A stretch of 64,000 nt of DNA. Source: a virus. The notes beneath the pieces are model-generated. The model had not been told where the DNA came from and did no database searches. It saw nothing but the letters and a program-made list of their open reading frames with translations. This document shows, in pieces, positions 1 to 64,000 of the stretch. Numbering within the stretch: the stretch's first letter is position 1; each line of letters starts with the position of its first letter. The translations under genes and the position numbers were made by a program. The stretch lies in IMG/VR virus record IMGVR_UViG_3300021964_010186, positions 15,124 to 79,123 of that record. One strand, 5' to 3'.

Positions 1-1
1 C

Positions 2-142
2 TGTAATAGTTTTTTTGCCAACACCAAAGAAATCTCTGAATGGCTTAAGATTTATCCCCAGCATCTCAAAGCAATGAATCCAAATTTACCAACATTTAAC
101 GGAATTGCAAATCCTTATCACTTGGCAAAATTGAAAAAATAG
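2..142 (+). CDS. 3' end of an upstream gene (partial, hypothetical)
   Basis: Open frame from the window edge (CNSFFANTKEISEWLKIYPQHLKAMNPNLPTFNGIANPYHLAKLKK) ending TAG at 140-142; AT-rich. Confidence 0.55.
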   Translation, partial: CNSFFANTKEISEWLKIYPQHLKAMNPNLPTFNGIANPYHLAKLKK

Positions 143-150
143 TGTATAAT
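122..150 (+). promoter_or_regulatory. sigma70-type promoter, probably giving a leaderless mRNA
   Basis: TTGGCA (122-127), 17 nt spacer, TATAAT (145-150); ATG at 158 is 7 nt downstream with no SD. Confidence 0.6.
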
Positions 151-157
151 TAGATAT

Positions 158-490
158 ATGAAAGTTAAAAAAACAGCAAAGACAACTATAAAAAAGAAGA
201 ACACAAAAGATTCTAAAACTAAAAAGAGCGAGGAGCCGATTGTGAAAGTTTTGAATCTCAACGTCAATCCTGAGAATCCACGAAATGGTTTCTTTGAACT
301 GGACTGGAACGACGAGTTCGTGAACATGCTGAAGCAGTCAGGCTACCAAGGCCAGACTGACGAGGAGATCGTGGACAGATGGTTCCAGACACTGTGCAGG
401 ACCATAGGCAACGAACAGGGCATAGATGTCACCGGATCTGGCTATGTGCAGATCAACCGTAGGGACGATGGCAAGACAGAGGTGTCGTAA
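158..490 (+). CDS. conserved phage hypothetical protein
   Basis: 110 aa; Lys-rich N-terminus then GFFELDWN...DEEIVDRWF core; TAATG coupling to next gene. Confidence 0.75.
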   Translation: MKVKKTAKTTIKKKNTKDSKTKKSEEPIVKVLNLNVNPENPRNGFFELDWNDEFVNMLKQSGYQGQTDEEIVDRWFQTLCRTIGNEQGIDVTGSGYVQINRRDDGKTEVS

Positions 491-1473
491 TGGCACACAT
501 TCTAGTAGACACAGCAAACACATTCTTCAGAGCTAGACACGTGATCAGAGGAGACACCTCCGAGAAAGTGGGTATGGCCATACACATCATGATGAATTCA
601 ATCAAGAAGGCCTGGCAGGATTTCAATGGCACCCACGTGGTGTTTTGCCTGGAGGGCAGGAGTTGGAGGAAGGATCACTACGCACCCTATAAACGCAACC
701 GTAAAGAACTGGCTGACGCCATGACTGAGAAGGAGAAGGAAGAGAACGAGGTGTTCTGGGAGGTTTATGATGATTTCGTTGACTTCGTCAAGACCAAGAC
801 CAACTGCACGGTGCTACGCAACGAGAGGACGGAAGCGGACGACCTCATAGCAAGATGGATTGACAAACATCCAGACCAGGATCACGTGATCATCAGCACG
901 GACAAGGATCTAAATCAATTAGTGGCACCCAACGTCAAACAATACAATGGAGTGACTGAGACAACACTCACACACGAGGGCTGGTTCGACTCAAAGGGCA
1001 ACGCCGTCATAGACAAGAAATTAAAAGCACCAAAGCCTGCACCCGACACGGAATGGATCGTGTTCGAGAAGGCTATGAGGGGTGATCCGAGTGACAACAT
1101 CTTCAGTGCGTACCCAGGAGTGCGTACTAAGGGCACCAAGAACAAGATAGGATTACAAGAAGCATACGCAGACCGACACGAGAAGGGATACACATGGAAC
1201 AACCTTATGCTGAGCAAATGGGTGGATCATGAGGGCAAAGAACACAGGGTTTTAGAGGACTACGAGAGGAATAAGTTACTAGTGGACCTACACGCACAGC
1301 CGGAGGCAATCATAGAAGAACTGGACCAGACCATAGCACAGGCCAAGAGCGAGAACAAGAGCATAGATCAAGTCGGGATCAGATTCATGAGGTTCTGTGG
1401 CAAGTACGATTTAAATAGGATTAGTGAGCAGGCACAACTGTATGTTGAGCCATTTAACGCGAGGTTATCATGA
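490..1473 (+). CDS. rnh: T4 RNase H-like 5'-3' exonuclease (FEN/PIN fold)
   Basis: ILVDTAN, SWRKDHYAPYKRNR, EADDLIA, IISTDKDLNQL and GDPSDNI motifs of the 5'-nuclease family. Confidence 0.9.
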   Translation: MAHILVDTANTFFRARHVIRGDTSEKVGMAIHIMMNSIKKAWQDFNGTHVVFCLEGRSWRKDHYAPYKRNRKELADAMTEKEKEENEVFWEVYDDFVDFVKTKTNCTVLRNERTEADDLIARWIDKHPDQDHVIISTDKDLNQLVAPNVKQYNGVTETTLTHEGWFDSKGNAVIDKKLKAPKPAPDTEWIVFEKAMRGDPSDNIFSAYPGVRTKGTKNKIGLQEAYADRHEKGYTWNNLMLSKWVDHEGKEHRVLEDYERNKLLVDLHAQPEAIIEELDQTIAQAKSENKSIDQVGIRFMRFCGKYDLNRISEQAQLYVEPFNARLS

Positions 1474-2252
1474 ACATTGGATTCATAGGGTTGGGCGAAA
1501 TAGGTACCCATATAGCGACCAATTTGGTCAAAAATAAATTTAAAATTTCTGTTTATAATAGAACTGTTAGCAAAGCAAAAAAATTTGCAGTAAAATTTAG
1601 ATGCGATCACAAAGAATCAATAGAAACTCTTTGTAAGAATAAAAAAATAATTATATTGTGTTTAACAACTAACGCCGTTGTTGAGTCTGTCACAGATAAA
1701 ATAATAAAACATATCAACCCCGGAGCCATTATAATAGACCATAGCACTATCGATTATCAAGTTTCTAAAAAAATTTATAATAAAGCAAAGAAAAAGAAAA
1801 TTAATTTTCTTGATGCTCCAATAACAGGAGGAGTAATTGGTGCAAAACAAGGAAAATCAGTGATAATGATTGGTGGTGATAATTCTGCTTTTCAAAAAAC
1901 TAAAAAAATCATGCAGTCATATTCAAAAGTATTGGAATATATGGGTGGCTCTGGACAAGGACAACTCACTAAAATATCAAACCAAATTGTAGTGTTTAAC
2001 ATAACTCAAGGACTATTAGAGGGATTACATTTTGCCAATAGGTATAAAATTCAAAGAAACAAATTAGTAAAAGTGCTATTGAACGGTTCGGCGCATTCTT
2101 ATCAAATTGCAAAACATATTAAAGCGATTTTAAAAAAAACTTATGAAAAAAAGAAACATCATTCGGTTAAAGAAATAGGAATCACTTTAAAAAATGCGAA
2201 GAATAAAAAATTGCGATTGCCCTGTACGGAACAAATTGCTAAAATAATTTAA
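1470..2252 (+). CDS. NAD(P)-dependent beta-hydroxyacid dehydrogenase (3-hydroxyisobutyrate/tartronate semialdehyde reductase family)
   Basis: IGFIGLGxxG Rossmann motif, YNRT, DHST, FLDAPITGG and catalytic KxxNQ (GQLTKISNQ); very AT-rich relative to flanks. Confidence 0.88.
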   Translation: MNIGFIGLGEIGTHIATNLVKNKFKISVYNRTVSKAKKFAVKFRCDHKESIETLCKNKKIIILCLTTNAVVESVTDKIIKHINPGAIIIDHSTIDYQVSKKIYNKAKKKKINFLDAPITGGVIGAKQGKSVIMIGGDNSAFQKTKKIMQSYSKVLEYMGGSGQGQLTKISNQIVVFNITQGLLEGLHFANRYKIQRNKLVKVLLNGSAHSYQIAKHIKAILKKTYEKKKHHSVKEIGITLKNAKNKKLRLPCTEQIAKII

Positions 2253-2254
2253 AA

Positions 2255-2746
2255 ATGACAATAAATGCAAAAATATTAGTTAAAGATCGATTCTGGATCG
2301 TTGAAGAGAACGGAAAAAAATTAGGTACACTTCAAAAGCAAGAAAATAATGGATGGATCTTTCTAAGTAAAACAGATTCTAGACAGGTGTTCCACACGCA
2401 GGAGAGCTTGTTCACCAAATTTGGTGTAGACATTTTTGTCGAGTCAAACACTCCAAAACCAAATGATGAAATACAAACAGACAATTTCAAAGTGCATGAT
2501 TATCCGTGTAGCCAGTATCCTTATAATCCAATGTTTGACGTACAGAAGCAATTACCAGTCTACACGAAGACACCCAAGAGTAAGAGCCAGTTCTGTGCGG
2601 GTTACTACATCATATGTTTCGAGAAGGGCTGGCGCAAGGCCTACTGTCCAAAGATGATCACGCTGTCGAGATATGAGTACAAGGGACCAATGAAAACCAA
2701 GATAGAAATGCAACAGGTACTGAACAATGCCGTCAAACAATTCTAA
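2255..2746 (+). CDS. conserved phage hypothetical protein
   Basis: 163 aa ORF in operon context, with LPVYTK..KSKS..CAGYYII and CPKMITL..Y.YKGP blocks. Confidence 0.75.
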   Translation: MTINAKILVKDRFWIVEENGKKLGTLQKQENNGWIFLSKTDSRQVFHTQESLFTKFGVDIFVESNTPKPNDEIQTDNFKVHDYPCSQYPYNPMFDVQKQLPVYTKTPKSKSQFCAGYYIICFEKGWRKAYCPKMITLSRYEYKGPMKTKIEMQQVLNNAVKQF

Positions 2747-2981
2747 GATTCAAACTAGACCCATAGAGGACCTCATAGGTAGGATCAGAACCCTAAGACA
2801 AAAGGGCGAGAGACAGATCGTTATACCAGCCCGGGAGGCGGACCAATTGGCGGACAGTCTCGCCCAAGTGATGACAAGAATGGTTACCATACAGGAAGAG
2901 ATCATAGATGCACTAAAAATAGCCAGAGAGGCACAGACCATCAACATAGAGATGGACGGCGGCGAGTTCAATAAGAAATAG
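2727..2981 (+). CDS. hypothetical protein (helical, ends IEMDGGEF)
   Basis: 84 aa ORF overlapping the previous stop; phage-like codon usage. Confidence 0.7.
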   Translation: MPSNNSKIQTRPIEDLIGRIRTLRQKGERQIVIPAREADQLADSLAQVMTRMVTIQEEIIDALKIAREAQTINIEMDGGEFNKK

Positions 2982-2997
2982 TTCCCCAAATATCTGG

Positions 2998-3003
2998 TAA
3001 ATA
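2998..3003 (+). promoter_or_regulatory. putative late promoter TAAATA
   Basis: TAAATA in the intergenic gap upstream of ATG 3025; same motif precedes many structural genes. Confidence 0.5.
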
Positions 3004-3024
3004 TAGTTGCAGAGGTGTACAACT

Positions 3025-3312
3025 ATGAGCAGACCAAAACCCACAGTGTTATTACAACACAGTAACAAGACCACGTTCAAACTGGACGAAGTCCTGGCGG
3101 CCGAGGGCATCTGGGCGGTCTTCTACGATGGTAAACCCATCAACCTGAAATCGTCAAGTTTGGTGGCCAACTACCCAGGTCCCAAGTACAAGAAGGTCTC
3201 ATTCTCGAACCCCGGACACGCGGAGAACCTGGCCAAGAAGTTGAACGCACAACACAACACCGACAAGTTTGGCGTGTACCTACTTAAAACAGGCGAAAAG
3301 TTCAGCCGTTAA
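3025..3312 (+). CDS. conserved phage hypothetical protein
   Basis: Start moved to MSRPKP (ATG 3025, GAGGTG SD upstream); GPKYKKVSFSNPGHA motif. Confidence 0.75.
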   Translation: MSRPKPTVLLQHSNKTTFKLDEVLAAEGIWAVFYDGKPINLKSSSLVANYPGPKYKKVSFSNPGHAENLAKKLNAQHNTDKFGVYLLKTGEKFSR

Positions 3313-3322
3313 TATCCTTCAT

Positions 3323-3328
3323 TAAATA
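3323..3328 (+). promoter_or_regulatory. putative late promoter TAAATA
   Basis: TAAATA 5 nt before ATG 3334, no SD. Confidence 0.55.
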
Positions 3329-3333
3329 GCAGT

Positions 3334-3732
3334 ATGGATCGCAAGACAGCCTACACACGCACCTTTATGGAGTTATTAGAACAACCGGTTCATGATGAGA
3401 CCATCAAAAACAACTACTACGCATGGTGGCAGAACGTGAGGGAGAGTTACCAAGCCAGGAGTTTAAGACTCACCAAACAGGGTCTGGAGATGTTAGAAAA
3501 GTTGGACCTCAAAACCTACACCATCAAATTCCCAGCCAAGGTCATATTCACCCCACAGACCTACCTGTGGTTGGACGAATTCGTTGACTGTCCTTATTTC
3601 GTGGACAAGAAACAAATAATAGTCACAATGGAGAAAATGGCGCTACAATTGATGCTATTTGCTGGGGATATCACAAAATACGGGCTCGCAAGAGCAATGA
3701 GTAAGATAGACGAGCAGAAGGAAAATGAATAA
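3334..3732 (+). CDS. conserved phage hypothetical protein
   Basis: 132 aa; WWQNVR...SLRLT..G and LD....CPYF blocks. Confidence 0.75.
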   Translation: MDRKTAYTRTFMELLEQPVHDETIKNNYYAWWQNVRESYQARSLRLTKQGLEMLEKLDLKTYTIKFPAKVIFTPQTYLWLDEFVDCPYFVDKKQIIVTMEKMALQLMLFAGDITKYGLARAMSKIDEQKENE

Positions 3733-4849
3733 TACCTACTGTAACATAATCCAAAAAGGTCTGTCCGTGTCTCACCAAGGAGTAAGTTTGTGTGTTATAA
3801 ATCCTGACAAACACCAAATGAAGCCTTCGGAATTTTGGTACAGTGACCTGAGAGCCACGGAACTGGACAACATGTTTAAAGGTAAATCTGTGAAAGGCTG
3901 TGACATTTGCTACACGAACGAAAAGCACAATATTCCAAGTTCACGATCGTTCTACAACAACAACATCTATACCAACATTCCCAGCAAAGAGTTACCAACC
4001 ATAGTCGATCTAGATTTTTCAAACTTCTGCAATCTAAAATGTCTTATGTGTAGCCCTGTGAGAAGCTCAGAATGGGGCAAGGATCGAGGATACCCTAATA
4101 ATGGTATCAAAAGTATATCAATGGACCTCATCGATGACCTAGTATCGATCTCAGACAACATTGAACAAATGACCATACAGGGGGGAGAACCTTCTATCAT
4201 GAAGGAATATGAATACTATTTTGAACACCTAGATAGAAAAAATATACTGGGCAATATCAATCTACAAGTTATTACCAACGCTACTAATGTGAACACAAAG
4301 TTCTACAAACTGCTAGAAGGATTCAAATCAGTTAGATTGAGTGTGAGTGTTGATGCTTTTGGTAAGGCAAATAACTACATAAGATGGCCAAGTAATTTTG
4401 AACAGATTGAAAAGAATCTCGTCAAAATGAGAGAACTGCGGAACAATGTAAAAGTTGAGATATTAAACTCGCTTAATGTGTTATCTATGTTCAATTATCA
4501 CGATTTCCTATCTTGGTGTAAGAAAATGGAATCATTATACAGTGAAAAAAATAGGCCTTTCAGTGTTGTGCCCATGAAAGTGGTATTTCCTGTGCAGTGG
4601 AGTCCGTTCATAGCACCTAGAAGTCTTAAAGATAGGTTCACTAACGACGTTAAAAAGTTCATACAGAAGGATAGTCTTACACATAACTTCAACTTTAAAA
4701 CCGAGATAATGATGCTTATGAATAGGATACAAAAAACTGAGACAAATCAGCAGGCCATCGATCTCATGAAATCAAGTGTGAAAGCATTAGATACTAAAAG
4801 AAATACAAAAATTACTAACTATATCCCAGATTTCTACAAATACATCTAA
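3725..4849 (+). CDS. radical SAM protein with N-terminal twitch-like Cys domain
   Basis: CNLKCLMC (CxxxCxxC), GGEP, TNAT, SVDA, YIRWP; N-terminal YC...LC...GCDIC; AT-rich. Confidence 0.88.
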   Translation: MNNTYCNIIQKGLSVSHQGVSLCVINPDKHQMKPSEFWYSDLRATELDNMFKGKSVKGCDICYTNEKHNIPSSRSFYNNNIYTNIPSKELPTIVDLDFSNFCNLKCLMCSPVRSSEWGKDRGYPNNGIKSISMDLIDDLVSISDNIEQMTIQGGEPSIMKEYEYYFEHLDRKNILGNINLQVITNATNVNTKFYKLLEGFKSVRLSVSVDAFGKANNYIRWPSNFEQIEKNLVKMRELRNNVKVEILNSLNVLSMFNYHDFLSWCKKMESLYSEKNRPFSVVPMKVVFPVQWSPFIAPRSLKDRFTNDVKKFIQKDSLTHNFNFKTEIMMLMNRIQKTETNQQAIDLMKSSVKALDTKRNTKITNYIPDFYKYI

Positions 4850-4880
4850 AAAAACCAGTAAAACTGCGACTTCTGTGCGG

Positions 4881-4908
4881 TTGACCTATCGCATATTCCT
4901 GCTATAAT
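4881..4908 (+). promoter_or_regulatory. sigma70-type promoter
   Basis: TTGACC, 16 nt spacer, TATAAT; followed by AGGAG SD and ATG 4942. Confidence 0.65.
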
Positions 4909-4941
4909 GATATTATAAACATTTAAACAGGAGTGTACTAA

Positions 4942-6048
4942 ATGGTAAGAGCAAACAAAAACAAAGAGGCGGCGGTAGGTTCTCAGAACAGAACAGTATC
5001 ACCAAACGAGGCAAAATCAGCATTAACACATTGTATCAAACTACAGAGACCCATAATGATGTGGGGAGCACCGGGCATCGGTAAATCCGATATCGTGAAG
5101 CAGATCGCGGACGCGGAAGGCAGAGAAGTGATCGACATCAGACTTCCTTTATGGGAGCCCACAGACATCAAGGGTATCCCTTATTACAATTCAAAAGAAA
5201 ACAACATGGTGTGGGCAAGTCCGGCGGAACTGCCAACTGATCCCAAGTCAAACGCCATAGTGTTCTTGGACGAGTTGAACTCGGCGGCGCCGGCTGTACA
5301 GGCGGCGGCATATCAATTGATCCTAAACAGAAGGGTCGGACAGTATCACCTACCAGAAGGCGTTTCGATCGTGGCGGCGGGTAACAGAGACTCAGACAAG
5401 GGTGTCACTTACAGGATGCCGGCCCCATTGGCCAACAGATTCGTACACATCGAACTTAGGGTGGATTTCGAAGACTGGATGGAATGGGCCACAGGACAAC
5501 ACATACACGCAGATGTGGTAGGATACTGCACATTCGCCAAACAAGATTTATATGATTTCGATCCAAGAGGATCGAGCAGATCATTCGCAACTCCAAGATC
5601 ATGGAGTTTCGTAAGCCAACTTCTATCAGACAGCCTGCCAGAAAGTACGCTCACTGACCTCGTAGCAGGTTGCGTAGGAGAAGGACTGGCCGTTAAGTTT
5701 ATGAATCATCGTAAAATTAGCGGTCAGTTACCTAACCCATCTGATATATTGAGCGGTAAGGTCAGAGACCTTAAGACGAAGGAAATATCAGCGATGTACT
5801 CGCTGACGGTTTCGTTGTGCTATGAACTACAACAGGCACACGAGAAGAAAGACAAGACTTGGAATGAACAAGCGGACAGGTTCTTCAACTACATGATGGA
5901 CAACTTCGAGACGGAGTTGGTCGTGATGGGTGCGAAGATCGCCTTAACGAATTACAAACTTCCGTTCGATCCTAGCAAGTTGAAATCATTTGATAGGTTC
6001 CATAAGAAGTTTGGCAAGTACGTCATAACTGCTATGGAGTCTAAATAA
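4942..6048 (+). CDS. MoxR-family AAA+ ATPase
   Basis: Walker A GAPGIGKS, Walker B VFLDE, AAGNR sensor, PLANRF Arg finger, TPRSW. Confidence 0.9.
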   Translation: MVRANKNKEAAVGSQNRTVSPNEAKSALTHCIKLQRPIMMWGAPGIGKSDIVKQIADAEGREVIDIRLPLWEPTDIKGIPYYNSKENNMVWASPAELPTDPKSNAIVFLDELNSAAPAVQAAAYQLILNRRVGQYHLPEGVSIVAAGNRDSDKGVTYRMPAPLANRFVHIELRVDFEDWMEWATGQHIHADVVGYCTFAKQDLYDFDPRGSSRSFATPRSWSFVSQLLSDSLPESTLTDLVAGCVGEGLAVKFMNHRKISGQLPNPSDILSGKVRDLKTKEISAMYSLTVSLCYELQQAHEKKDKTWNEQADRFFNYMMDNFETELVVMGAKIALTNYKLPFDPSKLKSFDRFHKKFGKYVITAMESK

Positions 6049-7289
6049 TGGACTACAGAGAACAGAAGATAATTGACAAACTGGTCACTGCAAGGATCGC
6101 CTTACTACTGAAACATCCTTTCTTTGGCAACCTGGCAACAAGACTTAAACTTGTGAATGCCGATGACTGGTGTCCAACTGCGGGAACGGATGGCAGACAC
6201 TTCTTCTACAACACCAAGTTCATAGATTCACTGACACCCAAGGAGGCAGAGTTCCTGTTTGGACACGAGGTGCTACACAACGTATTCGAACACATGCTGG
6301 TGAGGATAGGTGACAGAGATCCAACACTCTGGAACATAGCGGCGGACTACGCGGTTAACCAGATCTTGAAGGACAGCAACATAGGTGAGATGCCAAAGGG
6401 CAAGAAAGGTGAGAACAAAGGATTCCAGGACGACAAGTACAAGGACTGGGCGAGCGAAAGGATATACGACGACCTCTACAAGACCGCCAAGAAGAACGGC
6501 AAGAAGTTCCTGGAGAAGTTGGGAGAACTGATGGACGATCACCAGGAATGGGGCAAAGGTGATGGTGACTCAAAGGACAAGGGCGAGAAGGGTGACAAAC
6601 AAGGTGGCAAGGGCAAACCGGTGTACACCAAGGAAGAACTAAAGAAGATCAGAGACGAGATAAAAGAAGCGATGGTGAGTGCCGCACAGAGCACGGGTGC
6701 CAGCAACCTACCAGGCGCACTACAGAGATTGGTCAGAGATCTCACAGAGCCCAAGATGGACTGGAGAGAGATACTACAACAACAGATAATGAGCACTATC
6801 AAGAGCGACTATACTTGGATGAGACCAAGCAGGAAATCATGGCACACATCCGCAATACTACCGGGACAGAACAACGACGAGATGATCGACATATGCTTGG
6901 CGCTTGATGCCAGCGGTTCGATCAGCAACGAACAGTGTAGGGAGTTCCTGACAGAGGTGAAAAACATAATGGACCAATACAAGGACTTCAGGATACATCT
7001 TTGGAGTTTTGACACGGAGGTTTTCAACCCCGTGGTGTTCACACCGGACAACGCGGACGAGTTGTTGGACTACAAACTGGGTTCAGGTGGTGGCACGGAA
7101 TTCGAGTGCAACTGGAGATACATGAAGGACCAGGGCATAGAGCCCAAGAAGTTCGTGATGTTCACGGACGGTTGGCCTTTCGATTCATGGGGCGACGAGG
7201 ACTACTGCGACACCATATTCTTAATCAACAATCCATACGAGAGGGACATAGAGGCCCCGTTTGGTATGACGGTACAGTACAATGATTGA
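6048..7289 (+). CDS. metallopeptidase-like domain plus vWA domain (MoxR partner)
   Basis: TAGTDG, HEVLH (HExxH), WNIAADYAVN; C-terminal vWA MIDAS DASGS, GGGTEF, FTDG. Confidence 0.88.
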   Translation: MDYREQKIIDKLVTARIALLLKHPFFGNLATRLKLVNADDWCPTAGTDGRHFFYNTKFIDSLTPKEAEFLFGHEVLHNVFEHMLVRIGDRDPTLWNIAADYAVNQILKDSNIGEMPKGKKGENKGFQDDKYKDWASERIYDDLYKTAKKNGKKFLEKLGELMDDHQEWGKGDGDSKDKGEKGDKQGGKGKPVYTKEELKKIRDEIKEAMVSAAQSTGASNLPGALQRLVRDLTEPKMDWREILQQQIMSTIKSDYTWMRPSRKSWHTSAILPGQNNDEMIDICLALDASGSISNEQCREFLTEVKNIMDQYKDFRIHLWSFDTEVFNPVVFTPDNADELLDYKLGSGGGTEFECNWRYMKDQGIEPKKFVMFTDGWPFDSWGDEDYCDTIFLINNPYERDIEAPFGMTVQYND

Positions 7290-7410
7290 CAAGAACCTTT
7301 TCCACATAATATGGGAGACCATCAAGGACTGGGTAGACAATCCATTCGTGATAGCGATCCTGATCATGTTGGCAACACTGGTAATATTCCAGATAGGAGT
7401 GGGATCATGA
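7282..7410 (+). CDS. small membrane protein, 42 aa (not in ORF track)
   Basis: MIDKNLFHIIWETIKDWVDNPFVIAILIMLATLVIFQIGVGS*; overlaps upstream stop and is ATGA-coupled to next gene; one hydrophobic helix. Confidence 0.65.
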   Translation: MIDKNLFHIIWETIKDWVDNPFVIAILIMLATLVIFQIGVGS

Positions 7411-7763
7411 TGTTGTTCCCAAACACGAATCCGTACTCGGGCAAACTCGAGAAAGTCAAGAACCTGAGGAACTGGATGATAGATGCGGCCACTATACTGT
7501 TCGACGACAGCAAGAATGACCTACGGGCACTGCCAAAGACCGTGAGACTACAGATACTACTGACCCTGAGCTTCCTTTGGAGCACCGCATTCACGATCTA
7601 TTTCTGGGGCATCAGAACGGACCTATGGTTGAGTTGGTTCCTGGGACACCTCGCGGTGATATTCGTGGCCTACTACACATTCAAACAGTTCCACAAGAAG
7701 CCATACACCATGCGGGCGGATAAGAACGAGCCGCCAATGTATGACGACGTCTGGGGAGCCTGA
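7407..7763 (+). CDS. two-TM membrane protein
   Basis: Start moved to 7407 (AGGAG SD at about 7395); two hydrophobic segments. Confidence 0.7.
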   Translation: MMLFPNTNPYSGKLEKVKNLRNWMIDAATILFDDSKNDLRALPKTVRLQILLTLSFLWSTAFTIYFWGIRTDLWLSWFLGHLAVIFVAYYTFKQFHKKPYTMRADKNEPPMYDDVWGA

Positions 7764-8143
7764 TGACCGAGAGACTGAAAGCATTCAAATTGATAGAGAA
7801 GTCAATGTTGGGCATCATAGCCCTGCTGACCATCCTGGCCACGGCACAGGAGATCAAGACGATATTCGACAATAGAGCGATAGGGCTCGCTGACCTTCTG
7901 TTGCTTTTCATCTACACAGAGGTGTTGGGCATGATAGGGGTGTTCTTCGTCAGCAACAGGATACCGATCACTTTGCCACTGTTCATAGCCATCACCGCGA
8001 TCGCGAGATTGATCATACTACAGGGCAAGAGCATGGACGCCAGCAGTCTATTGTACGAGGCGGGAGCGATATTGATACTGACTTTGGCCATCGTGGCCAT
8101 CAGGTACCGAGGCAAGCACATAGATGAAGATAAATCCCAATAA
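7763..8143 (+). CDS. psiE: phosphate-starvation-inducible PsiE-family membrane protein
   Basis: LADLLLLFIYTEVLGM...IPITLPLFIAITAIARLIIL pattern typical of PsiE; four TM segments. Confidence 0.8.
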   Translation: MTERLKAFKLIEKSMLGIIALLTILATAQEIKTIFDNRAIGLADLLLLFIYTEVLGMIGVFFVSNRIPITLPLFIAITAIARLIILQGKSMDASSLLYEAGAILILTLAIVAIRYRGKHIDEDKSQ

Positions 8144-8390
8144 CTTCTTCAAGAGAGAACTAGACATATTACCACCACACTTCGTGAACACCGTGGTCAA
8201 GGCACACGAGGGCGACGTGGAGAAGATGCGTAGATGGATCTACGAGCACTGCTCGGGCCGTTACTCAATTACCAAGGACGTGGTGTATGATGGGGAGAAT
8301 TCCAGATCGGTCACCGTGTTGGGTTTTGAGGAGCCCGGTGATCTCACACTGTTCGCACTCAGCGGCATCGCCCAAGAACATCAGAAATAA
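8124..8390 (+). CDS. conserved phage hypothetical protein
   Basis: 88 aa; PPHF, WIYEHCSGRY and GFEEP blocks. Confidence 0.7.
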   Translation: MKINPNNFFKRELDILPPHFVNTVVKAHEGDVEKMRRWIYEHCSGRYSITKDVVYDGENSRSVTVLGFEEPGDLTLFALSGIAQEHQK

Positions 8391-8393
8391 CCG

Positions 8394-8423
8394 TTGCACT
8401 CCATAATTAATTTATAGTATAAT
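8394..8423 (+). promoter_or_regulatory. sigma70-type promoter
   Basis: TTGCAC, 18 nt spacer, TATAAT; AGGAG SD before ATG 8465. Confidence 0.55.
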
Positions 8424-8464
8424 ATACGTATATTAATACCAATTGCAATTAGGAGAAATAACAA

Positions 8465-8779
8465 ATGGCAACAAAGACTAAGAACTTGAAGAAGCCAGCC
8501 AAGGCAACTGTTGAACCCAAAGCGGCCGCGCAACCGCAACAGGCACCAGCAGGCACACAGGCTCCACAACCGGATCCCACTGCACTGTCGATCGGCGACT
8601 TGAGGAACCTATCAACCATACTTGACGTGGCATCCACAAGGGGTGCGTTCAAGGCCAACGAGATGGCGGGCGTGGGTTTCCTATACAACAAACTACAGGC
8701 GTTCCTGGCCAAGGTGGCACCGGAGCAGAAACCTGAAGGAACAAAAGCGGAAGCACCAGCGACTGCGGAAGGAAAATAA
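8465..8779 (+). CDS. conserved phage hypothetical protein
   Basis: Strong SD; core LSIGDL...ILDVASTRGAFKANEM..VG.LYNKL flanked by low-complexity P/A/Q/K tails. Confidence 0.8.
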   Translation: MATKTKNLKKPAKATVEPKAAAQPQQAPAGTQAPQPDPTALSIGDLRNLSTILDVASTRGAFKANEMAGVGFLYNKLQAFLAKVAPEQKPEGTKAEAPATAEGK

Positions 8780-8780
8780 T

Positions 8781-9335
8781 ATGTCAACACTAGTTAATGT
8801 GAACGAACAGGCCATGCCAATGGGTGACAACACCGGACAGGCGGGCGATGGACAGACTGGTCCAAAGAGACACTTCAAACACATCGGAGAGTTGGCGGAC
8901 CAATCAAAGGCCAAGGTCGTGATAATGTACAGGACTGTGCCAGGGGAACCTGACAATTGCCTGGTGGTGGGAACCAAGTTCCTGCCAGACATGTACCACA
9001 ACGCCCTGATGAAGGCCGTGGAGTCAGCGGGTGGACAGGATGCGGACGAGTTCGCGGACTTCGCCAGCAGGCAGACTTTCCCAGACGGGACAAATATGTT
9101 GGCTATGCTACACAATGACAACTACATCAAGAAGTTCAAGACCAAGGAGATCATGGTCACCTACGGCAATGCCGCGGAGGGCAGGATCCTTTTGAACAAG
9201 TTGAACGAAATGATAGCCAAGGAGAAGGGCACCACCGTAAAGGAGATGGCCGCGGATCCTGAAGCGGAAGTCAAAGCACCGGCTAAGAAGACTACCAAGA
9301 AAGCGGATGCCAAAGCGACAGCCGCCAAAGAATAG
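8781..9335 (+). CDS. conserved phage hypothetical protein
   Basis: Start moved to ATG 8781 (MSTLVN, AAGGA upstream); KHIG...VVIMYRTVPGEPDNCLVV. Confidence 0.75.
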   Translation: MSTLVNVNEQAMPMGDNTGQAGDGQTGPKRHFKHIGELADQSKAKVVIMYRTVPGEPDNCLVVGTKFLPDMYHNALMKAVESAGGQDADEFADFASRQTFPDGTNMLAMLHNDNYIKKFKTKEIMVTYGNAAEGRILLNKLNEMIAKEKGTTVKEMAADPEAEVKAPAKKTTKKADAKATAAKE

Positions 9336-9651
9336 CACTTGGGTACAGTTGACGAAGGAATTCGTCAAGGAATGGCCGGAGGTACTGGAGGGCTTACACT
9401 TCCAGAACATGCCGGTCAAGTACCTGATGTACGTGAACATCATACTCAAGAACAACATCACCATACACTACGACATAGCCAACGAGCTGAAATCAAAGAA
9501 ACAGGCCACTATAGCCCGATTCCTCAAGGAGACCATAGAGACGCATTACATGAAAATCAAGACAGTGGATCTTAAGTTTGACATACCCGCACTGAAACGC
9601 GACATGGAGTCACGTACTTCGTTACTGATGGCTAAAACTTTCAAAAAGTAA
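9307..9651 (+). CDS. hypothetical protein
   Basis: 114 aa; WPEVL...PVKYL; last + strand gene, overlapping the convergent gene by 30 nt. Confidence 0.7.
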   Translation: MPKRQPPKNSTWVQLTKEFVKEWPEVLEGLHFQNMPVKYLMYVNIILKNNITIHYDIANELKSKKQATIARFLKETIETHYMKIKTVDLKFDIPALKRDMESRTSLLMAKTFKK

Positions 9652-10503
9652 ATCTAGATTTTTTGCGACTTCTACCGCATTATCAACACCTGTCAGGGGT
9701 GTTCTTTTAGAAGTGATACATTCCACAAATTCCTTCAACTCATTACGTAGGGGATTCGATTCTATGTTGAATGTTTTTATCGTTGGTTCATAGTTCATTC
9801 TACCGTCTTGCCATATATCTGTGGTCAGTTTTATTGTCTTTGCTTCTTCATCCCAGAACAACAAACCGTTCTCTCCTGTAATGGACATGGTTCTGACCTT
9901 CTCAGGATAGTACCAACTGAGATTCAATTTCACAGAAACATCGTCGCATAAAAAACTGTATTCTTCTCTATCATTTTGACTGTTGTCAGAAAAGTTATCT
10001 CCTATACAAATAATATTTTCAAATTCGTGATATCCTAACAGGTAGTGAATAATGCTTACATCGTGTGGTGCTAAACTATGCAGTGTACCGATCTTTTTCT
10101 GATATCTCCCCCAGTTCAATCTATTTGATTCTATGTGCTGTATTTTTCCAATATGTGGTAGTAATTCCTTTAATTTTTTTACCCTATCGTTATACAAAAA
10201 TATGTGTCCCACCATCACAGTTTGATAATCTTTGATTTTATTTTTTATGTCTAAGCACTCTCGAGTGGTCAATGCCAGTGGTTTCTCGACATACAGGTTC
10301 TTGCCTCTATCCAACAACTCCATTGTCTGGACATAATGATCCCACGCCGGCGTGGCCAGTATCACGTTGTCGTACTTTATGTCTTTCAGATCCTTGCCTT
10401 CCTTGATGTCTATGATTTCAATCTCTGACACGCTAGGTATTGTTTCCAGTTCTGTCTTGAGTTTGGAACCCCAATATCCTGCACCCACCAGACTAACCTG
10501 CAT
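9622..10503 (-). CDS. Gfo/Idh/MocA-family NAD-dependent (sugar) oxidoreductase
   Basis: VGAGYWG, ATPAWDH, VEKPLA, VGHIFLYN, LAPHDVS. Confidence 0.9.
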   Translation of the reverse strand: MQVSLVGAGYWGSKLKTELETIPSVSEIEIIDIKEGKDLKDIKYDNVILATPAWDHYVQTMELLDRGKNLYVEKPLALTTRECLDIKNKIKDYQTVMVGHIFLYNDRVKKLKELLPHIGKIQHIESNRLNWGRYQKKIGTLHSLAPHDVSIIHYLLGYHEFENIICIGDNFSDNSQNDREEYSFLCDDVSVKLNLSWYYPEKVRTMSITGENGLLFWDEEAKTIKLTTDIWQDGRMNYEPTIKTFNIESNPLRNELKEFVECITSKRTPLTGVDNAVEVAKNLDLLFESFSHQ

Positions 10504-11587
10504 AGAACTCCTTTATGCAGTTTATCACATATTGTTGATGGTGCTCGGGCAGTGTGTGATAACAAGGAAGACTCAATATGTTTTCACAGACATATTCCGT
10601 CCTGGGCAGATCCGTCCCGTCCTCGAACGCCCTGGTCCTGTGTGTGGGGAACTTGTAGTGTATGTTGGTGGCTATACCTTTCCCTTTCAGGAAGGACTGT
10701 AATCGGTCCCTTGTGCCCTCTGGGGTCTCGATCACGTAAACGTAATAGGTGTGTTTACCCCATGGGGCCTCTTTCGGACACCCTACTATGTCTTCAAGTT
10801 GCTCTGTGTATCGCCTACATATTTCTCTTTTCTTGTCTAACCATTCATCAATTTTTTTTAATTTTGTTTGTACTATAACCGCCTGGAGATTGTCTATCCT
10901 GGCATTGTATCCTACGGTATCGTACTCGAATTTGGTTTTCCTACCATGATCCCTGTACATCCTGACCTTGTCTATTAGTGCCTTGTTACCTGTGACAGCA
11001 CCAGCGTCTCCCATAGCGCCTAGGTTCTTGACCGGGTTGAAACTGAAACAGGTCAGGTCCACCAGACCGCCAACTTTCTTCCCTTTGTACTCCGAGCCGA
11101 AACTCTGTGCGGCATCCTCTATCACGAACAGGTTCCATTCCGCGGCGAACTCCTTGATCTTATCTATGTCGGGTGTCTGTCCATACAGGTCTACGAATAA
11201 TACCGCTTTCATCCTGCCGGTGTAGATTAACTGTTCTGTGTTCAAGTGATAGAACTCATCTATGTCTATGAAACGCGGTATGGCACCCACGTTCACTATG
11301 GCCTCCGTTGTTGACACGAATGTGTGTCCCACTGTCAGCACTTCGTTTCCCGGTCCAATGCCTAATGCCTTTAGGGCACAGACCAATGCGTTCGTGCCTG
11401 AACCTATGCTGGCACAGTCCTCCGCGCCTGTGTAATCACATATAGACTTTTCAAAGTTGTCCACAGTGCTTCCTGTAATGAAATCGGATCTGGTTATTAT
11501 GTCCGCTATCGCAGAATCTATCTCTGTCTTCAATTCCTCATATTGAGGATATAGATCAACGAACGGTATCTTTATATTTTGATTCAT
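10493..11587 (-). CDS. DegT/DnrJ/EryC1/StrS PLP-dependent sugar aminotransferase
   Basis: IPFVDL, SGTNAL, IEDAAQSFG, SFNPVKNLGAMGDAG (PLP lysine), GYNARIDNLQA. Confidence 0.93.
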   Translation of the reverse strand: MNQNIKIPFVDLYPQYEELKTEIDSAIADIITRSDFITGSTVDNFEKSICDYTGAEDCASIGSGTNALVCALKALGIGPGNEVLTVGHTFVSTTEAIVNVGAIPRFIDIDEFYHLNTEQLIYTGRMKAVLFVDLYGQTPDIDKIKEFAAEWNLFVIEDAAQSFGSEYKGKKVGGLVDLTCFSFNPVKNLGAMGDAGAVTGNKALIDKVRMYRDHGRKTKFEYDTVGYNARIDNLQAVIVQTKLKKIDEWLDKKREICRRYTEQLEDIVGCPKEAPWGKHTYYVYVIETPEGTRDRLQSFLKGKGIATNIHYKFPTHRTRAFEDGTDLPRTEYVCENILSLPCYHTLPEHHQQYVINCIKEFYAG

Positions 11588-12872
11588 AATATTTCTTTAA
11601 CCATTCAAAGTCGTATGATAACATAAGTTGTTTATTATCACTACCGTGTGTTTGGTAATATTCCTGGGCATCCTTTGATCCTTTGAGACACCACTCAGCA
11701 TTCTCGCCTTCTCCCACTGTGAGCCATTTTTTCAGTCTGTGGTTGTTCTCCACTGTTGGTTTGCCCTGCAGAAGTTTGATAACTTCCCTGAAAGCGGTCC
11801 TCCAAGCCAACCATGGCGTCTCATTGAAATGATTAATAGCGGACAGTATGGGTATCCAATCATGTGGTGCTGATAGAGTAAAGTCCAATCCCGGTCTAGT
11901 GGTTTCCATCACTAACTTTTTATTGTATAATAGCACCGCTCCATGGCCATATTCCAAGCCGTTGACGGGATTTTTACAATTAAAAATATAATGACAGGGA
12001 TTCTTCATCCTGTCGGGCTGGAAGTCAAAGTTGAAGGTATCCACTATCTCCAGTTTTGGAAACACAGCAAAGAAGTAATCAGTATCACTCATGGCGGCCG
12101 CAGTCATGTAAGCCAGTGTTTGTCCTTGGATGCCTTTGCTCCACTTGGCTCTTGGATATTTTAATTTGAGTTCATTGAATCTTTTCTCTGCACTGGGTTC
12201 GTCATAAGATATGAATATGATGTCCATGGGTTTCACATCATAATCAAGATCAAAATGCACACTGCGATCGATGTCATAAAATTGTTTTAGATCGTCTCTG
12301 TGGGGGACCAACATTATGTCTTTTGTTTCACCCCAAGAATAAATTTTTTCATCCTCCCAGAAACTGGGATAGAAGTTTGGGACATCGAGATTTGTAAGAT
12401 CCTTGTTGATCATCCATGTGTAGAAGTTGGTGGAACTCACATAAGATTCGTAAGGATCCTTGAGTTTGAAATAGGTCCTTGGCAAGGGTCTTTGGTACAG
12501 GGTAGGATTTGCGTGATAATTTATGTCTCGATAATCTCTCAAGAAATTTATGTCGTTCATCTGCTCTTTGAACTTCCGTGTGGGTATCAACAGCACGTTG
12601 CCTTCCTTGTTGAGACCTCCCATGGGATGGGTCGTGTACCAAACGTGTATCTGCTCACGTTCATGCTGTTCTGGTATGAAATCCAGATCTATGTCGTCCA
12701 GTTTGACGAAATTGGAGAAAAACCAGAAATACTCCGTTTTCACATCGTCGACCACCGCTTTTAAAACTTCAAAATAACTTCCGATGAAAGGGACTACCCT
12801 GGTGTTTGCTAGGGGTGACTGTATGTGAACGGTGTTTTTAAATCTTACCTGTATACTGTCGAATCCAGTCAT
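11556..12872 (-). CDS. two-domain glycosyltransferase-like protein (GT-A fold, degenerate DxD)
   Basis: C-terminal half paralogous to 25427..26326 (FISYDEP, NPVNGLEYGHG, AWRTAFREVIKL), with AVFPK where the paralogue has SVDGDN; likely start MTGFDS at 12872. Confidence 0.65.
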   Translation of the reverse strand: MTGFDSIQVRFKNTVHIQSPLANTRVVPFIGSYFEVLKAVVDDVKTEYFWFFSNFVKLDDIDLDFIPEQHEREQIHVWYTTHPMGGLNKEGNVLLIPTRKFKEQMNDINFLRDYRDINYHANPTLYQRPLPRTYFKLKDPYESYVSSTNFYTWMINKDLTNLDVPNFYPSFWEDEKIYSWGETKDIMLVPHRDDLKQFYDIDRSVHFDLDYDVKPMDIIFISYDEPSAEKRFNELKLKYPRAKWSKGIQGQTLAYMTAAAMSDTDYFFAVFPKLEIVDTFNFDFQPDRMKNPCHYIFNCKNPVNGLEYGHGAVLLYNKKLVMETTRPGLDFTLSAPHDWIPILSAINHFNETPWLAWRTAFREVIKLLQGKPTVENNHRLKKWLTVGEGENAEWCLKGSKDAQEYYQTHGSDNKQLMLSYDFEWLKKYYESKYKDTVR

Positions 12873-13797
12873 AGTAACTTTCAAGTCCCTGTCTCAATGA
12901 AAACTGTGGTTGATAATCTAGGAGATCCTTGGCCCTAGTTATGTCTAGTGTGCCCCTCATTGGATAAAGTTTCTGCATTCCGATGTCCTTGATCTCAGAG
13001 TTACTGCCCGTGATGTCGATTATCGTCTCGGCGAGTGTCCTCAAACTGGTCGCGTTGCCCGCCGTTATGTTGAAACTGGTGTTTGCCACCTCAGAATTGG
13101 CCGCTTTGATTATGCCGTAGGCGGCATCCTGCCTGTAAGTGAAATCAACCTTGTTTTCACCGTTGTGTAAGGTTATCTGTTCGCCCTTCATCGCCTTCGC
13201 GAAAAACTTGGAAACAACCCTGTCTGGTAGATCTCCCGGACCATACACTCCACTGGGCCTCACTATCACGTAATTCAACCCATCCCTCTGTGCGAACAAC
13301 TTGGTCATCCTCTCTCCCGTCAGTTTGGCCTCACCATAGATGTTCGTGGGCTTGGTTGTGGAATCCTCCCGTGTACCATCCTTAAAATCTCCATACACCA
13401 TGCTACTGCTGATGTAAACAAATTTTTTTGTTCCAAATTTAGATGCGTGCCAGAGTAGATTGGTCGTTGTGTCTATCACCTTTGGGATACCCAGCATCGG
13501 ATTCTCGTCGACTATTTTTGCCCTCGGGTAAGTAGCAAGGTGTATCACTATGTCGGGTTTTGATCTGAATGCTCTCAGACAGATGTCTTTTTCTAGTATG
13601 TCTCCTTTTATTATGCTTACCTTTCCATTGTCCCAATTCCTGGTCCTCCAGGCTATCAATTTATTCAGGTCTATCGTCGAAATGATATCATACGTGTCTA
13701 TGTTGTCAACACATATGACATTGTGTCCGTCATTAGTTAATTTTTCAATTATTTTACTTCCTATGAATCCTAACCCACCTGTTATTAAATATTTCAT
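12838..13797 (-). CDS. NAD-dependent NDP-sugar epimerase/dehydratase
   Basis: ITGGLGFIG, YISSSMVYG, YGEAK (YxxxK), RPSGVYGPG; ATG 13797. Confidence 0.92.
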   Translation of the reverse strand: MKYLITGGLGFIGSKIIEKLTNDGHNVICVDNIDTYDIISTIDLNKLIAWRTRNWDNGKVSIIKGDILEKDICLRAFRSKPDIVIHLATYPRAKIVDENPMLGIPKVIDTTTNLLWHASKFGTKKFVYISSSMVYGDFKDGTREDSTTKPTNIYGEAKLTGERMTKLFAQRDGLNYVIVRPSGVYGPGDLPDRVVSKFFAKAMKGEQITLHNGENKVDFTYRQDAAYGIIKAANSEVANTSFNITAGNATSLRTLAETIIDITGSNSEIKDIGMQKLYPMRGTLDITRAKDLLDYQPQFSLRQGLESYYDWIRQYTGKI

Positions 13798-13946
13798 CAA
13801 AATTCCTTCTTTATTCCCACTGTTGGATTTTCAATACAACTGTCTTTGATCTCTTTCATAGTCTCCTTGTTGAGATCCACATTACAGCTCGCATTGGGTT
13901 TGATCCCGCAACCTACCATCAATAATAACACAATTAGGTATCTCAT
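13797..13946 (-). CDS. small predicted lipoprotein, 49 aa (not in ORF track)
   Basis: MRYLIVLLLMVGCGIKPNASCNVDLNKETMKEIKDSCIENPTVGIKKEF*; lipobox-like MVG-C; overlaps both neighbours. Confidence 0.7.
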   Translation of the reverse strand: MRYLIVLLLMVGCGIKPNASCNVDLNKETMKEIKDSCIENPTVGIKKEF

Positions 13947-15415
13947 CCTAGTACTTTGACTCCATAACGGTTGGTAAATGCTCGACCATCCTCCCTGTCA
14001 TTGACTATAGGTTGACCTTTAATGTTTAGACTGGTGTTTAGGAGTATGGGGCAACCCGTCTGTTTTTTCCATTCTGTGAGCAGTGCGTGGAACCCTGGAT
14101 TGTCCGTCTTACGCACCGTTTGAACCCTACTTGTAGAATCATGGTGTATGATAGCAGGAAACTCTTTACCATGCGTACACGCCGCTGTAAATTGCATATA
14201 AGGGGTGTTTTTGACTGCTTTAGGCAGGGTGAAATACTGGTCTACATCCTCCTCTAGTATGGCTGGTGCAAACGGTCTGAACTGCTGTCTCTTCTTGATG
14301 CTGTTTACCAAATCCTTGATGTCATCACCCCTTGGATCTGCTAGTAATGATCTATTACCAAGCGCCCTTGGTCCGAACTCCGCCCTACCACTGGCCACTC
14401 CCACCATCCGGTTTTCCTTTAGTTCCTTGATCAGTGCGTCCACAGGATACTCTCCATCTATGTTGTGTCCCAGGAATGGGTGTTGCCAGTTCAGTCTCTT
14501 CTGCTCATGCGCGGCTATACAGCCCAGGCTCGATCCCGCGTCTCCAGGGTTGGGTATGATCCAGATGCTGTCGAACAGTCCCATGTCGGCCAGCACACGA
14601 TTGGCGGCGCAGTTGAGCGCGACCCCGCCAGCGTACACCAGGTTCCTACTACCGTACTTGGATGCCCTAGACCACAGGTCCGCGAGGCACTCCTCCGTGA
14701 CTGCCTGTATCGAGGCCGCGATGTCCATGACATCTGCGTTTGGTTCCCAATCGCTCAATCCACGGTGTAGGTTCTGTTTGAGTTTGAAGGGGGATTGATG
14801 CACGAAGTCGTCGTAGATCTGTTGCTTGTACTTGGGCGTTCCATACGCGGCCATGCCCATCAGAATGTATTCTTCCTCCGCTGGCTTTAACCCACAACGA
14901 TGTGTGAACGCGGAATACAGTATGCCTATGCTGTGTGGATACCTTATGGTCTCTTTCCTGTGTATCCAACATTTGTCGCCCACTGATATCGAAACCGTGT
15001 CCCACTCACCTATGGCGTCCACCGTCAGTATGGTGGCACCCTCGTCCACGAACGGAGACGTGAAGTAGCCCGCCGCCGCGTGTGAGTCGTGGTGCTTTAC
15101 GTACTCGTCTATCTTTATACCGAAGTGGTCCAAGTGCCACTGTGGCATCTCGGTGTAGCTCAGCGCCAGCCCGTACTGTCCAGCGTAGAACTGTCGGGTC
15201 TTCTTGAGCAGTGGCTTCTCGTAGTACACCACCTTGTCGAAGGGACCAAAGGTGTAGGCCTCGTCCACTATCCGCTGGTTGAGGTAGTGATCGTTCTTGA
15301 CCTTGCTGTAACGCTCCGCGTGTGCGGCCCACAGGATCTCACCTATGCCCGAGCCGTAGTCCACCACCGCCATGGCGGCATCGTGATTCATGCAGTTGAT
15401 CCCTAGTATCCTCAT
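13943..15415 (-). CDS. carbamoyltransferase (NodU/CmcH/TobZ family)
   Basis: HDAAMA, HHDSHAAAGY, DAIGE, GGVALNC, PGDAGSSLG, EFGPRALGNRS, RPFAP, LLNTSLN. Confidence 0.95.
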   Translation of the reverse strand: MRILGINCMNHDAAMAVVDYGSGIGEILWAAHAERYSKVKNDHYLNQRIVDEAYTFGPFDKVVYYEKPLLKKTRQFYAGQYGLALSYTEMPQWHLDHFGIKIDEYVKHHDSHAAAGYFTSPFVDEGATILTVDAIGEWDTVSISVGDKCWIHRKETIRYPHSIGILYSAFTHRCGLKPAEEEYILMGMAAYGTPKYKQQIYDDFVHQSPFKLKQNLHRGLSDWEPNADVMDIAASIQAVTEECLADLWSRASKYGSRNLVYAGGVALNCAANRVLADMGLFDSIWIIPNPGDAGSSLGCIAAHEQKRLNWQHPFLGHNIDGEYPVDALIKELKENRMVGVASGRAEFGPRALGNRSLLADPRGDDIKDLVNSIKKRQQFRPFAPAILEEDVDQYFTLPKAVKNTPYMQFTAACTHGKEFPAIIHHDSTSRVQTVRKTDNPGFHALLTEWKKQTGCPILLNTSLNIKGQPIVNDREDGRAFTNRYGVKVLG

Positions 15416-15825
15416 TTCCTATCTCTTATATCTTGCATTATTAGAAAGGCCCACATGTCTGCTTCTTTGTGTGTGACTCTAAAATCGTATTTTTTAGGTT
15501 CCTCGAACATCTTGTTTGTATCATCGAACCTTCCTTCTTTGATCGTGTCCATCCATACAGTGTAGTCTGCCTTGAACTGTGATCTGGTCTCTTCCGTTGG
15601 GCACACGAAATCCGCCACCACGTTCCTTCCCCTGTCTACCGCTTCTTCTGCCATGGTCCACATACGCAGTGATTGTCTACGCCTGCCTTTATCTGAGAAG
15701 TCCCAGTCATCACACTGCTTCCTCACCTCGTCAGCGTTCAACCAGACCGCATTCATCCTCTGTGAGATTATCCTCGCCAGCGTGGTCTTTCCAGAACCCG
15801 GTAGTCCCATTATCAGTATCTTCAT
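15412..15825 (-). CDS. cysC: adenylylsulfate (APS) kinase-like P-loop kinase
   Basis: Start moved to MKILIMGLPGSGKTT (15825, ATGA overlap); NADEVR, DWDFS..GR.RQ, DFVCP, FEEP. Confidence 0.8.
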   Translation of the reverse strand: MKILIMGLPGSGKTTLARIISQRMNAVWLNADEVRKQCDDWDFSDKGRRRQSLRMWTMAEEAVDRGRNVVADFVCPTEETRSQFKADYTVWMDTIKEGRFDDTNKMFEEPKKYDFRVTHKEADMWAFLIMQDIRDRK

Positions 15826-16385
15826 GCCATCCTCAAAAATTTCTTGGTCCTGTTCAGGTACTCCCGCCACTGTTCCAGCGTGATGTCGTATTCGAAGTTC
15901 TGTGTGGTCTCATTCCGTCTCAGCAGTTTGGCACCGTTCTTGACGTGGAACCGTTCCGCCATCTCCGTGAGTGGAGATAGTGTCACCAACCTGTCTATGT
16001 GGTGTTCACCCCTGTATTTCTTGTACACCTCGTTCAGTATGTGCTTGCCACCGCCCCGCTTACGTGCCCACACCGTGTAGGCCACCGCTATCCTGCCCAC
16101 TATACTTGCCCTGTGGATCGCTTGGTTTGTGGCGTCCTGGCTCATGAGATCCATCTCCTCCACGGAGCGTGGCACCTCGTTGGTGAAGGCCAAACATATG
16201 ATCGCGGCCGTGTCGCCCTCCTCATCCTTGAGTCCCAGCATCTTCCTGCCATGCGACCTACGGAACTCCACGGTGAGTTCGGGTCTAACCGGATCTTCTG
16301 AAACGTCTATATCATTCAACTCAACGAGATCAAATCGTGGATCTCGCTTGAACAGATCTTTGATTTTCTGTTTTATCTTTTCCAT
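15822..16385 (-). CDS. conserved phage protein, possible GNAT-like/acyl-CoA-binding fold
   Basis: DPVRP, AVAYTVW...GGG..I and VTLSP blocks, reminiscent of the malonyl-CoA decarboxylase/GNAT fold. Confidence 0.5.
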   Translation of the reverse strand: MEKIKQKIKDLFKRDPRFDLVELNDIDVSEDPVRPELTVEFRRSHGRKMLGLKDEEGDTAAIICLAFTNEVPRSVEEMDLMSQDATNQAIHRASIVGRIAVAYTVWARKRGGGKHILNEVYKKYRGEHHIDRLVTLSPLTEMAERFHVKNGAKLLRRNETTQNFEYDITLEQWREYLNRTKKFLRMA

Positions 16386-16388
16386 CTA

Positions 16389-16493
16389 TTACTTGTATAT
16401 GAACGGGTCCTTCTTCTTGAGTTCCTTCAGTCTCTTCCTGTACTGTATCTCTTCTCTGATCTTGTACCAGAGACGTTTTATCCATCTTATCAT
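16389..16493 (-). CDS. 34-aa basic peptide (not in ORF track)
   Basis: MIRWIKRLWYKIREEIQYRKRLKELKKKDPFIYK*; AGGAGAG SD upstream; fills the gap in the operon. Confidence 0.7.
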   Translation of the reverse strand: MIRWIKRLWYKIREEIQYRKRLKELKKKDPFIYK

Positions 16494-16503
16494 TTTTTCT
16501 CTC

Positions 16504-17289
16504 CTATATCAGTTTATTAAAGGTTGGTAACATCAATTGTACAGCATCCGCATGCGCTTGGTCAAGTGGATGTGTGGTGCCACGCGGGTAATCATTGAGC
16601 AGTGCCCATTGGTTAAAACCCATACAACGTTCGCCGAAGAAGAACCACTTGGAGAGATCCATCTCCGAGTGCAGGGCATTCATGAAAGGATCCTTATTTT
16701 TGTGGTGGGTGAATTCTTGGTAAAAAAGACTGTTGTCCGCTAAGGTGAACATGTATGGAATATTCTTCTTCTCCAAGATGTTCTGCAACCACGTGATGCT
16801 CTTCCAACTGAGGTATATCTCGTGGTATTGGCTGGCCGCGTATTTGTATATGGCCTCCGCAAAGTCTCGTACACCGGTTTCTTTAAAGAGTTCTTTCCTC
16901 ACACGCCATTGCTCTTGCTGTGTCTCCGATCCCTGCATGGTCCTCAATGCCTCCTCGTTGCCGGCATTGGTGTCCCATGGGGAGATGGATGCCCATCGGG
17001 TATCTTCCAGCACCTTGTGTCTGGGCATGGCCCAGTCATACCTGGAGAGGAGACTCCACATAACCACCACGCATTCCACATCGGTGTTGTTGGCCACCGC
17101 GTTGAACACACGCCTCGCTATGGCTTGATTGCCCAGACCTCCAAACGCCGTGCACAGGTATTCGTGTCCTGATTCACTGGAAAGTCCGTGCGCCCAGGTC
17201 TTCTTGGATGGTGTCTTTCCATCCACATCGTCGCTCAGCTCGTTGCCAAGTGTGAAACTGCATCCGCCCGCTATCAATTTCTTAGTCAT
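16504..17289 (-). CDS. SGNH/GDSL-fold hydrolase or acyltransferase-like protein
   Basis: GGCSFT nucleophile block, GGLGNQAI oxyanion block, C-terminal THP..AH. Confidence 0.6.
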   Translation of the reverse strand: MTKKLIAGGCSFTLGNELSDDVDGKTPSKKTWAHGLSSESGHEYLCTAFGGLGNQAIARRVFNAVANNTDVECVVVMWSLLSRYDWAMPRHKVLEDTRWASISPWDTNAGNEEALRTMQGSETQQEQWRVRKELFKETGVRDFAEAIYKYAASQYHEIYLSWKSITWLQNILEKKNIPYMFTLADNSLFYQEFTHHKNKDPFMNALHSEMDLSKWFFFGERCMGFNQWALLNDYPRGTTHPLDQAHADAVQLMLPTFNKLI

Positions 17290-18448
17290 ATATCCTCAAT
17301 ACTTTATTTAAAAGAGGGAACACCTCACCAAAATTTTCCTTGCGGTACTGATCGGTCTGCAGGATCCTGGCCTTGCGTCGTTCTCGCATCTCGGCGGTGT
17401 CCCTGTCCGCGGCGTTCATGAACCTCAGCGTGGGCTGGAAGTCGGTCAGCATACTGTACCTGGAGTTGATGATGTTCTTGGCCTGCCGGGGCAGTGTCTG
17501 TACGTTGAAGTAGTCGGGGTCGAAGCAGGTGTTCACATAGAAGAACTTGGGCTGGAACTGTGCCACCCACAGGGCTATCTTGGCCCAGTTGAAGACATTG
17601 AATATGGAAACTGTTGTGCAGATCTGGAAGTCCATGTTGGGGGTCCGTCTCTCCTTGAATTTGATCAGATTGGCATTGACTTGGCGCCAGTTGGCCGGGT
17701 GCCTCTGATACTCGAATGGCTCGCCCACGTCATCGATGCTGAACGCTATCTCCACGTGCTTGAAGTAACTCCATAGGTCAAATATCTCTATGGGAGGCAG
17801 TTGCGTGCCGTTGGTGTTGTAGTGTATGTCTATGTTCTTTGCATAGCCCTTCTCCACACAGTGCATTAATATCTTGAAATGGTCTTTTATCATGAACGGT
17901 TCGCCGCCTGTGAACTCGAAGTATTGCACGTGTTTTAGGTCTTCCTTGAGGTCCTCGAAGAACTTGGGATTGCGTTTCGGCCAGCCACCCTCACGTAAAT
18001 TTTTAAGTGCGACTGGATTCTCTCCGTAGTCCAGTTCTTCCTGTGCCCACTTGCTGGAACTCCAGGAACCGCATATCCTACACTTGAGATTACACACGTT
18101 GCCCAACTTAAAGTCTATGAACTTCAGCGTTGGCTCGCTATCAGGTGTCCAATCCGTAAGACTTTTCTTCATTTTGTAAATCGAGTTCTGTCGCTTGGAA
18201 GTCTTGCCCGCATCTTCTTCCTGCCAACAGCTCTGGCAACCTTTTGGTCTTTCACCATTACGGAACTGTTCTCTCAGTTTCTCCATGTATTCTGTGTGCT
18301 GTATGGATTTAAGACTCTGGTTGTATACTTTCACCTCGGGCACACTTCCTTTATATAGACAGCAGGGTGATGCACCACCGTTCACATCAACTTCTAGATG
18401 TGTCCATGGCAAAGGACACATGTTTGATTTTATATACTTGTCCACCAC
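17282..18448 (-). CDS. radical SAM protein with N-terminal twitch-like domain
   Basis: CPLPWTH...PCC...GCQSCW, then CNLKCRIC, GGEPF, YNTNGT, SIDD. Confidence 0.9.
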   Translation of the reverse strand: MVDKYIKSNMCPLPWTHLEVDVNGGASPCCLYKGSVPEVKVYNQSLKSIQHTEYMEKLREQFRNGERPKGCQSCWQEEDAGKTSKRQNSIYKMKKSLTDWTPDSEPTLKFIDFKLGNVCNLKCRICGSWSSSKWAQEELDYGENPVALKNLREGGWPKRNPKFFEDLKEDLKHVQYFEFTGGEPFMIKDHFKILMHCVEKGYAKNIDIHYNTNGTQLPPIEIFDLWSYFKHVEIAFSIDDVGEPFEYQRHPANWRQVNANLIKFKERRTPNMDFQICTTVSIFNVFNWAKIALWVAQFQPKFFYVNTCFDPDYFNVQTLPRQAKNIINSRYSMLTDFQPTLRFMNAADRDTAEMRERRKARILQTDQYRKENFGEVFPLLNKVLRIYD

Positions 18449-19764
18449 TCTAATGCTTTCTTGTTTTTTGCTAAGATTTTTTTGATATCTGTGCCACGGA
18501 TACTATCTAGTCTCTCTATTTCCGCTTTGCCATCCTTCTGACCTTTTCTGTACAACTCTTCATCGTAAACTAACTCGTTGTTCCTTTTTTGTTTCTGCAT
18601 TTCGTCTAACTGCGAAAAGAAATTGTTTAATTTTTTGTTTTTGTATTTGATTGTCTTTTCTCTAACATCATCTATTATCTCAGTCATAATGTCATAAGGC
18701 ATGAACAAAGGTGCCATAGCATTGTTATGGGAGAAGTTAAAAACTTGTTTAGTCAACAACTCGATGTTCAGCTCATTACTTAACAGCACCATATTTTCCA
18801 AATCAAACAATCCCGGTAATGTAATAGTTAGGTCCAACTGCAGTCTTTGATTTTGCTCTTTTACGAATTTTAGTCCATACTTTATATTTGTTAACCATTC
18901 ATCATACTTTAGACCAGTTCTTATGTACTCCCCAATTTCCCCGGTACCATCTATTGAAGCACAAATTTGCCAATTAGGAAAGTACCTTAATATGTCGTCA
19001 AACAAGTTGTATTTGTAGAAATTTATCCTACTCATATTAGAATTGTACCTTGCTAATACTTTATCTTGGTAGCCAAGTTCTACAATCCTTTTCATCGCTT
19101 CCCAGTGTATCTTCCACATCAGAGGTTCTCCCCCACACCAGTATAGTTCGGTTATACGTTTTTGTTCAACCGCTTCTGTGAATTCCTTCACTACTTGCTG
19201 ATCATGGAATAGTTCTAACTGTGCTTTGATGTCTTTCCTGCCCCATATCCTATATCGTTCGTAATCGCCCTTACCGTGTTTCTTATTCTCAGTTTCCCAT
19301 GTACTACTCAGCATATCTCCACACATCCTACAACTAAAATTGCACAGATTAGAAAACCTATAATCAAAACTTTGTGTCTTCATTGTGGTGGCACCTGTTT
19401 CATCTGTGCTGTTGTACGCTTGTTCTATGTTGTTCCTATACAACCAATTAAAGTGTTGTCTGTACACCTGTTCATTTAACAATTTGTGATTGCACACAGT
19501 ACACTGAGGGATTTCCTCACCTGCTAATAACTTTAACCGCACAGACTTCATATAGTCAGAATTCCAGTGCTGTTCTAATGTGGTTAGATTCAATTTGTCA
19601 TTATTACCTTTTGGGTCTATAGTGTCTATGTACTGTTTGAAGTTTTCGCTTGATTCTCTAGAACTACAACACAACCTTCGTTCCATCTGTGGCGACAGGT
19701 AAGTGTGCGTCCATGGTGCCATGCAGAATGTCTTGTTGCCCTCGTTAGGTTTAATTCTTTTCAT
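18430..19764 (-). CDS. radical SAM protein with N-terminal twitch-like domain
   Basis: FCMAPWTH...LCC...QCTVC, then CNFSCRMC, GGEPL, SIDG, EYIRTG; AT-rich. Confidence 0.9.
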   Translation of the reverse strand: MKRIKPNEGNKTFCMAPWTHTYLSPQMERRLCCSSRESSENFKQYIDTIDPKGNNDKLNLTTLEQHWNSDYMKSVRLKLLAGEEIPQCTVCNHKLLNEQVYRQHFNWLYRNNIEQAYNSTDETGATTMKTQSFDYRFSNLCNFSCRMCGDMLSSTWETENKKHGKGDYERYRIWGRKDIKAQLELFHDQQVVKEFTEAVEQKRITELYWCGGEPLMWKIHWEAMKRIVELGYQDKVLARYNSNMSRINFYKYNLFDDILRYFPNWQICASIDGTGEIGEYIRTGLKYDEWLTNIKYGLKFVKEQNQRLQLDLTITLPGLFDLENMVLLSNELNIELLTKQVFNFSHNNAMAPLFMPYDIMTEIIDDVREKTIKYKNKKLNNFFSQLDEMQKQKRNNELVYDEELYRKGQKDGKAEIERLDSIRGTDIKKILAKNKKALEWWTSI

Positions 19765-21034
19765 ACAACTCCTGTAATTCAGGAAACACCGTGAGCATGT
19801 CTTCGTCTCTAATCAAGTCTAATTTTTTCATTATGTCTTTGAACTGTCCTAAATCCTTGCTGTTGTTCCTCCTCATCATGTAATCCAGACCTGATTCATA
19901 ACCTTTTGTGGCCCTGGTCAGATGATCTAACGGTTTTAACCATTCAAGATGTTTCTCATATTTTTCTTTTACTTTCTGTTTGTATGATTCCGGCAATAGA
20001 TCGATCCTCTGCGGGTATGGAAACTGTAACAGATTGAAATTGAAGTCCTGTGGTTTCAGTAATCCTTGATCTACCCAGTTCCTGTGGAAGTCTGGTATGT
20101 GTAGCGCATTAATCAAACCCACCGTTGAACTGATATAGAAATCCACTTGCGGACAAACCTGTAACATGCGTCGCCTATTAGCCACAACTTCTTCCCATAC
20201 GGTACCTTTACGCATAAGTTCACCTCGCTTACCTTCCGCATCGAGACTGGCGCCTATTGAAACCGAATCAAATTTGTTCCAAAGTTCGAGTATGTCTATG
20301 TCTTTAAATCTCGTCTTGGTGAAATTGGTATTATATATCAATCTGACATGATACATCTTTCGCCTGTCTAATTCCTTCAATATCCTGTAGTGCTCTTCCA
20401 TTATAATGGGCTCCCCACCTGCGAAATAGAACTGTTCCACATGATCGAACTGATCCAACATCTGTGTCCATATGTCATCACTGCTTCTACCTACACGCAT
20501 GACCTTTGCGTGATTAGGTGGTAATCCTGTAAGTTTCTTGTGATCCTCATACCAATTGGAACTGAACCAAGTGCCACAACTCCGGCAGGCCAGATTACAC
20601 AGGTTGCTGAACCTTATGTCCCAATACTTGATCACAAAGTCAGCCGTGCCATCTGGCTGAGTATTATCTACCATTCCTATGTTGTGTCCAAAATGTTTGT
20701 TTGAACTCAATCTCAAACTGAAGAATCCTGATTGTTCCTGATCATAGCATTTGGTACATTGTTTGCTGGTTTTGTTTGCCAACATATTGTTTCTGATACC
20801 TTTCATTGTATCGTTATTGAACACTTCCACCATGGAATTCTTGTTCAGATCGCCGACTGGATACTTGTCTAAAGCAAAGCAACAAGGATAGGCCCTACCA
20901 TCGGGGAAAGCATGTATATGCAACCATGGCATCATACAGAAGGTATCACTGTCTATAAGCAATTCTTTTTGCCTATCTGTCATGTCCTTGATCTTTAGTT
21001 TCTCGGGTTCTTTAGCTCCGTAATCATATGTCAC
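19751..21034 (-). CDS. radical SAM protein with N-terminal twitch-like domain
   Basis: FCMMPWLH...PCC...QCTKCY, then CNLACRSC, GGEPI, YNTNF, SLDA. Confidence 0.9.
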   Translation of the reverse strand: MTYDYGAKEPEKLKIKDMTDRQKELLIDSDTFCMMPWLHIHAFPDGRAYPCCFALDKYPVGDLNKNSMVEVFNNDTMKGIRNNMLANKTSKQCTKCYDQEQSGFFSLRLSSNKHFGHNIGMVDNTQPDGTADFVIKYWDIRFSNLCNLACRSCGTWFSSNWYEDHKKLTGLPPNHAKVMRVGRSSDDIWTQMLDQFDHVEQFYFAGGEPIIMEEHYRILKELDRRKMYHVRLIYNTNFTKTRFKDIDILELWNKFDSVSIGASLDAEGKRGELMRKGTVWEEVVANRRRMLQVCPQVDFYISSTVGLINALHIPDFHRNWVDQGLLKPQDFNFNLLQFPYPQRIDLLPESYKQKVKEKYEKHLEWLKPLDHLTRATKGYESGLDYMMRRNNSKDLGQFKDIMKKLDLIRDEDMLTVFPELQELYEKN

Positions 21035-22367
21035 GATACCATTCTCCTATAATCGGAAAGGTCTTCTCAAAATCCTTTCCACTGCGTTTGTCATACTGAC
21101 TGTAGAATGCTTTGAAATCTTGTTGTAGTTTGTCCTGTGTGGCCGCACCCACATGTGGTGTTTTCACCACGTCCAAGTAATCGATTAATCTCTGTGTATG
21201 ATCTATTTCCATGGGGTGTAACCATTTCTCATTACTAGTTAAGAACTTTTCTAATCCTCCTTTAAATTTGTTCCTTAGTTCATCTGGTAGCACTAGTGGT
21301 GATTGGAAACTTGGAAATCTCAATATGTTCAAAGTGAAGTTGATCGACGGTCCATACACCTTGCCTGCATTTTTCAACCAGACTATCTTTTCGAGAAATT
21401 CTGGCAGTGATTCTAAACACAACGCATTGATGGTCGACATATTGTGTATCTCTGACGGTATCTTATCCACCATCATGTGTAAAACACGACTGAACCAGTC
21501 ACCGTAGTCGAGACCGTCCCTTATGTATTCCGCTTGAGAGAATGTTGCTTCACAACTTGTGTACAGATGAAAGTTTTTGAATCCTTTTAATTTACGTTTG
21601 AACCTATCAATTATACTATCCTTGGCTCCGAGGTTTGAATTAATTGCTATATTCATATTCGGATTCATTTTATCACCTTGTGTTTCTATCCAGTCCAATA
21701 ACCTCCATAGGTTTGGAGACATCATTGGTTCTCCTCCCGTGATTCTCAATTCATTTAGTGTCTTATGCAAATCAGATTCCCACCATCTGTAAAATGCTTC
21801 CACGTAGGGATTGGTTTCATCTTTCTTGTAGGGCTCTGCACTGTTGTGTGGATGAGTAAAATGATTTCGGCCATCGGATTTCAATCCAGTGTATGGCCCT
21901 TTTTGCTTGATGTTATTTGCCCAGGTTGAACTAAACGCAGGATTACAATATGTACAAGCAAAATTACACGTTCTATCAAATGCTATCTCCAGTGTTTTTA
22001 AATTCACATCTTCGTTGTGATCTAATTTGTAAGCCGTGTCTAGCTCGTTGTTAGTGAATATCTTTGATTTGTACACCCTGTCACTGATATTATCCCTGTG
22101 TATGTCCTCAATCTTCCAACAATATTCACAGCCTGCCGGTCTTTCACCATTCTGCATTTGCCTACGTTGTTCTTTCTTCTGTGGTGTGTTGTGCAGAAGT
22201 TTTGGATTGGACTGAACGGCAATAGGATCAACCTTGTGTGGCAACGGATGGTGACAGCTCGTGGTCATCCCCGAGCCCAACCATATTGTGGCGTTGTACC
22301 ACTTGGCCCCACAGAAACTTGCTGACTTTGTATCTAATATCTTTTTCTTATATTCGAGATCGTCCAT
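21024..22367 (-). CDS. radical SAM protein with N-terminal twitch-like domain (CxAKW subtype)
   Basis: FCGAKW...SCHHP...GCEYCW, then CNFACTYC, TGGEP, AEYIRDG. Confidence 0.9.
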   Translation of the reverse strand: MDDLEYKKKILDTKSASFCGAKWYNATIWLGSGMTTSCHHPLPHKVDPIAVQSNPKLLHNTPQKKEQRRQMQNGERPAGCEYCWKIEDIHRDNISDRVYKSKIFTNNELDTAYKLDHNEDVNLKTLEIAFDRTCNFACTYCNPAFSSTWANNIKQKGPYTGLKSDGRNHFTHPHNSAEPYKKDETNPYVEAFYRWWESDLHKTLNELRITGGEPMMSPNLWRLLDWIETQGDKMNPNMNIAINSNLGAKDSIIDRFKRKLKGFKNFHLYTSCEATFSQAEYIRDGLDYGDWFSRVLHMMVDKIPSEIHNMSTINALCLESLPEFLEKIVWLKNAGKVYGPSINFTLNILRFPSFQSPLVLPDELRNKFKGGLEKFLTSNEKWLHPMEIDHTQRLIDYLDVVKTPHVGAATQDKLQQDFKAFYSQYDKRSGKDFEKTFPIIGEWYRDI

Positions 22368-22482
22368 CTTTCCCCTTGAAATAATCTTTCAGTTTATTGT
22401 ATTCGTGTTCCGGACAGAGCGTGTCACTCTCGAACATCACGTCCTTGACCCAGTGATAATGTGCTATCGTCTTCTTGCTCAT
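22348..22482 (-). CDS. 44-aa peptide
   Basis: MSKKTIAHYHWVKDVMFESDTLCPEHEYNKLKDYFKGKDGRSRI*; ATGA overlap with upstream stop; overlaps start of the rSAM gene. Confidence 0.6.
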   Translation of the reverse strand: MSKKTIAHYHWVKDVMFESDTLCPEHEYNKLKDYFKGKDGRSRI

Positions 22483-23093
22483 GAATTCATCCTTTGGTAT
22501 ACCTTTTCTGCCCATTGTTGATTTTGTTCTACGGTCATGTGATTGATTGTGCCAATACCCCAACCGTCCTTGACGATTGCCCCCTTGCTGAATGCAAATA
22601 TACTTTCGTCTATGACCGTGCCCGTCTCTAATTTGATACCGGCATCCTTGCCCGCCGTTTCAAAAGGTCGGAAACTCCACATCTGCACGATGGTTTTATC
22701 TTCGAGCGTTGATAACACGTTCTGATCATAATACTTCAATGCGTATTCGTAGGCCAACTCGTCTTTGTCATAATCGTGTAGATGTATCCAGTACTGTTCC
22801 AATGCCTTGTAAAGGTTTGGATCAACACCATCCAACGGTTGTGTGTTCGCACTTAAGGTGTATCTTGGGTGGTAAAGCCTGTATGGCTCAGTCCAACAGA
22901 ATATCGAAACATCTGGGACGCTGTCCTGTTCTATTAGTCTGTTGAAACGCATAAACACACTCCAGATACTGCGTCCAGGTTCACCAAACCATCTTATCCT
23001 AGAACACCCTAGTTTCTCCTGTAGGATGTTGCACCAGCTCTCGGGTTGATTGCTGGCACAGAAACTGTCTCCAAAAAATCCTATTGTCCTCAT
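22479..23093 (-). CDS. SGNH/GDSL-fold protein
   Basis: GFFGDSFC, GEPGRS, C-terminal NHM...N..WA. Confidence 0.6.
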   Translation of the reverse strand: MRTIGFFGDSFCASNQPESWCNILQEKLGCSRIRWFGEPGRSIWSVFMRFNRLIEQDSVPDVSIFCWTEPYRLYHPRYTLSANTQPLDGVDPNLYKALEQYWIHLHDYDKDELAYEYALKYYDQNVLSTLEDKTIVQMWSFRPFETAGKDAGIKLETGTVIDESIFAFSKGAIVKDGWGIGTINHMTVEQNQQWAEKVYQRMNS

Positions 23094-24073
23094 TGTGTAA
23101 ACCTAAACAAGTCAACTTTCTTGCTCCCTTTTGTTTTGATTAGGAATTCCCTGTTCCAGTCAGTTCTTTCGAAATGTTGTTTGTTGTGCTCTAACACATC
23201 ATTCAATCGTGCATAGACGGACTTAGGATCCTGTACACTGAGTTGATGCATAGAATCAAATACCATGTTGAATCTCTTATCCCTTTCCTTTTCGTTGTCA
23301 TAACTTTCATCTATGACAGAGGAAAATGTTTTAAAGCCCAAATTACGTAATGCCCGAAGTTGTCCTTGAGATCCAAAAACAACAAAGGGACGTTTAGCCA
23401 CAATCGGTTTAGCGGTCTTTTCCGTGAAAACGCCAAAGTCTTTATGCCACGTTGTTTCTATGAATGCAGTATAGAAGGTGTTGTTGTAGATTTCAGGATC
23501 TATAAGATCACTGTATCTTAATGTGCTCTTCCATTTTTCTTCTATGGTTTCCGCCGTGTGATTCACAGGCACTTTCACATGTTTACTCCATCTGCCTTGT
23601 CTTGGATCGTCCCTGTAGTATGTCGTTAACACTTGTTCATTCACAGGATGACCCTTTAGTGTATCAAACAAAATGTCCTTGCCGGTATCTGTGCCACCCA
23701 TTAAAAAATCAAATTTCTTTAGTTTGTTGGATTTATCTTTGACGTCAATACAGTTTTCAAGCAATCCTCTACACATGTCGTTCTTGATGTAAAGGTCCTG
23801 TCCCTCATGAAACATGTTATTAAGAAATTTCAATGGTAGTCCTTGTTGATTGGCAAAATTACAACCGTAATAGTGAATGTTTGATTTATGGATGTTTGCT
23901 TTTATTAAATCCACAAATGTCCTGTGCACGCCATCCTCTTCATACACGAAACCCGGCTCATACAGATTCACAATTATGTTAGCGTAATTTCTATGTTCTT
24001 GATCAATCAATTTTTGAAGTCTTTCACCCATGTCCGCTCCACTGGTGTATATGTTAATCAGTAAAGTGCTCAT
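23090..24073 (-). CDS. putative GT-B glycosyltransferase (GT10-like TEK motif)
   Basis: IETT...VFTEKTAKPI..KRPFVVFG...L..LGFKTF...IDESYD; AT-rich. Confidence 0.5.
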   Translation of the reverse strand: MSTLLINIYTSGADMGERLQKLIDQEHRNYANIIVNLYEPGFVYEEDGVHRTFVDLIKANIHKSNIHYYGCNFANQQGLPLKFLNNMFHEGQDLYIKNDMCRGLLENCIDVKDKSNKLKKFDFLMGGTDTGKDILFDTLKGHPVNEQVLTTYYRDDPRQGRWSKHVKVPVNHTAETIEEKWKSTLRYSDLIDPEIYNNTFYTAFIETTWHKDFGVFTEKTAKPIVAKRPFVVFGSQGQLRALRNLGFKTFSSVIDESYDNEKERDKRFNMVFDSMHQLSVQDPKSVYARLNDVLEHNKQHFERTDWNREFLIKTKGSKKVDLFRFTQ

Positions 24074-25440
24074 GCGTTCCTACACTCCTCCCAGAATTCC
24101 GCCATCTCAGGGAACGTGTTGAGGAACCTGGTCAGGCGCCTGCGATCGTGTTCCGAGAAAAAAGCGTAAAAATTACGTTTGTGCTGTGCGCTCGCGTCAG
24201 CGTTCTCGCGCCAGTATGCGAGATTGCGTCGCATCTTCTGGATCTCGAAGTCCTTGAATATGTGTAGCCCGTTTGACTCGCCGGAGTTGGCCTCCATGTA
24301 CTTGATGTTGTCTTCGTGTATGCTCTGGTAACTCTCGGGTAATAATGTTATCTGTTGCCATGCGGGTTGGCGTAGCAGTGGCACGTCAAACCAAACACGC
24401 TGATAAGTTTTACTGTATCGCTTACGCAGATCCAGTATCTTTTCCAACAATCGGTCCATGCTGGTTATACTGAGGTTGTTGTAGGTCACTATGAAGGTTA
24501 TGCTGTTACGCACTGGTATGCGATCCAGGAACTCCTCCACGTTCGCCATCATGCGATCGAAGTCCAATCCATGCCTGATGTACTCGGCGCGTTTGCCGAA
24601 CGCATCCACGCTGACGAACTGCATCATGTGTTCCACCTTCTCCTCCATGCAGATATTCTGCATCATGTTGAAGTACTTGTCCTTGAGTTTTGGGTCGGCC
24701 GGACACATGTTGGATGTTACGTTGAGATGTAGGTCCTCTTTGGGATGGTCAATGATGTACTGTAGCACCCGGTAGGTGTTGACATCCATCATGGGCTCCC
24801 CACCGGTCATGCGGAAGTGCTTGAGGTTCTTGTACAGTTCTGGCCACCATCGCCAGAAAGCGTCAACGTATGGGTTGGACTCCCTGTTGGGTATTGGACT
24901 CCTGCGTCCCTGGAAGTGCTCGGGAGCGTTGTGCGGTGGCGTGGTGGGGTACTCCCCATAGCGTTCCGTCTCCTTGCCCCAGGTGGTGGAGAACTGTGGC
25001 GAACAGTAACTACACTTGAAGTTACAAGCGTGGCTGAAGTTGACCTCCACGTACCTGGGCATCCATGTCTCAGACAATGGATTCTTTACAATTTCTTCAA
25101 AGTCCTGCATGGCCCATGGCTCTCCCGAACGGTAGTGACGATCACTCATCTCACCGGCGTCCTCCAGTTTCCAGCAGTAACTACAGCCCGCGGGCCTCTC
25201 ACCCGCCAGCATCTGTCGTCTTTGCTTCAACTTCTCGTTGGTGTTGTGAAGTGCCGTGGGATTGCTATGTAGTTTTGTCGCGTCAATCTCGTGCAGGGGT
25301 GGATGGTAGCAACTGTTGGTCAGTCCCGTTGGCAGGTGCAGTGACACCTGGTTCCACTTGGCCAGGCACATGGTGGGCGAAACTGTGGCCAGTTTCTGCT
25401 CGGCCTTCAGCGCATCATTCTTGTAGTCACTTGTACTCAC
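24070..25440 (-). CDS. radical SAM protein with N-terminal twitch-like domain (CxAKW subtype)
   Basis: MCLAKW...SCYHP...GCSYCW, then CNFKCSYC, TGGEP, AEYIRHG; clear paralogue of 21024..22367. Confidence 0.9.
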   Translation of the reverse strand: MSTSDYKNDALKAEQKLATVSPTMCLAKWNQVSLHLPTGLTNSCYHPPLHEIDATKLHSNPTALHNTNEKLKQRRQMLAGERPAGCSYCWKLEDAGEMSDRHYRSGEPWAMQDFEEIVKNPLSETWMPRYVEVNFSHACNFKCSYCSPQFSTTWGKETERYGEYPTTPPHNAPEHFQGRRSPIPNRESNPYVDAFWRWWPELYKNLKHFRMTGGEPMMDVNTYRVLQYIIDHPKEDLHLNVTSNMCPADPKLKDKYFNMMQNICMEEKVEHMMQFVSVDAFGKRAEYIRHGLDFDRMMANVEEFLDRIPVRNSITFIVTYNNLSITSMDRLLEKILDLRKRYSKTYQRVWFDVPLLRQPAWQQITLLPESYQSIHEDNIKYMEANSGESNGLHIFKDFEIQKMRRNLAYWRENADASAQHKRNFYAFFSEHDRRRLTRFLNTFPEMAEFWEECRNA

Positions 25441-26326
25441 GATCCTGCACTCCTTTATTACTGTGTTGTGGCATGACGAACTTGAAGAACCTGCTGTCTT
25501 CCACGCTGTAATCTGCCACTGGTATGTCTAATCTCTGCCTAATGCTTTCCCCATAAGTGTTGAGGTCTGCGTGTACATTCTGTTCATCCAGGTAGTTTGC
25601 AAACACCTCGTGCATACGATCTATGTCACTGATGCCCATTGCCCATTCGTGGCTCTCTACCGAGGTCTGGTAACACCCTATCCTGGCTCCCAACATAGCC
25701 CATAGTCCATTATCCACATCCGCGCCCACTGTCATCCACGTGGTCAGTATCCTCAGGTTCTGTGGCCAGATGTTTTTGAATTCGCGTGGAGGTATCGGCA
25801 CTCCCTTGTTGGTGCACATCTTGACGCCCTCCCTGTAGCCCGCAGTGAATGCCTGGTATTTGTCACCGTTGATTACAGTGGTGCTGTAGCAGTTGTGTAG
25901 GTTCTCGTGTGGTACGCCCCAACAGAAATCCAGTTTGTTTTCCTCGCTGTCAGCGTTCTCGTGTGTCTTCATAGCAAGGCAGGTCTCCTTGTGCCAGCCC
26001 ACCAGTCCACCATTACCGTACACCAGTCCGTTGATGTTGTTCTTGGCCCTCCACCTGTGCACTGCCTTGGGATCGGTCTTTGACCAGTCCAGGGTCTGTA
26101 TTAGGAAGCTCTCATCTATTATGTTGTCACCGTCCACGCTGATGAAGAAATCGGTCTCCGCCAGTTCCGCCGCGGCCTTGTGTGCGGAATCGAAACCCAC
26201 CACACCATCCACACGCTTGGCCCATGGCACTTTGTTCTTGAGGTCAGCCCAGTTCTGCTCCTTGTTGGGTTCACGGAAACTGATGTACACGAAATCCAGG
26301 TCGCTTACTCTGACTCTATCTGCCAT
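25427..26326 (-). CDS. GT-A fold glycosyltransferase-like protein
   Basis: FISFREPN, AKRVDGVVG.DSAHKAAA, SVDGDN (DxD), INGLVYGNGG, AGYREGVKM. Confidence 0.7.
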   Translation of the reverse strand: MADRVRVSDLDFVYISFREPNKEQNWADLKNKVPWAKRVDGVVGFDSAHKAAAELAETDFFISVDGDNIIDESFLIQTLDWSKTDPKAVHRWRAKNNINGLVYGNGGLVGWHKETCLAMKTHENADSEENKLDFCWGVPHENLHNCYSTTVINGDKYQAFTAGYREGVKMCTNKGVPIPPREFKNIWPQNLRILTTWMTVGADVDNGLWAMLGARIGCYQTSVESHEWAMGISDIDRMHEVFANYLDEQNVHADLNTYGESIRQRLDIPVADYSVEDSRFFKFVMPQHSNKGVQDREYK

Positions 26327-26610
26327 GCCTCTCCTCCCTGCATTATTCCGTTGGGCCAGTGTATGTCGCCGTGCTCGAAACTGTAGCCCTTTTCCGCCTT
26401 TACAAGAACACTGAATCGTGTTTTAGGCTTTGGTGGTGGTCTCAGTTCGAACCGAGTGGGTGACACCCAGTGGTAAGACTGCTCACCTTTTCTCATAATT
26501 TCTTTCTTTTTATCTAGACTGACCACAACCTCCCTTCCTTCTATACAGACAGTATGCTGTTTCTCAACCACAGGCGGCATAGACTGCAGAGCCTTAAGAA
26601 GTTCTGACAT
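26305..26610 (-). CDS. hypothetical protein
   Basis: Start moved to MSELLK (ATG 26610, AAGGAG SD). Confidence 0.65.
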   Translation of the reverse strand: MSELLKALQSMPPVVEKQHTVCIEGREVVVSLDKKKEIMRKGEQSYHWVSPTRFELRPPPKPKTRFSVLVKAEKGYSFEHGDIHWPNGIMQGGEAWQIESE

Positions 26611-27388
26611 AAATCTCCTTGTCGTGATAGTGCCATGGCCTGTTGATCCTTCTCTCACCGAGATAGATCGCATCGCCGTTCTGGTTGGGATAGAGGTAGT
26701 TGTTGTGATCACCCACCCTGTCGAGACGGTTGACGGCGGGCTTATGGTGTAGGAACTTGAACCACTCGTAGTCGATCAGGTGCTTGTTGGTGGGGTCCAT
26801 CATCCTATAGGCCAGTGCGAACACCACGTCAGTGCTGGGATAATCATCATGACAGTTTATCAGCATCGTTGTCTTGACCTCTCGCCAGTTCATCGTGATG
26901 TGCCTGGCCGTGTCAAAAAACTTTTGTGCGGTTTTGCTTTTCCTGAAGTACATCAGTCCGTTGTATATGTTGGGTAGGCAATTCCTCACGAACAGTGCCC
27001 TGTAGGGAGTGTGTTTGACTATTTCATCCTTGTAGTTCCTACAGTCAACGCTGAACACCATGTCGTGTTGCCACAGGTGATGCCACCACCAATCGGTGTT
27101 GTCAGTCCATAACACATCGGCCTCTAACTTGATCGTGTGGGTGAAAGGTGTCATGTGGAACGCCTTGTGTTCGTTGGCCCACTTGATCTCGTGTTCTGAG
27201 CTGTCATCCTGTTTTAACACTTTCACGATATCCACCGCGGGGTGTTCAAACCTGCTGTTCTCATCCGTGACCACACAAATTTGATTTTCTCTGTTATATC
27301 TCTTGATACTTTCTGCGAGTTTTATGCTTAACCCAACGTAATCTGTCTTGCTGTTGTTCTGTGCGAACCATAGGAATCCCTTAGACAT
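26594..27388 (-). CDS. GT8-like nucleotide-diphospho-sugar transferase
   Basis: KGFLWFAQN, TPFTHTIKLEAD (DxD-like), PNIYNGLMYF, STDVVFALA, HHK; start MSKG at 27388. Confidence 0.6.
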   Translation of the reverse strand: MSKGFLWFAQNNSKTDYVGLSIKLAESIKRYNRENQICVVTDENSRFEHPAVDIVKVLKQDDSSEHEIKWANEHKAFHMTPFTHTIKLEADVLWTDNTDWWWHHLWQHDMVFSVDCRNYKDEIVKHTPYRALFVRNCLPNIYNGLMYFRKSKTAQKFFDTARHITMNWREVKTTMLINCHDDYPSTDVVFALAYRMMDPTNKHLIDYEWFKFLHHKPAVNRLDRVGDHNNYLYPNQNGDAIYLGERRINRPWHYHDKEIYVRTS

Positions 27389-28130
27389 CGGCCAACTCCT
27401 TGTTGAGCACATGCACGTCTTGGTGTTCAGTGTAGTTGATCTGGTCGTTGCACTGCCAGGCGATGCCGGTGTCGGTAATTTTGATAACCTTGCACCCGGG
27501 TGGCAGGGTGGCTATACTCAAGGGCATGGTGTCGTACGTGATGAATCCGTTGGCCTGCTGTAGTGCTATAGCGAAAGCGTAATCGTTCCTGAAGTTCCTG
27601 GCGCGTATCCTGTACATCTCGTTGAAGTAATGGTAATATTGCTTGATGTACTTCACCGTGTCAAAAATGCGTTTAGCCTTTAGACCTTTCTTGAAGACGA
27701 ACACAGTGGCCCACACCATGTCTATCATGCTCCACTTCCGCATGTCAAAACTGCCAACGTTGGTGAGGTCATGTGCGTCCTTGGAAACAAGGAAGTCATA
27801 ATCAGTGTCCAGGAACTGCCTGAGGTTGTCAGTGAAAGGGAAGTAGTCGATGTCCATCACCAGCGTGACCTCATAGGGTGACAGTTCATAGGCCATGTGC
27901 CTGTCCACGTTGCGCCATTCAGATCCGTTCTTTGTGTTCCCCAGCTCGGGTTCGATGAACTTGTAGTTGATGAACCCCAGGGGTTTTAATTTTTTAAACG
28001 TGTCGTAGTCCGTGACCACCGTGATTTCCAGTTGTAGATTCCGTTTGATGAGTGCGACACAACGCTCCAGTATCCTGTGATATTGGACTTCTGTCGTGTC
28101 AAAACAAAATAATAGTACTCCCTTGGTCAT
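27381..28130 (-). CDS. GT8-like nucleotide-diphospho-sugar transferase
   Basis: KGVLLF, SPYEVTLVMDIDY (DxD), WATVFVF, FRNDYAFAIA, HVLNK; paralogous to the adjacent gene. Confidence 0.62.
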   Translation of the reverse strand: MTKGVLLFCFDTTEVQYHRILERCVALIKRNLQLEITVVTDYDTFKKLKPLGFINYKFIEPELGNTKNGSEWRNVDRHMAYELSPYEVTLVMDIDYFPFTDNLRQFLDTDYDFLVSKDAHDLTNVGSFDMRKWSMIDMVWATVFVFKKGLKAKRIFDTVKYIKQYYHYFNEMYRIRARNFRNDYAFAIALQQANGFITYDTMPLSIATLPPGCKVIKITDTGIAWQCNDQINYTEHQDVHVLNKELADV

Positions 28131-28447
28131 CAGTCACCCCTTTTTTCAAATGTCTTTGACATCTGATGGTACGAACTAATGGCCTCCTGGTTTCTTTCTA
28201 TCAATGTTTGTAGGAATCCTAAGGGATCCGTGATCTCCACGGGATTTTGATTTGTGTCCAAAACAAAAAACTTGTCTGCGGTTTCCTTCAGTGTCCTCAC
28301 CAGACAGATGGTCTCAGCGTCCGCACGGAAGATGTGTTCATTGTACACCACCACCATTCGTGAGTGTGCCTTCTCCAAGGCGTTGCGCTTGGCAACCGCT
28401 ATGTCATAGGATAAGTCTGATTGTTTTTTTAGTTCGCCAATGTCCAT
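28130..28447 (-). CDS. hypothetical protein, first gene of the glycan/rSAM operon
   Basis: Start moved to MDIGEL (28447), 6 nt downstream of a TATAAT box. Confidence 0.7.
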   Translation of the reverse strand: MDIGELKKQSDLSYDIAVAKRNALEKAHSRMVVVYNEHIFRADAETICLVRTLKETADKFFVLDTNQNPVEITDPLGFLQTLIERNQEAISSYHQMSKTFEKRGD

Positions 28448-28453
28448 ACCACA

Positions 28454-28482
28454 ATTATACAATAATTATGGTGTGTGATCAA
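28454..28482 (-). promoter_or_regulatory. sigma70-type promoter of the glycan/rSAM operon
   Basis: On - strand TTGATC (28482-28477), 17 nt spacer, TATAAT (28459-28454), then 6 nt to ATG. Confidence 0.7.
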
Positions 28483-28498
28483 CCTGGTAAAAAAATTA

Positions 28499-29485
28499 TT
28501 ACGTCGTTGTACCGGTGGGGTTGCTTTCGTTGCCTACCGTGCTGTGTGCGTACACCACGCTCAGTCCCTCTGACGTGTTTGGTGTTATCGCGAAGAGGTT
28601 GGTCACCATCCTAGGAGTGTCGTTGATCGCCGGCGCAACACCATCAAAATTGGGGTTATCGTACTGTTGGTCACCCGCTGGATCACTGGCCACCATCTTG
28701 ATGACCATGGTCACTGACGTGCCTGGTGCCGCGTCCAACTTGGCAGATATCTGCACCGTGTTCGACGTGTAGGCGGAGTTGTCTGATGTTAGTATGATAA
28801 GTTCCTGATAACTCGTGGTCAGGTCATGGAAACCCAATGTAAGTCCCGAACCGCCTGAACTTGGACTCTCGCCTGATCCCGATCTCGTAGTGGCCTGTGC
28901 GCCGATGTCGATGTTGCCCAGGGCCGTGCCCAGGTCTATGAATGCTTGGTCTTTGGGATTGGTGGAAGCCTGCGTGGTGCTGGTCACTATCCTGACCTTG
29001 CCGCCCGCGTTGAAGAACCATCTCATCTGATCCGCCGATGACCACGTGATGCTGTGTTCGTGGGTGGCCGTGTTGTCCCAGCCCTCTGATGCTGTGGTGA
29101 TGGTCTGCAATGATGTTCCTAGTGTCAGTCCACCGCCTATAACAGCGCCCGTACAACCACCCGCTACCGATGCCGCCAGTGTGGCTAGGTCCGCCTCCAC
29201 AGCCGCCTTGATGGCTATGGTGTCTCCCGCTGAAACCTGTGTTCTTGTTGTAAGAGTGTCATTGGTGTGATTGGCGATGTTGTCCATGCCGGTGAAAAGT
29301 GTGTTCCACTGTGATGCTGTGATTGTTCCCGCACCCGATGAAACTGTTGGAATCGCTGTCTGTCCAAGACCGTGTACTCCCGATCCTGTGCCCGCGAAAT
29401 GGTTGTACCCAAATGGTGAACTTGAACTGTTCACGAAAGTGTTGTATTCTGTTGCTAATATCGTGTCACCTGCTACGTATGCCAT
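28499..29485 (-). CDS. virion structural protein (tail/baseplate-associated)
   Basis: MAY start, S/T/G/A-rich, ITASQWN.L and WFFNAGG blocks; last gene of the fibre cluster. Confidence 0.65.
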   Translation of the reverse strand: MAYVAGDTILATEYNTFVNSSSSPFGYNHFAGTGSGVHGLGQTAIPTVSSGAGTITASQWNTLFTGMDNIANHTNDTLTTRTQVSAGDTIAIKAAVEADLATLAASVAGGCTGAVIGGGLTLGTSLQTITTASEGWDNTATHEHSITWSSADQMRWFFNAGGKVRIVTSTTQASTNPKDQAFIDLGTALGNIDIGAQATTRSGSGESPSSGGSGLTLGFHDLTTSYQELIILTSDNSAYTSNTVQISAKLDAAPGTSVTMVIKMVASDPAGDQQYDNPNFDGVAPAINDTPRMVTNLFAITPNTSEGLSVVYAHSTVGNESNPTGTTT

Positions 29486-29489
29486 AAAT

Positions 29490-31118
29490 TTATTTCACTC
29501 CTATCACGCACTCCGTCAGTGCTGTTTCTTCGTTATATTTATCCTTGATCAGCCTGCCCAGGGTGTTAAAAGCGGTACATTCATCCAGGCCAGCAACTCG
29601 TGCCTCACCGTTCCCAGCACTCACTATGCGGTCTCCCGCCTTGCCCGTGCCCTTTAGTTTGACCAAAACACGCCCTTTCAGTGCGATCATGGGGTGTGTG
29701 TCGTTGTTTCCGGCCTGTGCGTTCATCAAGAACGCCGGACTCTCAGACACAACACCGAAAACACTGTCGTCTAATTCCTTGTTGCACTTGGTTATCTCCG
29801 CGTGTCCGCCTAGGATGACCACATCTCCCACTGATAATTCACAGTCGGCCTCGTATCGCTCGGCCAAGTCCGCGTACTGTGCCGACGTTGACGTGGCGTG
29901 TACCACGTTGGCCCTGATGTCCACCAACGTGGGTGCTTCCAGTTCCGTGTCGGTCTGTGACGACTTGAACGCCGTCCAGGCACCGCCCGAGTTTCCATAT
30001 ATTGTAGTGCCATCGTCCGCGAACGTCTCGTCCCACACCCAATAGAGGTTCTGTTCAGTCGCTGACGACAGTTCTCCCCTGTTGACCTTCAGGCCTGTGT
30101 AGTTGGGCATTGATGCCGCCGTTGATATGTTCCTGTTCAATTCTATGATGTTGTCTTCCACCGACAGTGTGGTGGTGTTGATTATGGTCTGCGTGCCATC
30201 AACTGTCAGATTGCCCACTCTCAGATCTTCTATCCTACCTGTTGACCCTGTAATCCTTAATGCTTCTTTTGTTGTGCCACCGTCGTTGACCGTGAATATG
30301 ATGTCCTTGTCCTGCGTGGTCTGTGCTATGGTGAAGTCGTCACTGGTCAAGGTCATTGTGATGTCGTTGCCCGCACCTATCCTCAAACCGTCGTCGGTCT
30401 GTATAGTGATCTGCCCCGTTGTTGTGTCTGCCGTGTTCGATCTCAGGTAGTTGGCCGCAACCACTCCTCCCAGTGCGTCTGAGTCCGTCGCTGTTCCACG
30501 GAACTTGGCGCTGGACACCGTTGATGAAAGTTGTATTCCCTGTGCTATCGTGGAGAATCCTCCAGATATCAGTGCGGCACCAAGAGTCTCTGTGGAACTT
30601 GGAGTGAAAGCGAGGTTGGATACCACGCCCACAACCGTGTCATTGGCCACCAGTTTAAGTATTGACCTTTTCACACCTGTGTTGTCCTCTGGAGATTCCG
30701 ATATGACCTGTGTCACGCCTGATCCCGCTACCGTGGTCGGTCCGATCAAGGTCCATGCTGATCCTGTGTAAACGTACAACTGTGTGTTGGACGTGTCGAA
30801 CCACATGTCTCCTAGCACTGCATTCGCTGGTGCCGTGGCAGAGTTGGTTGTCGATCCCACCGGTTTCCATTTGGATCCCGTGTAGACGTTGATCTGGTTG
30901 TTGGTCTTGTCATACCACATCTGACCCTGTACCTTGTTGGTGGGTGCCGTGGTGTTGTTGAAATTCTCTAGGAGTTTGATCAGGTTCTCATTCAGTTTCT
31001 CACCGAAACCCGCGTAACCTTTTCCGATCAAGGTGAGGTCTGTGGTGGCCACGTCTATGGTGCCGTCGGCCAGTGTGACCAGTAGGGTTCCAAATGTGTT
31101 GTTTATTTTGTAAGCCAT
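29490..31118 (-). CDS. tail fibre protein with C-terminal intramolecular-chaperone (peptidase G2-like) domain
   Basis: N-terminus paralogous to the other fibres (GKGYAGFGE..NENL.KLLENF, GQMWYD, GDMWFD); C-terminal SAQYADLAERY...GVVSESPAFLMN...IALKGRV. Confidence 0.8.
   Translation of the reverse strand: MAYKINNTFGTLLVTLADGTIDVATTDLTLIGKGYAGFGEKLNENLIKLLENFNNTTAPTNKVQGQMWYDKTNNQINVYTGSKWKPVGSTTNSATAPANAVLGDMWFDTSNTQLYVYTGSAWTLIGPTTVAGSGVTQVISESPEDNTGVKRSILKLVANDTVVGVVSNLAFTPSSTETLGAALISGGFSTIAQGIQLSSTVSSAKFRGTATDSDALGGVVAANYLRSNTADTTTGQITIQTDDGLRIGAGNDITMTLTSDDFTIAQTTQDKDIIFTVNDGGTTKEALRITGSTGRIEDLRVGNLTVDGTQTIINTTTLSVEDNIIELNRNISTAASMPNYTGLKVNRGELSSATEQNLYWVWDETFADDGTTIYGNSGGAWTAFKSSQTDTELEAPTLVDIRANVVHATSTSAQYADLAERYEADCELSVGDVVILGGHAEITKCNKELDDSVFGVVSESPAFLMNAQAGNNDTHPMIALKGRVLVKLKGTGKAGDRIVSAGNGEARVAGLDECTAFNTLGRLIKDKYNEETALTECVIGVK
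30442..30479. repeat. sequence block shared between fibre paralogues (second copy 35373-35410)
   Basis: CTCAGGTAGTTGGCCGC and CCCAGTGCGTC are identical in both; encodes DALGGVxAANYLR. Confidence 0.7.
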
Positions 31119-31303
31119 TAACTATCGTCCCTTATTGCTATCAGTATACTGACATCACCCAATGTGTCTATTAGAGTTTCTACTAAAAGTTTTTTACCAG
31201 GATGATTCTTTATTGAATCCTCTAGAGTTTTTATCTCTCCTGCTGTCAACACGGTTTCTATGTTGGCGTTTATGTAGTCGGACACATCATTCTTGGTGAT
31301 CAT
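31118..31303 (-). CDS. small hypothetical protein, 61 aa
   Basis: Start moved to MITKND (31303, TAATG coupling). Confidence 0.65.
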   Translation of the reverse strand: MITKNDVSDYINANIETVLTAGEIKTLEDSIKNHPGKKLLVETLIDTLGDVSILIAIRDDS

Positions 31304-31530
31304 TACTCGTTGCTCCCGTTCTTGGCCAATCTCTCCACCATGATAGTGTCTCCGACTAGTTTCTGTAGTATGACCGCTATCTCTGGTGACATCCAATTCT
31401 GCATAAGTCCTATCCTAGTGGCGGAATAACCCTCTGCCGCTGGTTCTTCCCAATAGGTGACATGGGCATCGTCATCGCCCTTTTCCCACTGGTTGTTCAG
31501 GTATTCTGTTACTTGTTCCTTGGTTGCCAT
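31303..31530 (-). CDS. small hypothetical protein, 75 aa
   Basis: MATKEQVTEYLN...; preceded by TAAATA. Confidence 0.7.
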   Translation of the reverse strand: MATKEQVTEYLNNQWEKGDDDAHVTYWEEPAAEGYSATRIGLMQNWMSPEIAVILQKLVGDTIMVERLAKNGSNE

Positions 31531-31535
31531 ACTTG

Positions 31536-31541
31536 TATTTA
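31536..31541 (-). promoter_or_regulatory. putative late promoter TAAATA
   Basis: TAAATA 5 nt upstream of ATG 31530. Confidence 0.55.
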
Positions 31542-33104
31542 ATAGTCTTTTAGTAGTAATTTATACCTGTCTTTTACAAACGGTTTCGCGACGAATCCCA
31601 GTACATAGCAGAAGGATTCACCTATGAATCTTGCCACTTTGCCAAAAACACTTCCCACGGGTCTGCCTCCCATTTTGTAGGATATCTCTTTGCCCCTCTC
31701 TTGGGCACAAAGCAGTGTCCACCATATCCAGAACCTTGCCCAGATCGTTTTAGAATTTTCATTTTTCTCCATCCACTTCACTAAGGGCAACGCCCATAGC
31801 CAGTATCCAATTTTGACATTTTCACTTAGATGCTGTCTCGACCATTCATAGTCGCATTGTAGATCTGTGAGATTGAACAGTCCCTTATGATAGAAATAAG
31901 TGCAGATCACACGTGGATTACTTCCACTGCCCTTGTCGGTGTTGCCCTGTGAGGTTCCTAACCAAACGGCCTCCACTCCCTCGATACCACCCCATTCCTG
32001 TCGTCCGATTCTAGGAGTGGCCACCCTCAGATCATTGTCTCCTCCAGTATCGACACTAGTGTACGAAGGGGCCACTGGGGTACCAGCCACTCCCGCCGTC
32101 CCTGATGTGGGATTTCCTGTGGCATCACCAAATAATGCATAATTTATTGTGAACAACACATCAGACGCGAATATGGCCTTCCACTGTCCCGACACTTTGG
32201 TGTATGCCGCCGTGATGTTCTTCCACGTGCCCGATACCTTGTGATACATGCTGTTCAATTTTTTCCAAGCACCACCTACCTTGTAGTTGGATGCTGACGG
32301 TATGTTGAAAATCAGTACTGCTCTACCATTGCCTCCTGCTGTCTGTGATGTTCCTCCTACTGCTACTCCTGTTGCGTAATATCCACTTGCTGTGCCTCCT
32401 GGTGTCACACCAGAACCGTCGTCTGATGAACCTGAAGCGGGCACGGTGTTTGATCCTGCCCTTCCTCCGAATGCTCCTATATCTCCCTGATCTCCCGATC
32501 CTCCAGTGCCTCCATCGGCACCACCACCACCTGCACCGGCTCCTCCACCATCTGCGTTGTGTCCTGCCCCGTTCTCTCCCAGCGTGCCTGGTGTGGCCGC
32601 TGTGGGATTGTTACTGTTTGCTCCTACACCTCCTGTTGATAACCTACCGGCACCACCACCTCCGGCTCCACCGCCCGCTATTGCTAACACTGTGTTGTCT
32701 ACCGACTCCCCGTCGGCGAATATTGAAACTATCGTGGCACCGCCGCCACCGCCGCCTGAACCTGAGGCTCCTGTGGGACCGGATGGTCCTCCCGTTCCCC
32801 CTGAATATGCTGTGAGACTCTTGCCATTTGTTCCACCCGCGGCTCCACTACCTGAAGTTCCGCCCTTGCCACCACCTCCTACTGCAACTGCGATGTTTTT
32901 GATGCCGGCATATGATGTCATGTCTATGTCTGTTTTTGTCACGTAGTGACCAGCGGATCCCGAGCCACCATCACCACCTGCGTCTGCGCCTCCGCCTCCG
33001 CCAGCACCTGCCCAAAGGTGTACTGTTAGAGTTGTGGTCCCAGCAGGAACTTCTGCTATCCTTACTCCGCCTTCGTATGTGAAAGTCTTAGTTACTATGG
33101 CCAT
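31539..33104 (-). CDS. glycine-rich tail-fibre adhesin (gp38-like) with extra C-terminal domain
   Basis: GAGGGGG repeats, WKKLNSMYHKVSGTWKNITAAYTKVSGQWK repeat, then a VICT...GYWLWA domain. Confidence 0.72.
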   Translation of the reverse strand: MAIVTKTFTYEGGVRIAEVPAGTTTLTVHLWAGAGGGGGADAGGDGGSGSAGHYVTKTDIDMTSYAGIKNIAVAVGGGGKGGTSGSGAAGGTNGKSLTAYSGGTGGPSGPTGASGSGGGGGGATIVSIFADGESVDNTVLAIAGGGAGGGGAGRLSTGGVGANSNNPTAATPGTLGENGAGHNADGGGAGAGGGGADGGTGGSGDQGDIGAFGGRAGSNTVPASGSSDDGSGVTPGGTASGYYATGVAVGGTSQTAGGNGRAVLIFNIPSASNYKVGGAWKKLNSMYHKVSGTWKNITAAYTKVSGQWKAIFASDVLFTINYALFGDATGNPTSGTAGVAGTPVAPSYTSVDTGGDNDLRVATPRIGRQEWGGIEGVEAVWLGTSQGNTDKGSGSNPRVICTYFYHKGLFNLTDLQCDYEWSRQHLSENVKIGYWLWALPLVKWMEKNENSKTIWARFWIWWTLLCAQERGKEISYKMGGRPVGSVFGKVARFIGESFCYVLGFVAKPFVKDRYKLLLKDY

Positions 33105-33108
33105 GGGA

Positions 33109-34524
33109 TTACACCTCCCTTACGAACCAAAAGTCCCCGTCATTACCATCTCCGCTTGTCGGCGCGGATGTTGAAACTGTTTTTAGAGACCCACCCCATT
33201 GATTGCTGAGGGTAGCCACCGCACCTATTGTAGGTACATTTAGGTTTGAAGTGTCAGTGTATGTTATGGATCCAACCGCACCCAAAGTTGCAGAAGTCAC
33301 TTTTACGTTACCCGCCGCTGATGTCTTTAGAACCTTTTCTTTGTTTGCGTCACCGTCGGCTACAGCATCCGATAATCTAATCACTTGTGAATAAGTTCCG
33401 TTTTCTCCCGCCGTCCAGTAGTTCTCCGAAACATCATAGAACATTCTGGCGTCATCAGTGTCTGATGTCTCAACAATCAGTCCCGCATCCGCTTCGCTGT
33501 TTCCGGAGTTTACTTTAATGAATGCATCATCGTACGTTGAAACGTTTGAAACTGAACTGTTGTATTCTCCTGATATGTTTAAATTACCTGATATCGTCAC
33601 ATCACCTGTGAGTGTGATGTTTCCTGAAGCACCTGTGAATGCCAATGGTGTTTTGGTCACACCGCCATCATTGATTGTGAAACTTAAATCCTTATCTTCT
33701 GATGTCTGTGCTATGGTCACATGGTTGCTTGAAACCGATATGGTAAGTTCTTGTGCATCACCCACAATGATTCCAGTGTCGTTGTCTACGGTCAGTGCAC
33801 CTGTTGTGGTATCAGAGGCATCTGCCCTTAGGAAGTTTCCACCAGCGATTATGCTCGCTGATGTATTTGTTGTGGAAGAAACATCAATAGATGAAGCCTG
33901 TGTGCTTGATCCTTCAAAAACTGAGCCTAACGTTGAATTTAAAGTTATTCCCGCTTTGATCTGGGAGAAACCCGCTTGTGATACCGAAGGTGTGAAAGTT
34001 TCTTTAGAAAGTATCGCTACCCTTGTACCTCCTGCGTACATTGAAGAGACAACTTTGTTACCACCTGAACTAGCCAGCGTCTCGATCTTCCAACCCGACT
34101 GTGTCTGACCTGCTGTAAAGGCCGGTCCTACTAGTTCCCACTTGTCATTGACTTGGTGAGATCTAGAATCTCCTGTGTAGACGAAAACTTGATCGTTTGT
34201 AGAATCTAACCAAAGGTCTCCCGCTGATGGTGATGTTGGCAGTGTTGAACTGGCCCTAGCACCGCCTGTGGGTTTGAAGCTCGTGCCATCGTAAACTTTT
34301 ATAGTGTTAGAGTTGGTGTCAAACCATAACTCTCCCTTTAGAGGTGATGTGGGTGCAGAGGTTGAAGCGGCGTTCTCTAATAGTTTAACAAGGTTCTCGT
34401 TAAGACCTTCACCAAAACCTGAATATGATTTTCCAAACAACTGCAACGAAGTGGTATTGTCCACTGTTCCGTCTGTGATAGTTGTTACTACTGTCCCGTC
34501 TGTTTTGTTAATTGTGTACGCCAT
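33109..34524 (-). CDS. tail fibre protein
   Basis: MAYTINKTDG, GELWFD, GDLWLD; C-terminal STSAPTSGDGNDGDFWF motif directly upstream of the adhesin gene. Confidence 0.8.
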   Translation of the reverse strand: MAYTINKTDGTVVTTITDGTVDNTTSLQLFGKSYSGFGEGLNENLVKLLENAASTSAPTSPLKGELWFDTNSNTIKVYDGTSFKPTGGARASSTLPTSPSAGDLWLDSTNDQVFVYTGDSRSHQVNDKWELVGPAFTAGQTQSGWKIETLASSGGNKVVSSMYAGGTRVAILSKETFTPSVSQAGFSQIKAGITLNSTLGSVFEGSSTQASSIDVSSTTNTSASIIAGGNFLRADASDTTTGALTVDNDTGIIVGDAQELTISVSSNHVTIAQTSEDKDLSFTINDGGVTKTPLAFTGASGNITLTGDVTISGNLNISGEYNSSVSNVSTYDDAFIKVNSGNSEADAGLIVETSDTDDARMFYDVSENYWTAGENGTYSQVIRLSDAVADGDANKEKVLKTSAAGNVKVTSATLGAVGSITYTDTSNLNVPTIGAVATLSNQWGGSLKTVSTSAPTSGDGNDGDFWFVREV

Positions 34525-34531
34525 TTGCTTA

Positions 34532-34537
34532 TATTTA
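34532..34537 (-). promoter_or_regulatory. putative late promoter TAAATA
   Basis: TAAATA 7 nt upstream of ATG 34524. Confidence 0.55.
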
Positions 34538-36031
34538 GCACCTTCCCACTACAATGTTAATTGTGCCTATTTCCTCCGATTCGTGGTCTTCTAATGCCTT
34601 TCCTATGATTGTTCCTGGTGCTGGATCATGTGCCTTTTCGGCCACGCCATGATGTTTCGCATGGGTTGACAGCATGTCACCTTTTCTTATGTGACCCGAA
34701 ACTTTACATTTTACTTTACCCATTAATGCCACGGGTAGACCTTCTGAACCTGAATTCATTAGGTAGGCAGGATTTTCACTGATCACTCCGGCAACTCTAG
34801 TATCGTTGCCCATTTTTGAAATCGTTATCTCTTTATTGCCGCCAAAGATCACGACCGTTCCCACTTCGTACTCCACGTCTGATTCGTAGATCTCCGCCAA
34901 GTCAGCGTACTGAGCCGATGTGGCTTTGGCGTAAACAGTGTTATAACCTTTTAGACTTGTGCCTATGTCATAACTGGCATCCGTGTCTGGTGTGATTGCC
35001 TTGGAAGTCAAAGTTCCTCCCATGGTCAACGTGGTCATCGAGTTGGCACCCGTGCTGGTGATGTTTCCAGTCACATTGCCTGTTAGTGGTCCTGCGAATG
35101 TTGTGGCTGTGACAGTTCCGGACACTTGTAATTTCGTGCTTGGGGTCGTCGTGCCTATACCCACCCTGGACTCTGATCCGTCTATAGTCATCACTGTTGT
35201 GGTCGTGCCACCATCATTCACTTTGAAAGTGATATCAGTGTCCTGTACTACGTTAGAAATTATTGCCCCTGTGGCATCCACCGTCAATGTTAGGTCACTG
35301 TCGGTTCCTACGATTAATCCACCGTCATTGGCTATCGATAAAGTTCCTGAAGTTGTGTCGTTGGCATTGGACCTCAGGTAGTTGGCCGCGGCCACACCGC
35401 CCAGTGCGTCCGCATCTGTGGCAGTACCTTGGAATTTTGTGTCTGCTATGGCTGTTGTAAGCGTGATACCCTTCTTGATAGTGGCGAATCCCGATAATGA
35501 GACTTTTGGTGTGAAGGTGTCTTCTGATATTATGGCTATGAGGTTACCATCATTGTACCACTTGGTGATGTTCTGACTGGCGTCCGTTGAGTCTAGTATG
35601 GTGTCAAAGGTGAAACCATTCGTCGTTCCCGTTGAACTCGGCGGTCCCACTAATACAGAAGCAGTTCCGTTGTAGAAATAGAGCTGTCCCGTGTCGGAGT
35701 CTATCCATAGATCCCCTTGTGTCAGTGATCCTGGTGCCGAGGACTGGTAGGGAACGTTACCACCCGACGGTACGAATCCCGATCCCGAGTAGACCTTCAA
35801 CCTGTTGGCCGAACTGTCATACCACAGTTGTCCTGTTATGGGTTTGGTTGGTGCGGAAGTGTTCGCGAAATTCTCTAACAAATGGAGGAAGTTCTCCGCT
35901 ATCAGTTCTCCGTAACCCGCATAGCCCTTGCCTATAAATGAGAGATCCGTCTGCGTGTTGACCACACCATCCTGTACTGTGTACTGGTTCGGTGATGACG
36001 AACTATTTGTCTTGTTGACCGTGTATGCCAT
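34535..36031 (-). CDS. tail fibre protein with C-terminal intramolecular-chaperone (peptidase G2-like) domain
   Basis: MAYTVNKT, GQLWYD, GDLWID, RVGIGTTTPSTKLQVSG, SAQYADLAEIY...AGVISENPAYLMN...VALMGKV. Confidence 0.8.
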   Translation of the reverse strand: MAYTVNKTNSSSSPNQYTVQDGVVNTQTDLSFIGKGYAGYGELIAENFLHLLENFANTSAPTKPITGQLWYDSSANRLKVYSGSGFVPSGGNVPYQSSAPGSLTQGDLWIDSDTGQLYFYNGTASVLVGPPSSTGTTNGFTFDTILDSTDASQNITKWYNDGNLIAIISEDTFTPKVSLSGFATIKKGITLTTAIADTKFQGTATDADALGGVAAANYLRSNANDTTSGTLSIANDGGLIVGTDSDLTLTVDATGAIISNVVQDTDITFKVNDGGTTTTVMTIDGSESRVGIGTTTPSTKLQVSGTVTATTFAGPLTGNVTGNITSTGANSMTTLTMGGTLTSKAITPDTDASYDIGTSLKGYNTVYAKATSAQYADLAEIYESDVEYEVGTVVIFGGNKEITISKMGNDTRVAGVISENPAYLMNSGSEGLPVALMGKVKCKVSGHIRKGDMLSTHAKHHGVAEKAHDPAPGTIIGKALEDHESEEIGTINIVVGRC

Positions 36032-36759
36032 TAGTATCCTGTGTTACCACCCGATGTTGTTCCGCTCACTGTGTTGGACGTTGACAGTGCTGTAGAACTT
36101 GTCTCGGTGAATGTTGTTAAACTCTGTATCCTCAGTGTGTAATCGATCTGTATCAGTCTGTTCAGTGACTTCTGTACCGGATGGAATATCACGTGTGTCA
36201 GTAACTTGTTGGTCGACCCGTTCTCCGTTCCTTCCCAACTCTTAAGACCCAGTTCATCGAAAACATAGTCGCCGTTGAAATCGGTGGTGTTGTCAAACGC
36301 GGCCTGTCCTGTGGGTTCACCATAGTCAAGTGTACAGGTAACCACTATGTCTGTGTACTTGTTGCCCGCCGTGTGTCTCACTTCCATCTTGTTCCTGGTT
36401 GTGTCCTTGTTTGTGGCCGAGTTGTCGTCGATCACTTTATAGTATGTCTGATTGTAAAGTGAAGCATTGGTTCCTGTCGAGTTAGGTGTGAGGTAAGTGA
36501 TGATACCCGTTGGGTCAACGCTTGTGCCTCCGTTGCCAAACGCCATCTCGTGTACGAATCCTGTGGTCTTGTTTGCAAGAGAATTTGCCAGCGCCTGAGA
36601 CATGTTTTCGTAGTGTATCGCGTTCCTCTTGTCAACGATCACTTCGCCCGTCTCTGGATCGAAAATCTTTATGTGCCCCGTCATCATAACACCCGTGTTA
36701 TCCTGAGGCTTGTTGTTCTCTTCTTTTGTTTCAGTTGGTTTGTTGTCTTGCTGTGTCAT
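36031..36759 (-). CDS. baseplate/fibre-attachment structural protein
   Basis: GHIKIFD, NAIHYENMS, MAFGNGG, FDELGL, LLTHVIFHPVQKSLNR; lies between wedge and fibre genes. Confidence 0.65.
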   Translation of the reverse strand: MTQQDNKPTETKEENNKPQDNTGVMMTGHIKIFDPETGEVIVDKRNAIHYENMSQALANSLANKTTGFVHEMAFGNGGTSVDPTGIITYLTPNSTGTNASLYNQTYYKVIDDNSATNKDTTRNKMEVRHTAGNKYTDIVVTCTLDYGEPTGQAAFDNTTDFNGDYVFDELGLKSWEGTENGSTNKLLTHVIFHPVQKSLNRLIQIDYTLRIQSLTTFTETSSTALSTSNTVSGTTSGGNTGY

Positions 36760-36765
36760 CTAGTG

Positions 36766-36771
36766 TATTTA
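36766..36771 (-). promoter_or_regulatory. putative late promoter TAAATA
   Basis: TAAATA 6 nt upstream of ATG 36759. Confidence 0.55.
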
Positions 36772-39700
36772 TTCAGGTGCATTTGTGGGCTCTTGTGCTA
36801 TGAATCTAGCCTGTTGAGTCGTAGAAGCCTGTAATCCCTTGCCGTCCGCTGGATTACCATCTGCTCCTGTGTACCAGACCTGTCCTTTCTTGTGTAATAT
36901 TTTTATCTGCGTGCCTGAAGCGGGTGCTGTCGTGTGTAATGTCACAGCAGTCGTGCTTCCGTCCACAGAATAGTTTATGGTTGATCCATCCTCGCTAGTG
37001 AGCAACAATCGTTGGCCACCAATGAATATGTCTAACTCACTAGCGGATGATGGTGTTTGTGATAGTGCGAATGTCAGTGTGCTACCGTCACCTGTGAAGG
37101 TGGTGGTGTACACTGTGTCCGCGTAAGGGATGGTTTGAGTACCAGACGCATCTACCACTTCCGTGCCTGATCCATGCTCCTTAATTCCTGTTCCCAGGGT
37201 TCCACGCCTTAGTTGTCCCAGCGTGTTGCCTGATTTCGTGAAGTATTCTATACGCTCCTTGTCTATGAAGATCACACCCGGGGTGTTACTGGCCACGTTT
37301 GGTGTGCCTAGCACCGTGCCGTCCGCGACCGTTATGGTCTGTGTGCCCTCGGTCATGTCCTTTGTCAATTTTGTTGTTGCAGTCTTGCTGATCCTCTTGT
37401 AGAAGGTCCTGTTCATCATGTCCTTGAATATCCTGAATCCCGTGGCGCCCACCGCGGAGTCAAGTGCGAAGTACATCACATCCAGCCTGTCCGCGGATGT
37501 GATAGTCTTGCCCACTATGGTTATCTTGGTGTCATCTGAAGTGAAGTAAGATCCTTGTGTGATCTGCTCTCCGTTCAACCAAACATACATGTATGTGGCG
37601 TTGAGTGGTTTGAATCTCAAGTAGAACTCACCCGATGGTTGTCCTTCCAGCACTTCCCTTCGCTGTTTCATGCCCAGTGCGTTGTTGAACGTGGTCACTG
37701 ATATCACGTCTGATGATGACAGAGAATACGGTGAAGTGATAGCACTAGGTAACAGTATGATATCCGTGCCTTCATTGTAGTAGTGATTGTCAACCAGTGT
37801 TGATATACATATCACATCTGTTGATGTTGGAACCGCACCAGAAACAAATTCCACGTTCTGATTGCCGATGTCCACCGTGTAGTCCGTGTTTAAATTTTTC
37901 TGCACACCGTTCACGAAGACTTGTACCTGACTTGCCGATGTGATTGTCTTGGCCGGATCCACTGTTGAGTCCTCACCCAGTCCTGACACCACGCCGTACG
38001 TGTACGTGCTTCCGTCACCTAGGTAGTAGGTGTTGTCTGGTCCACGCAACATCCTGCCATTGACTTCCACCATTGTGAGACCCGAGTATGGTCCTATAGA
38101 TCCTGGTGGGTAGGTCAGTGTGTGCCTATTGGTCGAGCCATCATAGGTGATCGCTTGGTTACTGATGCTGGCGTAACTCCTCGTTGATGTAGTCGACTTG
38201 TTGAATCCCGCTACCTGTATGAACTCACCCGCGGCCGGTGCCGATGTGAATGTGACCGTAATGGTGTTGGCAGTCGTGGTGGTTGTGTATGCGGTTGTTG
38301 GTACCCCGTCTATGGTTATGTACATATCACTGGACGTTGAGTCTAGATTGAACTCTCCCCTCGTCGATGTCAAGAATACCGCAGTCGATCCATCCCCTGT
38401 GAAAGTGTCCAGCACCCTGTAGTTCTCACCTGATATCGCAAACACCTTGGTGGATATCACGCTCAGGCTCGCCGGTGCTGACGTAAATGTTATGGTCTTG
38501 TTGGCCACGTCCACCGTGTAGTCGGTCGTCAGTTTCTTGATCACTCCATCCACTGCCACTGTCACTGATCCCAGTGTTCCTGGGTAGTCGCCTATAGAAT
38601 ATGTTGTGGTCAGCCCATCGCCCCTGTAGTTCTTCTCACTTATGAACGGCACTCCCGATTCCGGTGATGTGTATACCTTGATATCTAGTGTGTCGAACAA
38701 CTGTCCAGGTACAACCTCCTCTGGTGCGTAACTGGTGTCTGGTGTGACGAACCCGTCACCCTCTAGCAAGATGTCGCTCGGTGCGTAACCCAGTGCCGAA
38801 GTGAACAGTCCACCCTTGATTATGCTGTCCAATGTCCTGTCATCCGTTGGTGTCAACACGCCGTCGTCATCGAAAGGAATGAATTCCACCAATGCGTTCT
38901 CTTCTGGTGTTTCACTAATGGTAAAAGTCGCTGTGGATCCGTCGCCCCTTATGACGTCTGATAATTTTTTCCTTGTGCTGTCATCCTGTGTCAGGTAGAC
39001 CTGATAAACCTCAGTTGTAGCGGGCGCTGTATCAAAAGTGTATGACGCTGTTGATCCGTCTGCCCTGAACGCCTTGACCCTTGAGTTGCCATAGTTGTCC
39101 CATGGGAAGTCATACCATCCGGACCTGTCCCAACCCTGTTCTTGATTGAACAACAATCCCGTCACCATTGTTCCACCGTAGTCCACGCCCAACATCACTT
39201 GATCCAGTTCGTTGCCCGGCATTCCGGTGCCCGGCGTGTAGAATCCCTTGGTCCTGTCCGCCGCCGTCAGTCCGGTCTCGTTACCGTACACCTTGTACAC
39301 GCTTCCGATGTTGTCATCGAAGTCAGTGGTTGAAGTGAATGCGTTCGTCACCTTGTATAATTGGTCGTTGTATCTGATCAGATCGTTGTAGGCGTAACTG
39401 GTGCTGGCCGCCCAATCCACCACACGTGAAGTGCTTGACACCCTGTCAAACTTGATTGTGGTGTCAAAATCCCTGACGAGATCGTTGTTGAGATTTGCGT
39501 AGGCTTTAGCAGTATCAGTCGGAGTTGATCCATCCGTCTTACCACCTGAGAGTATGACCGTTGGTGTCGCTGTGTAGTTCGCACCTATGCCCGTGACCGT
39601 TATCCTCGTGACCGCACCATCCCTTATGGTCGCCGTGGCCGTGGCCGCGGTTGTCGTTGGTGTTACGTACATCTTGAACGTGCCTGATTTGGTGCCCTGT

Positions 39701-42700
39701 GCTTCGCTGGTGGACGCTGTGGGTCCATAGAACGTGCCCGAGTAACCGTCAAACGTGTATGATTTGGTCGTGCCCGCACCACCGTTCTGGGAGTCATATA
39801 TCTCGGCCTGTTTCTGGCTGGTGAACAGAGGATAGTAGTATCCGAATGATCCCGATGTGGCACCAGATGAACTCGTAGCCTGAATCTGGAATGGTCCTGT
39901 TGATCCCGTCGTGCCTCCCACTATGGTCACTGTTGGTGCCACTTCATAACCTGATCCTCCAGCGGTCACTGTGATGGATTGCACATACTTCTTGTGGTAG
40001 TCGTTCCACATCTGCCATGGGTACTGTGTGAGCTTGTCGGTGTCTAACGAAACGTTCAGTGATCTTATCTTGCCCGTGTCGCTGTCATAGAATGGAGGAT
40101 TGTCAAAGTCCGTGAATATACCGTCCTGTGTGTCAGTGCCTGTGTAACCCAGTTTGTACTCCCTGAGCTTGGTGTGGAAAGGTTTGACTTCGTTGATGTA
40201 GCTCTCTATCCAACTGTCCGTGCCTGTGGTGTATGTCTTACGTTGGTCCAACTGCCTCACCGAGTTCTTGGCGTTTATGAATGACGTCCTGAACATCCAG
40301 TCCACATAGGTCTGTTCTTCGAGTACTTTACGTAATCCTGTGAAGAAAAGTGTGTTGTACTCCACAGCGAGATCATTGATGAAAAGATCGTCCCGTAGTG
40401 CTGTCAATATTTTTCTAGTCTCGATGCTAGGTTCTTGGTCAAAGAAGTTGTCATCAAAGTTGTCCTCTCCCGCGAATCCCGTGGAATCCTGTGAGTAGTC
40501 ATACAGTTTAGTAGATAATCTTATGGTTCCGTTCTCCGTGCCCACGTTCTCCCAACCTGTGGCGGTCCTCATGAACAGTTTCCAGCCGCCCGTGTCGGCA
40601 CTGGTGACCTTGACATGTTTGCCCACCGCTAATTCTAATGTATCTAATTCATACTGGTATGTGACCTGTTTGTCGATTTTTGTGTCTTCATCATGTGCCA
40701 TGTCGCCCGTGGTCTTGTACCAGTCGGTGTAACTCCAGTACGCCGATGTGTTGTAGGTCTGTATTTTTGTCCTTGACCATTCTGTGCCGTCCCACGTGTA
40801 TATGGCCCAGAAGTTATTTGCCGTCTCGTCCGCCTTGACCAGGTACTTCACAGTTCCTGAAAGGTCAGCCGTGTTGATGTAGGTCAATTCAGCATATGTA
40901 TCCACCGAAGAGTCCCACTCTAGGCTCTCTGCGGTTGGCTCTGGATCCTTGGCGTCTAGGTTTGTAAGATTGATCTGTCCGACCAATTGATTCTTCTTCA
41001 GTACCGAGTTGGCATAATCTATGATCTCTTTCAATGCCGAATACCTGTCCACGTACCAGCTCTGCCTAGGCCTTGTGTTGTTGCCGTACTTCTCGTTCAA
41101 TGGTAATTCCACGTCAGGGACCAAATCCCCCGCGGAGTTCTTGCCTATCAGTGAGTCCCACCAACGTGTCTCTATCTGTTGTCCCGGCCTGTACTCCTTG
41201 TCGCCCTCCCTGGCCAGTTTCCAAACGCTGTGTGCATCACCATCGAACGTGTTGGTCCTGATGTCGATGTTGAGGACTATGTCATTGTTGACCAAATCCT
41301 TGACGTTGTTGATCACGAACTTGTTGGTGCCCGTGATGGAGTAATATTTGAAATCGAATCTGGTCGGATTCGCTATGAGGTTCGCCACGTACGAAGCCGA
41401 ATTCTTCCTGTTGACGACACTATCTGTGGGAACCGTTGACTTGTTCCTGACCCAGTAGTAATAGTAGTTGACGAACGCATCCAACCTAGAGCTGTATTTC
41501 TGTACCACTGTGTACTGTGAATTATCGCCGTAAAGTGCGGTTCCGGATATGGTTTGCCCTGTGCCCCTGATCCTATTATTCCATTCGCTCGGTAGCAGTG
41601 TCGATTCCGTCCATTCATAAATGTCTATGCTGGAACCAGGGAAAAATTTTCCCCATGTGTTAGTCCTGTACTCCTGTGTGTCTTGTTCGTACCACAACCA
41701 TTTGACCGTCGATAGATCCCACCAGATCTCGCCCTTGTGGTTCTCCGCCCATGGCGTCTTGCTGTTGGCGTTGGGGCCAAAGTTATAAGTGGCCGGATCC
41801 CATGTGGTCTTGATGTTGATCTCCCTATCGGCCAATCCTAATATCCTACCCTTTATAGGATCGTACAATTCGTAGTAGTCCCTAATCTGTTTGGTCTTGT
41901 TGTTGAATTCAAAGACCTGTCCCAATTTGTCTATGTCCATCAACGGTGTTTCCGTGACCAGGTTCTTCCAAGCGTACTCTCCATTGACTGTTAAGTCGAA
42001 ACAAGCAACCGTACCGTCGTTGCTGATCTTGGAACTGCCGTCGGCTGTGTCTATGTTTCCGTCATCCTGTGGTGATCCCACGAACACTGAATTGTCAATC
42101 ATGCACACACCACGGCCGAAATCATCATTCTCACTCACACTGTTGTTGATCAGTTTGTCATCGATCACGAACTTGGTGTTGTACATAGTGGCCGTGAATG
42201 CCCCACCTGAACCCGTGTTGAGATCAACGAAGTTAGTGTCCTGTAGATCGAACGTGGTCTCACCAGAATCGAACTTCATCTCTCTGCTATTTGCGAAATT
42301 TTCTGACCCTATCACTATCCTTGTTCCTGATTGATTTATGTCCAACGCCGTGCCAAACTTCATGTTGGTTTGTGATTCTGGAGAACTGATCGTCTGTTGT
42401 AATGTGTATGTGTTGGTAGAATCATCCGCGTTCCATTTGTAGTAGTAGACAGCACCTGTGTCTGGATTATCGGTTCCGTCCACTCCCGGTGCTCCTATGA
42501 TCAGTGTTGTGCCGTCTTTGTTCATTGCCAGTGACTCACCGAACGCCGTGTTCAATGATGAACCGTCGCTGGCCACACCTGTTATCGTCTGTGCCAGTGC
42601 GAATGAGTTCTGTGTGCTTCCGTCGTTGCTCTGTGATGTCTTGATGAATATTTCCACCTTGCCCGCGTTGCCTGGCGCCACCGAGCTCACCGCCAGGATG

Positions 42701-45700
42701 TCACCGTTGTCGTTGGCCGCTATCCTGTGACCGAATCTCTGTCCCGAACCACCCGCTGGTGCCTCTATGGTGTAGTCCTGTGTCCAGGTGTCGTACGTTG
42801 ATCCATCTGCTCCTATGCCCCAGGTGTACATGTACACCCTACCGGTGTCATTGCTGTGTCCGGGTGCTGAAACGAACAGGTACTTGTCTGCCGTGGTCCT
42901 CACAGATGATGTGCCTGGCTCTGATATCTTATGCGCCCATCCAAAATTCTGTGATGCGGCATCGACCGGTGGTGTGATCGTGTTGAGTATTCCGTACTTG
43001 AATGTGCTGGAATCCCACAAGTAGATCTTGACAAGTCCTGAATCCGAGAATCTAGTGCTTCCGTCTGACCCCACCGCGTTCGTGTATGGCGCTCCTGCCA
43101 CAACGAAGTTCTCGTCAGTGCTGATCGAAAGTGACTCGCCCAACCTACTGGTGTTGTCGTCGTTGTCGGTCATCGTTGCCGTTAACTGCGTCTGTAGTAG
43201 CGTTCCCGCCGCGGACGATGTCCTGAACAAGAAGTGTACTTCACCTTGACCTTTGCCTGGTGCTGAAACTATCACTGTCCTTCCGTCATTCCTTGCTACT
43301 ATCCTATGACCGAACTCCTGCTCTGTGGTGCTGATGTCTGGGGACAGTACTAATCCTGTGGTGTATGGATCCTGTTTCTCGTACACACGCCACAACCCCG
43401 AACTGTCAGCGTCCGCGAAAACCTTGTCTCCCTCACGCTCTATGTCGTCATCCTTGTCCTGGTACTCCGAGTAACTGATCAGATCGTTGACATTGTCCAT
43501 GGACGCCAACCTTACCGATATGAATTTGTACACGTTGCCATAACTGTCTGCAGTTGATCCGTCCTCCAGCGCAGGTATGAATCCCACGTTGCCGGTGTAG
43601 TCTATTATGACAGTCTTGTGGTCAGGTGTGCTTGATACCCTGTATACGCCGTTCAGTGTTGGTTCCTCGCTGTTGGCTATGGCAAAGTAATCGGCCTGTG
43701 TGCTTGTTGTCCCCGCCGACAAGCCATGTGATCCCGTGAACGTGATCTCTAGTTGTGTGGAACTATCGACCAGTCTAAGGTCTGCTATCTTGACACCTGC
43801 GTTGGTGATCCTGAACACGTCCCAATCCCTGTTGCTCTTGTTTGCCACCCACACTAGGTCATTGGTGGTTATGGCGTTCATGTCTAGATTGAGTATCTCA
43901 TCTATGTTGAATGCAGTGTGTTGTACCTGTTGCAGTTGTGGGTATCCCGCCGTCTTGTATACCTGTGCCGTGTCTCTGTCCACGCCCTGCTTGGTGTAGT
44001 CCAACCTGGCGAAGGTGTTGGCCGCCGTGTACTCAACTGGCTTGTAGTAGAACTTGTTCTTGGCTATGGCCTCTGATCTGGCATACTCCACCGTGCCAGA
44101 GGATGTGTCCAACAGCTCTATGCTCTGCGGGTCGGCGGTTATCTCATCATTGCTTAGAGTTATCTGTATGTTTTCTACGGAATCAGTGTTGCCGAACTTG
44201 CCGGTACGTATCATCCATTCCGGATAGAGATCCAGCGTGATGTCCTCGCCCTCGTACTTGGCTTTTAGGATCCTGTCTATGGCGTTCTGTGTTCCCTTCT
44301 CCCTGATGTAGCCCTGGTAGAACTTGTACTGTGACACGTCATTGACGAAAAGGTTCTCCAGGTAGTCCCTACTCTGGTAACCGATCAACCTCTGTGCCAA
44401 CTGTTGCTGTGATTCATCGAAGTTGTTGGTCTCCAGGTTGTAGAAGTCATTGAACTGTGCGATTTTGTATTCGAAGTTTGGTATCAACTGCGGTGCTGGC
44501 TTGTCTGACTTTAAGATCCAAGTGGTGCTGTCAAAACTCGTGCCGGAGTTATGATTGATTTTGGCCACGTAGAACTTGCCTTGGTACTCCACACTGTCAC
44601 CTATCCTGTAGTCAGTGTTGGCCAACCAGTATGTGACCTGTGCGGCGTCGAACATGAAGCCCGGTGCGTAGTAGTCACCGTTCCATCCGGCCGTCTTCCA
44701 TCCCACCAATTTCAATCTCTGTTGTCTGAATCCAGTGAATGGTTCATATATGATATCCGAGAACACTGTGCTGTTGTCGAATAATAAAACGTGTTCCTTC
44801 TGTACTGTGTTCAAGGCGATGTTGTATAGACCTATGCTGTCTGACTTGATCCCCAGCTCAAACGTCTTACCTATTCTCTTGGTGGAAATTTCTCGTACGT
44901 CTATCTTCCTGCCGCCCGCATCTAGTATGGAGTAATCTCCCGCCAGGTTCCTTAATTTACCCACGATGCTGTTGTTCGTGTCCAGTTCGAAACCGTCCGC
45001 GGCGGGTGATACCGTCACCGCCGATCCTGGTGACCACTCCTGTGTGGTCCAGAAAAGGAATTCCCTCACGGCGTTTGACCAGTTCAGTGTTTCCTTCAGT
45101 TCATTCGAGAACTTGTTGAATCGGAATCCCTGTGATTCCAACCAGTGGCCGTATCCAAACAGGAAGTCGGCAACATCCTGTATGGTGTTAAAAACATATC
45201 CATAAGGTATGGTCTGTACCGTTTCTTGATAGTTGGTGTATTGTTTAATCTGTTGCGATCCCTGTACCGAGACCGACGTGCTGGTGGTGGTCCTGATGGG
45301 ATAGTTGAAATTGAAGTATGGTTTGACCGTGCTGTAACCCAGTACCTTGTATCCACCTAACAGCGTTGATCCGTCTTCGCTTACATCGGTGTTTTTCTCT
45401 ATCAACACTCCAGAATAGTTGAAACTCTCCACGGGATTTGACGTCCTGAACAGTATCTTGTAGTTCTCGTCTGGTATGAATTTGGAACCCGAGGTCGACC
45501 CAGGTGAAACGGAATCCGTCAGCACCTTGATGTTGTCTTTGTCTGTGAATCCGCCCAACTTGTAGGCCAACTGCACGGTGAGATTCTTCATCTTCTTGTA
45601 GTAGAACGTGATGGGATCTAGATTCTTAGACACCAGATAGTTGACCACTAAAGGCTGATAGCCCGCCGTCTGGTATCTCGTGATCGTGCCGGTGGCTAGA

Positions 45701-48700
45701 TCTGTTACAGTCTCTAAATGATACTTGGCGGTGGCCAATGTTTTCCTGATACCAGTCTCTGAATATATCTGATTGCCCGCCGTGTTGGTCGTGAGCCTAG
45801 ATGGATCAAAGAAGTTAGAGAAGAACCTAGCCGGTTTGGTAAGTGCCAGTGCCTTCATCACAGTGAATGGATAAGAGCTAGATCTCCTCCATGCCGTCTC
45901 CGCTGGTGCTTGATCCCCGAACTTCCATGCGTTCTGCCTGCCTGGTATGTCAAAGTTGTCTATCAGTCCGGCCGCTATGGGATCCAGTAGATTGCCCGAA
46001 GCGTCAACCGGTAGGTATGACCTTATGGTTGATTTGCCGTACCTGCCTGGCTCCGTGGCTATCTTGTTCCACAGCACGTCGTTGCCTGACGTGTAAGGTG
46101 CGGTTCCATAGGTGGCGTCCCAATCTGCCGGTTTCTCTGAGTGTCCGAGCATCTCCCATGGTCTTGTGTGTGGGGAGTCCGTGTCGTAGAAATATTTGTA
46201 GATGCCCCTCCAGTGTCCTGGCAAGGTCTGGTTGTTCAACCTGTCAGTGGATCTGGCGTAGTTGTATGTGAATGGTGAGCCTTCAGAGAATGTGGTGTTG
46301 TTGATGTACTGCACGTTGTTTCTTCCCGCCCATAGGTAGAAGTCTGGTCCCATCACATCATTAATTTCCTGTAGAGTGTAATCCGTTGAGGTGAACGCAC
46401 TAGGCATCACATCATGGATGTCCAACAATGTTGAATCGTATGCTGTCTTACAGTTGTTGTAGATCCTCTTTTCTAATTCCAGTATAAGGTCATCGCGCTC
46501 ATCACCATAGGCCTTGATCATTGATCCATCGTGTCTCCTGATCATGGTCTGATTAGTGATGTATGTGTCGTCCGTGAAAGATTCTGGTTTGAACTTAGGA
46601 TATATGCCCAACTTGGTAGGTGAAGGTGGCATGTAACTGCCTGTGGTGTCCGGGTAGTCCTTGATCACTATCTTATCCCCTTCTTCCAATGCCTTTGTTA
46701 TGTTGACGCTGTCATCAGAGGTACTGAAAGTGTAATCTGTGCCTAGAAGCAGTTGAACATTGTTTAAGTAAACGTAGACTGCCCTGTTGCTAGGAGTTGT
46801 AATATCATGCTGTGAATCCAAAGCATATTCCGTCTGTGATGATCCCATCACAGTGTAATTCCTCACAGACACGTTCTCTCCCCATCCCATCATGTCCTCG
46901 TAGAAGAACGGGAAGGTGTTGTTCCTGCCTGGCGTGATGACTGTTATGATCTCGTCCACCCTGTCAGCGGCCACTCCCTCGTAGGCCGTGCCGATGGCGT
47001 GCGTCAAGAAAGCGTTGTACCATTTCTCGTACTCCTGGTTGACGTAGTCTATGGCCGATGCCATGTTGGTCTCTTGATCTATCAGGCCAAACACTGCGGG
47101 CAATAAAGGTGCCTCGTGCTGGTGTATGCTACCACCCTTCAACCTTGCGTCTGGTTTGTCTCGTAAATTACTTTTCCCTGGAATGGCACCTGTCACTTCC
47201 TGGTTCTTGTCAAATATGTCCCTCACGTGGTTCAGTATCTGTCCATATGTGAACGTGCCCAACTGCTGGTTGAGGCTGTTGGTTGCCAGGTTCTCTGGGA
47301 TCTCGTATATACCCTTGTCCACGATCTTGTCAGCACTGCTGTGCGCCGCTATCCTTATTTGGTCATTGACTTTTAGTTCGCTGTTGAATCTGATGTACTT
47401 GTTCTTTGTTCCATTGACCAGCGTGTAGTCAGTCGTGATTGTTTTCCTGGTCCCGTTAACGGACACTGACACTTCTAGGTCAGTCAGTGAGGCAGAATTC
47501 TTGTAAAAGTCTATCGGGAACAACTGTTTCTCCGTGTCGTCAACTATGAAAGTTCTGATCACCCTCTGTCTGCTCTCGTTGGTCCTTTTGATCCAGGCGC
47601 TCCTTGAGTTGTGCGTGGTCCTGCCTGTGGTGTAGTGTAGGTGTCCTTCCGCCAGGTTCTTTGTGAGCGTCTTTGACCCACTCTTGTAGGTAAACGTGCC
47701 CGACGTATGGTCCGATTCAAAAACGATGTCTCCCACGTTGTTGATGGTGTTGTACTTGACCTTTATGCCCAGCACAGTGTCTGTGGTAGCCGTGTCTGAT
47801 GTGGCGTACGAGAACACCTTGGCTCCAGTGAACGATGAGTTTGGATACGTTGTTGTGTCAGCGAATGACACGTGATTGTTGTCCCACATTCCAAACAAAG
47901 GCTGTTGGTTGACGCCGGTCTTCTGTTGTGAGGCCGTCCATGATTCAGTTGTGCCATCGTAGTAGAAGGTCTTGCCCTGGTTCGTTGTGCCGAACTCTAT
48001 GAACACGCTGTCCAGCGCTGTCGGTGTGCCATCGGTGGCCTCGGTCAATGCGATCACCTGTGTGGAATCACCCGCCGTCACGAAGTACACGTCGTATATC
48101 TTGTTCTTGACTATGGGATCCGTGTCAGAGGCGAAGATGACCCTCATGCCGTTCGCCAACGCTAGGCCGTCCACTATGTAACCGGTCTGTCCCACCACGT
48201 TGCTGAACGCGTCCGTGGTAACTGTGTCGTACAGAGTGACCGATCTCTTGGCCACCGTACCGTGGTTGTAAAGTGCCAGTCCCGAGTCGAACTCTATGAT
48301 GGGTCTCTTGGCCCTGTCGTCCTCGTTCAGTGTAGGGGTGTAGCCTCCCACCCTGGCCGTCTCCTCGATCACGGATTTGTGGAACCACCTGTTGTATCTC
48401 GACCAGGCGTTCTGGTCCTGCGAGTCCCTCTTGATTGTTATGTAGTCTTTTGTGTCTGGGGTGTAGTAGGCCTTGGCGTAGGGTCTTGTGTCATATCCCA
48501 CCTGGTCATAGAGTATGGTGGTCTCCGTGGCGTAACTGCCCGGGGTGATCAGATCGTCAACGTCCGTTAACGTTATTGCATCTCCCACGCCCTCCACGAA
48601 GTACTCCTTGCTCTGGTATGTGGATGCCACCAGTGAATTGGTAAATTTTATCTTCATGCCATTGGACAGTGCCAGCGTCCTCAGGCTGTAATTCTTGACC

Positions 48701-49614
48701 CCTATGATGTCGTCTGCTGGATTGATTGACGTGGTTGCAGTGGCGTCCTTGATCTGAAGTATGCCGTACATGGCGTCATGGTTGCCACACTGGTAATATA
48801 ATGTGTCTGGTGCACCTGAAGTGGGCACCGTGAAGGTGACCGTTCCCTTGTCCGTGCCGTTGTTGGTCACTCCCGTGTCAAATATGGTAGACGTTGATCC
48901 GTCAACGGAAACCTTGCTCTTGTAGGGTTCGGTCATTATCCAGAAAGGATGTCCTACAGCGTCAACATTGAATTTGTATGTGTTGCCCCTGTACAGTGTC
49001 AGTATGGGGTTCTTTTCGTTCTCCCTGTGTGGGAACTCCCAGCCCGAGTTGTCAGAGTATGCCTCTGTCTTGTATTCCACCACTGCCGCGGGGCCAACTG
49101 AATCTATCTCTATAGAACTTGGACCTTCCGGTATCCAGTAGTACTCCCTGTAGTTGACCAGTTTGTCGTAGTCGATGGCCGGGTTCCAACTGTACACGGT
49201 CTCCTTGTTGAGCCTGTCGTGGTTGTTGACCTTGCCTCCGAGGTATTTGATCTGGTTGATGTAGTCGTCATACGTTCCTGTGAACTTGACCTGGTCCTCA
49301 GTATTCACTGATGTGGTGTCCCTGTCGGTGTATGTCACGGCAGGTTCCAATTGGTATGCGAACCTATCCCTGCTGGTGGCTCCTATGTATCTGTCTGTGA
49401 CCTGTCTGGTGTAGGCGTCCTGCCTGCCTATGTACCCATCTAGTCTTTCCAGCGCACCCTTTTGTACCAGTGGATCTAAAGTGCTGGCCAGGAAACGTTG
49501 GTTGGTGTCGGTCCTGTAGAATGCTGGTAGGTGTTGTACCGTTCGTCTGTACTCGTTGGTGCCCTGACGGACTACCTCGTTGTTACTCAGTGCGTTGGTG
49601 GGATTGTCGGCCAT
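36769..49614 (-). CDS. giant (4281 aa) baseplate wedge/receptor-binding structural protein
   Basis: Follows the gp6-like gene; contains KPFHTKLR, a 7-repeat FG-GAP-like propeller, CBM-like modules, a cupredoxin-like module and GDGST beta-sandwich repeats. Confidence 0.8.
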   Translation of the reverse strand: MADNPTNALSNNEVVRQGTNEYRRTVQHLPAFYRTDTNQRFLASTLDPLVQKGALERLDGYIGRQDAYTRQVTDRYIGATSRDRFAYQLEPAVTYTDRDTTSVNTEDQVKFTGTYDDYINQIKYLGGKVNNHDRLNKETVYSWNPAIDYDKLVNYREYYWIPEGPSSIEIDSVGPAAVVEYKTEAYSDNSGWEFPHRENEKNPILTLYRGNTYKFNVDAVGHPFWIMTEPYKSKVSVDGSTSTIFDTGVTNNGTDKGTVTFTVPTSGAPDTLYYQCGNHDAMYGILQIKDATATTSINPADDIIGVKNYSLRTLALSNGMKIKFTNSLVASTYQSKEYFVEGVGDAITLTDVDDLITPGSYATETTILYDQVGYDTRPYAKAYYTPDTKDYITIKRDSQDQNAWSRYNRWFHKSVIEETARVGGYTPTLNEDDRAKRPIIEFDSGLALYNHGTVAKRSVTLYDTVTTDAFSNVVGQTGYIVDGLALANGMRVIFASDTDPIVKNKIYDVYFVTAGDSTQVIALTEATDGTPTALDSVFIEFGTTNQGKTFYYDGTTESWTASQQKTGVNQQPLFGMWDNNHVSFADTTTYPNSSFTGAKVFSYATSDTATTDTVLGIKVKYNTINNVGDIVFESDHTSGTFTYKSGSKTLTKNLAEGHLHYTTGRTTHNSRSAWIKRTNESRQRVIRTFIVDDTEKQLFPIDFYKNSASLTDLEVSVSVNGTRKTITTDYTLVNGTKNKYIRFNSELKVNDQIRIAAHSSADKIVDKGIYEIPENLATNSLNQQLGTFTYGQILNHVRDIFDKNQEVTGAIPGKSNLRDKPDARLKGGSIHQHEAPLLPAVFGLIDQETNMASAIDYVNQEYEKWYNAFLTHAIGTAYEGVAADRVDEIITVITPGRNNTFPFFYEDMMGWGENVSVRNYTVMGSSQTEYALDSQHDITTPSNRAVYVYLNNVQLLLGTDYTFSTSDDSVNITKALEEGDKIVIKDYPDTTGSYMPPSPTKLGIYPKFKPESFTDDTYITNQTMIRRHDGSMIKAYGDERDDLILELEKRIYNNCKTAYDSTLLDIHDVMPSAFTSTDYTLQEINDVMGPDFYLWAGRNNVQYINNTTFSEGSPFTYNYARSTDRLNNQTLPGHWRGIYKYFYDTDSPHTRPWEMLGHSEKPADWDATYGTAPYTSGNDVLWNKIATEPGRYGKSTIRSYLPVDASGNLLDPIAAGLIDNFDIPGRQNAWKFGDQAPAETAWRRSSSYPFTVMKALALTKPARFFSNFFDPSRLTTNTAGNQIYSETGIRKTLATAKYHLETVTDLATGTITRYQTAGYQPLVVNYLVSKNLDPITFYYKKMKNLTVQLAYKLGGFTDKDNIKVLTDSVSPGSTSGSKFIPDENYKILFRTSNPVESFNYSGVLIEKNTDVSEDGSTLLGGYKVLGYSTVKPYFNFNYPIRTTTSTSVSVQGSQQIKQYTNYQETVQTIPYGYVFNTIQDVADFLFGYGHWLESQGFRFNKFSNELKETLNWSNAVREFLFWTTQEWSPGSAVTVSPAADGFELDTNNSIVGKLRNLAGDYSILDAGGRKIDVREISTKRIGKTFELGIKSDSIGLYNIALNTVQKEHVLLFDNSTVFSDIIYEPFTGFRQQRLKLVGWKTAGWNGDYYAPGFMFDAAQVTYWLANTDYRIGDSVEYQGKFYVAKINHNSGTSFDSTTWILKSDKPAPQLIPNFEYKIAQFNDFYNLETNNFDESQQQLAQRLIGYQSRDYLENLFVNDVSQYKFYQGYIREKGTQNAIDRILKAKYEGEDITLDLYPEWMIRTGKFGNTDSVENIQITLSNDEITADPQSIELLDTSSGTVEYARSEAIAKNKFYYKPVEYTAANTFARLDYTKQGVDRDTAQVYKTAGYPQLQQVQHTAFNIDEILNLDMNAITTNDLVWVANKSNRDWDVFRITNAGVKIADLRLVDSSTQLEITFTGSHGLSAGTTSTQADYFAIANSEEPTLNGVYRVSSTPDHKTVIIDYTGNVGFIPALEDGSTADSYGNVYKFISVRLASMDNVNDLISYSEYQDKDDDIEREGDKVFADADSSGLWRVYEKQDPYTTGLVLSPDISTTEQEFGHRIVARNDGRTVIVSAPGKGQGEVHFLFRTSSAAGTLLQTQLTATMTDNDDNTSRLGESLSISTDENFVVAGAPYTNAVGSDGSTRFSDSGLVKIYLWDSSTFKYGILNTITPPVDAASQNFGWAHKISEPGTSSVRTTADKYLFVSAPGHSNDTGRVYMYTWGIGADGSTYDTWTQDYTIEAPAGGSGQRFGHRIAANDNGDILAVSSVAPGNAGKVEIFIKTSQSNDGSTQNSFALAQTITGVASDGSSLNTAFGESLAMNKDGTTLIIGAPGVDGTDNPDTGAVYYYKWNADDSTNTYTLQQTISSPESQTNMKFGTALDINQSGTRIVIGSENFANSREMKFDSGETTFDLQDTNFVDLNTGSGGAFTATMYNTKFVIDDKLINNSVSENDDFGRGVCMIDNSVFVGSPQDDGNIDTADGSSKISNDGTVACFDLTVNGEYAWKNLVTETPLMDIDKLGQVFEFNNKTKQIRDYYELYDPIKGRILGLADREINIKTTWDPATYNFGPNANSKTPWAENHKGEIWWDLSTVKWLWYEQDTQEYRTNTWGKFFPGSSIDIYEWTESTLLPSEWNNRIRGTGQTISGTALYGDNSQYTVVQKYSSRLDAFVNYYYYWVRNKSTVPTDSVVNRKNSASYVANLIANPTRFDFKYYSITGTNKFVINNVKDLVNNDIVLNIDIRTNTFDGDAHSVWKLAREGDKEYRPGQQIETRWWDSLIGKNSAGDLVPDVELPLNEKYGNNTRPRQSWYVDRYSALKEIIDYANSVLKKNQLVGQINLTNLDAKDPEPTAESLEWDSSVDTYAELTYINTADLSGTVKYLVKADETANNFWAIYTWDGTEWSRTKIQTYNTSAYWSYTDWYKTTGDMAHDEDTKIDKQVTYQYELDTLELAVGKHVKVTSADTGGWKLFMRTATGWENVGTENGTIRLSTKLYDYSQDSTGFAGEDNFDDNFFDQEPSIETRKILTALRDDLFINDLAVEYNTLFFTGLRKVLEEQTYVDWMFRTSFINAKNSVRQLDQRKTYTTGTDSWIESYINEVKPFHTKLREYKLGYTGTDTQDGIFTDFDNPPFYDSDTGKIRSLNVSLDTDKLTQYPWQMWNDYHKKYVQSITVTAGGSGYEVAPTVTIVGGTTGSTGPFQIQATSSSGATSGSFGYYYPLFTSQKQAEIYDSQNGGAGTTKSYTFDGYSGTFYGPTASTSEAQGTKSGTFKMYVTPTTTAATATATIRDGAVTRITVTGIGANYTATPTVILSGGKTDGSTPTDTAKAYANLNNDLVRDFDTTIKFDRVSSTSRVVDWAASTSYAYNDLIRYNDQLYKVTNAFTSTTDFDDNIGSVYKVYGNETGLTAADRTKGFYTPGTGMPGNELDQVMLGVDYGGTMVTGLLFNQEQGWDRSGWYDFPWDNYGNSRVKAFRADGSTASYTFDTAPATTEVYQVYLTQDDSTRKKLSDVIRGDGSTATFTISETPEENALVEFIPFDDDGVLTPTDDRTLDSIIKGGLFTSALGYAPSDILLEGDGFVTPDTSYAPEEVVPGQLFDTLDIKVYTSPESGVPFISEKNYRGDGLTTTYSIGDYPGTLGSVTVAVDGVIKKLTTDYTVDVANKTITFTSAPASLSVISTKVFAISGENYRVLDTFTGDGSTAVFLTSTRGEFNLDSTSSDMYITIDGVPTTAYTTTTTANTITVTFTSAPAAGEFIQVAGFNKSTTSTRSYASISNQAITYDGSTNRHTLTYPPGSIGPYSGLTMVEVNGRMLRGPDNTYYLGDGSTYTYGVVSGLGEDSTVDPAKTITSASQVQVFVNGVQKNLNTDYTVDIGNQNVEFVSGAVPTSTDVICISTLVDNHYYNEGTDIILLPSAITSPYSLSSSDVISVTTFNNALGMKQRREVLEGQPSGEFYLRFKPLNATYMYVWLNGEQITQGSYFTSDDTKITIVGKTITSADRLDVMYFALDSAVGATGFRIFKDMMNRTFYKRISKTATTKLTKDMTEGTQTITVADGTVLGTPNVASNTPGVIFIDKERIEYFTKSGNTLGQLRRGTLGTGIKEHGSGTEVVDASGTQTIPYADTVYTTTFTGDGSTLTFALSQTPSSASELDIFIGGQRLLLTSEDGSTINYSVDGSTTAVTLHTTAPASGTQIKILHKKGQVWYTGADGNPADGKGLQASTTQQARFIAQEPTNAPE

Positions 49615-52600
49615 TAGTATCCTGCCCCACTACTGCCGGTCGTTGAACCGGAACCTGTTGTAGTAGAGCCTGATACCGCTGATCCTGTGGTGGTGTTGGT
49701 AGTGGCAGTTGATGTGGATGTCACGACTGTGCCGGAAGCCGCAAGTTGATTGGCTCCCAAAGCACTTATGATTGTGACATCATCAACGGTGGCCCCACTG
49801 ATGAAAATCTCGTCTGCCGCTGAGTCAAGTTGAAACAGAGACCCAAAACTCTGTCCTGACTGGTTTGGCACGATCACTGCCGTCAGTAGATCTGGTGCCA
49901 GTTGGTTGTGTATGTAAGCGGCTAGTTCCGTGAAATAGAAAGTGTCTCCGAAATCCCAGTTGTCCAAGGCGAAGAACTCGTTTATGGCGGCTATCACCCT
50001 AGTCTTGATGACCGCGTCGGTCACATTGGTCTTTGTATTCTTGACCACCTTGAAAGTTGCCTGTAGTTCCTCATCGGCATTGGTGCCGAACAGAATCTTG
50101 TACTTGACCGGATGGTATATGATCTGGTCTGACAATGATTTCAAGGGATTGAGCACACCCGAGTAGTTGATCCTCAACTGGTCTGATGTGGATGTCTGTG
50201 GTTTGGTCCCACCATCCTGTAGCCATATCCTGAATAGGTTGTCGTATGTCCTCTCCAACAGGTAAACATCCACTATGTTGGACACGCTTGGATCTATCCT
50301 GGTCTCCTGGCCCGCATGGTGTTTGTATTGGAAACTGATCGAACTCCTACCCCGTCTTGCTAGGTAATCGGTGGTGGTCGAGAGTGTGTTGGTTGTAGAA
50401 TCGTATTTCTTGATCACGTCCTCACTGGCATCATAGAAGTAGAACAACTGTCCATTGGTGTATGTGGTTGTGTTGAGATTGATGTCTGTTTCGTTCTGTG
50501 TGACCACGAAGTTAGTCGAGGCGTATGGTCTGTATCTCTCTATGTTGTCGTATGAGATGTACTTCTCGAAGAACACGAACTTGGTGGATTCAGACAGTGT
50601 TGGCTCGACTATGATGTCAAATATCTCAGGATTGTCCACAACACCATCATCGTCGTCATCGTAGAATCCCACCTTGACCTTCCTGTTGTCCTGGAACCCG
50701 TCCGCTTCCGTGACCGTGTCCACCACCTGCCACGTGATGGGATATCCCACGCTGTTGCCGGTCGAAACTATGCTGTTGGTCTTCAATATCTTCACGGTGT
50801 CCTTGACGCTCTTGCCCGTCTTGTAGTCGTATATCCTCTCCTCCACGTCATAGTGGAACTTGTTCTGAGATTCAGATTCGAATATGTAATCCAGTTTCCT
50901 GTACTGCACAGTGTATGTGTTGCCATCGTTGGTGAACTTGAACCACCAACTGGCGTCCGCGTTTGTGCCCGCGGTCGATCCCGTGCTGGCCAGATCGAAC
51001 ACCGAACTCGTGCTCAGGTTCGTTGATGTTATGACCTTCCACGTCTCTGTGTTGACGTCGTATCTCAGACCAAACTCCTCGTAGGCCTCTATCCTGTCTA
51101 TGAGGTCCGCTTCTAGCGTTGATGAGAACGCTATGGTGAAATTTGGAATGATCGCATTGATCACCGATCCCTGTGGCACTATATCGTTGAGTGTGACCGG
51201 ACCAAGTCCTGACTCCAGGTTTCCCACTCCACTGTTGGCACCATCACCCACCACTGCGCCTATCTTGGCCCATAGCCTGTCTTCTGCGTTGTCTGTGGTA
51301 GACGTGACCAGTGTCCCATTCAGGAACTTCCTGGTGTCTGGTGATGTGAATTTTATCAATGCTCCTGGCTTTGCGAACTTCATGTTGGAAGTTGCGAAAT
51401 CACCTATGACCAATGCACCACCCGATGTGAAGTAGCCGGTGTTGGTGTTGGTCGATGTTGTGGTGGAATTCCACGTCGCTGTCAGTGTGCTGGTGTCCTT
51501 TGTGCCATACTTCAGGTAGTAGAACTGCCTGGCGTAGGCTTCTTTCAGTTTGGCCTCCACGGACGTGTCTAGGGTCGGTTTTATGTCACTCCTGTTGTTG
51601 AACGTGAACGTGAACTGCTGTACGGATTCCTCCCTGTATATAATACCATCCTCCGCGAAAACTGAAACGTTGGAGTAGGCTCCAGTGGGATCTAGAATTT
51701 CTTTTGCCCTGGATATACCAGAAGCGGACCTGTTCACGGATCTCACTTTTACGATCTCCTGTGATGCTGACAGAGGAACAACTTGGTAGTCCTCCGCAGT
51801 TATCATCCTGTTCTGTGAGTAGTAGACCTGTGCGGCCTTCTCCCGGATGGAATCGTTTGACTCGGTGGCCGCGGCGTTGTACACGCTGGCCTTGAGGCTC
51901 ATCGTTACGGTCAGTGTCTGTTGTGCACCATTGGCGTCCGTGTATGGGACTGCTAACTGTATGTTCTGCATGTCCGCCGGTTGTATGGCGTACTTCGCAT
52001 TGTCACTGATCCTGTGATAGGTCCTGAAAGATCCCAATGGAAGATTCGAGAAATTCCCGTCACCGAAAACTAAATCAATTGCATCGTTGTTCTTGGTGAC
52101 CACGTTGTAGATGTTTCTCTCGCTCTTGGCCAGTGAATTATAAATGGCGTTGTTGCCTGACAGTGATGGTACCTTGGTCCACTGTTCAGACACCTGTCCA
52201 AACTGATCCAACTTGTACAACCACACGTCGGTGTCGTTGATGTTGGTGGTGTTCAGTGATTTCACGTAGTTGGTCTCTGCCGTGTCCACAGTGAAGTCCG
52301 TTGACTGCATTGTGCCCTGTTTGAACAGGAAGAAGAATCCCGTGTTGTTGGAACTATCTCCCGAACCATCCGTCCTGTAGGTGTAGGTGAGACCCGTTCC
52401 CTCTAATGGACTTGATTCATACACGGAATCCGAGTTGTCTATGGTCGACGGCACTATCTCGAACTGCCTGCCTATGCCGCCCACTGATTTGGTGAACTTG
52501 AACACTGGTAGGTCCAACTGGTTTGAACTTAATGTATATACTTCTGTGGTTATGCCACCGATCGTGCCCGACTCCCTGGGATTTCCAAAAAGTTGTCCTG

Positions 52601-53096
52601 TCTGATTCGCGGCGTTCAATATGGCCGTGAACTGTTCCCTGTAGTTGGAGTTGGCGGAATCATTCCACACTATAGTGGAGTTCGCTAGATTGGTTCCTGT
52701 GCTGTCAGCAACATCCTGGGTGGTCGATATTGAATCTATCTTCAGGAGTCCCGTGGCCGGTTTATTCCTTTTAGCGTTGTAATTGATCAGCCTCGCCAAC
52801 CTTAAAATTGAATTTCTTCTCTCGGCGGTCTCTAAGAAGTTCTCCCTTGCGTTGAGATCAACCCTGAATGACAGCGCTTGAGCTATGTAGGCGATCAGAT
52901 CTATGAGGGCAACATACTCCGAGCTCTCAACGAAATCGTTAAAATCGTCTGGATAGTTCTCCCTAAGGTAGGCAACCATGGTCCTACGCAGTGTCTCGAA
53001 GTCATAACTTTTGAAATCAGCCTGTTGGAAGGCCTGGTAGATCTTGCGCCAATCTTCCGCTACTAGTAATCTGTTCTGTCTGTCTGTTGTGGCCAT
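49614..53096 (-). CDS. baseplate wedge subunit (T4 gp6-like)
   Basis: SYDFETLR...DFNDFVESSE, ENFLETAERRNSILRLARLINY, LVFGDGNF, ESNDSIREKA...QNRMITAEDY. Confidence 0.88.
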   Translation of the reverse strand: MATTDRQNRLLVAEDWRKIYQAFQQADFKSYDFETLRRTMVAYLRENYPDDFNDFVESSEYVALIDLIAYIAQALSFRVDLNARENFLETAERRNSILRLARLINYNAKRNKPATGLLKIDSISTTQDVADSTGTNLANSTIVWNDSANSNYREQFTAILNAANQTGQLFGNPRESGTIGGITTEVYTLSSNQLDLPVFKFTKSVGGIGRQFEIVPSTIDNSDSVYESSPLEGTGLTYTYRTDGSGDSSNNTGFFFLFKQGTMQSTDFTVDTAETNYVKSLNTTNINDTDVWLYKLDQFGQVSEQWTKVPSLSGNNAIYNSLAKSERNIYNVVTKNNDAIDLVFGDGNFSNLPLGSFRTYHRISDNAKYAIQPADMQNIQLAVPYTDANGAQQTLTVTMSLKASVYNAAATESNDSIREKAAQVYYSQNRMITAEDYQVVPLSASQEIVKVRSVNRSASGISRAKEILDPTGAYSNVSVFAEDGIIYREESVQQFTFTFNNRSDIKPTLDTSVEAKLKEAYARQFYYLKYGTKDTSTLTATWNSTTTSTNTNTGYFTSGGALVIGDFATSNMKFAKPGALIKFTSPDTRKFLNGTLVTSTTDNAEDRLWAKIGAVVGDGANSGVGNLESGLGPVTLNDIVPQGSVINAIIPNFTIAFSSTLEADLIDRIEAYEEFGLRYDVNTETWKVITSTNLSTSSVFDLASTGSTAGTNADASWWFKFTNDGNTYTVQYRKLDYIFESESQNKFHYDVEERIYDYKTGKSVKDTVKILKTNSIVSTGNSVGYPITWQVVDTVTEADGFQDNRKVKVGFYDDDDDGVVDNPEIFDIIVEPTLSESTKFVFFEKYISYDNIERYRPYASTNFVVTQNETDINLNTTTYTNGQLFYFYDASEDVIKKYDSTTNTLSTTTDYLARRGRSSISFQYKHHAGQETRIDPSVSNIVDVYLLERTYDNLFRIWLQDGGTKPQTSTSDQLRINYSGVLNPLKSLSDQIIYHPVKYKILFGTNADEELQATFKVVKNTKTNVTDAVIKTRVIAAINEFFALDNWDFGDTFYFTELAAYIHNQLAPDLLTAVIVPNQSGQSFGSLFQLDSAADEIFISGATVDDVTIISALGANQLAASGTVVTSTSTATTNTTTGSAVSGSTTTGSGSTTGSSGAGY

Positions 53097-53110
53097 TGTA
53101 TATACAACGG

Positions 53111-53118
53111 TATTTATA
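53111..53118 (-). promoter_or_regulatory. T4-type late promoter TATAAATA
   Basis: Exact TATAAATA on - strand upstream of the gp6-like gene. Confidence 0.75.
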
Positions 53119-53138
53119 TGCTAGGAAATGTGCGTATA

Positions 53139-53549
53139 TTAAGATAGACGCAATAGACTGTTTTCGTCGAAGTTGAATCTCAATTTCTCTGTGATGTTAA
53201 GGGGCACATATGTTATTGTGGCCTGAATGGCTATGCCCTTGTCCGCCTCTGACACCAGTATCTCCTGTGTGGAAATACGTGGATCGGCGTTTAAATTAGC
53301 AGTTACATCCTCAACGATGGCATCCTTCAACGCTTCCGTGAACGGCTCAAAGATTGCATCGTATATGATGGTACCAAATTCCGGGTTCTCCACCCTCTCG
53401 CCTTTGCGAATGGAAAGCCTGTTGATCAGGTCCTGCTTGGCAACCTCGAAGTCATAAAGTTTGAAGTTCTGCCTGTCAGCACGGCTACTGAAACCCTTGA
53501 AGGTCACTGTCTTGTTGGATAGGTCATTTGAATTGTTGTCGTATGCCAT
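53139..53549 (-). CDS. baseplate wedge subunit (T4 gp25-like)
   Basis: DLINRLSIRKGERVENPEFGT.I...IFEP, DPRI. Confidence 0.9.
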   Translation of the reverse strand: MAYDNNSNDLSNKTVTFKGFSSRADRQNFKLYDFEVAKQDLINRLSIRKGERVENPEFGTIIYDAIFEPFTEALKDAIVEDVTANLNADPRISTQEILVSEADKGIAIQATITYVPLNITEKLRFNFDENSLLRLS

Positions 53550-53555
53550 ATGCTG

Positions 53556-53561
53556 TATTTA
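53556..53561 (-). promoter_or_regulatory. putative late promoter TAAATA
   Basis: TAAATA 6 nt upstream of ATG 53549. Confidence 0.55.
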
Positions 53562-53565
53562 CTCC

Positions 53566-55338
53566 CTAAAATCTGAAGAAACTCTTCACCGCGTCCAGCG
53601 CCTGGTTCTTTATAGACTCGATCTTGCCGTATATGAAGTTCATGGCCGCGGCCTTGGGATCCTCTATCAATTGCTGTATCTCCGTGGCCTTGCCCACGAG
53701 GTTGTTGAGGTTCGTTATGGGTAATTTTATCTTGTCATTCAGGTTCACTACCTTGCTGAGTTTGTCTGCCACGGCCTTGATGGATGGCTGTTTCAACAGT
53801 TCGGCCTTGATCACTTTCAGTTCCGTGGCCGAGAGTTCTGGACTGGATGCTTTGATCTCCGCCATGGCCTCGTCAATGAATTTCTTCTTGCGGGCCGTAC
53901 TGCTCTGCCTGTCATATGGCTCATGCGTGACGAAGTCCGTGACCGTGGTCCTGTTGTCTATCTTGTTGACCTTGCCCTGTGCCAGTGGTCTGTCATCGTC
54001 TATATCTATCAATCCCTCCGTGACCTTGATCCCTATTGCGTCCGCTTTCAACCAACCAGGTCCCCAAGTGCTACTCGCACCGACCGAATTGAAATGGACC
54101 TGTGATCCCGCCAGGTCTATCCTGCCCTTGGCACCGTGTAGTTGCACACCGTCAGTGAATGATGATATGCCGTCTCTGGCGTAGTTCCTCACCGATCCTT
54201 TCTGTGAACTGTTCAATATGCCTTTCTCGCCCATGGTGAAAAGATAACCCTCGGCGTTGAGGGCCAGATTGGTCTCTGACGTGAAATTGATTGTGCCCTT
54301 GGCGTGGAAGTTGATGTTCATGTCTGAGTGTAGATTGAAATCCCTGCCAGATCTCAGATTGATACCACCGTCGGAGTACACACTGATCGTGCCGTCCTGG
54401 GCCATCTCTATAAATGCTTTTCCCGATCCATTTGCCAGGTACACCACTCCCTCCGTGTCGTGCATCAGCAGTTGGTGTCCGGATGCTGTCCGTAATCTCG
54501 TGAGTTGGTTGTTGCCATCCACATCACCATCGTCCATTACAAAACTGTGTCCGGTCTCCCTATCTACCCTCACCGGTGCACCGTCCAGTCCTATATTTTT
54601 TGTCCTACTGTCTGCTCTGATCCTGCCCGGTGTGTTCCATCCAAAAACCTGGCTGGGTGATTCTCTACGTGCGGACGACGTTGTGGTTCCCCTGACCTGG
54701 TCCTGTATCAGTCCCTGGGAGGTCATCTGATCTGCCAAGGCCTCGTTGATGGGATAATTCCATTTGTTGGCACTCGAGACAGTGTCACCTGCGTCAAATA
54801 ATTTACGATTCTTCTCACCAGCCGGTACTACATCTGTTCCGTAAATTTCTTGCTTGTTCTGTGAGAAATCCGTACCGTCCGCGGCCACTCGTGTTTTATC
54901 TGTGGCACCATTGCCCGGTACCATCTGGTTCGTCATGGGGTCCTGCACACAACCCATCCAAAATGCCGAGTTCGCCTGGTTGTCACCTTTAGCGAAGATC
55001 ACCAACACCGTGGTGTCTATGTCGGGTGGTACCGCCCACATTCCGTATGACTGTTGTGAATCCTTGAAACTGTAGGGGTCGGTGTTTGATGTCGCACTCA
55101 GGCTCTTCACACCGTAGAAGGGCGACAGGTACTGACACCAAGTTATCTGATTTGGTTTTGGATTGAGGGTATTAGTGAGTGCTGGAATGTTCACTCCCAA
55201 CCTACCCATGCGCAATGGGTCCGCTGTGGTCTTGACCGTGGCAATGTATGGGCCCGGATCACTATCAATGTACTTCTCATTGAAATCCTTCTGGTTGTCC
55301 TGTGAATCCGTGAATCCCCTCGAATCAAAATATGCCAT
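53566..55338 (-). CDS. baseplate central spike (gp5/VgrG-like OB fold plus beta-helix)
   Basis: DPLRMGRLGVNIP, SYGMWAVPPD..T.VLVIF, GHSFVMDDG, RLRTASGHQLLMHD, THEPY; no lysozyme domain evident. Confidence 0.85.
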   Translation of the reverse strand: MAYFDSRGFTDSQDNQKDFNEKYIDSDPGPYIATVKTTADPLRMGRLGVNIPALTNTLNPKPNQITWCQYLSPFYGVKSLSATSNTDPYSFKDSQQSYGMWAVPPDIDTTVLVIFAKGDNQANSAFWMGCVQDPMTNQMVPGNGATDKTRVAADGTDFSQNKQEIYGTDVVPAGEKNRKLFDAGDTVSSANKWNYPINEALADQMTSQGLIQDQVRGTTTSSARRESPSQVFGWNTPGRIRADSRTKNIGLDGAPVRVDRETGHSFVMDDGDVDGNNQLTRLRTASGHQLLMHDTEGVVYLANGSGKAFIEMAQDGTISVYSDGGINLRSGRDFNLHSDMNINFHAKGTINFTSETNLALNAEGYLFTMGEKGILNSSQKGSVRNYARDGISSFTDGVQLHGAKGRIDLAGSQVHFNSVGASSTWGPGWLKADAIGIKVTEGLIDIDDDRPLAQGKVNKIDNRTTVTDFVTHEPYDRQSSTARKKKFIDEAMAEIKASSPELSATELKVIKAELLKQPSIKAVADKLSKVVNLNDKIKLPITNLNNLVGKATEIQQLIEDPKAAAMNFIYGKIESIKNQALDAVKSFFRF

Positions 55339-55346
55339 AATCTACA

Positions 55347-57482
55347 CTATACAGGAAAGTCGTTGTTGATCTTCTCAACGCTTTCCATGTATTCTTTTAT
55401 CCCTTTTTTAATTTTTCCACCGATGTTTTCTTGTTTGTCTTCCTTCAATTTCTTGTTGCCCCTCTGTACAGAATTTATTAGATCTATTGGCGCACCCTCG
55501 CCTGATTGGTTGTTCAGTCTCACGCATGTCAGCGTCTGTAGGAACTGCCCTTGGTCCATCCTGCTGTCTATCTTGACCACCTGGTACACCCCGCTGAAAA
55601 ATAGATTCTCGTCCCTGAACAGTTTCTTGCCACTGAACATGGTGCCTTGCCTTTCATCTATGTCATCTGGCAACCTGTATCTTAGGTTAATGCATGGCAT
55701 GAACTGGTCTGCGTTGAAACTGTGATTCAGCTGATCGAAAACTTCTCCCTTGTTACCAAAGATCTTGTCATCCTGCGCATCTGTGACCGGCATGTAAACG
55801 TCCTGGCAGATGTAGGCGGGATCGCCCAGTATGTCCAACTCGATCTTCATCATGTCCGCTTCAGGGTTTGTGAGGTAATCATAGAACTCCTGGGCTTTGA
55901 GGTTCTCGAGATTGGTTGTCTCCGTGGTGCTCCTGCCCTTGAGTATGGAAGGGTACTGTCGCAAAGGCAGTGTGGGCTCGGGATCCTTCTCCTGTCCGAA
56001 TGCCTCTAGTATGGTCTGTTTGATGTCCTGTAGCACACCGGTCTCCGTGGTGCTCTTGGCCTCCCTCACATTACGCATGTAATAGGCTGTCTTGTAGTTG
56101 ATCCTCAAACCCTGTACATCCAGGTTGTCACCGGTGTAGAGGTAATTGTATTCTTTTCTCACGTACTTGCTCCAGTCCGCCTTCACGCTCATGCCTGCCC
56201 CCATCAGTTTCAGCACGTGTATCCTGTAGGGAACGGCTCGATAGATGATTTTCTTTGGATGCATCTTGGTGATGTTGTCAAACCTCGTGGTATCGGTCTG
56301 CACCGTGGACTTGATCTTGAACCATGGTATGTACGGATCAGAGGCTATCTTGTTGGCAAACTCCTTGCTACGTAGGACCTGCTTTATGGAATCAGGGGTC
56401 TCGGCCGACACCGTGTAACCCAGGCTCTGCAGGTAACCCTCCCAGAAGTTCTGCACCAGGCTGATGTATCCGAAGGACTGCCTGACCGCGTCCTCGAAGA
56501 ATTTCGTGAGACTGGTGAAACTAGTAGCCTTGGCATAGCTCTTGAACTGCTTGGCATCGCTGTTGGCGAAATACGAGAAAGGACCGGTGTTATAATCCTC
56601 TACCTGGGAGGTAGTGTTTATGGAATCTGCTTCGGACTGATACACCCCTCCGTTCTTGATCACCTCTGGATCTATCTTAAAAACGTATTCGTCCTTGAAT
56701 TCTCGTTTCTTCTCATCGATCTCCTGTTGCATCTGTGTGTCTAACTGTTCCTGTACCTTGAGCGTCCATGCCAGGGCGTCATTGGTCGCGACCGGTAGAT
56801 CTGTCCTAGGGAACTTGAACCTGTCATCGAACGCTATGTCCGTGTATGGCACGGCCACCACGTTGTACTTGGCACCTCCCTCGTTGACGTCAAAATCCAC
56901 ACGGGCTATCAAGATGGGTATCCTCCTGCGAAGTCCGCCGGCATCCTTGGTGTTGAAAGAGAGTGGTCTCCCGAATTCGTCGAACCCTTTGAAGTCTATG
57001 GTCAACAGCAGTGGTGCGTCCTGGTAATCCTGGAACCCGTTCAGTGCCGTTGCGGCCCTGATCTTTTCTATCAGCGTGATGCCGAATGGTTCGTGTATTT
57101 CAAACTCCATCTTGGTGAAGTTGGCGAGGTTTCTCTCGTTGTTGGGTCCTACCGTTGATGTTATGTTCACGTTCTCTATGAACATGTCATGGCTTCTCTT
57201 CAGTATGCTGATGCTGTCCTGGTACTTGCCTGTAAAGTCCTTGTAGGCGTCCCTGACTATCTTGTCGTCCGCATTGGTACCGCCTGTGCCGGCAAATGGA
57301 TCCCCACCACTGCTGACGTTGGCGTTTCCGATCCCGCCGGTACGTGCTATGATGTCATGGGGCGAGTTGGTGAGGAAACTATGATCCCTTATCTCTGTTT
57401 CCCTCAGTCCGCTCAGTGTGAATATGGTGTTGTACGTCGCGGCACTGTGTAATGGATTGATTTCCTTATTGCTGGATGCCAT
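55347..57482 (-). CDS. baseplate hub protein (gp27/GpD-like)
   Basis: FEIHEPFG, ELDILGDP, FSGVYQVVKIDS...GQFLQTL; upstream of the spike gene. Confidence 0.7.
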   Translation of the reverse strand: MASSNKEINPLHSAATYNTIFTLSGLRETEIRDHSFLTNSPHDIIARTGGIGNANVSSGGDPFAGTGGTNADDKIVRDAYKDFTGKYQDSISILKRSHDMFIENVNITSTVGPNNERNLANFTKMEFEIHEPFGITLIEKIRAATALNGFQDYQDAPLLLTIDFKGFDEFGRPLSFNTKDAGGLRRRIPILIARVDFDVNEGGAKYNVVAVPYTDIAFDDRFKFPRTDLPVATNDALAWTLKVQEQLDTQMQQEIDEKKREFKDEYVFKIDPEVIKNGGVYQSEADSINTTSQVEDYNTGPFSYFANSDAKQFKSYAKATSFTSLTKFFEDAVRQSFGYISLVQNFWEGYLQSLGYTVSAETPDSIKQVLRSKEFANKIASDPYIPWFKIKSTVQTDTTRFDNITKMHPKKIIYRAVPYRIHVLKLMGAGMSVKADWSKYVRKEYNYLYTGDNLDVQGLRINYKTAYYMRNVREAKSTTETGVLQDIKQTILEAFGQEKDPEPTLPLRQYPSILKGRSTTETTNLENLKAQEFYDYLTNPEADMMKIELDILGDPAYICQDVYMPVTDAQDDKIFGNKGEVFDQLNHSFNADQFMPCINLRYRLPDDIDERQGTMFSGKKLFRDENLFFSGVYQVVKIDSRMDQGQFLQTLTCVRLNNQSGEGAPIDLINSVQRGNKKLKEDKQENIGGKIKKGIKEYMESVEKINNDFPV

Positions 57483-57483
57483 T

Positions 57484-57783
57484 TTATATTCCTAGGTCTG
57501 CATTGACGTTGGCCTGTTTTGGCAACTGTATGGTCACTCCCGGTCTGAAATCGTATATGGGGTCCTCTATCTGGTCTGGGTTGCGTTGTGCGAACACCCA
57601 CCATAATCGGGGTGTGCCGTACAGGTCATAGGCCAACAGGTCTGGCCTGTATGCGTATGTCCTCTCTATGGTGTAACTCTGATCGTCATCCTCCGCCGTG
57701 ATCGGTCTCGGCACGAACGTCTCCAGGTTTATTTCATTCTGCGGTGTAGCGAAGTAGGGTGAAGTGGAAGAGTACTTGGCCAT
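57484..57783 (-). CDS. baseplate wedge protein (gp53/LysM-like)
   Basis: YRPDLLAYDLYGTPRLWWVFAQRN. Confidence 0.85.
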   Translation of the reverse strand: MAKYSSTSPYFATPQNEINLETFVPRPITAEDDDQSYTIERTYAYRPDLLAYDLYGTPRLWWVFAQRNPDQIEDPIYDFRPGVTIQLPKQANVNADLGI

Positions 57784-58679
57784 TAGATGAATCCTATCCC
57801 GGTCTCCTTACCATTGAGCTGACCCCTAGCGAATTCCGACAGTGAGAAATTCTTGATCGACTCCCTACTGTAGACTGGAGTGACCAGCACTGATATGTTT
57901 GACAGCGTGGGTGCCCAGGTCTGTGATTCGTAGTCTCCATCCGTGATCGCGTTCTTCGCCGCCTCGATGTTTATAGGACGTCCGGTGTACGGATCGTAAT
58001 CAAGTCCAGAATCAAGATATGCTTGTTGCTGTGCTACGAAATCATTTCTCATCCGGTCGCCTTTGCTACCCTGCTTGGTGGATATGTAGTCGATGCCGGG
58101 CCTCAGTTCAACGTTGAAAGTGTTCACTATCACGGGAACGTTGTTGAACATGTGGTCACCATAACCTGAAAGATGGAGGATCGGTGGTGGGTTGCCTTTC
58201 AGAGGTTGTTCCTTGCCAAAGTACATTTTTGTGACAGTCCTTAAGAAATTCACTGTGGCCACCCAGTGCCTGGCGTCATCTGAATTCTGTACTGGAAACT
58301 CACCAATAATATTCATGCTGTCCACTTGTGAATTTTGGTAGGCCTGGAAAGGGTAATTGCTGTGTGTCTGCGACAGTGGATTGTAAGTGGCACTGTGCTG
58401 TATAACCACCGCCGGCGTCAAGGGCCAGAAGATACCACGTGCATCCTGCAACGGATTGAGCAGTTCGTTGTTGGCCAGTATGGAATCGTATACAGAGTTC
58501 GCGTCTATAGGAATCTGCAGTCTAACACGCCAGTCTTTTTTGTCACTGCGCCCAGACCACTTGGCTTTCGCATGCACTATCCTCGAGTCAGTGGAAATAC
58601 CAGCACCCGTGAGCCTGCCCAGGGTCCTGTTGAATATGTCCTGTCCCACTCCCTTTATAATGTTACCCAGTGTCGCCAT
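57783..58679 (-). CDS. tail tube initiator/baseplate cap (gp54/gp48-like)
   Basis: PLTP.V, THSNYP, FLRTVTKMYFG, GNPPPIL.LSGYG..MFNNVPV; heads the baseplate operon. Confidence 0.65.
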   Translation of the reverse strand: MATLGNIIKGVGQDIFNRTLGRLTGAGISTDSRIVHAKAKWSGRSDKKDWRVRLQIPIDANSVYDSILANNELLNPLQDARGIFWPLTPAVVIQHSATYNPLSQTHSNYPFQAYQNSQVDSMNIIGEFPVQNSDDARHWVATVNFLRTVTKMYFGKEQPLKGNPPPILHLSGYGDHMFNNVPVIVNTFNVELRPGIDYISTKQGSKGDRMRNDFVAQQQAYLDSGLDYDPYTGRPINIEAAKNAITDGDYESQTWAPTLSNISVLVTPVYSRESIKNFSLSEFARGQLNGKETGIGFI

Positions 58680-58689
58680 GTATTATAGG

Positions 58690-58718
58690 TTGCTTTCCCT
58701 TGTAAAATTTCGTATACT
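58690..58718 (+). promoter_or_regulatory. sigma70-type promoter for the late sigma/gp47/gp46 operon
   Basis: TTGCTT, 17 nt spacer, TATACT. Confidence 0.6.
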
Positions 58719-58725
58719 TTAACTA

Positions 58726-58733
58726 TATTTATA
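58726..58733 (-). promoter_or_regulatory. T4-type late promoter TATAAATA for the baseplate operon
   Basis: Exact TATAAATA on - strand upstream of ATG 58679. Confidence 0.75.
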
Positions 58734-58839
58734 GGCACAATTTTAGGCGCACTTAATTACTCTAGCGGCACGATTCTAACCGACCTGTTTGTGGTCAATT
58801 TGCAGTACATTACAACATAAAGCGAAAGCGAAAGAATTT

Positions 58840-59823
58840 ATGAAGAGAGTCAAGTACCTAAACAACCGAGATCTGCTGGCACAGATACACGCCAGCAAGA
58901 ACACCTACTGCTCGTACGTCACGCCCGAGGACGCGGACTACGACATCATAGTGCCAAACCTTAAAAAAATAAATGTGAGATCCATAGCGGAGGCCAAGAA
59001 GTCCAGGGCCAAGCGTATGACACAGGAGGCCTGGGAGCGGGCCAAGGAGTCGGGCGAGAAGAAGATCAAACTGGTGGATTTCACCGTTTCGCCCAGGAAG
59101 ATAGACAAGACTGATCTGGTGTTCAGGGTAATGATGTTTGATCACGTGCCCATGGACGACGAGAGAAAACGAAATCCCAAGAGCACGGCGGACCACCATT
59201 CGAAAGTGAACTTCCCACCATTCCAACACTACAGGATCGACCGAAAAGGTAAACTGGTGTGCGTGGGCAAGAGCCACTGGATAGGAGGAATGGACAACGG
59301 ACACTTCTCGGCGGACCATGGCAAGATGACCAACCAATTGGCCATGATGTACATGAAACTGTGTGAGAGGTACGGAACACGTGCTAACTGGAGGGGTTAC
59401 ACCTACAACGACGAGATGCAGTCTCAGGCCCTGATGCAGTTGAGCCAGATTGGTCTACAGTTTGACGAGTCTAAATCAGACAACCCATTCGCCTACTATA
59501 CCGCGGCGATAACAAACAGTTTCACAAGGATATTGAACATCGAGAAGAAGAATCAAGCGATAAGAGATGACCTACTAGAGTTCAATGGCATGATGCCAAG
59601 TTTCACAAGGCAGAACGAGAATGACACAGGAACAGTCAGTTACAAGAAGAAAATGAAGACCGTGCACGGTGACGTGCATGAGGTCAACAAGACCGGATTG
59701 GCAAAACTTAATAAAGTATTGAAGAAGAAAGGCAAACTGGACGCCGAGGACTTCGACGAAGTCAAGTTCAAGAACAAGATCGACATGACCAACCACAAAC
59801 CCGTAGTAAAGAAGAAATGGTAA
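58840..59823 (+). CDS. late-transcription sigma factor (T4 gp55-like)
   Basis: YLNNRDLL, NWRGYTYNDEM, FDESKSDNPFAYYT...F.RILNIEKK; adjacent to gp47/gp46; start moved to MKRVKY. Confidence 0.85.
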   Translation: MKRVKYLNNRDLLAQIHASKNTYCSYVTPEDADYDIIVPNLKKINVRSIAEAKKSRAKRMTQEAWERAKESGEKKIKLVDFTVSPRKIDKTDLVFRVMMFDHVPMDDERKRNPKSTADHHSKVNFPPFQHYRIDRKGKLVCVGKSHWIGGMDNGHFSADHGKMTNQLAMMYMKLCERYGTRANWRGYTYNDEMQSQALMQLSQIGLQFDESKSDNPFAYYTAAITNSFTRILNIEKKNQAIRDDLLEFNGMMPSFTRQNENDTGTVSYKKKMKTVHGDVHEVNKTGLAKLNKVLKKKGKLDAEDFDEVKFKNKIDMTNHKPVVKKKW

Positions 59824-59827
59824 AAAT

Positions 59828-60850
59828 ATGTTTTTCAAAAAGGTAGCCTGTTTCACGGACATACACTTCGGACTCAAGGGCAATTCCAGGGTTCATAATG
59901 ATGACTGTGAGGCATTCGTGATATGGTTCATAGAACAGGCACGGGCACACGGATGTGAGACCTGTATATTCCTGGGAGACTGGCACCATCACAGATCGGC
60001 CACCAACGTCAGCACCATGAACTACACTGTATCCAACATAGAGAGGTTAGGCAAAGCATTCGAGAAAGTATATGTCATAATGGGCAATCACGATCTCTAC
60101 TACAGGGACAAGAGGGAGATCAATTCCATGGAGTACATTCGTAATATTCCAAACATACACATAGTGAACGAATGGTTGGTCACAGAAGATGTGGCGATCA
60201 TACCATGGGTGGTGGAGGACGAATGGAAAGTTATAGAGAAGATGACACAGAAATATGTGTTTGGGCACTTCGAACTGCCATACTTCAAGATGAACGCCAT
60301 GGTGGAGATGCCAGACACTGGCACCATACAAGTGGATCACTTCGCTGGTTGTGGCCGGGTGTTCTCTGGACACTTCCACAAGCGACAGCAAATGAAGAAC
60401 GTGACCTACATGGGCAACGCCTTCCCACACAACTACGCGGACGCCGGCGACGACGAGCGTGGCATGATGGTGTTGGAATACGATAAGGAACCAAAATTCA
60501 TCAACTGGCCAGACATGCCCAGATACAGGACCATAAAGATAAGCGAACTGTTGGCTGATCCCGACCGGCACTTGAAACCCAAGATGTATGTGAGGGTCAC
60601 ACTGGACATAAAGATAAGTTATGAGGAGGCCAACTTCATACGTGAGACATTCATAGACAAATACCAGTTGAGGGAACTGCAACTGATACCAGAACAGATC
60701 GACGCCGCACAGCAACCACAGGTGGAGATACAGAAGTTTGACAGTGTGGATCAGATCGTGATCAAACAACTGCAAGGCGTGGATTCAGAGGTGTATGATA
60801 AAAATATTTTAACAGCAATTTACAACGATTTAGATGTCGAGAATCAGTAA
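59828..60850 (+). CDS. recombination nuclease subunit (T4 gp47, Mre11/SbcD-like)
   Basis: TDIHFG, LGDWHH, GNHD, GHFE, SGHFH metallophosphoesterase motifs. Confidence 0.93.
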   Translation: MFFKKVACFTDIHFGLKGNSRVHNDDCEAFVIWFIEQARAHGCETCIFLGDWHHHRSATNVSTMNYTVSNIERLGKAFEKVYVIMGNHDLYYRDKREINSMEYIRNIPNIHIVNEWLVTEDVAIIPWVVEDEWKVIEKMTQKYVFGHFELPYFKMNAMVEMPDTGTIQVDHFAGCGRVFSGHFHKRQQMKNVTYMGNAFPHNYADAGDDERGMMVLEYDKEPKFINWPDMPRYRTIKISELLADPDRHLKPKMYVRVTLDIKISYEEANFIRETFIDKYQLRELQLIPEQIDAAQQPQVEIQKFDSVDQIVIKQLQGVDSEVYDKNILTAIYNDLDVENQ

Positions 60851-61070
60851 GAGAAAATTGATAAAAGCATTAAAGGGCCATTACGAAGCAAAGATGACGA
60901 AGTCACAGATATTTGACATGTTCAAGAACCCTCCAACACAGAAAGAATGGTTGAGAGGATATCATCGATGGGTTCAAGAACACACACTGTCAACACCGTT
61001 GTCAGAATACGAAACAATCGAAAATATAGGTAAAAGAAAACGTAGAAGGAAAAATAATGTTAACGATTAA
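60834..61070 (+). CDS. small basic hypothetical protein
   Basis: 78 aa ORF overlapping both gp47 and gp46 genes. Confidence 0.6.
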   Translation: MSRISKRKLIKALKGHYEAKMTKSQIFDMFKNPPTQKEWLRGYHRWVQEHTLSTPLSEYETIENIGKRKRRRKNNVND

Positions 61071-62832
61071 AGAACTCACGGTCAAGAACTTCATGAGCGT
61101 GGGCAACCAGGCACAGGCCATTGATTTTTCTAACAAAAGTTTGGTTTTGGTTATCGGCGAGAACATGGACCTGGGCGGTGACGACGCAGGTGCTAGGAAT
61201 GGTACGGGCAAGACGACAATAATTAACGCACTGAGTTACGTGTTTTACGGCGAAGCGCTCACGAACATCAGGAGGGACAACCTAGTGAACAAGACCAACG
61301 AGAAGGGCATGTTGGTCAGTGTGAAGTTCATCAAGAACGGTGTGACCTACACCATAGAGCGTGGCAGGAAACCACAGATATTCAGATTCTATGCGGATGA
61401 CATCGAACAGAAGACAGAAAGCAACGAGGCACAGGGAGAGAACAGGGAGACACAGATAGAGATCAACAAGTTGTTGGGCATGACACACGCCATGTTCAAG
61501 AACATAGTGGCCCTGAACACCTACACACAACCTTTCCTGAGCACCAAGCAGGCGGAACAGAGGGAGATCATAGAACAGTTGTTGGGCATCACCTTGCTGT
61601 CGCAGAAAGCAGACCTACTGCGTGAAAAACAGAAGGCAACGAAACAACTGCTCACGGAAGAGAAGATGAGATTGGATGCCAAAGTGGCGTCAAACGAGAA
61701 GATACAGGAATCCATAGAGAGCCTCAAACTGAGAAGCGCGGCCTGGACGCAACAGAACAAACAGGACATCGAGAACTTCCGCGAAGCGATAGCGGAACTG
61801 GAGAAGGTGGACAGCGAGATCGAGATCGAGAAACACAAGAAATTACAGAAGCACAACGAGATGCAGACCGCACTGCGTGGACTGATGAAGGAGAAGGCCT
61901 ACCACGAGGACTCGCTGACCAAGGCGGAATCAACAGTGGAGAAGACCGAGAAGGATCTGGAGTTCGCGGAAGCGGCCAAGTGTCCCACGTGTGAACAGGC
62001 ACTGCACGACGACAAGCACGAGCACCTGGTCGGTAAACTAAAGATGAATCTGACGGAAAGTCGAGATTACAGCGACAAACTGAAAAGTGATCTTGCAAAA
62101 ATACAACAAGCGATAGAGGAGATCGGCGACCTAGGACAGGTTCCAGACACCTACTACGACACCATGGACGAAGCCTACAACCACAAGGGCACACTACAAG
62201 ACCTCAAACGACAGTTGGAACAGACAGAGAAGAAAGAGGACACCTACGCCGAGCAGATCGCGGAGTTGGAGAGCAAGGCAATACAGGAAGTGGATTACGA
62301 GAAGGCCAACGAACTGGAGGACCTGCACAGGCACCAGGACTTCTTGTACAAACTGCTGACAGCCAAGGATTCATTCATTAGGACCAGGATCATAGAACAG
62401 AACTTGACTTACCTGAACCAGAGATTGGCGTTCTTCCTGGGCAAGGTCAAACTGCCACACACTGTTACCTTCCAATCAGACCTCAGTGTACGTATCGAGG
62501 AGTTAGGCAGGGAACTGGACTTTGACAACTTGAGTAGAGGTGAGAGAAACAGATTGATACTGTCATTGAGCTGGGCGTTCAGAGATGTTTGGGAATCACT
62601 TTATCAACAGATCAACTTGCTGTTCATTGACGAACTTGTGGATGCAGGTATGGACATATCTGGTGTTGAGAGCTCCATGGCTGTGTTAAAAGACATGGCG
62701 AGGACGCAACAGAAGAACATATTCCTAATATCACACAAGGACGAATTGGTAAGCAGAGTAAACTCCGTGCTGAAAGTGGTAAAAGAAAATGGCTTTACCA
62801 ATTATGCCAATGACGTTGACATCATAGTGTAA
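61057..62832 (+). CDS. recombination ATPase subunit (T4 gp46, Rad50/SbcC-like)
   Basis: KNFMSVG, NGTGKTT, coiled coil with CPTC zinc hook, LSRGE, LFIDE, ISH. Confidence 0.95.
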   Translation: MLTIKELTVKNFMSVGNQAQAIDFSNKSLVLVIGENMDLGGDDAGARNGTGKTTIINALSYVFYGEALTNIRRDNLVNKTNEKGMLVSVKFIKNGVTYTIERGRKPQIFRFYADDIEQKTESNEAQGENRETQIEINKLLGMTHAMFKNIVALNTYTQPFLSTKQAEQREIIEQLLGITLLSQKADLLREKQKATKQLLTEEKMRLDAKVASNEKIQESIESLKLRSAAWTQQNKQDIENFREAIAELEKVDSEIEIEKHKKLQKHNEMQTALRGLMKEKAYHEDSLTKAESTVEKTEKDLEFAEAAKCPTCEQALHDDKHEHLVGKLKMNLTESRDYSDKLKSDLAKIQQAIEEIGDLGQVPDTYYDTMDEAYNHKGTLQDLKRQLEQTEKKEDTYAEQIAELESKAIQEVDYEKANELEDLHRHQDFLYKLLTAKDSFIRTRIIEQNLTYLNQRLAFFLGKVKLPHTVTFQSDLSVRIEELGRELDFDNLSRGERNRLILSLSWAFRDVWESLYQQINLLFIDELVDAGMDISGVESSMAVLKDMARTQQKNIFLISHKDELVSRVNSVLKVVKENGFTNYANDVDIIV

Positions 62833-62840
62833 TTTTCCTA

Positions 62841-62870
62841 TTGACAGAACCACATCATACGTGCTTTAAT
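62841..62870 (+). promoter_or_regulatory. sigma70-type promoter
   Basis: TTGACA, 18 nt spacer, TTTAAT preceded by TGn; AAGGA SD before ATG 62923. Confidence 0.5.
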
Positions 62871-62922
62871 TACAATGACGTTAATTAATGTTATCGTACG
62901 ACAATAAGAAAGGACGTAAATT

Positions 62923-63117
62923 ATGTCAAATGAAACACATGAACAGATCATGACAGAGATACAAACTTACTCAGAAGAGAACGGTAAGTTCGTTGACAAG
63001 GGTGTAAAAGCCTCTGCCACAAGAGCAAGAAAGGCTCTAGCCAATCTCGCTAAATTGATCAAAGCAAGAAGAAAAGAGATTCAAGAAGTCAAGAACGCGG
63101 CCAAAGAGTCAGCGTAA
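62923..63117 (+). CDS. histone H1-like (Hc1-domain) nucleic-acid-binding protein
   Basis: KFVDKGVKASATRARKAL..L.KLIKARRKEI resembles the Hc1 N-terminal motif. Confidence 0.65.
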   Translation: MSNETHEQIMTEIQTYSEENGKFVDKGVKASATRARKALANLAKLIKARRKEIQEVKNAAKESA

Positions 63118-63146
63118 TCGATCATTGGATTTTGCAAAACCATAGG

Positions 63147-63177
63147 ACCCCCGGCTAGAAATAGTTGGGGGTTTTTT
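63147..63177 (+). terminator. intrinsic terminator
   Basis: ACCCCCGGCTA-GAAA-TAGTTGGGGGT stem-loop followed by a T run, between convergent genes. Confidence 0.85.
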
Positions 63178-63583
63178 ACGACTTGAGGATCCCTTTACCA
63201 TGAACGCGAACGCGGATGTGTCCGTTGTAGTAGTCGTTAGATTCTAGAACCTTGCGTGCGAACTGTTCCCTTGCTTCCACATAACTCAACTCTGCCTTGG
63301 AATGGCAATAGAACAAGATCTCCCTCGTGAATTTCTCTTTACCTAATTTTAAAACATCTGCTGTTAGTTCATCACTGCTTCCATAGTAGTCCTGCCAGTC
63401 CGAGTCCACTTTGTATCGCCTTTTGTTTTTCCTGCCCTTGAGTGGCGGGCGGCTACGCTTGAACCTGGCCAACTTCTTGCCGATGTACATCCTGCCGTTG
63501 GTGGTGTTGGTTATCTGGTAAACGAATCCCACCACTTCCTCGGGTAGGTTGGTAATCTCATTTCCTTGGTAGGTCCACGTCAT
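63176..63583 (-). CDS. GIY-YIG family endonuclease (small, single domain)
   Basis: GFVYQITN..NGRMYIGKK, YYGSS, F.REIL, E; start moved to MTWTYQ (63583). Confidence 0.85.
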   Translation of the reverse strand: MTWTYQGNEITNLPEEVVGFVYQITNTTNGRMYIGKKLARFKRSRPPLKGRKNKRRYKVDSDWQDYYGSSDELTADVLKLGKEKFTREILFYCHSKAELSYVEAREQFARKVLESNDYYNGHIRVRVHGKGILKS

Positions 63584-63588
63584 CGTGC

Positions 63589-63594
63589 TATTTA
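63589..63594 (-). promoter_or_regulatory. putative late promoter TAAATA
   Basis: TAAATA 5 nt upstream of ATG 63583. Confidence 0.55.
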
Positions 63595-63683
63595 AAGCCA
63601 AAAAGATTGACCCAGAAAGAAAACTCGTATAAACAAGTACGATAGGCAAACTACAATTTCTCAAAAAATCTTATAGGCAAACA

Positions 63684-64000
63684 TAGCATCGCAACCAGTG
63701 AGCAAGGAAATGCGGCTTAACAGCGACAGGTGAATCCTTTGATGCAAACGGCAAAAAATGATGGGGCTCTTAGAAAAAGATAATCCCCAGGTCCGCCAGG
63801 AACTATCATACAGGGGTTTGGTGGGCTCGCGTTGTAATGAATGAGCTAACGGGTACAGCACAACCGCCCGACTACGGTAGCGATGTATGGTGACTGCGAA
63901 CTCACCACAGGGTTCAAGTCGGTTCGGCTAGAAATAGCCGAATTGTGACTGCTCATCTACCACAGGCGACGCATAAATGCGTCATTTCGTTTCACAACTG
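63684..64000 (+). ncRNA. candidate large structured non-coding RNA (may continue past window end)
   Basis: No credible ORF; successive stems with G-U pairs, a GAAA tetraloop, a possible pseudoknot, and a TTGACC promoter-like element upstream at 63607. Confidence 0.55.
63890..63966 (+). repeat. two copies of GTGACTGC-N6-ACCACAGG
   Basis: Copies at 63890-63911 and 63945-63966, each followed by a hairpin. Confidence 0.75.

Follow-up and report, generated by a model that had tools for sequence, protein, structure and literature searches.

A conserved array of N-terminal-twitch radical SAM enzymes behind the baseplate genes of an uncultured jumbo phage, with a possible role in glycan tailoring

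The window analyzed here is a stretch of 64,000 nucleotides (positions 15,124 to 79,123 of IMG/VR record IMGVR_UViG_3300021964_010186) and comes from a fragment of an uncultured jumbo phage. An earlier, sequence-only reading had placed five radical SAM (rSAM) paralogues at 17282-25440, four of them back to back, and the open reading frames were found exactly there, all on the minus strand. A sixth rSAM gene lies apart from them.

rF, 3725-4849, plus strand: sixth N_Twi radical SAM protein, divergent third type (NF033640, 225 bits)
rA, 17282-18448, minus strand: N_Twi radical SAM protein of 388 aa, PW subtype (NF033640, 373 bits)
rB, 18430-19764, minus strand: N_Twi radical SAM protein of 444 aa, PW subtype, long-branch paralogue (NF033640, 307 bits)
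rC, 19751-21034, minus strand: N_Twi radical SAM protein of 427 aa, PW subtype (NF033640, 412 bits)
rD, 21024-22367, minus strand: N_Twi radical SAM protein of 447 aa, AKW subtype (NF033640, 290 bits)
rE, 24070-25440, minus strand: N_Twi radical SAM protein of 456 aa, AKW subtype (NF033640, 328 bits)

Neighboring reading frames from rA to rD overlap by 11 to 19 bases each, and u204 and u327, both small, lie between rD and rE. The gene rF adjoins cobS-like and VWA genes and sits on a long branch in the family tree. The earlier reading had pointed to an N-terminal-twitch rSAM family of no known function, and this corresponds to NCBIfam NF033640 (N_Twi_rSAM, twitch domain-containing radical SAM protein). 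In an HMM search, all six proteins matched the model over approximately positions 1-398, with full-length scores of 225 to 412 bits (the highest for rC) and a curated cut-off of 170 bits. By sequence, rA to rF are thus members of a catalogued family without any described reaction, and our literature search found no published reaction, assay or paper for it. Of 400 other Bacteroidota genomes sampled, only 4 had the family, and of 400 other Pseudomonadota genomes only 2; because of this rarity, six copies within 64 kb cannot be attributed to chance. An identity as a housekeeping rSAM or viperin was rejected, as the MoaA, QueE, NrdG and viperin models gave 16 to 38 bits against cut-offs of 131 to 441 (best scores: MoaA, 29 bits, cut-off 284; QueE, 19, cut-off 260; NrdG, 25, cut-off 131; prokaryotic viperin, 30, cut-off 180). 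Clustering with MoaA, QueE or NrdG, which the earlier reading had named as evidence against itself, was not found, all three models staying far under their cut-offs.

In rA to rE, an N-terminal cysteine cluster is followed by CX3CX2C. The two motif subtypes had been described correctly, with CxxPWxH...CC...CxxC in rA, rB and rC (PW) and CxAKW...SCxHP...CxYCW in rD and rE (AKW), and both turned out to be family-wide clades, rD falling in a distinct rD-like subclade of the family tree (support 98). The reversed order of the domains is also seen with Pfam, which puts SPASM N-terminal to Radical_SAM, at residues 11-75 in rA and 33-97 in rC. All six proteins carry a C...C...CxxC pattern ahead of CX3CX2C, with a spacing of C-x17/18-C-x35-55-CxxC (in rA, C11, C29, C30, C71 and C74, with CX3CX2C at 119-126; in rF, C6, C23, C59 and C62, with CX3CX2C at 102-109), and CX3CX2C and the GGE SAM-binding motif are invariant columns of the six-paralogue alignment. 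Four twitch cysteines with BtrN-like spacing are kept by both subtypes, and a fifth invariant cysteine is present only in PW (CC versus SC). The suggestion that the subtypes ligate the auxiliary cluster differently therefore finds no support as far as ligand loss is concerned; their difference would amount at most to a second ligand moved by one residue and one additional PW cysteine. Positions 10-92 of the PW N-terminal profile align to the BtrN twitch (161-246, E 2e-6), and the first cysteine, the PC(C) cysteine and the CxxC pair fall on the only four cysteines of that BtrN stretch (169, 187, 232 and 235).

The paralogues share just 20-28% identity and each forms its own clade. They had been proposed to be divergent copies kept side by side, and this agrees with the conservation of each one individually as an orthologue. 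The orthologue sets, of 74-119 unique sequences per arrayed gene, span 38-93% identity, and most other cysteines vary in them. CX3CX2C is nevertheless retained in every orthologue of all five genes (74/74 to 119/119). Together with the twitch cysteines it is conserved in 74/74 to 119/119 orthologues of rA, rB, rC and rE (all 8 cluster cysteines in 76/76 for rA, the cluster cysteines in 74/74 for rB) and in 104-105/105 for rD. Judged from these alignments, the paralogues are ancient and intact, and their separate conservation fits non-redundant roles. The number of rSAM copies among relatives, which goes from 2 to 7 or more, could indicate instead that they are duplicates that are for the most part redundant, or genes in decay, without distinct roles. 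We consider this highly improbable, since it is contradicted by the low paralogue identity, the separate clades and the cysteine conservation in each orthologue set.

The remaining genes of the locus, all on the same strand, are the following.

Downstream part of the operon, 9622-17289, minus strand: genes with Pfam matches and close-lineage synteny
34-aa peptide, 16389-16493, minus strand: sole conserved micro-ORF, with an invariant C-terminal tail
u204, 22479-23093, minus strand: variable insert that parts rE from rD, a small protein bearing an N-terminal GDSF motif
u327, 23090-24073, minus strand: variable insert by rE
u299, 25427-26326, minus strand: conserved partner directly upstream of rE
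u272, 26594-27412, minus strand: candidate GT8-like (glycogenin-like) GT-A glycosyltransferase
u249, 27381-28130, minus strand: candidate GT8-like GT-A protein, u272 paralogue, weak DUF5672 match
u110, s328 and s542, 28130-31118, minus strand: virion structural genes, tail-pin/baseplate-wedge-like and fiber-like, which always precede the module

The C-terminal 134 aa of s542 have 47.5% identity to a PA5oct virion structural protein that bears the annotation baseplate wedge and tail pin. For u272, the profile matches glycogenin-1 (E 3.9e-5) over the nucleotide-binding and DxD region, which is a single profile-to-PDB match, and the DxD position reads EAD in u272 and DID in u249. The Pfam GT8 (PF01501), GT2 and GDSL models had no match in the record, and we regard the pair as candidate GT8-like glycosyltransferases. 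Paralogous to the u442 C-terminal half (BLASTP E 2e-19), u299 lies upstream of rE in 64 of 71 distant loci and in the cultured Ralstonia phage RsoM2USA; its profile had no PDB match. Only some relatives contain u204 (no Pfam, NCBIfam or PHROG match). Of the 71 distant relatives, 37 have u327, which had no family match in profile searches, in 1-3 copies flanking rE. No fold was recognizable by sequence for u299, u327, u261, u187 or u110. From position 9622, the downstream part codes for a GFO/MocA oxidoreductase, a DegT aminotransferase, u442, an NDP-sugar epimerase/dehydratase, a NodU/CmcH-type carbamoyltransferase, an APS-kinase-like P-loop protein, u187, the 34-aa peptide and u261, up to 17289, with transcription running from u261 toward the GFO gene.

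Estuary and marine metagenomes contain close copies of the module. In >120 IMG/VR contigs, the genes run from the tail-pin protein through the GT8-like pair, u299, rE, rD and rC to rA/rB, and the complete series recurs as s542, s328, u110, u249, u272, u299, rE, rD, rC, rB and rA in about 60 close IMG/VR loci. The module order holds in 64 of 71 distant loci, on contigs of up to 457 kb, and a minimal module is present in RsoM2USA, where an rE-type copy persists (RsoM2USA_349, 34.7% identity across 96% of the rE length). Only a few of the distant loci showed NDP-sugar and carbamoyltransferase genes, but the 7-kb flanks examined there may end before them. Within this conserved order, relatives have swapped the alleles of rB, rD, rA and the GT8-like pair independently of one another. 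The identity of rB to its relatives is multimodal (50-57, 63-67 and 75-90%) and uncorrelated with that of its neighbor rC (r = 0.17), and the alleles of u272 and u249 co-vary (r = 0.91). GC3 is 0.40-0.50 in the rB-to-u327 block versus 0.62-0.70 in the flanks. Both the allele swapping and the GC3 dip resemble those of surface-glycan loci.

Elsewhere, relatives are fused to GT2 (P0272 and P0337) and to GNAT (P0309), and TPR or Sel1 repeats occur in some relatives of the PW type. On Bacteroidota chromosomes, the neighbors of the family include GDSL proteins, a GT-C protein and a fusion of a methyltransferase with GT2. We thus favor the tailoring of a glycan, because of the glycogenin-like transferases, the NDP-sugar enzymes, the carbamoyltransferase, the GT2 and GNAT fusions and the allele swapping; the position of the array directly behind baseplate genes and beside sugar-transferase-like genes makes the editing of a sugar decoration the most likely activity. 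With about even confidence, we propose that the six rSAMs are active and that the five arrayed ones tailor a glycan, most probably displayed on the virion, as non-redundant steps of a late operon.

Counting against a glycan, the most deeply conserved neighbors are structural proteins. The enzymes might instead be protein or peptide maturases, acting by radical modification directly on virion proteins (tail pin or fiber) or on a small peptide, free of glycan, with cross-links, epimerization or anSME-like oxidation as candidate modifications. The TPR or Sel1 repeats of the PW-type relatives, the invariant tail of the 34-aa peptide and the top structural neighbors, which include SkfB (Z 14.0), anSME, SuiB and CteB, would agree with this. 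The AF2 models are confident (pLDDT 95.5 for rE and 90.6 for rC), but the closest structures are only generic rSAM cores, with peptide maturases tied with sugar or nucleotide enzymes (BlsE, MoaA, viperin and DesII are within 2 Z-units). The peptide, conserved in 55 of 62 close-lineage loci, stays near the carbamoyltransferase and APS-kinase-like genes and not by the rSAMs in the reordered loci L005 and L064, and no precursor peptide gene adjacent and tied to the rSAMs was found at the locus. In essentially all loci, the GT8-like genes lie between the structural genes and the array, and the family has GT2 and GNAT fusions. Pfam and NCBIfam revealed no RRE or PqqD-like domain in the rSAMs, the twitch beginning within 6-33 residues of the N terminus, although the enzymes may act on a leaderless protein. 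Direct maturation of proteins or peptides appears to us rather unlikely.

Another explanation is that, during infection, the operon serves to alter a molecule of the host cell or to produce a small molecule, leaving the virion undecorated; examples would be an envelope glycan (superinfection exclusion), a nucleotide-derived metabolite or a hypermodified DNA base. A QueE-like gene lies directly upstream of the window in the same genome, the cores have a weak, sub-threshold likeness to those of viperin, MoaA and QueE, and bacterial members of the family are found on chromosomes in tailoring clusters that also contain oxygenases and methyltransferases. The housekeeping and viperin models are, however, all far from their cut-offs, and the array shares the orientation of the baseplate/tail block, is translationally coupled to it and lies apart from the deazaguanine genes, a link to tail genes that is kept across >120 contigs. 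We find a host-directed or small-molecule role unlikely.

Returning to a virion glycan, a single late operon would start behind the baseplate and tail-pin genes and include the two GT8-like transferases and, in this lineage, NDP-aminosugar enzymes and an O-carbamoyltransferase, so that the same operon would build a glycan and edit it radically. Each enzyme is expected to hold a SAM-cleaving [4Fe-4S] cluster at CX3CX2C and one auxiliary [4Fe-4S] cluster in the circularly permuted N-terminal twitch, its four ligand cysteines being those of the BtrN twitch. A 5'-deoxyadenosyl radical would take a hydrogen atom from the substrate, and the substrate radical would then be oxidized via the auxiliary cluster or quenched. 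With a fully cysteine-ligated auxiliary cluster, BtrN-like chemistry would be the likeliest; in the PW subtype, the extra invariant cysteine could donate a hydrogen atom, and the outcome would then be epimerase-like. Gene-by-gene allele exchange among relatives suggests that the product is diversified. More tentatively, a very large clade of uncultured jumbo phages may use an ordered set of at least five permuted-twitch rSAMs on a virion glycan, by, e.g., C-H oxidation, epimerization with the extra cysteine or C-C/C-O cross-linking, with allele swaps making surface "serotypes." If true, this would be the first function for NF033640 and the first viral glycan edited by a radical SAM enzyme.

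In architecture, the six proteins do not differ from the rest of NF033640, sharing the N-terminal twitch, CX3CX2C, the GGEP motif and a helical C-terminal tail. This analysis adds the setting, in which a conserved core of five genes follows the baseplate genes of a phage and alleles are swapped gene by gene, and the division into two family-wide subtypes and a third divergent type. SPASM and twitch domains were defined as C-terminal extensions (PMC9012708), and canonical rSAMs with these domains (BtrN, anSME and MoaA type) have the auxiliary domain at the C terminus, whereas it is N-terminal in all six proteins. The SPASM/twitch maturases (anSME, SkfB, CteB and SuiB) come closest in structure to the core, with Z values of 12-14 and Foldseek E values of 5e-7 to 1e-4, and the anSME model and Pfam SPASM match the N-terminal domain of the phage proteins. 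SPASM maturases have a C-terminal SPASM with two auxiliary clusters, many with an N-terminal RRE, while the phage enzymes have cysteines for one auxiliary cluster, at the N terminus.

BtrN, the butirosin 2-deoxy-scyllo-inosamine dehydrogenase, is the prototype twitch rSAM and acts on an aminocyclitol; four cysteines ligate its auxiliary cluster, for which a role as electron acceptor is proposed (PMC9012708). From the homologous twitch (E 2e-6) and its four aligned cysteines, a fully cysteine-ligated auxiliary cluster is expected in the phage enzymes, and by analogy their substrates are likely to be carbohydrate-like too. The twitch is C-terminal in BtrN and N-terminal in the phage proteins, a circular permutation, and outside it the similarity is that of the generic rSAM core alone. 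The phage proteins are also about 130-200 residues longer, with a helical C-terminal region, and the PW subtype has the fifth cysteine.

Phage glycosyltransferases reportedly glycosylate the capsid and tail tube of mycobacteriophages, and we know of no radical SAM enzymes in phage virion glycosylation systems. As in those systems, phage-encoded glycosyltransferase-like genes adjoin structural genes here; the difference is that five to six rSAMs dominate this locus, at which glycosylation of the virion is a prediction from gene context.

The five radical SAM (rSAM) open reading frames that the sequence-only reading had placed in an array at 17282-25440 are all present on the minus strand, and a family-model search of the whole record gave a sixth copy, rF. 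These genes and some of their neighbors are as follows.

3725-4849, plus strand: rF, sixth family member (NF033640, 225 bits)
11556-12884, minus strand: u442, with a C-terminal half that is a paralog of u299
16389-16493, minus strand: basic micro-ORF of 34 amino acids, between u261 and u187
17282-18448, minus strand: rA, N-terminal-twitch (N_Twi) rSAM, PW subtype
18430-19764, minus strand: rB, N_Twi rSAM, PW subtype
19751-21034, minus strand: rC, N_Twi rSAM, PW subtype
21024-22367, minus strand: rD, N_Twi rSAM, AKW subtype
22479-23093, minus strand: u204, small gene with an N-terminal GDSF motif, between rE and rD
23090-24073, minus strand: u327, small gene between rE and rD
24070-25440, minus strand: rE, N_Twi rSAM, AKW subtype
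25427-26326, minus strand: u299, paralog of the C-terminal half of u442 (E 2e-19)

Consecutive genes from rA to rD overlap by 11 to 19 bases. All five array proteins match the NCBIfam family NF033640 (N_Twi_rSAM) from end to end, with 290 to 412 bits and a cut-off of 170 bits, and the N-terminal-twitch family to which the sequence-only reading had assigned them is a catalogued one. Pfam SPASM precedes Radical_SAM in these proteins (residues 11-75 of rA and 33-97 of rC). They do not cluster with a housekeeping rSAM such as MoaA, QueE, or NrdG, the outcome that would have spoken against the proposal, as rA to rE all scored far under the cut-offs of the MoaA, QueE, NrdG, viperin, NirJ, and several peptide-maturase models; a weak QueE-like match in the whole-record search lies just upstream of the window. 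The window proteins show every testable feature of NF033640 membership and are neither canonical C-terminal SPASM/twitch enzymes nor housekeeping rSAMs. Beside rF, the plus strand at 4942-8143 codes for a MoxR/CobS-like AAA ATPase, a DUF2201 metallopeptidase-VWA protein, and a homolog of the phosphate-starvation-inducible PsiE, and a 6-phosphogluconate-dehydrogenase-like NAD-binding protein and a 5'-3' exonuclease are found at 490-2252.

SPASM and twitch domains normally extend the C-terminus of an rSAM enzyme, and the auxiliary [4Fe-4S] cluster of BtrN, the prototype twitch rSAM, has four Cys ligands (PMC9012708). Positions 10-92 of the PW-type profile (alignment A3) match residues 161-246 of the BtrN C-terminal twitch (PDB 4m7s/4m7t, E 2e-6), with the first PW-type Cys aligned to BtrN chain position 169, the Cys after the Pro to position 187, and the CxxC pair to positions 232 and 235, which are the only Cys in that stretch of BtrN. 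The homologous domain is C-terminal in BtrN but N-terminal, and so permuted, in the NF033640 proteins of the window. Both Cys-motif subtypes occur as had been described, CxxPWxH...CC...CxxC in the three PW genes (rA, rB, and rC) and CxAKW...SCxHP...CxYCW in the two AKW genes (rD and rE), while rF, a divergent third type, has C6, C23, C59, and C62 at a spacing similar to that of the other copies. Profile-profile alignment of PW versus AKW gave full-length homology (probability 100%, E 5e-56, 21% identity) and placed the AKW "SC" under the PW "CC," and therefore four Cys per subtype are available for one cluster. The earlier suggestion of a different ligation of the auxiliary cluster finds no support as far as ligand number is concerned, the four-Cys sets being equal; by its spacing (x18 versus x17), the second AKW ligand may lie one residue later. 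The PW subtype has an additional, fifth Cys, which is invariant; in rC it is C51 or C52. Among orthologs (74-119 unique sequences per gene, 38-93% identity), the twitch and CX3CX2C Cys are kept in 100% for rA, rB, rC, and rE and in 104-105 of 105 for rD, and the remaining Cys of rA to rE are mostly variable. This conservation is strong indirect evidence for the two clusters predicted per enzyme. Because the auxiliary site has four Cys, BtrN-like electron-acceptor chemistry (a two-electron oxidation or a cross-link) is favored and MoaA-like substrate binding is disfavored. The additional PW-type Cys could act as a hydrogen-atom donor, in the manner of rSAM epimerases.

Pairwise identity among the six window proteins is 20-28%, and, judged by such divergence, the subtypes and paralogs are old. 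In a profile search of 1.84 billion representatives, the NF033640-type sequences with E <= 1e-30 made up at least 6,735 clusters (50% identity), and both N-terminal motifs were never found in one domain among the best 150 hits. In a maximum-likelihood tree of 98 single-domain sequences, a sample biased by having been drawn with a profile of these six proteins, the PW clade had an SH-aLRT of 96 and the AKW clade of 99; within the PW clade rA and rB have long branches, the rD-like and the rE-like sequences each fall into a subclade of their own, and rF sits on a long branch. That the array consists of redundant or decaying copies is very improbable, as this is contradicted by the low identity between paralogs, by their separate clades, and by the Cys kept throughout the orthologs of each gene.

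Among the bacterial genomes sampled the family is rare, with matches in 4 of 400 genomes of other Bacteroidota and 2 of 400 of other Pseudomonadota. Two distinct matching genes lie side by side in four of these genomes (G083, G155, G287, and G506), and both matches fall within one reading frame in the other two (G310 and G577), from which it follows that tandem multiplicity is a trait of the family. Double or triple family fusions are common among the representatives, and a search for longer homologs returned mostly double rSAMs and no new informative fusion. AKW-type proteins are fused to GT2 domains (P0272 and P0337) or to a GNAT domain (P0309), and PW-type proteins to TPR or Sel1 repeats (P0245, P0263, and P0318). 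One Bacteroidota chromosome carries four copies flanked by a GDSL-like protein, a methyltransferase-GT2 fusion, and a GT-C protein. Locus L083 (Bacteroidota chromosome G083:C2, ~1.21-1.23 Mb) is a different, oxygenase-rich context, in which two N_Twi rSAMs share a cluster with six PhyH-type Fe/2OG dioxygenases, a WelO5-like halogenase, a methyltransferase, a GDSL protein, a reductive-dehalogenase-like Fe-S protein, and a secreted Peptidase_S74/T9SS protein.

A full-text literature search found no published reaction, structure, or description of NF033640 or the N-terminal-twitch family; there is no solved structure, and the best PDB sequence hits (E 1e-6 to 1e-8) cover the rSAM core only. AlphaFold2 models built from the alignments reached a pLDDT of 95.5 and pTM of 0.92 for rE and 90.6 and 0.88 for rC. 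With Foldseek and VIA-align, these matched only a generic partial TIM-barrel core and no single nearest enzyme. By their Z scores against the models, SkfB (14.0), BlsE (13.8), anSME (13.2), SuiB (13.2), MoaA (12.9), viperin (12.5), and DesII (12.3) are effectively tied as structural neighbors; peptide and sugar chemistry cannot be told apart from the fold. Direct modification of virion proteins or of a peptide is an explanation that we consider unlikely. No RRE, the leader-recognition feature of RiPP maturases, was detected in the rSAM proteins with Pfam or NCBIfam, and the sole conserved micro-ORF of the operon sits at its carbamoyltransferase end.

The neighboring genes u272 and u249 are paralogs, and a profile of u272 homologs matches glycogenin-1 (GT8, GT-A fold; E 3.9e-5) over the nucleotide-binding region and the DxD motif, which reads EAD in u272 and DID in u249; the Pfam GT8, GT2, and GDSL models had no match in the 79-kb phage record. 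u299 and the C-terminal half of u442 have many invariant Gly, Asp, and His positions in common, together with a DGD motif. No other partner of rE is as constant as u299, which is also present in Ralstonia phage RsoM2USA. The u299 profile has no relative in the PDB; apart from GT2 leads below threshold (0.86-0.87), Atlas matched u299 and u442 only to their own viral clusters. We regard u299 as a strong candidate for a new enzyme fold or family. Neither the u299 nor the u272 profile was found in five Bacteroidota genomes carrying the rSAM family, u442, u187, u261, u204, u327, u299, and u110 gave nothing above threshold in Pfam, NCBIfam, or PHROGs, and u261 and u204 have no detectable relationship. 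Further downstream, the operon in the lineage of the window encodes a carbamoyltransferase of the NodU/CmcH type, a P-loop protein resembling APS kinase, an NDP-sugar epimerase/dehydratase, a DegT aminotransferase, and a GFO/MocA oxidoreductase. The dehydratase and DegT would together make NDP-4-amino-4,6-dideoxyhexoses. The sugar-nucleotide genes were rarely encountered in distant loci, where the 7-kb flanks may end before reaching them.

Two small genes deserve separate mention. One to three diverged copies of u327 surround rE in 37 of 71 distant relatives (loci L095-L165), the behavior of a mobile or expandable gene that is accessory to the module. The last 17 residues of the 34-amino-acid peptide (YRKRLKELKKKDPFIYK) show no or almost no variation across 55 of the 62 close loci, and are nearly the same even where the rC of the relative is only ~51% identical; some loci have a second, diverged copy (KDPY.Y[KR]), and the ORF keeps near the carbamoyltransferase and APS-kinase-like genes despite changes in gene order. 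The peptide has no match in Pfam, and a DUF5989/SxtK-like identity is unsupported.

The window is positions 15124-79123 of an IMG/VR record of 79 kb. This source record has a CheckV completeness of 22%, which for 79 kb implies a genome of ~350 kb, and its baseplate hub is nearest to those of PA5oct-like and Rak2-like jumbo phages. The record is a fragment of such a jumbo phage, and a T4-like cyanomyovirus as source lineage was rejected on both grounds. DNA nearly identical to it is present in metagenome runs from estuary and marine sources (none of those listed is an RNA run), and orthologs at ~80% identity or above are extremely numerous in metagenomes. The "moraphage" paper mentions neither radical SAM nor PA5oct or RsoM2USA and has no link to this lineage (PMC12619734), and the rSAM of the cyanophage S-SCSM2R paper is unrelated.

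The module was found in well over a hundred viral contigs. In the close set (62 IMG/VR loci, rC identity of 51-93%), the order in the direction of transcription is the structural genes s542 and s328, then u110, u249, u272, u299, rE, a variable u204 or u261-like insert, rD, rC, rB, rA, u261, usually u187, sometimes the APS-kinase-like gene, and the carbamoyltransferase, with sugar-nucleotide genes that differ between loci coming last. rE directly adjoins rD in most of these relatives, giving five contiguous rSAMs, whereas u204 and u327 separate them in the window. In the distant set (71 further loci, rE identity of only 42-59%, contigs of up to 457 kb), rE is accompanied by u299 in 64 and by u272 in 62, and in most loci it is followed by rD, rC, rA, and rB, often with extra copies. 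Over its C-terminal 134 residues, s542 shares 47.5% identity with a virion structural protein of PA5oct whose annotation is baseplate wedge and tail pin. The module is missing from PA5oct and is thus an accessory attached to the baseplate and tail block. That the operon has a host-directed, small-molecule, or DNA product is, in our estimate, improbable. Contigs with the module (loci L001-L006) are binned in GTDB species representatives (Betaproteobacteria, Verrucomicrobia, Rickettsiales, Flavobacterium, and Legionellales MAGs, one "Legionellales" MAG having 13 family matches across four contigs); they are probably mis-binned jumbo-phage contigs and not host clues.

Within this order, the alleles vary. 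In the close lineage, rB identity to the window falls into classes of 50-57%, 63-67%, and 75-90% and is uncorrelated with that of its neighbor rC (r = 0.17), rD drops to 50% in one locus with rC at 93% and rE at 92%, and rA falls to 40-43% in four loci; the GT8-like pair u272/u249 switches jointly (r = 0.91). GC3 in the window is 0.40-0.50 for rB, rC, rD, u204, and u327 and 0.64-0.70 for rA, rE, u299, u272, and u249. The GC3 mosaic and the multimodal identities point to recent replacement of alleles or cassettes in a positionally fixed array, and we infer that diversifying selection acts on the product of the module. GC3 is 0.41-0.42 for rF and the GFO oxidoreductase.

We propose, with middling confidence, that this is a late, tail-linked operon that builds a glycan and edits it. 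The candidate GT8-like transferases, together with the NDP-sugar and carbamoyl enzymes of the lineage, would build the glycan, five non-redundant two-cluster radical SAM enzymes would edit it, and its target would most likely be on the virion. The finding is real and a lead to uncharacterized chemistry, in proteins of an already catalogued family. Of the contexts of NF033640 so far, the phage locus is the clearest as to function, with five enzymes in a fixed core that is flanked by baseplate genes, glycogenin-like transferase candidates, and sugar-tailoring enzymes. If the glycan reading is true, it would mean new radical carbohydrate chemistry and a novel route by which phages vary their surface.

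None of 50,697 phage records matched the array by megablast, and by tblastn only three cultured phages carry the family; with these carriers the question can be put to laboratory tests. The minimal module of Ralstonia phage RsoM2USA (344 kb) is made up of a tail-pin-like protein, u110, u249, u272, one small gene, u299, rE, and a u442-like gene, and Vibrio phages K566/K567 have four clustered family members. Fixed positions with exchanged alleles, as in the phage module, are also the pattern of surface-polysaccharide loci.

Follow-up and report, generated by a model that had tools for sequence, protein, structure and literature searches.

Recurrent DGST tetrapeptides in the loops of a giant baseplate protein from an uncultured marine phage

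The giant baseplate protein and its genomic neighborhood

The 64,000-nucleotide stretch of viral DNA analyzed here (hereinafter, the window) comes from an uncultured marine giant phage and contains the gene for an exceptionally long virion protein, followed at some distance by a large operon:

36769-49614, minus strand: giant virion (baseplate) protein, 4281 aa (ORF; PHROG 10938)
9622-28130, minus strand: downstream operon (Pfam matches)
17282-25440, minus strand: five N_Twi radical SAM (rSAM) genes (NF033640, 327.6 bits against a cut-off of 170)
27381-28130, minus strand: GT-A-like candidate (language-model match, 0.97; sub-threshold DUF5672)

The giant ORF matches PHROG 10938, 'virion structural protein', with E=0, and occupies the gp7 position, directly behind a gp6-like wedge gene (PHROG 10646/219, 'baseplate wedge subunit') that lies upstream. 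Its homologue in phage PA5oct, gp355, is annotated as detected in virions by ESI-MS/MS. Three tail-fibre-like proteins, all lacking DGST, separate the giant gene from the operon, which further encodes a P-loop kinase, a carbamoyltransferase, an NDP-sugar epimerase/dehydratase, a DegT aminotransferase and a Gfo/Idh/MocA oxidoreductase.

DGST is overrepresented at the protein level

Manual counting had originally suggested that the tetrapeptide DGST occurs about 15 times in the giant protein, along with two copies each of DGSS, DDST and DSST, where less than one DGST copy would be expected from composition. The exact counts are the same (15, 2, 2 and 2), with a copy at every position quoted, and the expectation for DGST under independent residue composition is 0.24, so the enrichment is very large. 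DGST is the commonest 4-mer of the protein, the runner-up, TDYT, being present in 5 copies; in 500 residue shuffles, no 4-mer reached a count above 6 and DGST itself did not exceed 2. With the six copies that mark module starts (see below) set aside, nine are left against the same expectation. These counts and shuffles rule out chance or composition as the source of the motif. A word conserved at the DNA level, such as GGATC inside GAYGGATCAAC, might be envisaged as well, given that GAYGGATCAAC accounts for 7 of the 15 copies, all seven occurrences of this word lying inside the giant gene, and that glycine is encoded by GGA in 13 of the 15 copies compared to 37% across the gene. However, serine has a TCN codon (TCA, TCC or TCG) in 10 copies and AGC in the other 5, which indicates selection at the level of the protein; moreover, in 81 genes, the codons within DGST track the general codon usage of those genes (GGA, 50% within the motif versus 43% in the genes), and synonymous sites vary while the protein motif is kept. 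The AGC serines and the family-wide codon use eliminate the DNA-level motif, and the probability that chance, composition or a DNA word accounts for DGST is very small.

The original prediction also held that the other structural proteins are not similarly enriched. Within the window, this is the case, DGST being absent from the other 43 ORFs, among them Thr-rich tail/baseplate proteins that add up to about 4,900 aa, but it does not extend to the 196-kb relative G001, in which the non-giant ORFs contain 10 DGST against 1.67 expected, a 6-fold enrichment. Six of these ORFs were scanned against PHROGs, and all matched virion, tail or unknown-function families. In two phages outside the clade, DGST is at chance level (1 versus 0.53 and 2 versus 1.01 expected). 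Enrichment in a clade member combined with chance level outside would fit a trans-acting factor.

DGST occurs in loops of unrelated folds

The motif maps to at least two repeated folds and to four single contexts:

36865-39102, minus strand: array of tail-type beta-sandwich modules, approximately aa 3505-4250 (AF2, unit alignments, profile)
41965-43317, minus strand: integrin-alpha-like FG-GAP beta-propeller, approximately aa 2100-2550 (Pfam, AF2, Foldseek)
48892-48903, minus strand: DGST at aa 238, in an N-terminal cupredoxin-like insert (69 of 80 homologues)
45364-45375, minus strand: DGST at aa 1414, in an insertion loop of the conserved core (71 of 80 homologues)
43552-43563, minus strand: DGST at aa 2018, in a small domain preceding the propeller (AF2 model residues 94-97)
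39523-39534, minus strand: DGST at aa 3361, in a loop joining two strands of a beta domain (model residues 157-160)

This variety of settings bears out the proposal that the copies lie in unrelated contexts and is incompatible with all of them belonging to one duplicated domain. According to DSSP on two AlphaFold models, all covered sites are in predicted loops or turns, as had been anticipated, either between strands or at a helix N-terminus, and at several of them the model confidence is below that of the neighboring strands. The only covered site that does not connect two strands is aa 2018, where D-G is in coil and S-T opens a short helix (residues 96-101; block pLDDT 57). At aa 3361, the motif is inside the loop 153-162 and alternates with DGTT in homologues. 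The region around aa 238 is variable or missing in cultured homologues, and the loop at aa 1414 is an insertion that is missing from them, with a gap in PA5oct, Atu_ph07, RaK2, Phosso and Vibrio phage 2.275.O.

The C-terminal array is all beta in the AF2 model, and Foldseek relates it to Ig-like arrays of phage tails and baseplates (cyanophage A4 tail complex, phi812 and phiKZ baseplates). Six DGST copies (3519, 3558, 3741, 3825, 3867 and 4176) and DGLT at 3666 mark module starts; in the model, a long strand, the 6-residue loop x(G)DGST and a short strand follow one another in all seven, and the last module carries two more copies in inner loops (4209 and 4218). The consensus start is F-T-G-D-G-S-T-T-x-F-x-L, and the signature F/Y-x-G-D-G-(S/T)-T-x-x-F-x-L is present in units 3558, 3666, 3741, 3867 and 4176. 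With E<=1e-3 as the limit, the module profile retrieved 10,331 representative proteins. The 150 best representatives yielded 631 instances of the module, in which the successive start columns are F, T, G (77%), D (71%; N 20%), G (89%), S (52%; T 19%), T (64%), T, x, F (75%), and 'ST' is the commonest pair following GDG (129 of 392). Since GDGST was part of the search profile, all these figures are biased. Among PDB sequences, profile A3 yielded weak hmmsearch matches with the GDG start aligned (7y22_e, E=0.001; 8gtc_G, 0.019; 6tba, 0.072), the aligned place in the solved distal-tail/adaptor proteins being 'LGDGSRTAFQ' and 'TGDGVATTF', and the profile of the whole C-terminal region gave spurious weak matches only. 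The modules of the giant protein resemble the GDG-start module of phage tails, represented by the C-terminal domains of distal tail proteins (6tba of RcGTA and 8gtc) and by the adaptor 7y22, in the F/Y-x-G-D-G-(S/T/V) start, in the subsequent x-x-F-x-L, V-x-V-x-G, Y-T-V and last-strand elements of an all-beta fold, and in the frequent tandem arrangement in tail, fibre and baseplate proteins; Pfam DUF2460 overlaps this module weakly. The differences are that the giant fixes Ser-Thr behind D-G far more strictly and has DGST also in inner module loops and in loops of other folds, and that the matches to solved examples are weak (E 0.001-0.07). The six module-start copies (seven with DGLT 3666) do not fit the original view of a motif placed repeatedly in loops: they came with a very common tail module, as its inherited hallmark, and do not count as independent placements.

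The propeller carries DGST at 2184, 2270 and 2331, DGSS at 2350 and 2525, DDST at 2397 and DSST at 2201. Its predicted assignment to the FG-GAP/integrin-alpha fold, of the seven-blade type, comes from Pfam FG-GAP_2 (PF14312; 41.2 bits against a cut-off of 23), an AF2 model with a mean pLDDT of 86 and a pTM of 0.85, and Foldseek matches to integrin alpha headpieces with E of about 1e-13 (4wk2_A, 1.8e-13). In four blades (2201, 2270, 2331 and 2397), a D-x-S-T turn is found between strands in the equivalent hairpin. Propellers of the integrin type bind Ca2+ in hairpins, and both Ca2+ and Mg2+ are abundant in seawater. Conceivably, DGST could be a metal-binding turn in which an ion of either kind, coordinated by the carboxylate of Asp, by the hydroxyls of Ser and Thr and by backbone carbonyls, stiffens the loops; the shared scaffold, the marine metagenomic sources of the clade, and the pattern of conserved D, S and T side chains around a tolerant second position are all consistent with this possibility. 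However, the canonical Ca2+ hairpin, D-x-D/N-x-D-G-x-x-D, was not found in the blades, which have the short turns NKDGTT and NDNGDI instead, and the propeller DGST sites are in loops other than the canonical place, the D-x-S-T turns using another blade hairpin. The integrin loop is absent at DGST sites, no known metal motif was matched, and a single acidic residue makes a weak ligand set; furthermore, DGST is absent from the giants of the marine Vibrio phage 2.275.O and the saltern phage SCTP-2. Metal binding by these turns hence appears improbable. The MIDAS motif (DxSxS) fits a single copy of the 15 (238, DGSTS).

Conservation and phyletic spread

A homology search with the conserved core recovered close relatives only (at least 76% identity), and distant giants were reached through the module-profile search; one search yielded 509 related proteins at E<=1e-5, and this group of phages is abundant in marine metagenomes. 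The sources of the clade members themselves are metagenomes, of marine origin. Each of 80 IMG/VR homologues with 56-88% identity contains 8-19 DGST in matching alignment columns, and the conservation of the DGST columns is 0.87-0.92 compared to 0.64-0.79 for the flanks and 0.70 and 0.74 for other S or T positions. In substituted copies, G is replaced more readily than D, S or T (DEST, DNST, DQST, DLST, DDST, DAST, DPST), and S and T stand in for each other. In the variable loops of relatives, DGST has been repeatedly gained and lost, with gains in new loops exemplified by 'TFHTGDGSTANPP' in L085, 'SLDGSTAADYTV' in L077/L074 and 'GLSDGSTVDPAK' in L087/L077.

Beyond these relatives, full-length homologues with 27-35% identity have 0-7 DGST, and the cultured ones have none, which rules out a general requirement of the fold. 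The propeller hairpins of distant giants have other turns (N-G, S-G) or lack the loop, and at module starts the distant full-length giants retain x-D/N-G-x-(S/T) even where other sites differ. The nine non-module-start DGST sites are specific to the marine clade. In a check proposed at the outset, homologues from phages without the twitch-rSAM array, 13 giants, were found to contain 0-1 DGST each. In a second clade with the array, the giants contain no more than 1-4 DGST, of which nearly all open modules. Both array-bearing clades are richer in DGST on the tree than their array-less relatives; these are two contrasts only and the difference is not significant.

A spread specific to one clade, surface loops as the location, and the presence of DGST in several virion proteins of a relative might also be taken to indicate a repeated docking mark for a virion component (fibres or decoration proteins) or a host ligand. 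We find this even less probable than metal binding: no partner was identified, the structural settings of the sites are very different, and four residues provide little binding energy.

A structural turn as the preferred interpretation

The interpretation that we favor, with about an even chance of its being correct, is that DGST is a structural turn or loop-cap micro-motif, a compact polar turn that would be used wherever two beta-strands need joining on the surface. About half of the copies would have been inherited with the widespread tail module, tandem duplication having multiplied the motif, and DGST or D-x-S-T would have been fixed within the marine clade in further loops, namely, the four equivalent propeller hairpins, additional propeller loops, the inner loops of the last module and the four single loops. 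We infer a geometry in which the Asp side chain would cap backbone NH groups of the turn, Gly would adopt a tight conformation, and the Ser/Thr hydroxyls would bond back and start the next strand; the retention of D, S and T over G and the interchange of S and T are as expected for such side-chain capping. The strands would then be joined by a rigid and hydrophilic link, uncharged to acidic, of a kind suitable for a virion part that has to last, a putative selective reason for the spread within the clade.

The Asp-box (S-x-D-x-G-x-T-W) provides a precedent, being a short Asp/Gly/Thr beta-hairpin micro-scaffold found both in propeller blades and in folds unrelated to them (PMC2716378). The D-G-S-T of the giant protein, however, has neither the spacing nor the aromatic residue of the Asp-box, with no sequence relation, and none of the 15 contexts fits (S/t)-x-(D/n)-x-G-x-(T/s)-(W/f/y) (PMC2716378). 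Several observations do not sit easily with a structural turn. The fold does without DGST, as seen in the distant and cultured homologues. Asp-Gly is chemically labile, and many exposed, conserved D-G pairs are no obvious choice for stability. A structural reason does not explain why the same tetrapeptide was chosen in some nine non-module loops of one clade, nor does it explain the 6-fold enrichment in G001 together with the chance level in the two outside phages.

A modification signal and the downstream operon

The alternative is that DGST, with the core D-x-S-T, is a sequon to which a transferase of the operon attaches a sugar or another group on Ser/Thr in exposed loops, in the giant and in some other virion proteins. 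The loop location with locally lowered model confidence, the clade-specific islands of conservation among variable flanks, the repeated gains in new loops, and the conservation of D, S and T above G all agree with a sequon, as do the enrichment in other virion proteins of G001 as opposed to the two outside phages and the excess of DGST in both array-bearing clades over array-less relatives, whose giants have 0-1 copies. The operon, too, counts in favor of a sequon, with its aminosugar and carbamoyl genes and the ORF at 27381-28130, the language-model features of which are like those of nucleotide-diphospho-sugar transferases (0.97). There is also a precedent in mycobacteriophages, the virions of which, as Freeman and colleagues reportedly described in 2023, are glycosylated by phage enzymes.

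Nevertheless, we consider a sequon unlikely. Searches of Pfam, NCBIfam and PHROG for the operon transferase found no glycosyltransferase family above threshold, and the synteny of the GT-like ORFs and the rSAM array extends to phages with 1-4 DGST in the giant, almost all of these being module-start copies. The original proposal that the adjacent operon serves the motif is unproven, the operon being at most a candidate for acting on the giant. G001 has the aminosugar and carbamoyl genes, and the two array-bearing contigs poor in DGST that were examined lack them; by comparison with these two contigs, these genes alone looked clade-specific. The rSAM genes next to the DGST-free giants of Atu_ph07 and Phosso were dropped as a counter-example, since tblastn detected no homology between them and the window operon and they score below the NF033640 cut-off or do not match. 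In addition, six to seven of the copies are an old module hallmark present in thousands of proteins, the three intervening tail-fibre-like proteins have no DGST, the tree contrasts are only two and not significant, and host surface glycans could just as well be what the operon acts on.

DGST is also not known to fit any bacterial sequon. Known bacterial sequons include D-(S/T)-(A/I/L/V/M/T) in Bacteroidetes, D/E-x-N-x-S/T in Campylobacter and N-x-S/T; these were rejected for D-G-S-T, where Gly separates the Asp from the hydroxy residue and Asn is missing, D-S-T being contained only in the rare DDST variants. To our knowledge, no known sequon resembles DGST. Virus-encoded glycosylation of virions is known for the mycobacteriophage capsid and tail tube and for the glycans of chloroviruses and mimiviruses, and the present case is similar in that the virus has its own sugar genes beside structural genes, and different in that the modification would be a prediction, with a candidate transferase and a motif unlike known sequons. 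A full-text literature search returned nothing useful on DGST in phages or on rSAM genes and baseplates of jumbo phages. In a more specific version, which is somewhat less likely again, the phage would encode an O-modification of its virion with D-x-S-T, usually as DGST, for acceptor motif, and the operon behind the tail-fibre genes would supply an aminosugar or carbamoylated glycan. The decoration would cover the surface loops of the giant and some tail proteins in an abundant clade of marine giant phages.

Implications

Should DGST prove to be a sequon, tailed phages other than actinobacteriophages would have their first defined acceptor motif for virion glycosylation, and the large sugar and radical-SAM operon would have a substrate. 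'GDGST..F.L' is the mark of a very common but poorly named tail module. If the structural interpretation holds, the giant baseplate protein would be a clear natural case of the spread of a turn of four residues across several folds within one giant protein, which would help in the annotation and modelling of tail proteins.

Enrichment and conservation of DGST in the giant baseplate protein

The giant baseplate protein contains 15 copies of the tetrapeptide DGST and two copies each of DGSS, DDST and DSST, exactly as counted in the original prediction, and the expectation claimed there, less than one copy, agrees with the iid expectation of 0.24. In 500 shuffles of the giant sequence, no 4-mer exceeded six copies and DGST did not exceed two, whereas in the actual protein DGST is the most frequent 4-mer, with the runner-up present in five copies, and T follows DGS in 15 of the 18 cases. 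The enrichment is far beyond chance, and the observation is fully confirmed. Judging from position and homology, 'giant baseplate protein' is a fair name for this product, and PA5oct gp355, a homologue from a cultured phage, is annotated as detected in virions. The gene and its neighbours are as follows.

49614-53096: gp6-like baseplate wedge gene (PHROG 10646/219), immediately before the giant gene
36769-49614, (-): giant virion (baseplate) protein, 4281 aa (PHROG 10938, 'virion structural protein')
34535-36031, (-): tail-fibre-like gene, downstream of the giant gene
33109-34524, (-): tail-fibre-like gene, paralogue of the preceding
29490-31118, (-): tail-fibre-like gene, third paralogue; N-terminal part common to all three (PHROG 15511/14394/8309)

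Two of the three tail-fibre-like paralogues also have a fibre-like C-terminus in common (PHROG 22593/19602), and gp176 of the cultured phage Atu_ph07 is homologous to all three. The 79-kb IMG/VR record that holds the window has an assessed completeness of 22%, which puts the phage at several hundred kb. The DGST at residue 238 of the giant lies in a cupredoxin-like stretch (..GHPFWI.. ..YYQCGNHDAMYG..; aa about 200-285, window about 48760-49020, minus strand) that includes one of the very few Cys of the protein and is variable or missing in cultured homologues. The giant also has two chitin-binding-type CBM_5_12 segments, at 44539-44628 (aa 1663-1692) and about 39319-39414 (aa 3401-3432). One exceeds the Pfam cut-off, and the profile of the other weakly matches chitinase A1 at its chitin-binding domain (PDB 1ed7).

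A scan of IMG/VR yielded 80 loci with full-length homologues of the giant (56-88% identity; these come from a large family, for which one search at E<=1e-5 gave 509 proteins), and all 80 carry 8-19 copies of DGST, against about 0.24 expected, in the same alignment columns. The conservation of the four DGST columns is 0.87-0.92, compared with 0.64-0.79 in the flanks (eight columns on each side); at other Ser and Thr positions in the giant family, it is 0.70 and 0.74, respectively. At the motif sites, Gly varies more than D, S and T, yielding DEST, DNST, DQST, DLST, DDST, DAST and DPST, and S and T interchange. In the tree of 81 giants, many sites switch back and forth between DGST and closely similar tetrapeptides, as many as 15 times at a single site, and fresh copies arise in variable loops of some lineages.

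Because the Ser of the 15 copies is encoded by both TCN (10) and AGC (5), and codons within DGST match the general usage of the 81 genes, the motif is selected at the protein level. The Gly codon is GGA in 13 of the 15 copies, compared with 37% gene-wide, a minor oddity of this one gene; the family as a whole has no such bias. Separately, GATC occurs 395 times in the window, with about 246 occurrences expected from base composition.

A common tail module as a source of DGST

The repeated units of the giant align with one another, and the profile of this beta-sandwich module matches 10,331 representative proteins (E<=1e-3). Weak matches, with the module start aligned, were obtained to solved distal-tail proteins (8gtc, 'LGDGSRTAFQ', and RcGTA, 6tba) and to a tail adaptor (7y22, 'TGDGVATTF'). 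Among 631 module instances in the best 150 of the 10,331 representatives, the start columns read F, T, G (77%), D (71%), G (89%), S (52%), T (64%), T, x, F (75%), x, L, and the same 150 proteins contain 211 copies of DGST against 10.6 expected, 129 of them as GDGST, all these figures being biased by the search profile. Despite the bias, the comparison shows that GDGST..F.L is a usual mark of this tail module, which is very common. Module origin explains about half of the DGST copies in the giant; the nine exact copies outside module starts are still far above 0.24.

Predicted structural settings of the motif

Two segments of the giant, aa 1925-2560 and aa 3205-4281, were modelled from family alignments. 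The first model (pLDDT 86, pTM 0.85) includes a beta-propeller that matches integrin alpha headpieces (Foldseek, E about 1e-13), in agreement with a Pfam FG-GAP_2 match. In four propeller blades, D-x-S-T is predicted to form the inter-strand turn at the equivalent place (2201 DSST, 2270, 2331, 2397 DDST); other loops of the propeller contain sites 2184, 2350 and 2525, and at site 2018 a short helix starts at S-T. The second model (pLDDT 69) is a string of beta-sandwiches resembling the Ig-like arrays of phage tails and baseplates, in which one element recurs seven times, its long strand leading through the 6-residue loop x(G)DGST into a short strand (sites 3519, 3558, 3666, which is DGLT in the query, 3741, 3825, 3867 and 4176). 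The last module has two further sites in its inner loops, 4209 and 4218, and site 3361 falls in a loop of a different beta domain.

Given the predicted positions in both segments, all sites covered by the models would be loops or turns. The proposal that the motif occupies surface loops stands as regards the loops, their exposure at the surface being putative, and the models bear out the occurrence of the motif in several unrelated contexts (propeller loops, module starts, inner module loops and another beta domain) rather than in one duplicated domain type. Such turns might be thought to bind metal, a reading that we consider quite improbable.

Spread of DGST within the marine clade

The marine clade itself has no cultured member. 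DGST is absent from the giants of the cultured homologues PA5oct, Atu_ph07, Phosso, SCTP-2, RaK2 and Vibrio 2.275.O. On the suggested check of whether homologues without the operon lack the loops, the cultured homologues have no loop at 1414. About 60 further metagenomic giants (25-35% identity, mostly full length) carry 0-7 copies, and, where the contexts were inspected, nearly all DGST of the distant giants are module starts, the exception being one relative, L160; at the propeller hairpins, the turn of the distant giants is N-G or S-G, where the loop is present at all. Since distant giants have other turns or few DGST, the fold does not depend on the motif and, by the same comparison, the spread of DGST into non-module loops is a feature of the marine clade.

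The claim that other structural proteins are not similarly enriched holds within the window, where the other 43 ORFs, the three tail-fibre-like paralogues included, contain no DGST; it is qualified by a 196-kb member of the clade (G001), whose ORFs other than the giant contain 10 copies against 1.67 expected. The six of these that were scanned against PHROGs all match virion, tail or unknown-function families. In two phages outside the clade, DGST is at chance level. With the motif spread clade-wide, other virion proteins included, a trans-acting cause is a real possibility.

The downstream operon

The genes in and beyond the operon are as follows.

9622-28130: operon past the tail-fibre-like genes, with five N_Twi radical SAM genes, P-loop kinase, carbamoyltransferase, epimerase/dehydratase, DegT aminotransferase and oxidoreductase
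27381-28130, (-): GT-A-like candidate, 249 aa, from language-model features only
7763-8143: PsiE-like gene, in the strand block opposite to the MoxR-type pair
4942-7289, (+): MoxR-type AAA ATPase, then DUF2201 metallopeptidase/VWA protein
3725-4849: further radical SAM gene, in the strand block opposite to the MoxR-type pair

Searches of the operon found no glycosyltransferase above the HMM threshold; the candidate at 27381-28130 has a language-model score of 0.96-0.97 with viral nucleotide-diphospho-sugar transferases and GT8, and its HMM families are all below threshold (DUF5672, E=0.002).

If DGST were a modification sequon, as originally proposed, the motif should be tied to the glycosyltransferase and radical SAM genes. 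Arrays of radical SAM family NF033640 are present on every sufficiently long marine-clade contig and also in a second clade, the giants of which carry only 1-4 copies of DGST. Seven long contigs and six cultured genomes lack such arrays; their giants have 0-1 copies. On the tree, array and DGST give two contrasts in the same direction, too few for much meaning. Two array-bearing, DGST-poor contigs outside the marine clade (G019, G025) have syntenic orthologues of the fibre genes, GT-like ORFs and radical SAM genes. No orthologues of the DegT, epimerase/dehydratase, carbamoyltransferase and Gfo/Idh/MocA genes (window 9622-15415) were found in these two contigs; orthologues are present in the clade relative G001. 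We regard the sequon as unlikely, though less so than metal binding; an action of the operon on the motif is a candidate link, on these data neither established nor excluded.

In two separate uncultured giant-phage clades, N_Twi radical SAM genes (NF033640 above cut-off) form arrays of 7-9 at a distance of about 10 kb on the downstream side of the giant gene (array loci: window 17282-25440, G019, G020, G025, G026, G027 and G037); these arrays are missing from sister clades and the six cultured relatives. Another arrangement is seen in Atu_ph07 (116.6-123.1 kb) and Phosso (185.9-192.4 kb), where the giant gene is directly followed by four matches to radical SAM, open frames of about 320-420 aa; three are annotated in Atu_ph07, interleaved with hypothetical genes. 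By tblastn, these genes have no homology to the window's operon with its N_Twi array, and the arrangement in these two looks like a parallel one in soil giant phages.

On the best-supported reading, DGST would be a micro-motif serving as a structural turn or cap, comparable in kind with the Asp-box (PMC2716378) although outside the Asp-box family. The copies of this turn or cap would be in part inherited from the common tail module and in part spread within one clade.

What the first reader, a model, noticed from the sequence alone, without database searches (positions are those of the whole stretch)
63600..64000. Large structured non-coding RNA candidate divergent from a GIY-YIG endonuclease
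Seen on + strand: GCATC/GATGC (63686-63690 with 63741-63745) closes a junction with three mini-hairpins; TGGGG/CCCCA (63762-63789); GTCCGCCAGG/TTTGGTGGGC (63791-63826, four G-U pairs), whose loop ATCATACA (63805-63812) can pair with TGTATGGT (63884-63891) as a pseudoknot; CGGG/CCCG (63850-63870); TGGTGA/TCACCA; a long GAAA-capped hairpin (63917-63950); GACGCAT/ATGCGTC. G-U pairs favour function as + strand RNA. It lacks tRNA, tmRNA, RNase P and group I/II intron hallmarks that I can recognise. Inference: an unclassified large phage RNA (ribozyme, scaffold or protein partner). A link to the neighbouring nuclease is possible but rests on adjacency only.
Basis: partly seen in the sequence, partly recalled or inferred. 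Interest (0 to 1): 0.75.

Follow-up and report, generated by a model that had tools for sequence, protein, structure and literature searches.

The report
Twin-box structured RNA of giant phages
The gene-free last 400 bases of this phage fragment hold most of a real gene for a large, knotted non-coding RNA that matches no catalogued RNA family, is common in uncultured aquatic giant phages, and shows one short variable word twice, as if it holds two copies of a partner that is still unknown.

Summary
Window 63640-64000 (+ strand) is the first ~360 nt of a ~420-nt structured RNA gene; the contig ends about 75 nt before the RNA does. Forty-three related phage loci keep the stretch (73-96% identity). 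On 27 of them, 81 base pairs are 97% kept, and 33 pairs show changes on both sides (0 of 500 shuffles reach this). No frame is conserved and there is no codon periodicity.

Rfam has no match in the window. A model of the 3' half finds full-length relatives in much more distant phage groups. In some of these the 5' third is the orphan Rfam motif Polynucleobacter-1 (RF01718); the window's copy has a different 5' domain.

Two 22-nt modules (63890-63911, 63945-63966) carry the same word, ACCACAGG. The word differs between phages, but the two copies stay identical. I found no partner for it.

A small nuclease gene (GIY-YIG, sometimes PD-(D/E)XK) nearly always lies beside the RNA, but a few relatives lack an adjacent one.

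Function is unknown. My best guess is a trans-acting scaffold that presents two identical boxes to an outside partner. This scan has already reported the same family on other DNA as "twin-box RNA".

The parts
63607..63635 (+). Promoter-like site: -35 TTGACC (63607-12), 17-nt spacer, -10-like TAAACA (63630-35). The predicted start is about 63642.
   Evidence: The -35 hexamer and the spacing are kept in most relatives while the spacer sequence differs completely between two sister clades (alignment). The consensus scan did not list this pair because the second hexamer lacks T6. It listed TAAACA-16-TACAAT (63630-57) instead, but that site is not conserved. The start point is inferred, not shown.
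63642..64000 (+). Structured non-coding RNA gene of the twin-box family, cut at the contig end. Relatives continue for about 75 nt with two more conserved hairpins.
   Evidence: Conserved in 43 related loci. 81 pairs are 97% kept and 33 have double changes, reached by 0 of 500 shuffles. No conserved frame or codon periodicity. The window ends at the contig end. The 3' hairpins are seen in relatives.
63644..63683 (+). 5' leader with two copies of AGGCAAAC (63645-52 and 63675-82).
   Evidence: Direct reading. A sister clade has three copies. Role unknown.
63686..63745 (+). 5' domain: helix H1 (63686-90/63741-45), H2 (63704-08/63735-39), H3 (63715-16/63723-24), with invariant unpaired AGUGAGC and ACAGGUGAAUCC.
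   Evidence: helices 1-3. H2 has three pairs with double changes and H3 has two. This domain takes the place of the RF01718 domain of freshwater relatives and is not matched by RF01718.
63746..63789 (+). A-rich linker (AAAAAAUGA) and hairpin H4 (63762-66/63785-89; inner 63769-71/63777-79) with conserved GCUCU.
   Evidence: helices 4-5. The AAAAxGA + GCUCU box is kept in all subfamilies.
63790..63827 (+). Long hairpin H5 (63790-800/63817-27; 63803-04/63813-14). Its loop 63805-12 forms the pseudoknot.
   Evidence: helix 6: 11 of 13 pairs have changes on both sides and 98% of cells are paired. It is the top helix in my covariance scan.
63884..63891 (+). 3' arm of pseudoknot PK1, pairing with loop 63805-12.
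   Evidence: helix 7: 8 pairs, 99.1% paired, three with double changes. The same loop-to-downstream pairing sits at the same relative place in all subfamilies, with at least 10 unrelated arm sequences.
63850..63878 (+). Family hallmark hairpin CGGGU/GCCCG with the nearly invariant loop ACAGC-NNN-ACC (63850-70), followed by the 2-bp hairpin 63871-72/63877-78.
   Evidence: The closing pair covaries C-G to U-A, and both pairs of the small hairpin covary (helices 9-10). GGGTACAGCNNNACCGCCC retrieved the whole family from viral contigs.
63890..63911 (+). Twin module 1: GTGACTGC + GAACTC + word ACCACAGG. The word lies in the loop and 3' strand of hairpin Hx1 (63898-903/63910-15).
   Evidence: Hx1 is 88% paired in relatives (helix 11).
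63920..63945 (+). Hairpin H9, 11 bp, GAAA tetraloop.
   Evidence: helix 12: four pairs with double changes, 99.3% paired. Kept in all subfamilies as CUUAGCC-loop-GGCUAAG.
63945..63966 (+). Twin module 2: GTGACTGC + TCATCT + word ACCACAGG, 55 nt after module 1. GCTCAT (63951-56) may pair with ATGAGC (63841-46) to close the 3' domain (helix H7, tentative).
   Evidence: H7 is 90% paired in the close family (helix 8) but is no better than shuffles across subfamilies.
63968..63993 (+). Terminator-like hairpin GACGCAT/ATGCGTC followed by a U-rich run.
   Evidence: Relatives keep a hairpin plus U-run here with different sequences. Some metatranscriptome contigs read through it.
63176..63583 (-). Neighbouring SegE-type GIY-YIG nuclease gene (135 aa), divergent from the RNA. 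It is a neighbour, not a shown part of the RNA's function.
   Evidence: Pfam PF19835, E 3.2e-36. A homologue lies upstream of the RNA in 77 of 90 loci.

Best explanation
Window 63642-64000 holds a stand-alone gene for a large non-coding RNA, about 420 nt in full. The last ~75 nt are lost at the contig end.

Shown: the RNA is read rightward on the + strand. It folds into a 5' domain (H1-H3), two hairpins (H4, H5), a pseudoknot between the H5 loop and 63884-91, an almost invariant hairpin (GGGUACAGC-NNN-ACCGCCC) and a GAAA-capped hairpin. It carries two 22-nt modules, each ending in the same word, ACCACAGG. It belongs to a wide family found in uncultured aquatic T4-like giant phages, always in the same genomic slot.

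Inferred: it has its own promoter and ends at or shortly after a terminator-like hairpin. It works in trans as a folded scaffold. Its conserved core holds two identical, largely unpaired boxes (one in a hairpin loop, one just before the terminator-like hairpin) so that they bind two copies, or two sites, of one outside partner. That partner differs from phage to phage. I think a nucleic acid read by base pairing is somewhat more likely than a protein. Over the 12-nt boxes, the two copies differ only by pyrimidine-for-pyrimidine changes (ACUC vs AUCU before the word), and in many relatives also by G-for-A just after it. One G/U-containing strand could pair with both versions through wobble.

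The neighbouring small nuclease gene is most likely a mobile or fixed neighbour that sits beside a conserved target, not the RNA's partner.
For: Real RNA gene:
- Conserved in 43 of 80 related loci at 73-96% identity.
- RNAalifold gives 69 pairs, 30 of them compensatory.
- My full structure with the pseudoknot has 81 pairs, 97.0% paired against 88.8% in shuffles and 32-39% when slid. 33 pairs have double changes, reached by 0 of 500 shuffles.
- No conserved frame. Variability by codon phase is 0.127/0.129/0.116.
- G-U pairs fit only the + strand.
- Promoter and terminator-like signals flank it.
- Metatranscriptome contigs of four studies cover the RNA of the 96%-identical relative L002 without a break. 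One 362-nt contig differs by 2 letters.

Wide family:
- Model R1 of the 3' half scores 181 bits on the window and finds full-length matches in distant subfamilies.
- The pseudoknot is kept at the same place with at least 10 unrelated arm sequences.
- The synteny gp47-gp46-(Hc1)-nuclease-RNA-baseplate genes is kept in all subfamilies.

Twin boxes:
- Nearly every member checked shows the same word twice, 52-60 nt apart. It is identical within an RNA and differs between RNAs: ACCACAG, GCCACAG, ACUACAAG, AGCACAU, AGUACA, AACAUGAUG, AACGUGAUG, GUGUCAAGU, GGUCAAGU, UGUCAAG, UGCCAAG, GGUGAAG, AGAUGAU.
- Word positions covary with their twins: 63906 with 63961 has normalised mutual information 1.0, and 63904 with 63959 has 0.79.
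- No complementary segment exists inside the RNA.
- Differences inside the extended boxes are mostly transitions.

Independence from the nuclease:
- Two unrelated nuclease folds occupy the slot, on either strand.
- Relatives L182 and L085 have no nuclease gene directly beside the RNA.
- The same word (ACAUGAU) occurs with a PD-(D/E)XK neighbour (L107) and without an adjacent nuclease (L085).
Against: No partner was found:
- The predicted complement 5'-YYUGUGGUGGGU-3' has one exact site in the own 79-kb contig, inside a gene and on the non-transcribed strand.
- There is one site in five relatives' contigs, at about the chance rate and not syntenic.
- These contigs are only 10-27% complete, so this says little.

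Other weaknesses:
- The transition bias is partly explained by structure. The CUC before box 1 is the 5' strand of hairpin Hx1, and the G after the word pairs within it. I also set the box limits after looking at the data.
- Expression rests on assembled contigs of RNA libraries that also cover the flanking genes, so DNA carry-over is not excluded. The ends of the RNA are not mapped.
- The near-constant nuclease neighbour (77 of 90 loci within 3.5 kb upstream, identity tracking the RNA subfamily) is unusual for a mobile gene and could mean a working pair.
Confidence: 0.5

Rival explanations
1. The RNA and the small nuclease next to it form a working pair. The RNA guides, tethers or regulates a minimal GIY-YIG (or PD-(D/E)XK) nuclease that has no DNA-binding domain of its own. 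The two identical boxes pair with the two strands of an inverted-repeat target.
For: A SegE-type GIY-YIG gene lies upstream of the RNA in 77 of 90 loci, and its identity to the window's protein (53-94%) tracks the RNA subfamily. Where it is missing, a PF24608 PD-(D/E)XK nuclease sits in the same slot in five loci. The nuclease is short (135 aa), and the Pfam match to the catalytic domain covers residues 3-123. Two identical RNA words could each pair with one strand of a palindromic DNA site (inference).
Against: The orientation flips: 47 loci are divergent and 30 co-directional. Two unrelated nuclease folds swap in the same place, which is the usual picture of homing-endonuclease genes invading beside a conserved target (established knowledge of T4 seg and mob genes). 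L182 has no nuclease gene in the 1.6 kb of sequence held upstream of the RNA, and in L085 the gene lies 2.8 kb away. The word does not follow the nuclease type. No inverted repeat of the word occurs in the window. Earlier notes of this scan report copies without any nuclease in bacterial islands; I did not test that.
Confidence: 0.13
2. The RNA is a ribozyme, self-cleaving or otherwise catalytic. The invariant hairpin loop and pseudoknot form the active site, and the twin boxes mark processing sites.
For: It has a knotted fold with nearly invariant unpaired nucleotides: AAAAUGA, ACAGGUGAAUCC and the loop ACAGC-NNN-ACC. The size and conservation pattern resemble those of large ribozymes (general knowledge).
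Against: It matches no ribozyme or intron family of Rfam, even at E up to 10. Metatranscriptome contigs run unbroken across both boxes and the segment between them, with no joint between the boxes. There is no flanking gene that could be split exons.
Confidence: 0.08
3. The RNA is a cis-acting leader (a riboswitch or attenuator) that controls the downstream ATE-like transferase gene through the terminator-like hairpin. The two boxes pair in turn with one segment, as in attenuators.
For: In the close family the RNA is followed on the same strand by a terminator-like hairpin, two small hairpins and then a 256-aa gene. Its L182 homologue matches ATE_C. GCGU (63829-32) can pair with ACGC (63969-72), the 5' arm of the terminator hairpin. 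Some contigs read through the terminator.
Against: In subfamilies B and C the next genes are on the opposite strand. In subfamily E the ATE-like gene lies upstream and divergent. The GCGU/ACGC pairing never covaries and has no counterpart in other subfamilies. No segment inside the RNA is complementary to the variable part of the boxes.
Confidence: 0.07
4. The twin modules act at the DNA level, as iteron-like protein sites of a replication origin or as the target of the neighbouring homing nuclease. The RNA fold is secondary, for example an origin primer transcript.
For: There are two 22-bp direct repeats 55 bp apart, about five helical turns. They are identical within a genome and variable between genomes, as iterons are. 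The position is between the recombination-nuclease genes and a divergent structural module.
Against: Helices between and around the modules are kept by compensatory changes, and by G-U pairs that work on one strand only. That is selection on RNA, not on DNA. Box 1 sits exactly in a hairpin loop in every subfamily examined. The differences between the boxes are transition-biased, which a DNA-binding protein would not require.
Confidence: 0.05

Closest known systems
Polynucleobacter-1 RNA motif (Rfam RF01718; Weinberg et al. 2010, PMC2864571)
   Same: Six relatives of this RNA, in the same genomic slot and with the same 3' core, match RF01718 at 38-96 bits. The match covers their 5' third and ends just before the AAAAxGA-GCUCU box. 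RF01718 is therefore the only catalogued piece of this RNA superfamily. Its function is also unknown; the paper lists it only in a table, for Burkholderiales and fresh water/estuary.
   Different: The window's RNA gives no RF01718 match even at E up to 10. Its 5' domain (H1-H3, 63686-63745) has a different sequence and layout. RF01718 (141 positions) does not include the hallmark hairpin, the pseudoknot, H9 or the twin boxes.
GOLLD (RF01998) and ROOL (RF03087) RNAs
   Same: They are large, intricately folded RNAs of unknown function, often carried by phages or prophages (my own knowledge of the literature). They are the nearest kind of thing.
   Different: There is no sequence or structure match. 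This RNA is smaller, about 420 nt against roughly 600-800 nt. It is not next to tRNA genes. It also has the twin co-varying boxes, which are not described for those RNAs.
Repeat-bearing phage decoy RNAs: ToxI-like type III antitoxin mimics and RNA anti-CRISPRs
   Same: These are phage RNAs that present repeated copies of one short recognition sequence to a sequence-specific host protein (my own knowledge). That would explain boxes that are identical within a phage and vary between phages.
   Different: Those RNAs are simple tandem repeats. Here the two boxes are set in a large conserved knotted fold. No toxin or cas gene is nearby. This is a functional analogy only and was not tested.

Membership tests
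Twin-box phage RNA family (this scan's working name; not published) | Hallmark hairpin GGGUACAGC-NNN-ACCGCCC with a covarying closing pair | tested here: met
   Window 63850-70. The closing pair is C-G or U-A in relatives (helix 9). The pattern retrieves the family.
Twin-box phage RNA family (this scan's working name; not published) | Pseudoknot between the loop of the long hairpin and a segment about 15-25 nt after the hallmark hairpin | tested here: met
   63805-12 with 63884-91. Three pairs have double changes. The same place holds unrelated arm sequences in all subfamilies.
Twin-box phage RNA family (this scan's working name; not published) | Two copies of one variable word 52-60 nt apart, the first in a hairpin loop and the second after (A)UCU near the 3' end | tested here: met
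   ACCACAGG at 63904-11 and 63959-66.
Twin-box phage RNA family (this scan's working name; not published) | Full-length match to a covariance model of the 3' half | tested here: met
   R1 scores 181.3 bits, E 1.1e-39, positions 1-157 of 157, at 63826-63981. The window was one of the 31 sequences used to build the model, so a high score is partly by construction. Distant subfamilies that were not in the model also match full length.
Twin-box phage RNA family (this scan's working name; not published) | Genomic slot: after gp47-gp46(-Hc1) and a small nuclease gene | tested here: met
   gp46-like 61057-62832, Hc1-like 62923-63117, GIY-YIG 63176-63583. The same order is found in relatives.
Polynucleobacter-1 (RF01718) | Score at or above the Rfam gathering score (37 bits) | tested here: not met
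   No match in the window at gathering score or at E up to 10 over 63100-64000. The threshold is met in six relatives.
GOLLD / ROOL / other Rfam large RNAs, RNase P, tmRNA, group I and II introns | Match to the family covariance model; for tRNA and tmRNA, an ARAGORN call | tested here: not met
   No Rfam match. ARAGORN finds nothing in the window.
Riboswitch or attenuator leader | Constant position upstream of, and co-directional with, the gene it controls | tested here: not met
   The downstream gene cannot be seen in the window because the contig ends. In relatives the next gene differs and is often on the other strand.

The most novel reading that the evidence does not exclude
The RNA is a programmable recognition module. 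Its two identical boxes, 12-14 nt if wobble is allowed, base-pair with two sites of a host or rival-phage nucleic acid, for example the two strands of an inverted repeat. The knotted core recruits a phage enzyme. One candidate is the always-adjacent minimal nuclease, which would make this an RNA-guided GIY-YIG or PD-(D/E)XK system. Another is that the RNA soaks up a sequence-specific host defence factor.
Probability: 0.1. Interest if true: 0.9.

Novelty: new variant of a known kind. Interest (0 to 1): 0.7.

Why it matters
Large, knotted RNAs with near-invariant loops are rare, and those whose jobs are known are central machines such as ribozymes and ribonucleoprotein cores. This one is widespread in uncultured aquatic giant phages and appears in RNA libraries from fresh water, estuary and salt marsh. 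Apart from the 5' third of some relatives, it is absent from RNA catalogues.

The twin boxes give a direct experimental handle. Whatever reads them must change in step with them, so a partner could be found by pull-down or by covariation once complete genomes or a cultured phage exist. The result would show how giant phages use a dedicated structured RNA, whether for take-over of the host, for counter-defence or for targeting a nuclease.

For annotation, the finding also explains why assemblies of these phages so often break at this spot.

Tried and rejected
1. Known families. Rfam at gathering score over the whole window and at E up to 10 over 63100-64000 gave only noise. ARAGORN found no tRNA or tmRNA.

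2. Cultured phages. blastn of the window's RNA and of two distant members against 50,697 phage records gave no match. Model R1 found nothing convincing within 6 kb of gp46 in PA5oct, Phosso or Atu_ph07 (best hit E 0.18).

3. Cellular genomes. A strict two-anchor pattern found only four contigs. Three are short MAG contigs with close-family copies and one is a chance hit.

4. Splicing or circularisation between the twin words. Contigs of four RNA libraries run straight through. The only joint (8918 to 8958 of L002, one contig) lies in the variable terminator region. The lack of cover over L002 8504-8570 and the scattered contig starts (8609-8699) do not map a 5' end, because these are contigs.

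5. A partner inside the RNA. There is no consistent complement of the word. Mutual information of word columns points only to the twin copy and to phylogeny. UGGUGGG in the H5 3' strand can pair with both boxes in the window, but this is not kept in relatives.

6. A partner in phage DNA. ACCACAGG is enriched in the window (14 against 3.6 expected). The extra copies lie in the sense strand of minus-strand genes, mostly the structural genes of 36-50 kb, and probably reflect codon content (my inference). The predicted partner YYTGTGGTGGGT has one exact site in the own contig and one in five relatives' contigs, not syntenic. Hits upstream of Hc1 in L091 and L101 fall in the conserved gp46 C-terminal coding sequence and do not follow the word in sister loci.

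7. Resemblances considered by eye and dropped:
- RNase P (AAA..GGGCUC, ACAG..ACCGCC, AUGACUG in the same order). The GGGG segment pairs locally and there is no model match.
- 16S rRNA around position 1400 (GUACACACCGCCCGUC). Here the segment is a hairpin.
- Box C/D or kink-turn (AUGAUGA words). These occur in only some subfamilies.
- A codon or anticodon reading of the word. It is not consistent.

9. GCGU/ACGC (63829-32/63969-72) as an antiterminator. It is invariant and absent in other subfamilies.

10. Helix H7 across subfamilies. It is no better than shuffles, so I keep it as tentative.

11. A physical genome end at this spot. Contig ends are scattered over the RNA, so they are assembly breaks.

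Full report
**Where the stretch lies.** The window is the last 64 kb of a 79-kb viral contig, and base 64000 is the contig's end. CheckV estimates the contig at 22% complete. The closest cultured relatives of its gp46/Rad50-like protein are giant phages such as PA5oct, Phosso and Atu_ph07, at 42-48% identity. Upstream of the finding lie:
- a gp46-like gene, 61057-62832 (+);
- an Hc1-like gene, 62923-63117 (+);
- a terminator-like hairpin (alignment);
- a SegE-type GIY-YIG gene, 63176-63583 (-).

From 63584 to 64000 there is no plausible gene.

- On 27 aligned copies RNAalifold predicts 69 pairs, 30 of them with compensatory changes.
Of all cells, 97.0% are paired, against 88.8% in column shuffles and 32-39% when the partners are slid.
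- 33 pairs show changes on both sides, which 0 of 500 shuffles reach.
- The long hairpin 63790-800/63817-27 has 11 covarying pairs.
- In the pseudoknot 63805-12/63884-91, C-G changes to U-A in 13 of 27 sequences, A-U to G-C in 4, and C-G to U-A in 3.
- Variability shows no codon phase (0.127/0.129/0.116), and the longest open frames change strand and frame between relatives.
- G-U pairs fit only the + strand, and the + strand folds better than its shuffles (z -2.75 against -1.23 for the - strand).

TGGTGA/TCACCA overlaps the pseudoknot arm and is broken in relatives. The kept hairpin there is GAACTC/GGGTTC.

**Extent.**
- A -35 hexamer TTGAC(C/T) is kept in most relatives, 17 nt upstream of TA(A/T)A(C/T)A, while the spacer differs completely between two sister clades. 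This suggests a start near 63642. The start is inferred; the consensus scanner prefers another, non-conserved hexamer pair.
- A hairpin plus U-run at 63968-93 looks like a terminator.
- Relatives keep two further conserved hairpins after it. The second, AGAUGGC-GUAA-GCCGUCU, has covarying pairs (helices 13-14). The window therefore lacks about the last 75 nt.

**Expression.** Assembled contigs from four metatranscriptome studies (fresh water, salt marsh, estuary, aquatic) cover the RNA of the 96%-identical relative L002 without a break. One 362-nt contig differs by 2 letters. The flanking genes are covered too, and contigs cannot show ends or strand. This is consistent with transcription but does not prove it.

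**A much wider family.**
- The nearly invariant hairpin GGGUACAGC-NNN-ACCGCCC was used as a pattern and retrieved well over a hundred viral contigs. Among them are groups whose flanks look quite different but share one plan: an AAAAxGA-GCUCU hairpin; a long variable hairpin; GCGUY; the hallmark hairpin; a small hairpin; a segment that pairs with the loop of the long hairpin; a hairpin; a CUUAGCC-loop-GGCUAAG hairpin; UGUGACU; and AUC.
- A covariance model of the 3' half (R1, 157 positions) scores 181 bits on the window and finds full-length matches in all these groups.
- The pseudoknot sits at the same relative place with at least ten unrelated arm sequences.
- All groups lie in the same genomic slot.
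- No cultured phage has the RNA. A scan of 185,579 species genomes found it only on three short MAG contigs.

**Relation to catalogued RNAs.** Nothing in Rfam matches the window. Following a lead from earlier notes of this scan, I tested RF01718 (Polynucleobacter-1). It matches six distant relatives at 38-96 bits. The match covers their 5' third and stops just before the AAAAxGA-GCUCU box. The window's 5' domain is different and is not matched. The only paper in the held library that names the motif lists it in a table and assigns no function.

**The twin boxes.** In the window, GTGACTGC-GAACTC-ACCACAGG (63890-63911) recurs as GTGACTGC-TCATCT-ACCACAGG (63945-63966).
- Across the family the last word differs (more than a dozen versions), but the two copies in one RNA stay identical.
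- The first copy lies in the loop and 3' strand of a hairpin. The second follows (A)UCU near the 3' end.
- Nothing inside the RNA is complementary to the word.
- Aligned without gaps, the similarity extends beyond the word. In the window's own boxes, the three differences within the first 12 positions are all pyrimidine-for-pyrimidine (CUC against UCU). In many relatives a G-for-A difference follows the word, and subfamily B shows GGGUCUG against AAAUCUA.
- One strand containing G and U could pair with both versions through wobble. This is why I lean towards a nucleic-acid partner. The bias is partly structural, and I noticed it after looking at the data.
- Searches for such a partner in the window, the whole contig, the fetched loci and five relatives' contigs gave nothing above chance.

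**The nuclease neighbour.**
- A SegE-type GIY-YIG gene lies upstream in 77 of 90 loci: 47 divergent, as in the window, and 30 co-directional.
- In five loci a PF24608 PD-(D/E)XK nuclease fills the slot instead.
- Two unrelated nuclease folds in both orientations beside a highly conserved sequence is the classic picture of homing-endonuclease genes. L182 has no nuclease gene in the sequence held upstream of the RNA, in L085 the gene lies 2.8 kb away, and the word does not follow the nuclease type.
- The occupancy is high, and the protein's divergence tracks the RNA's, so I keep a working pair as the first rival, at about 0.13.

**Verdict.** This is a real RNA gene, cut by the contig end. It is a member of a wide and mostly uncatalogued phage RNA family that this scan has already reported on other DNA. 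Its function is unknown. My best-supported reading is a trans-acting scaffold that presents two identical boxes to an outside partner. The fold, the family and the twin identity are shown. The partner and its nature are inferred.

Noticed in passing
window 64000 (contig end); relatives L003, L007-L011, L013, L018-L020, L031, L033, L040, L041, L045: The window's contig and 15 of the 43 related contigs end inside or just after this RNA gene, at scattered positions. The conserved RNA flanked by variable genes seems to break metagenome assemblies, much as rRNA genes do. It does not look like a physical genome end.
   Followed up: partly
relatives, directly upstream of the RNA (e.g. L190:6473-6985, L197:6302-6814, L107:2183-2683): In five loci that lack the GIY-YIG gene, the slot upstream of the RNA is filled by a 166-176-aa protein of one cluster. 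The three members tested are PD-(D/E)XK nucleases (PF24608, E 1e-22 to 1e-26). Two unrelated small nucleases therefore alternate in one slot.
   Followed up: partly
relatives, next to the RNA (e.g. L004:11248-12018, L182:10172-10903): A gene of about 250 aa lies beside the RNA in 43 of 90 loci, either downstream on the same strand or upstream and divergent. Its L182 homologue matches the arginyl-tRNA-protein transferase C-terminal domain (ATE_C, E 5.9e-8). It is usually paired with a 170-aa protein that has no Pfam match. It cannot be seen in the window because the contig ends.
   Followed up: partly
window 63645-63652 and 63675-63682: The RNA's 5' leader carries AGGCAAAC twice. A sister clade has three copies in a leader that is otherwise unrelated. 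Role unknown.
   Followed up: no
window 36560-49691, minus strand: ACCACAGG occurs 14 times in the window against 3.6 expected. Nine copies lie on the minus strand, eight of them inside minus-strand genes (seven in the structural genes of 36-50 kb) in the sense direction. They probably reflect codon content (Thr-Thr-Gly, my inference) and not targets of the RNA.
   Followed up: partly
L004:8120-10685: In one close relative, two extra minus-strand genes lie with the GIY-YIG gene between the Hc1 gene and the RNA: a 338-aa protein with a weak radical-SAM match and a 378-aa protein with no Pfam match. The slot is a hot spot for gene insertion.
   Followed up: no
L199, L200, L201 (MAG contigs NZIV01000049.1, JBMOJS010000364.1, NHCU01000061.1): Three short contigs binned into bacterial MAGs (Neomarinimicrobiota, Pseudobdellovibrionaceae, a TMED41 betaproteobacterium) carry close-family copies of the RNA at 160-179 bits. 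They are probably phage contigs that were mis-binned.
   Followed up: no
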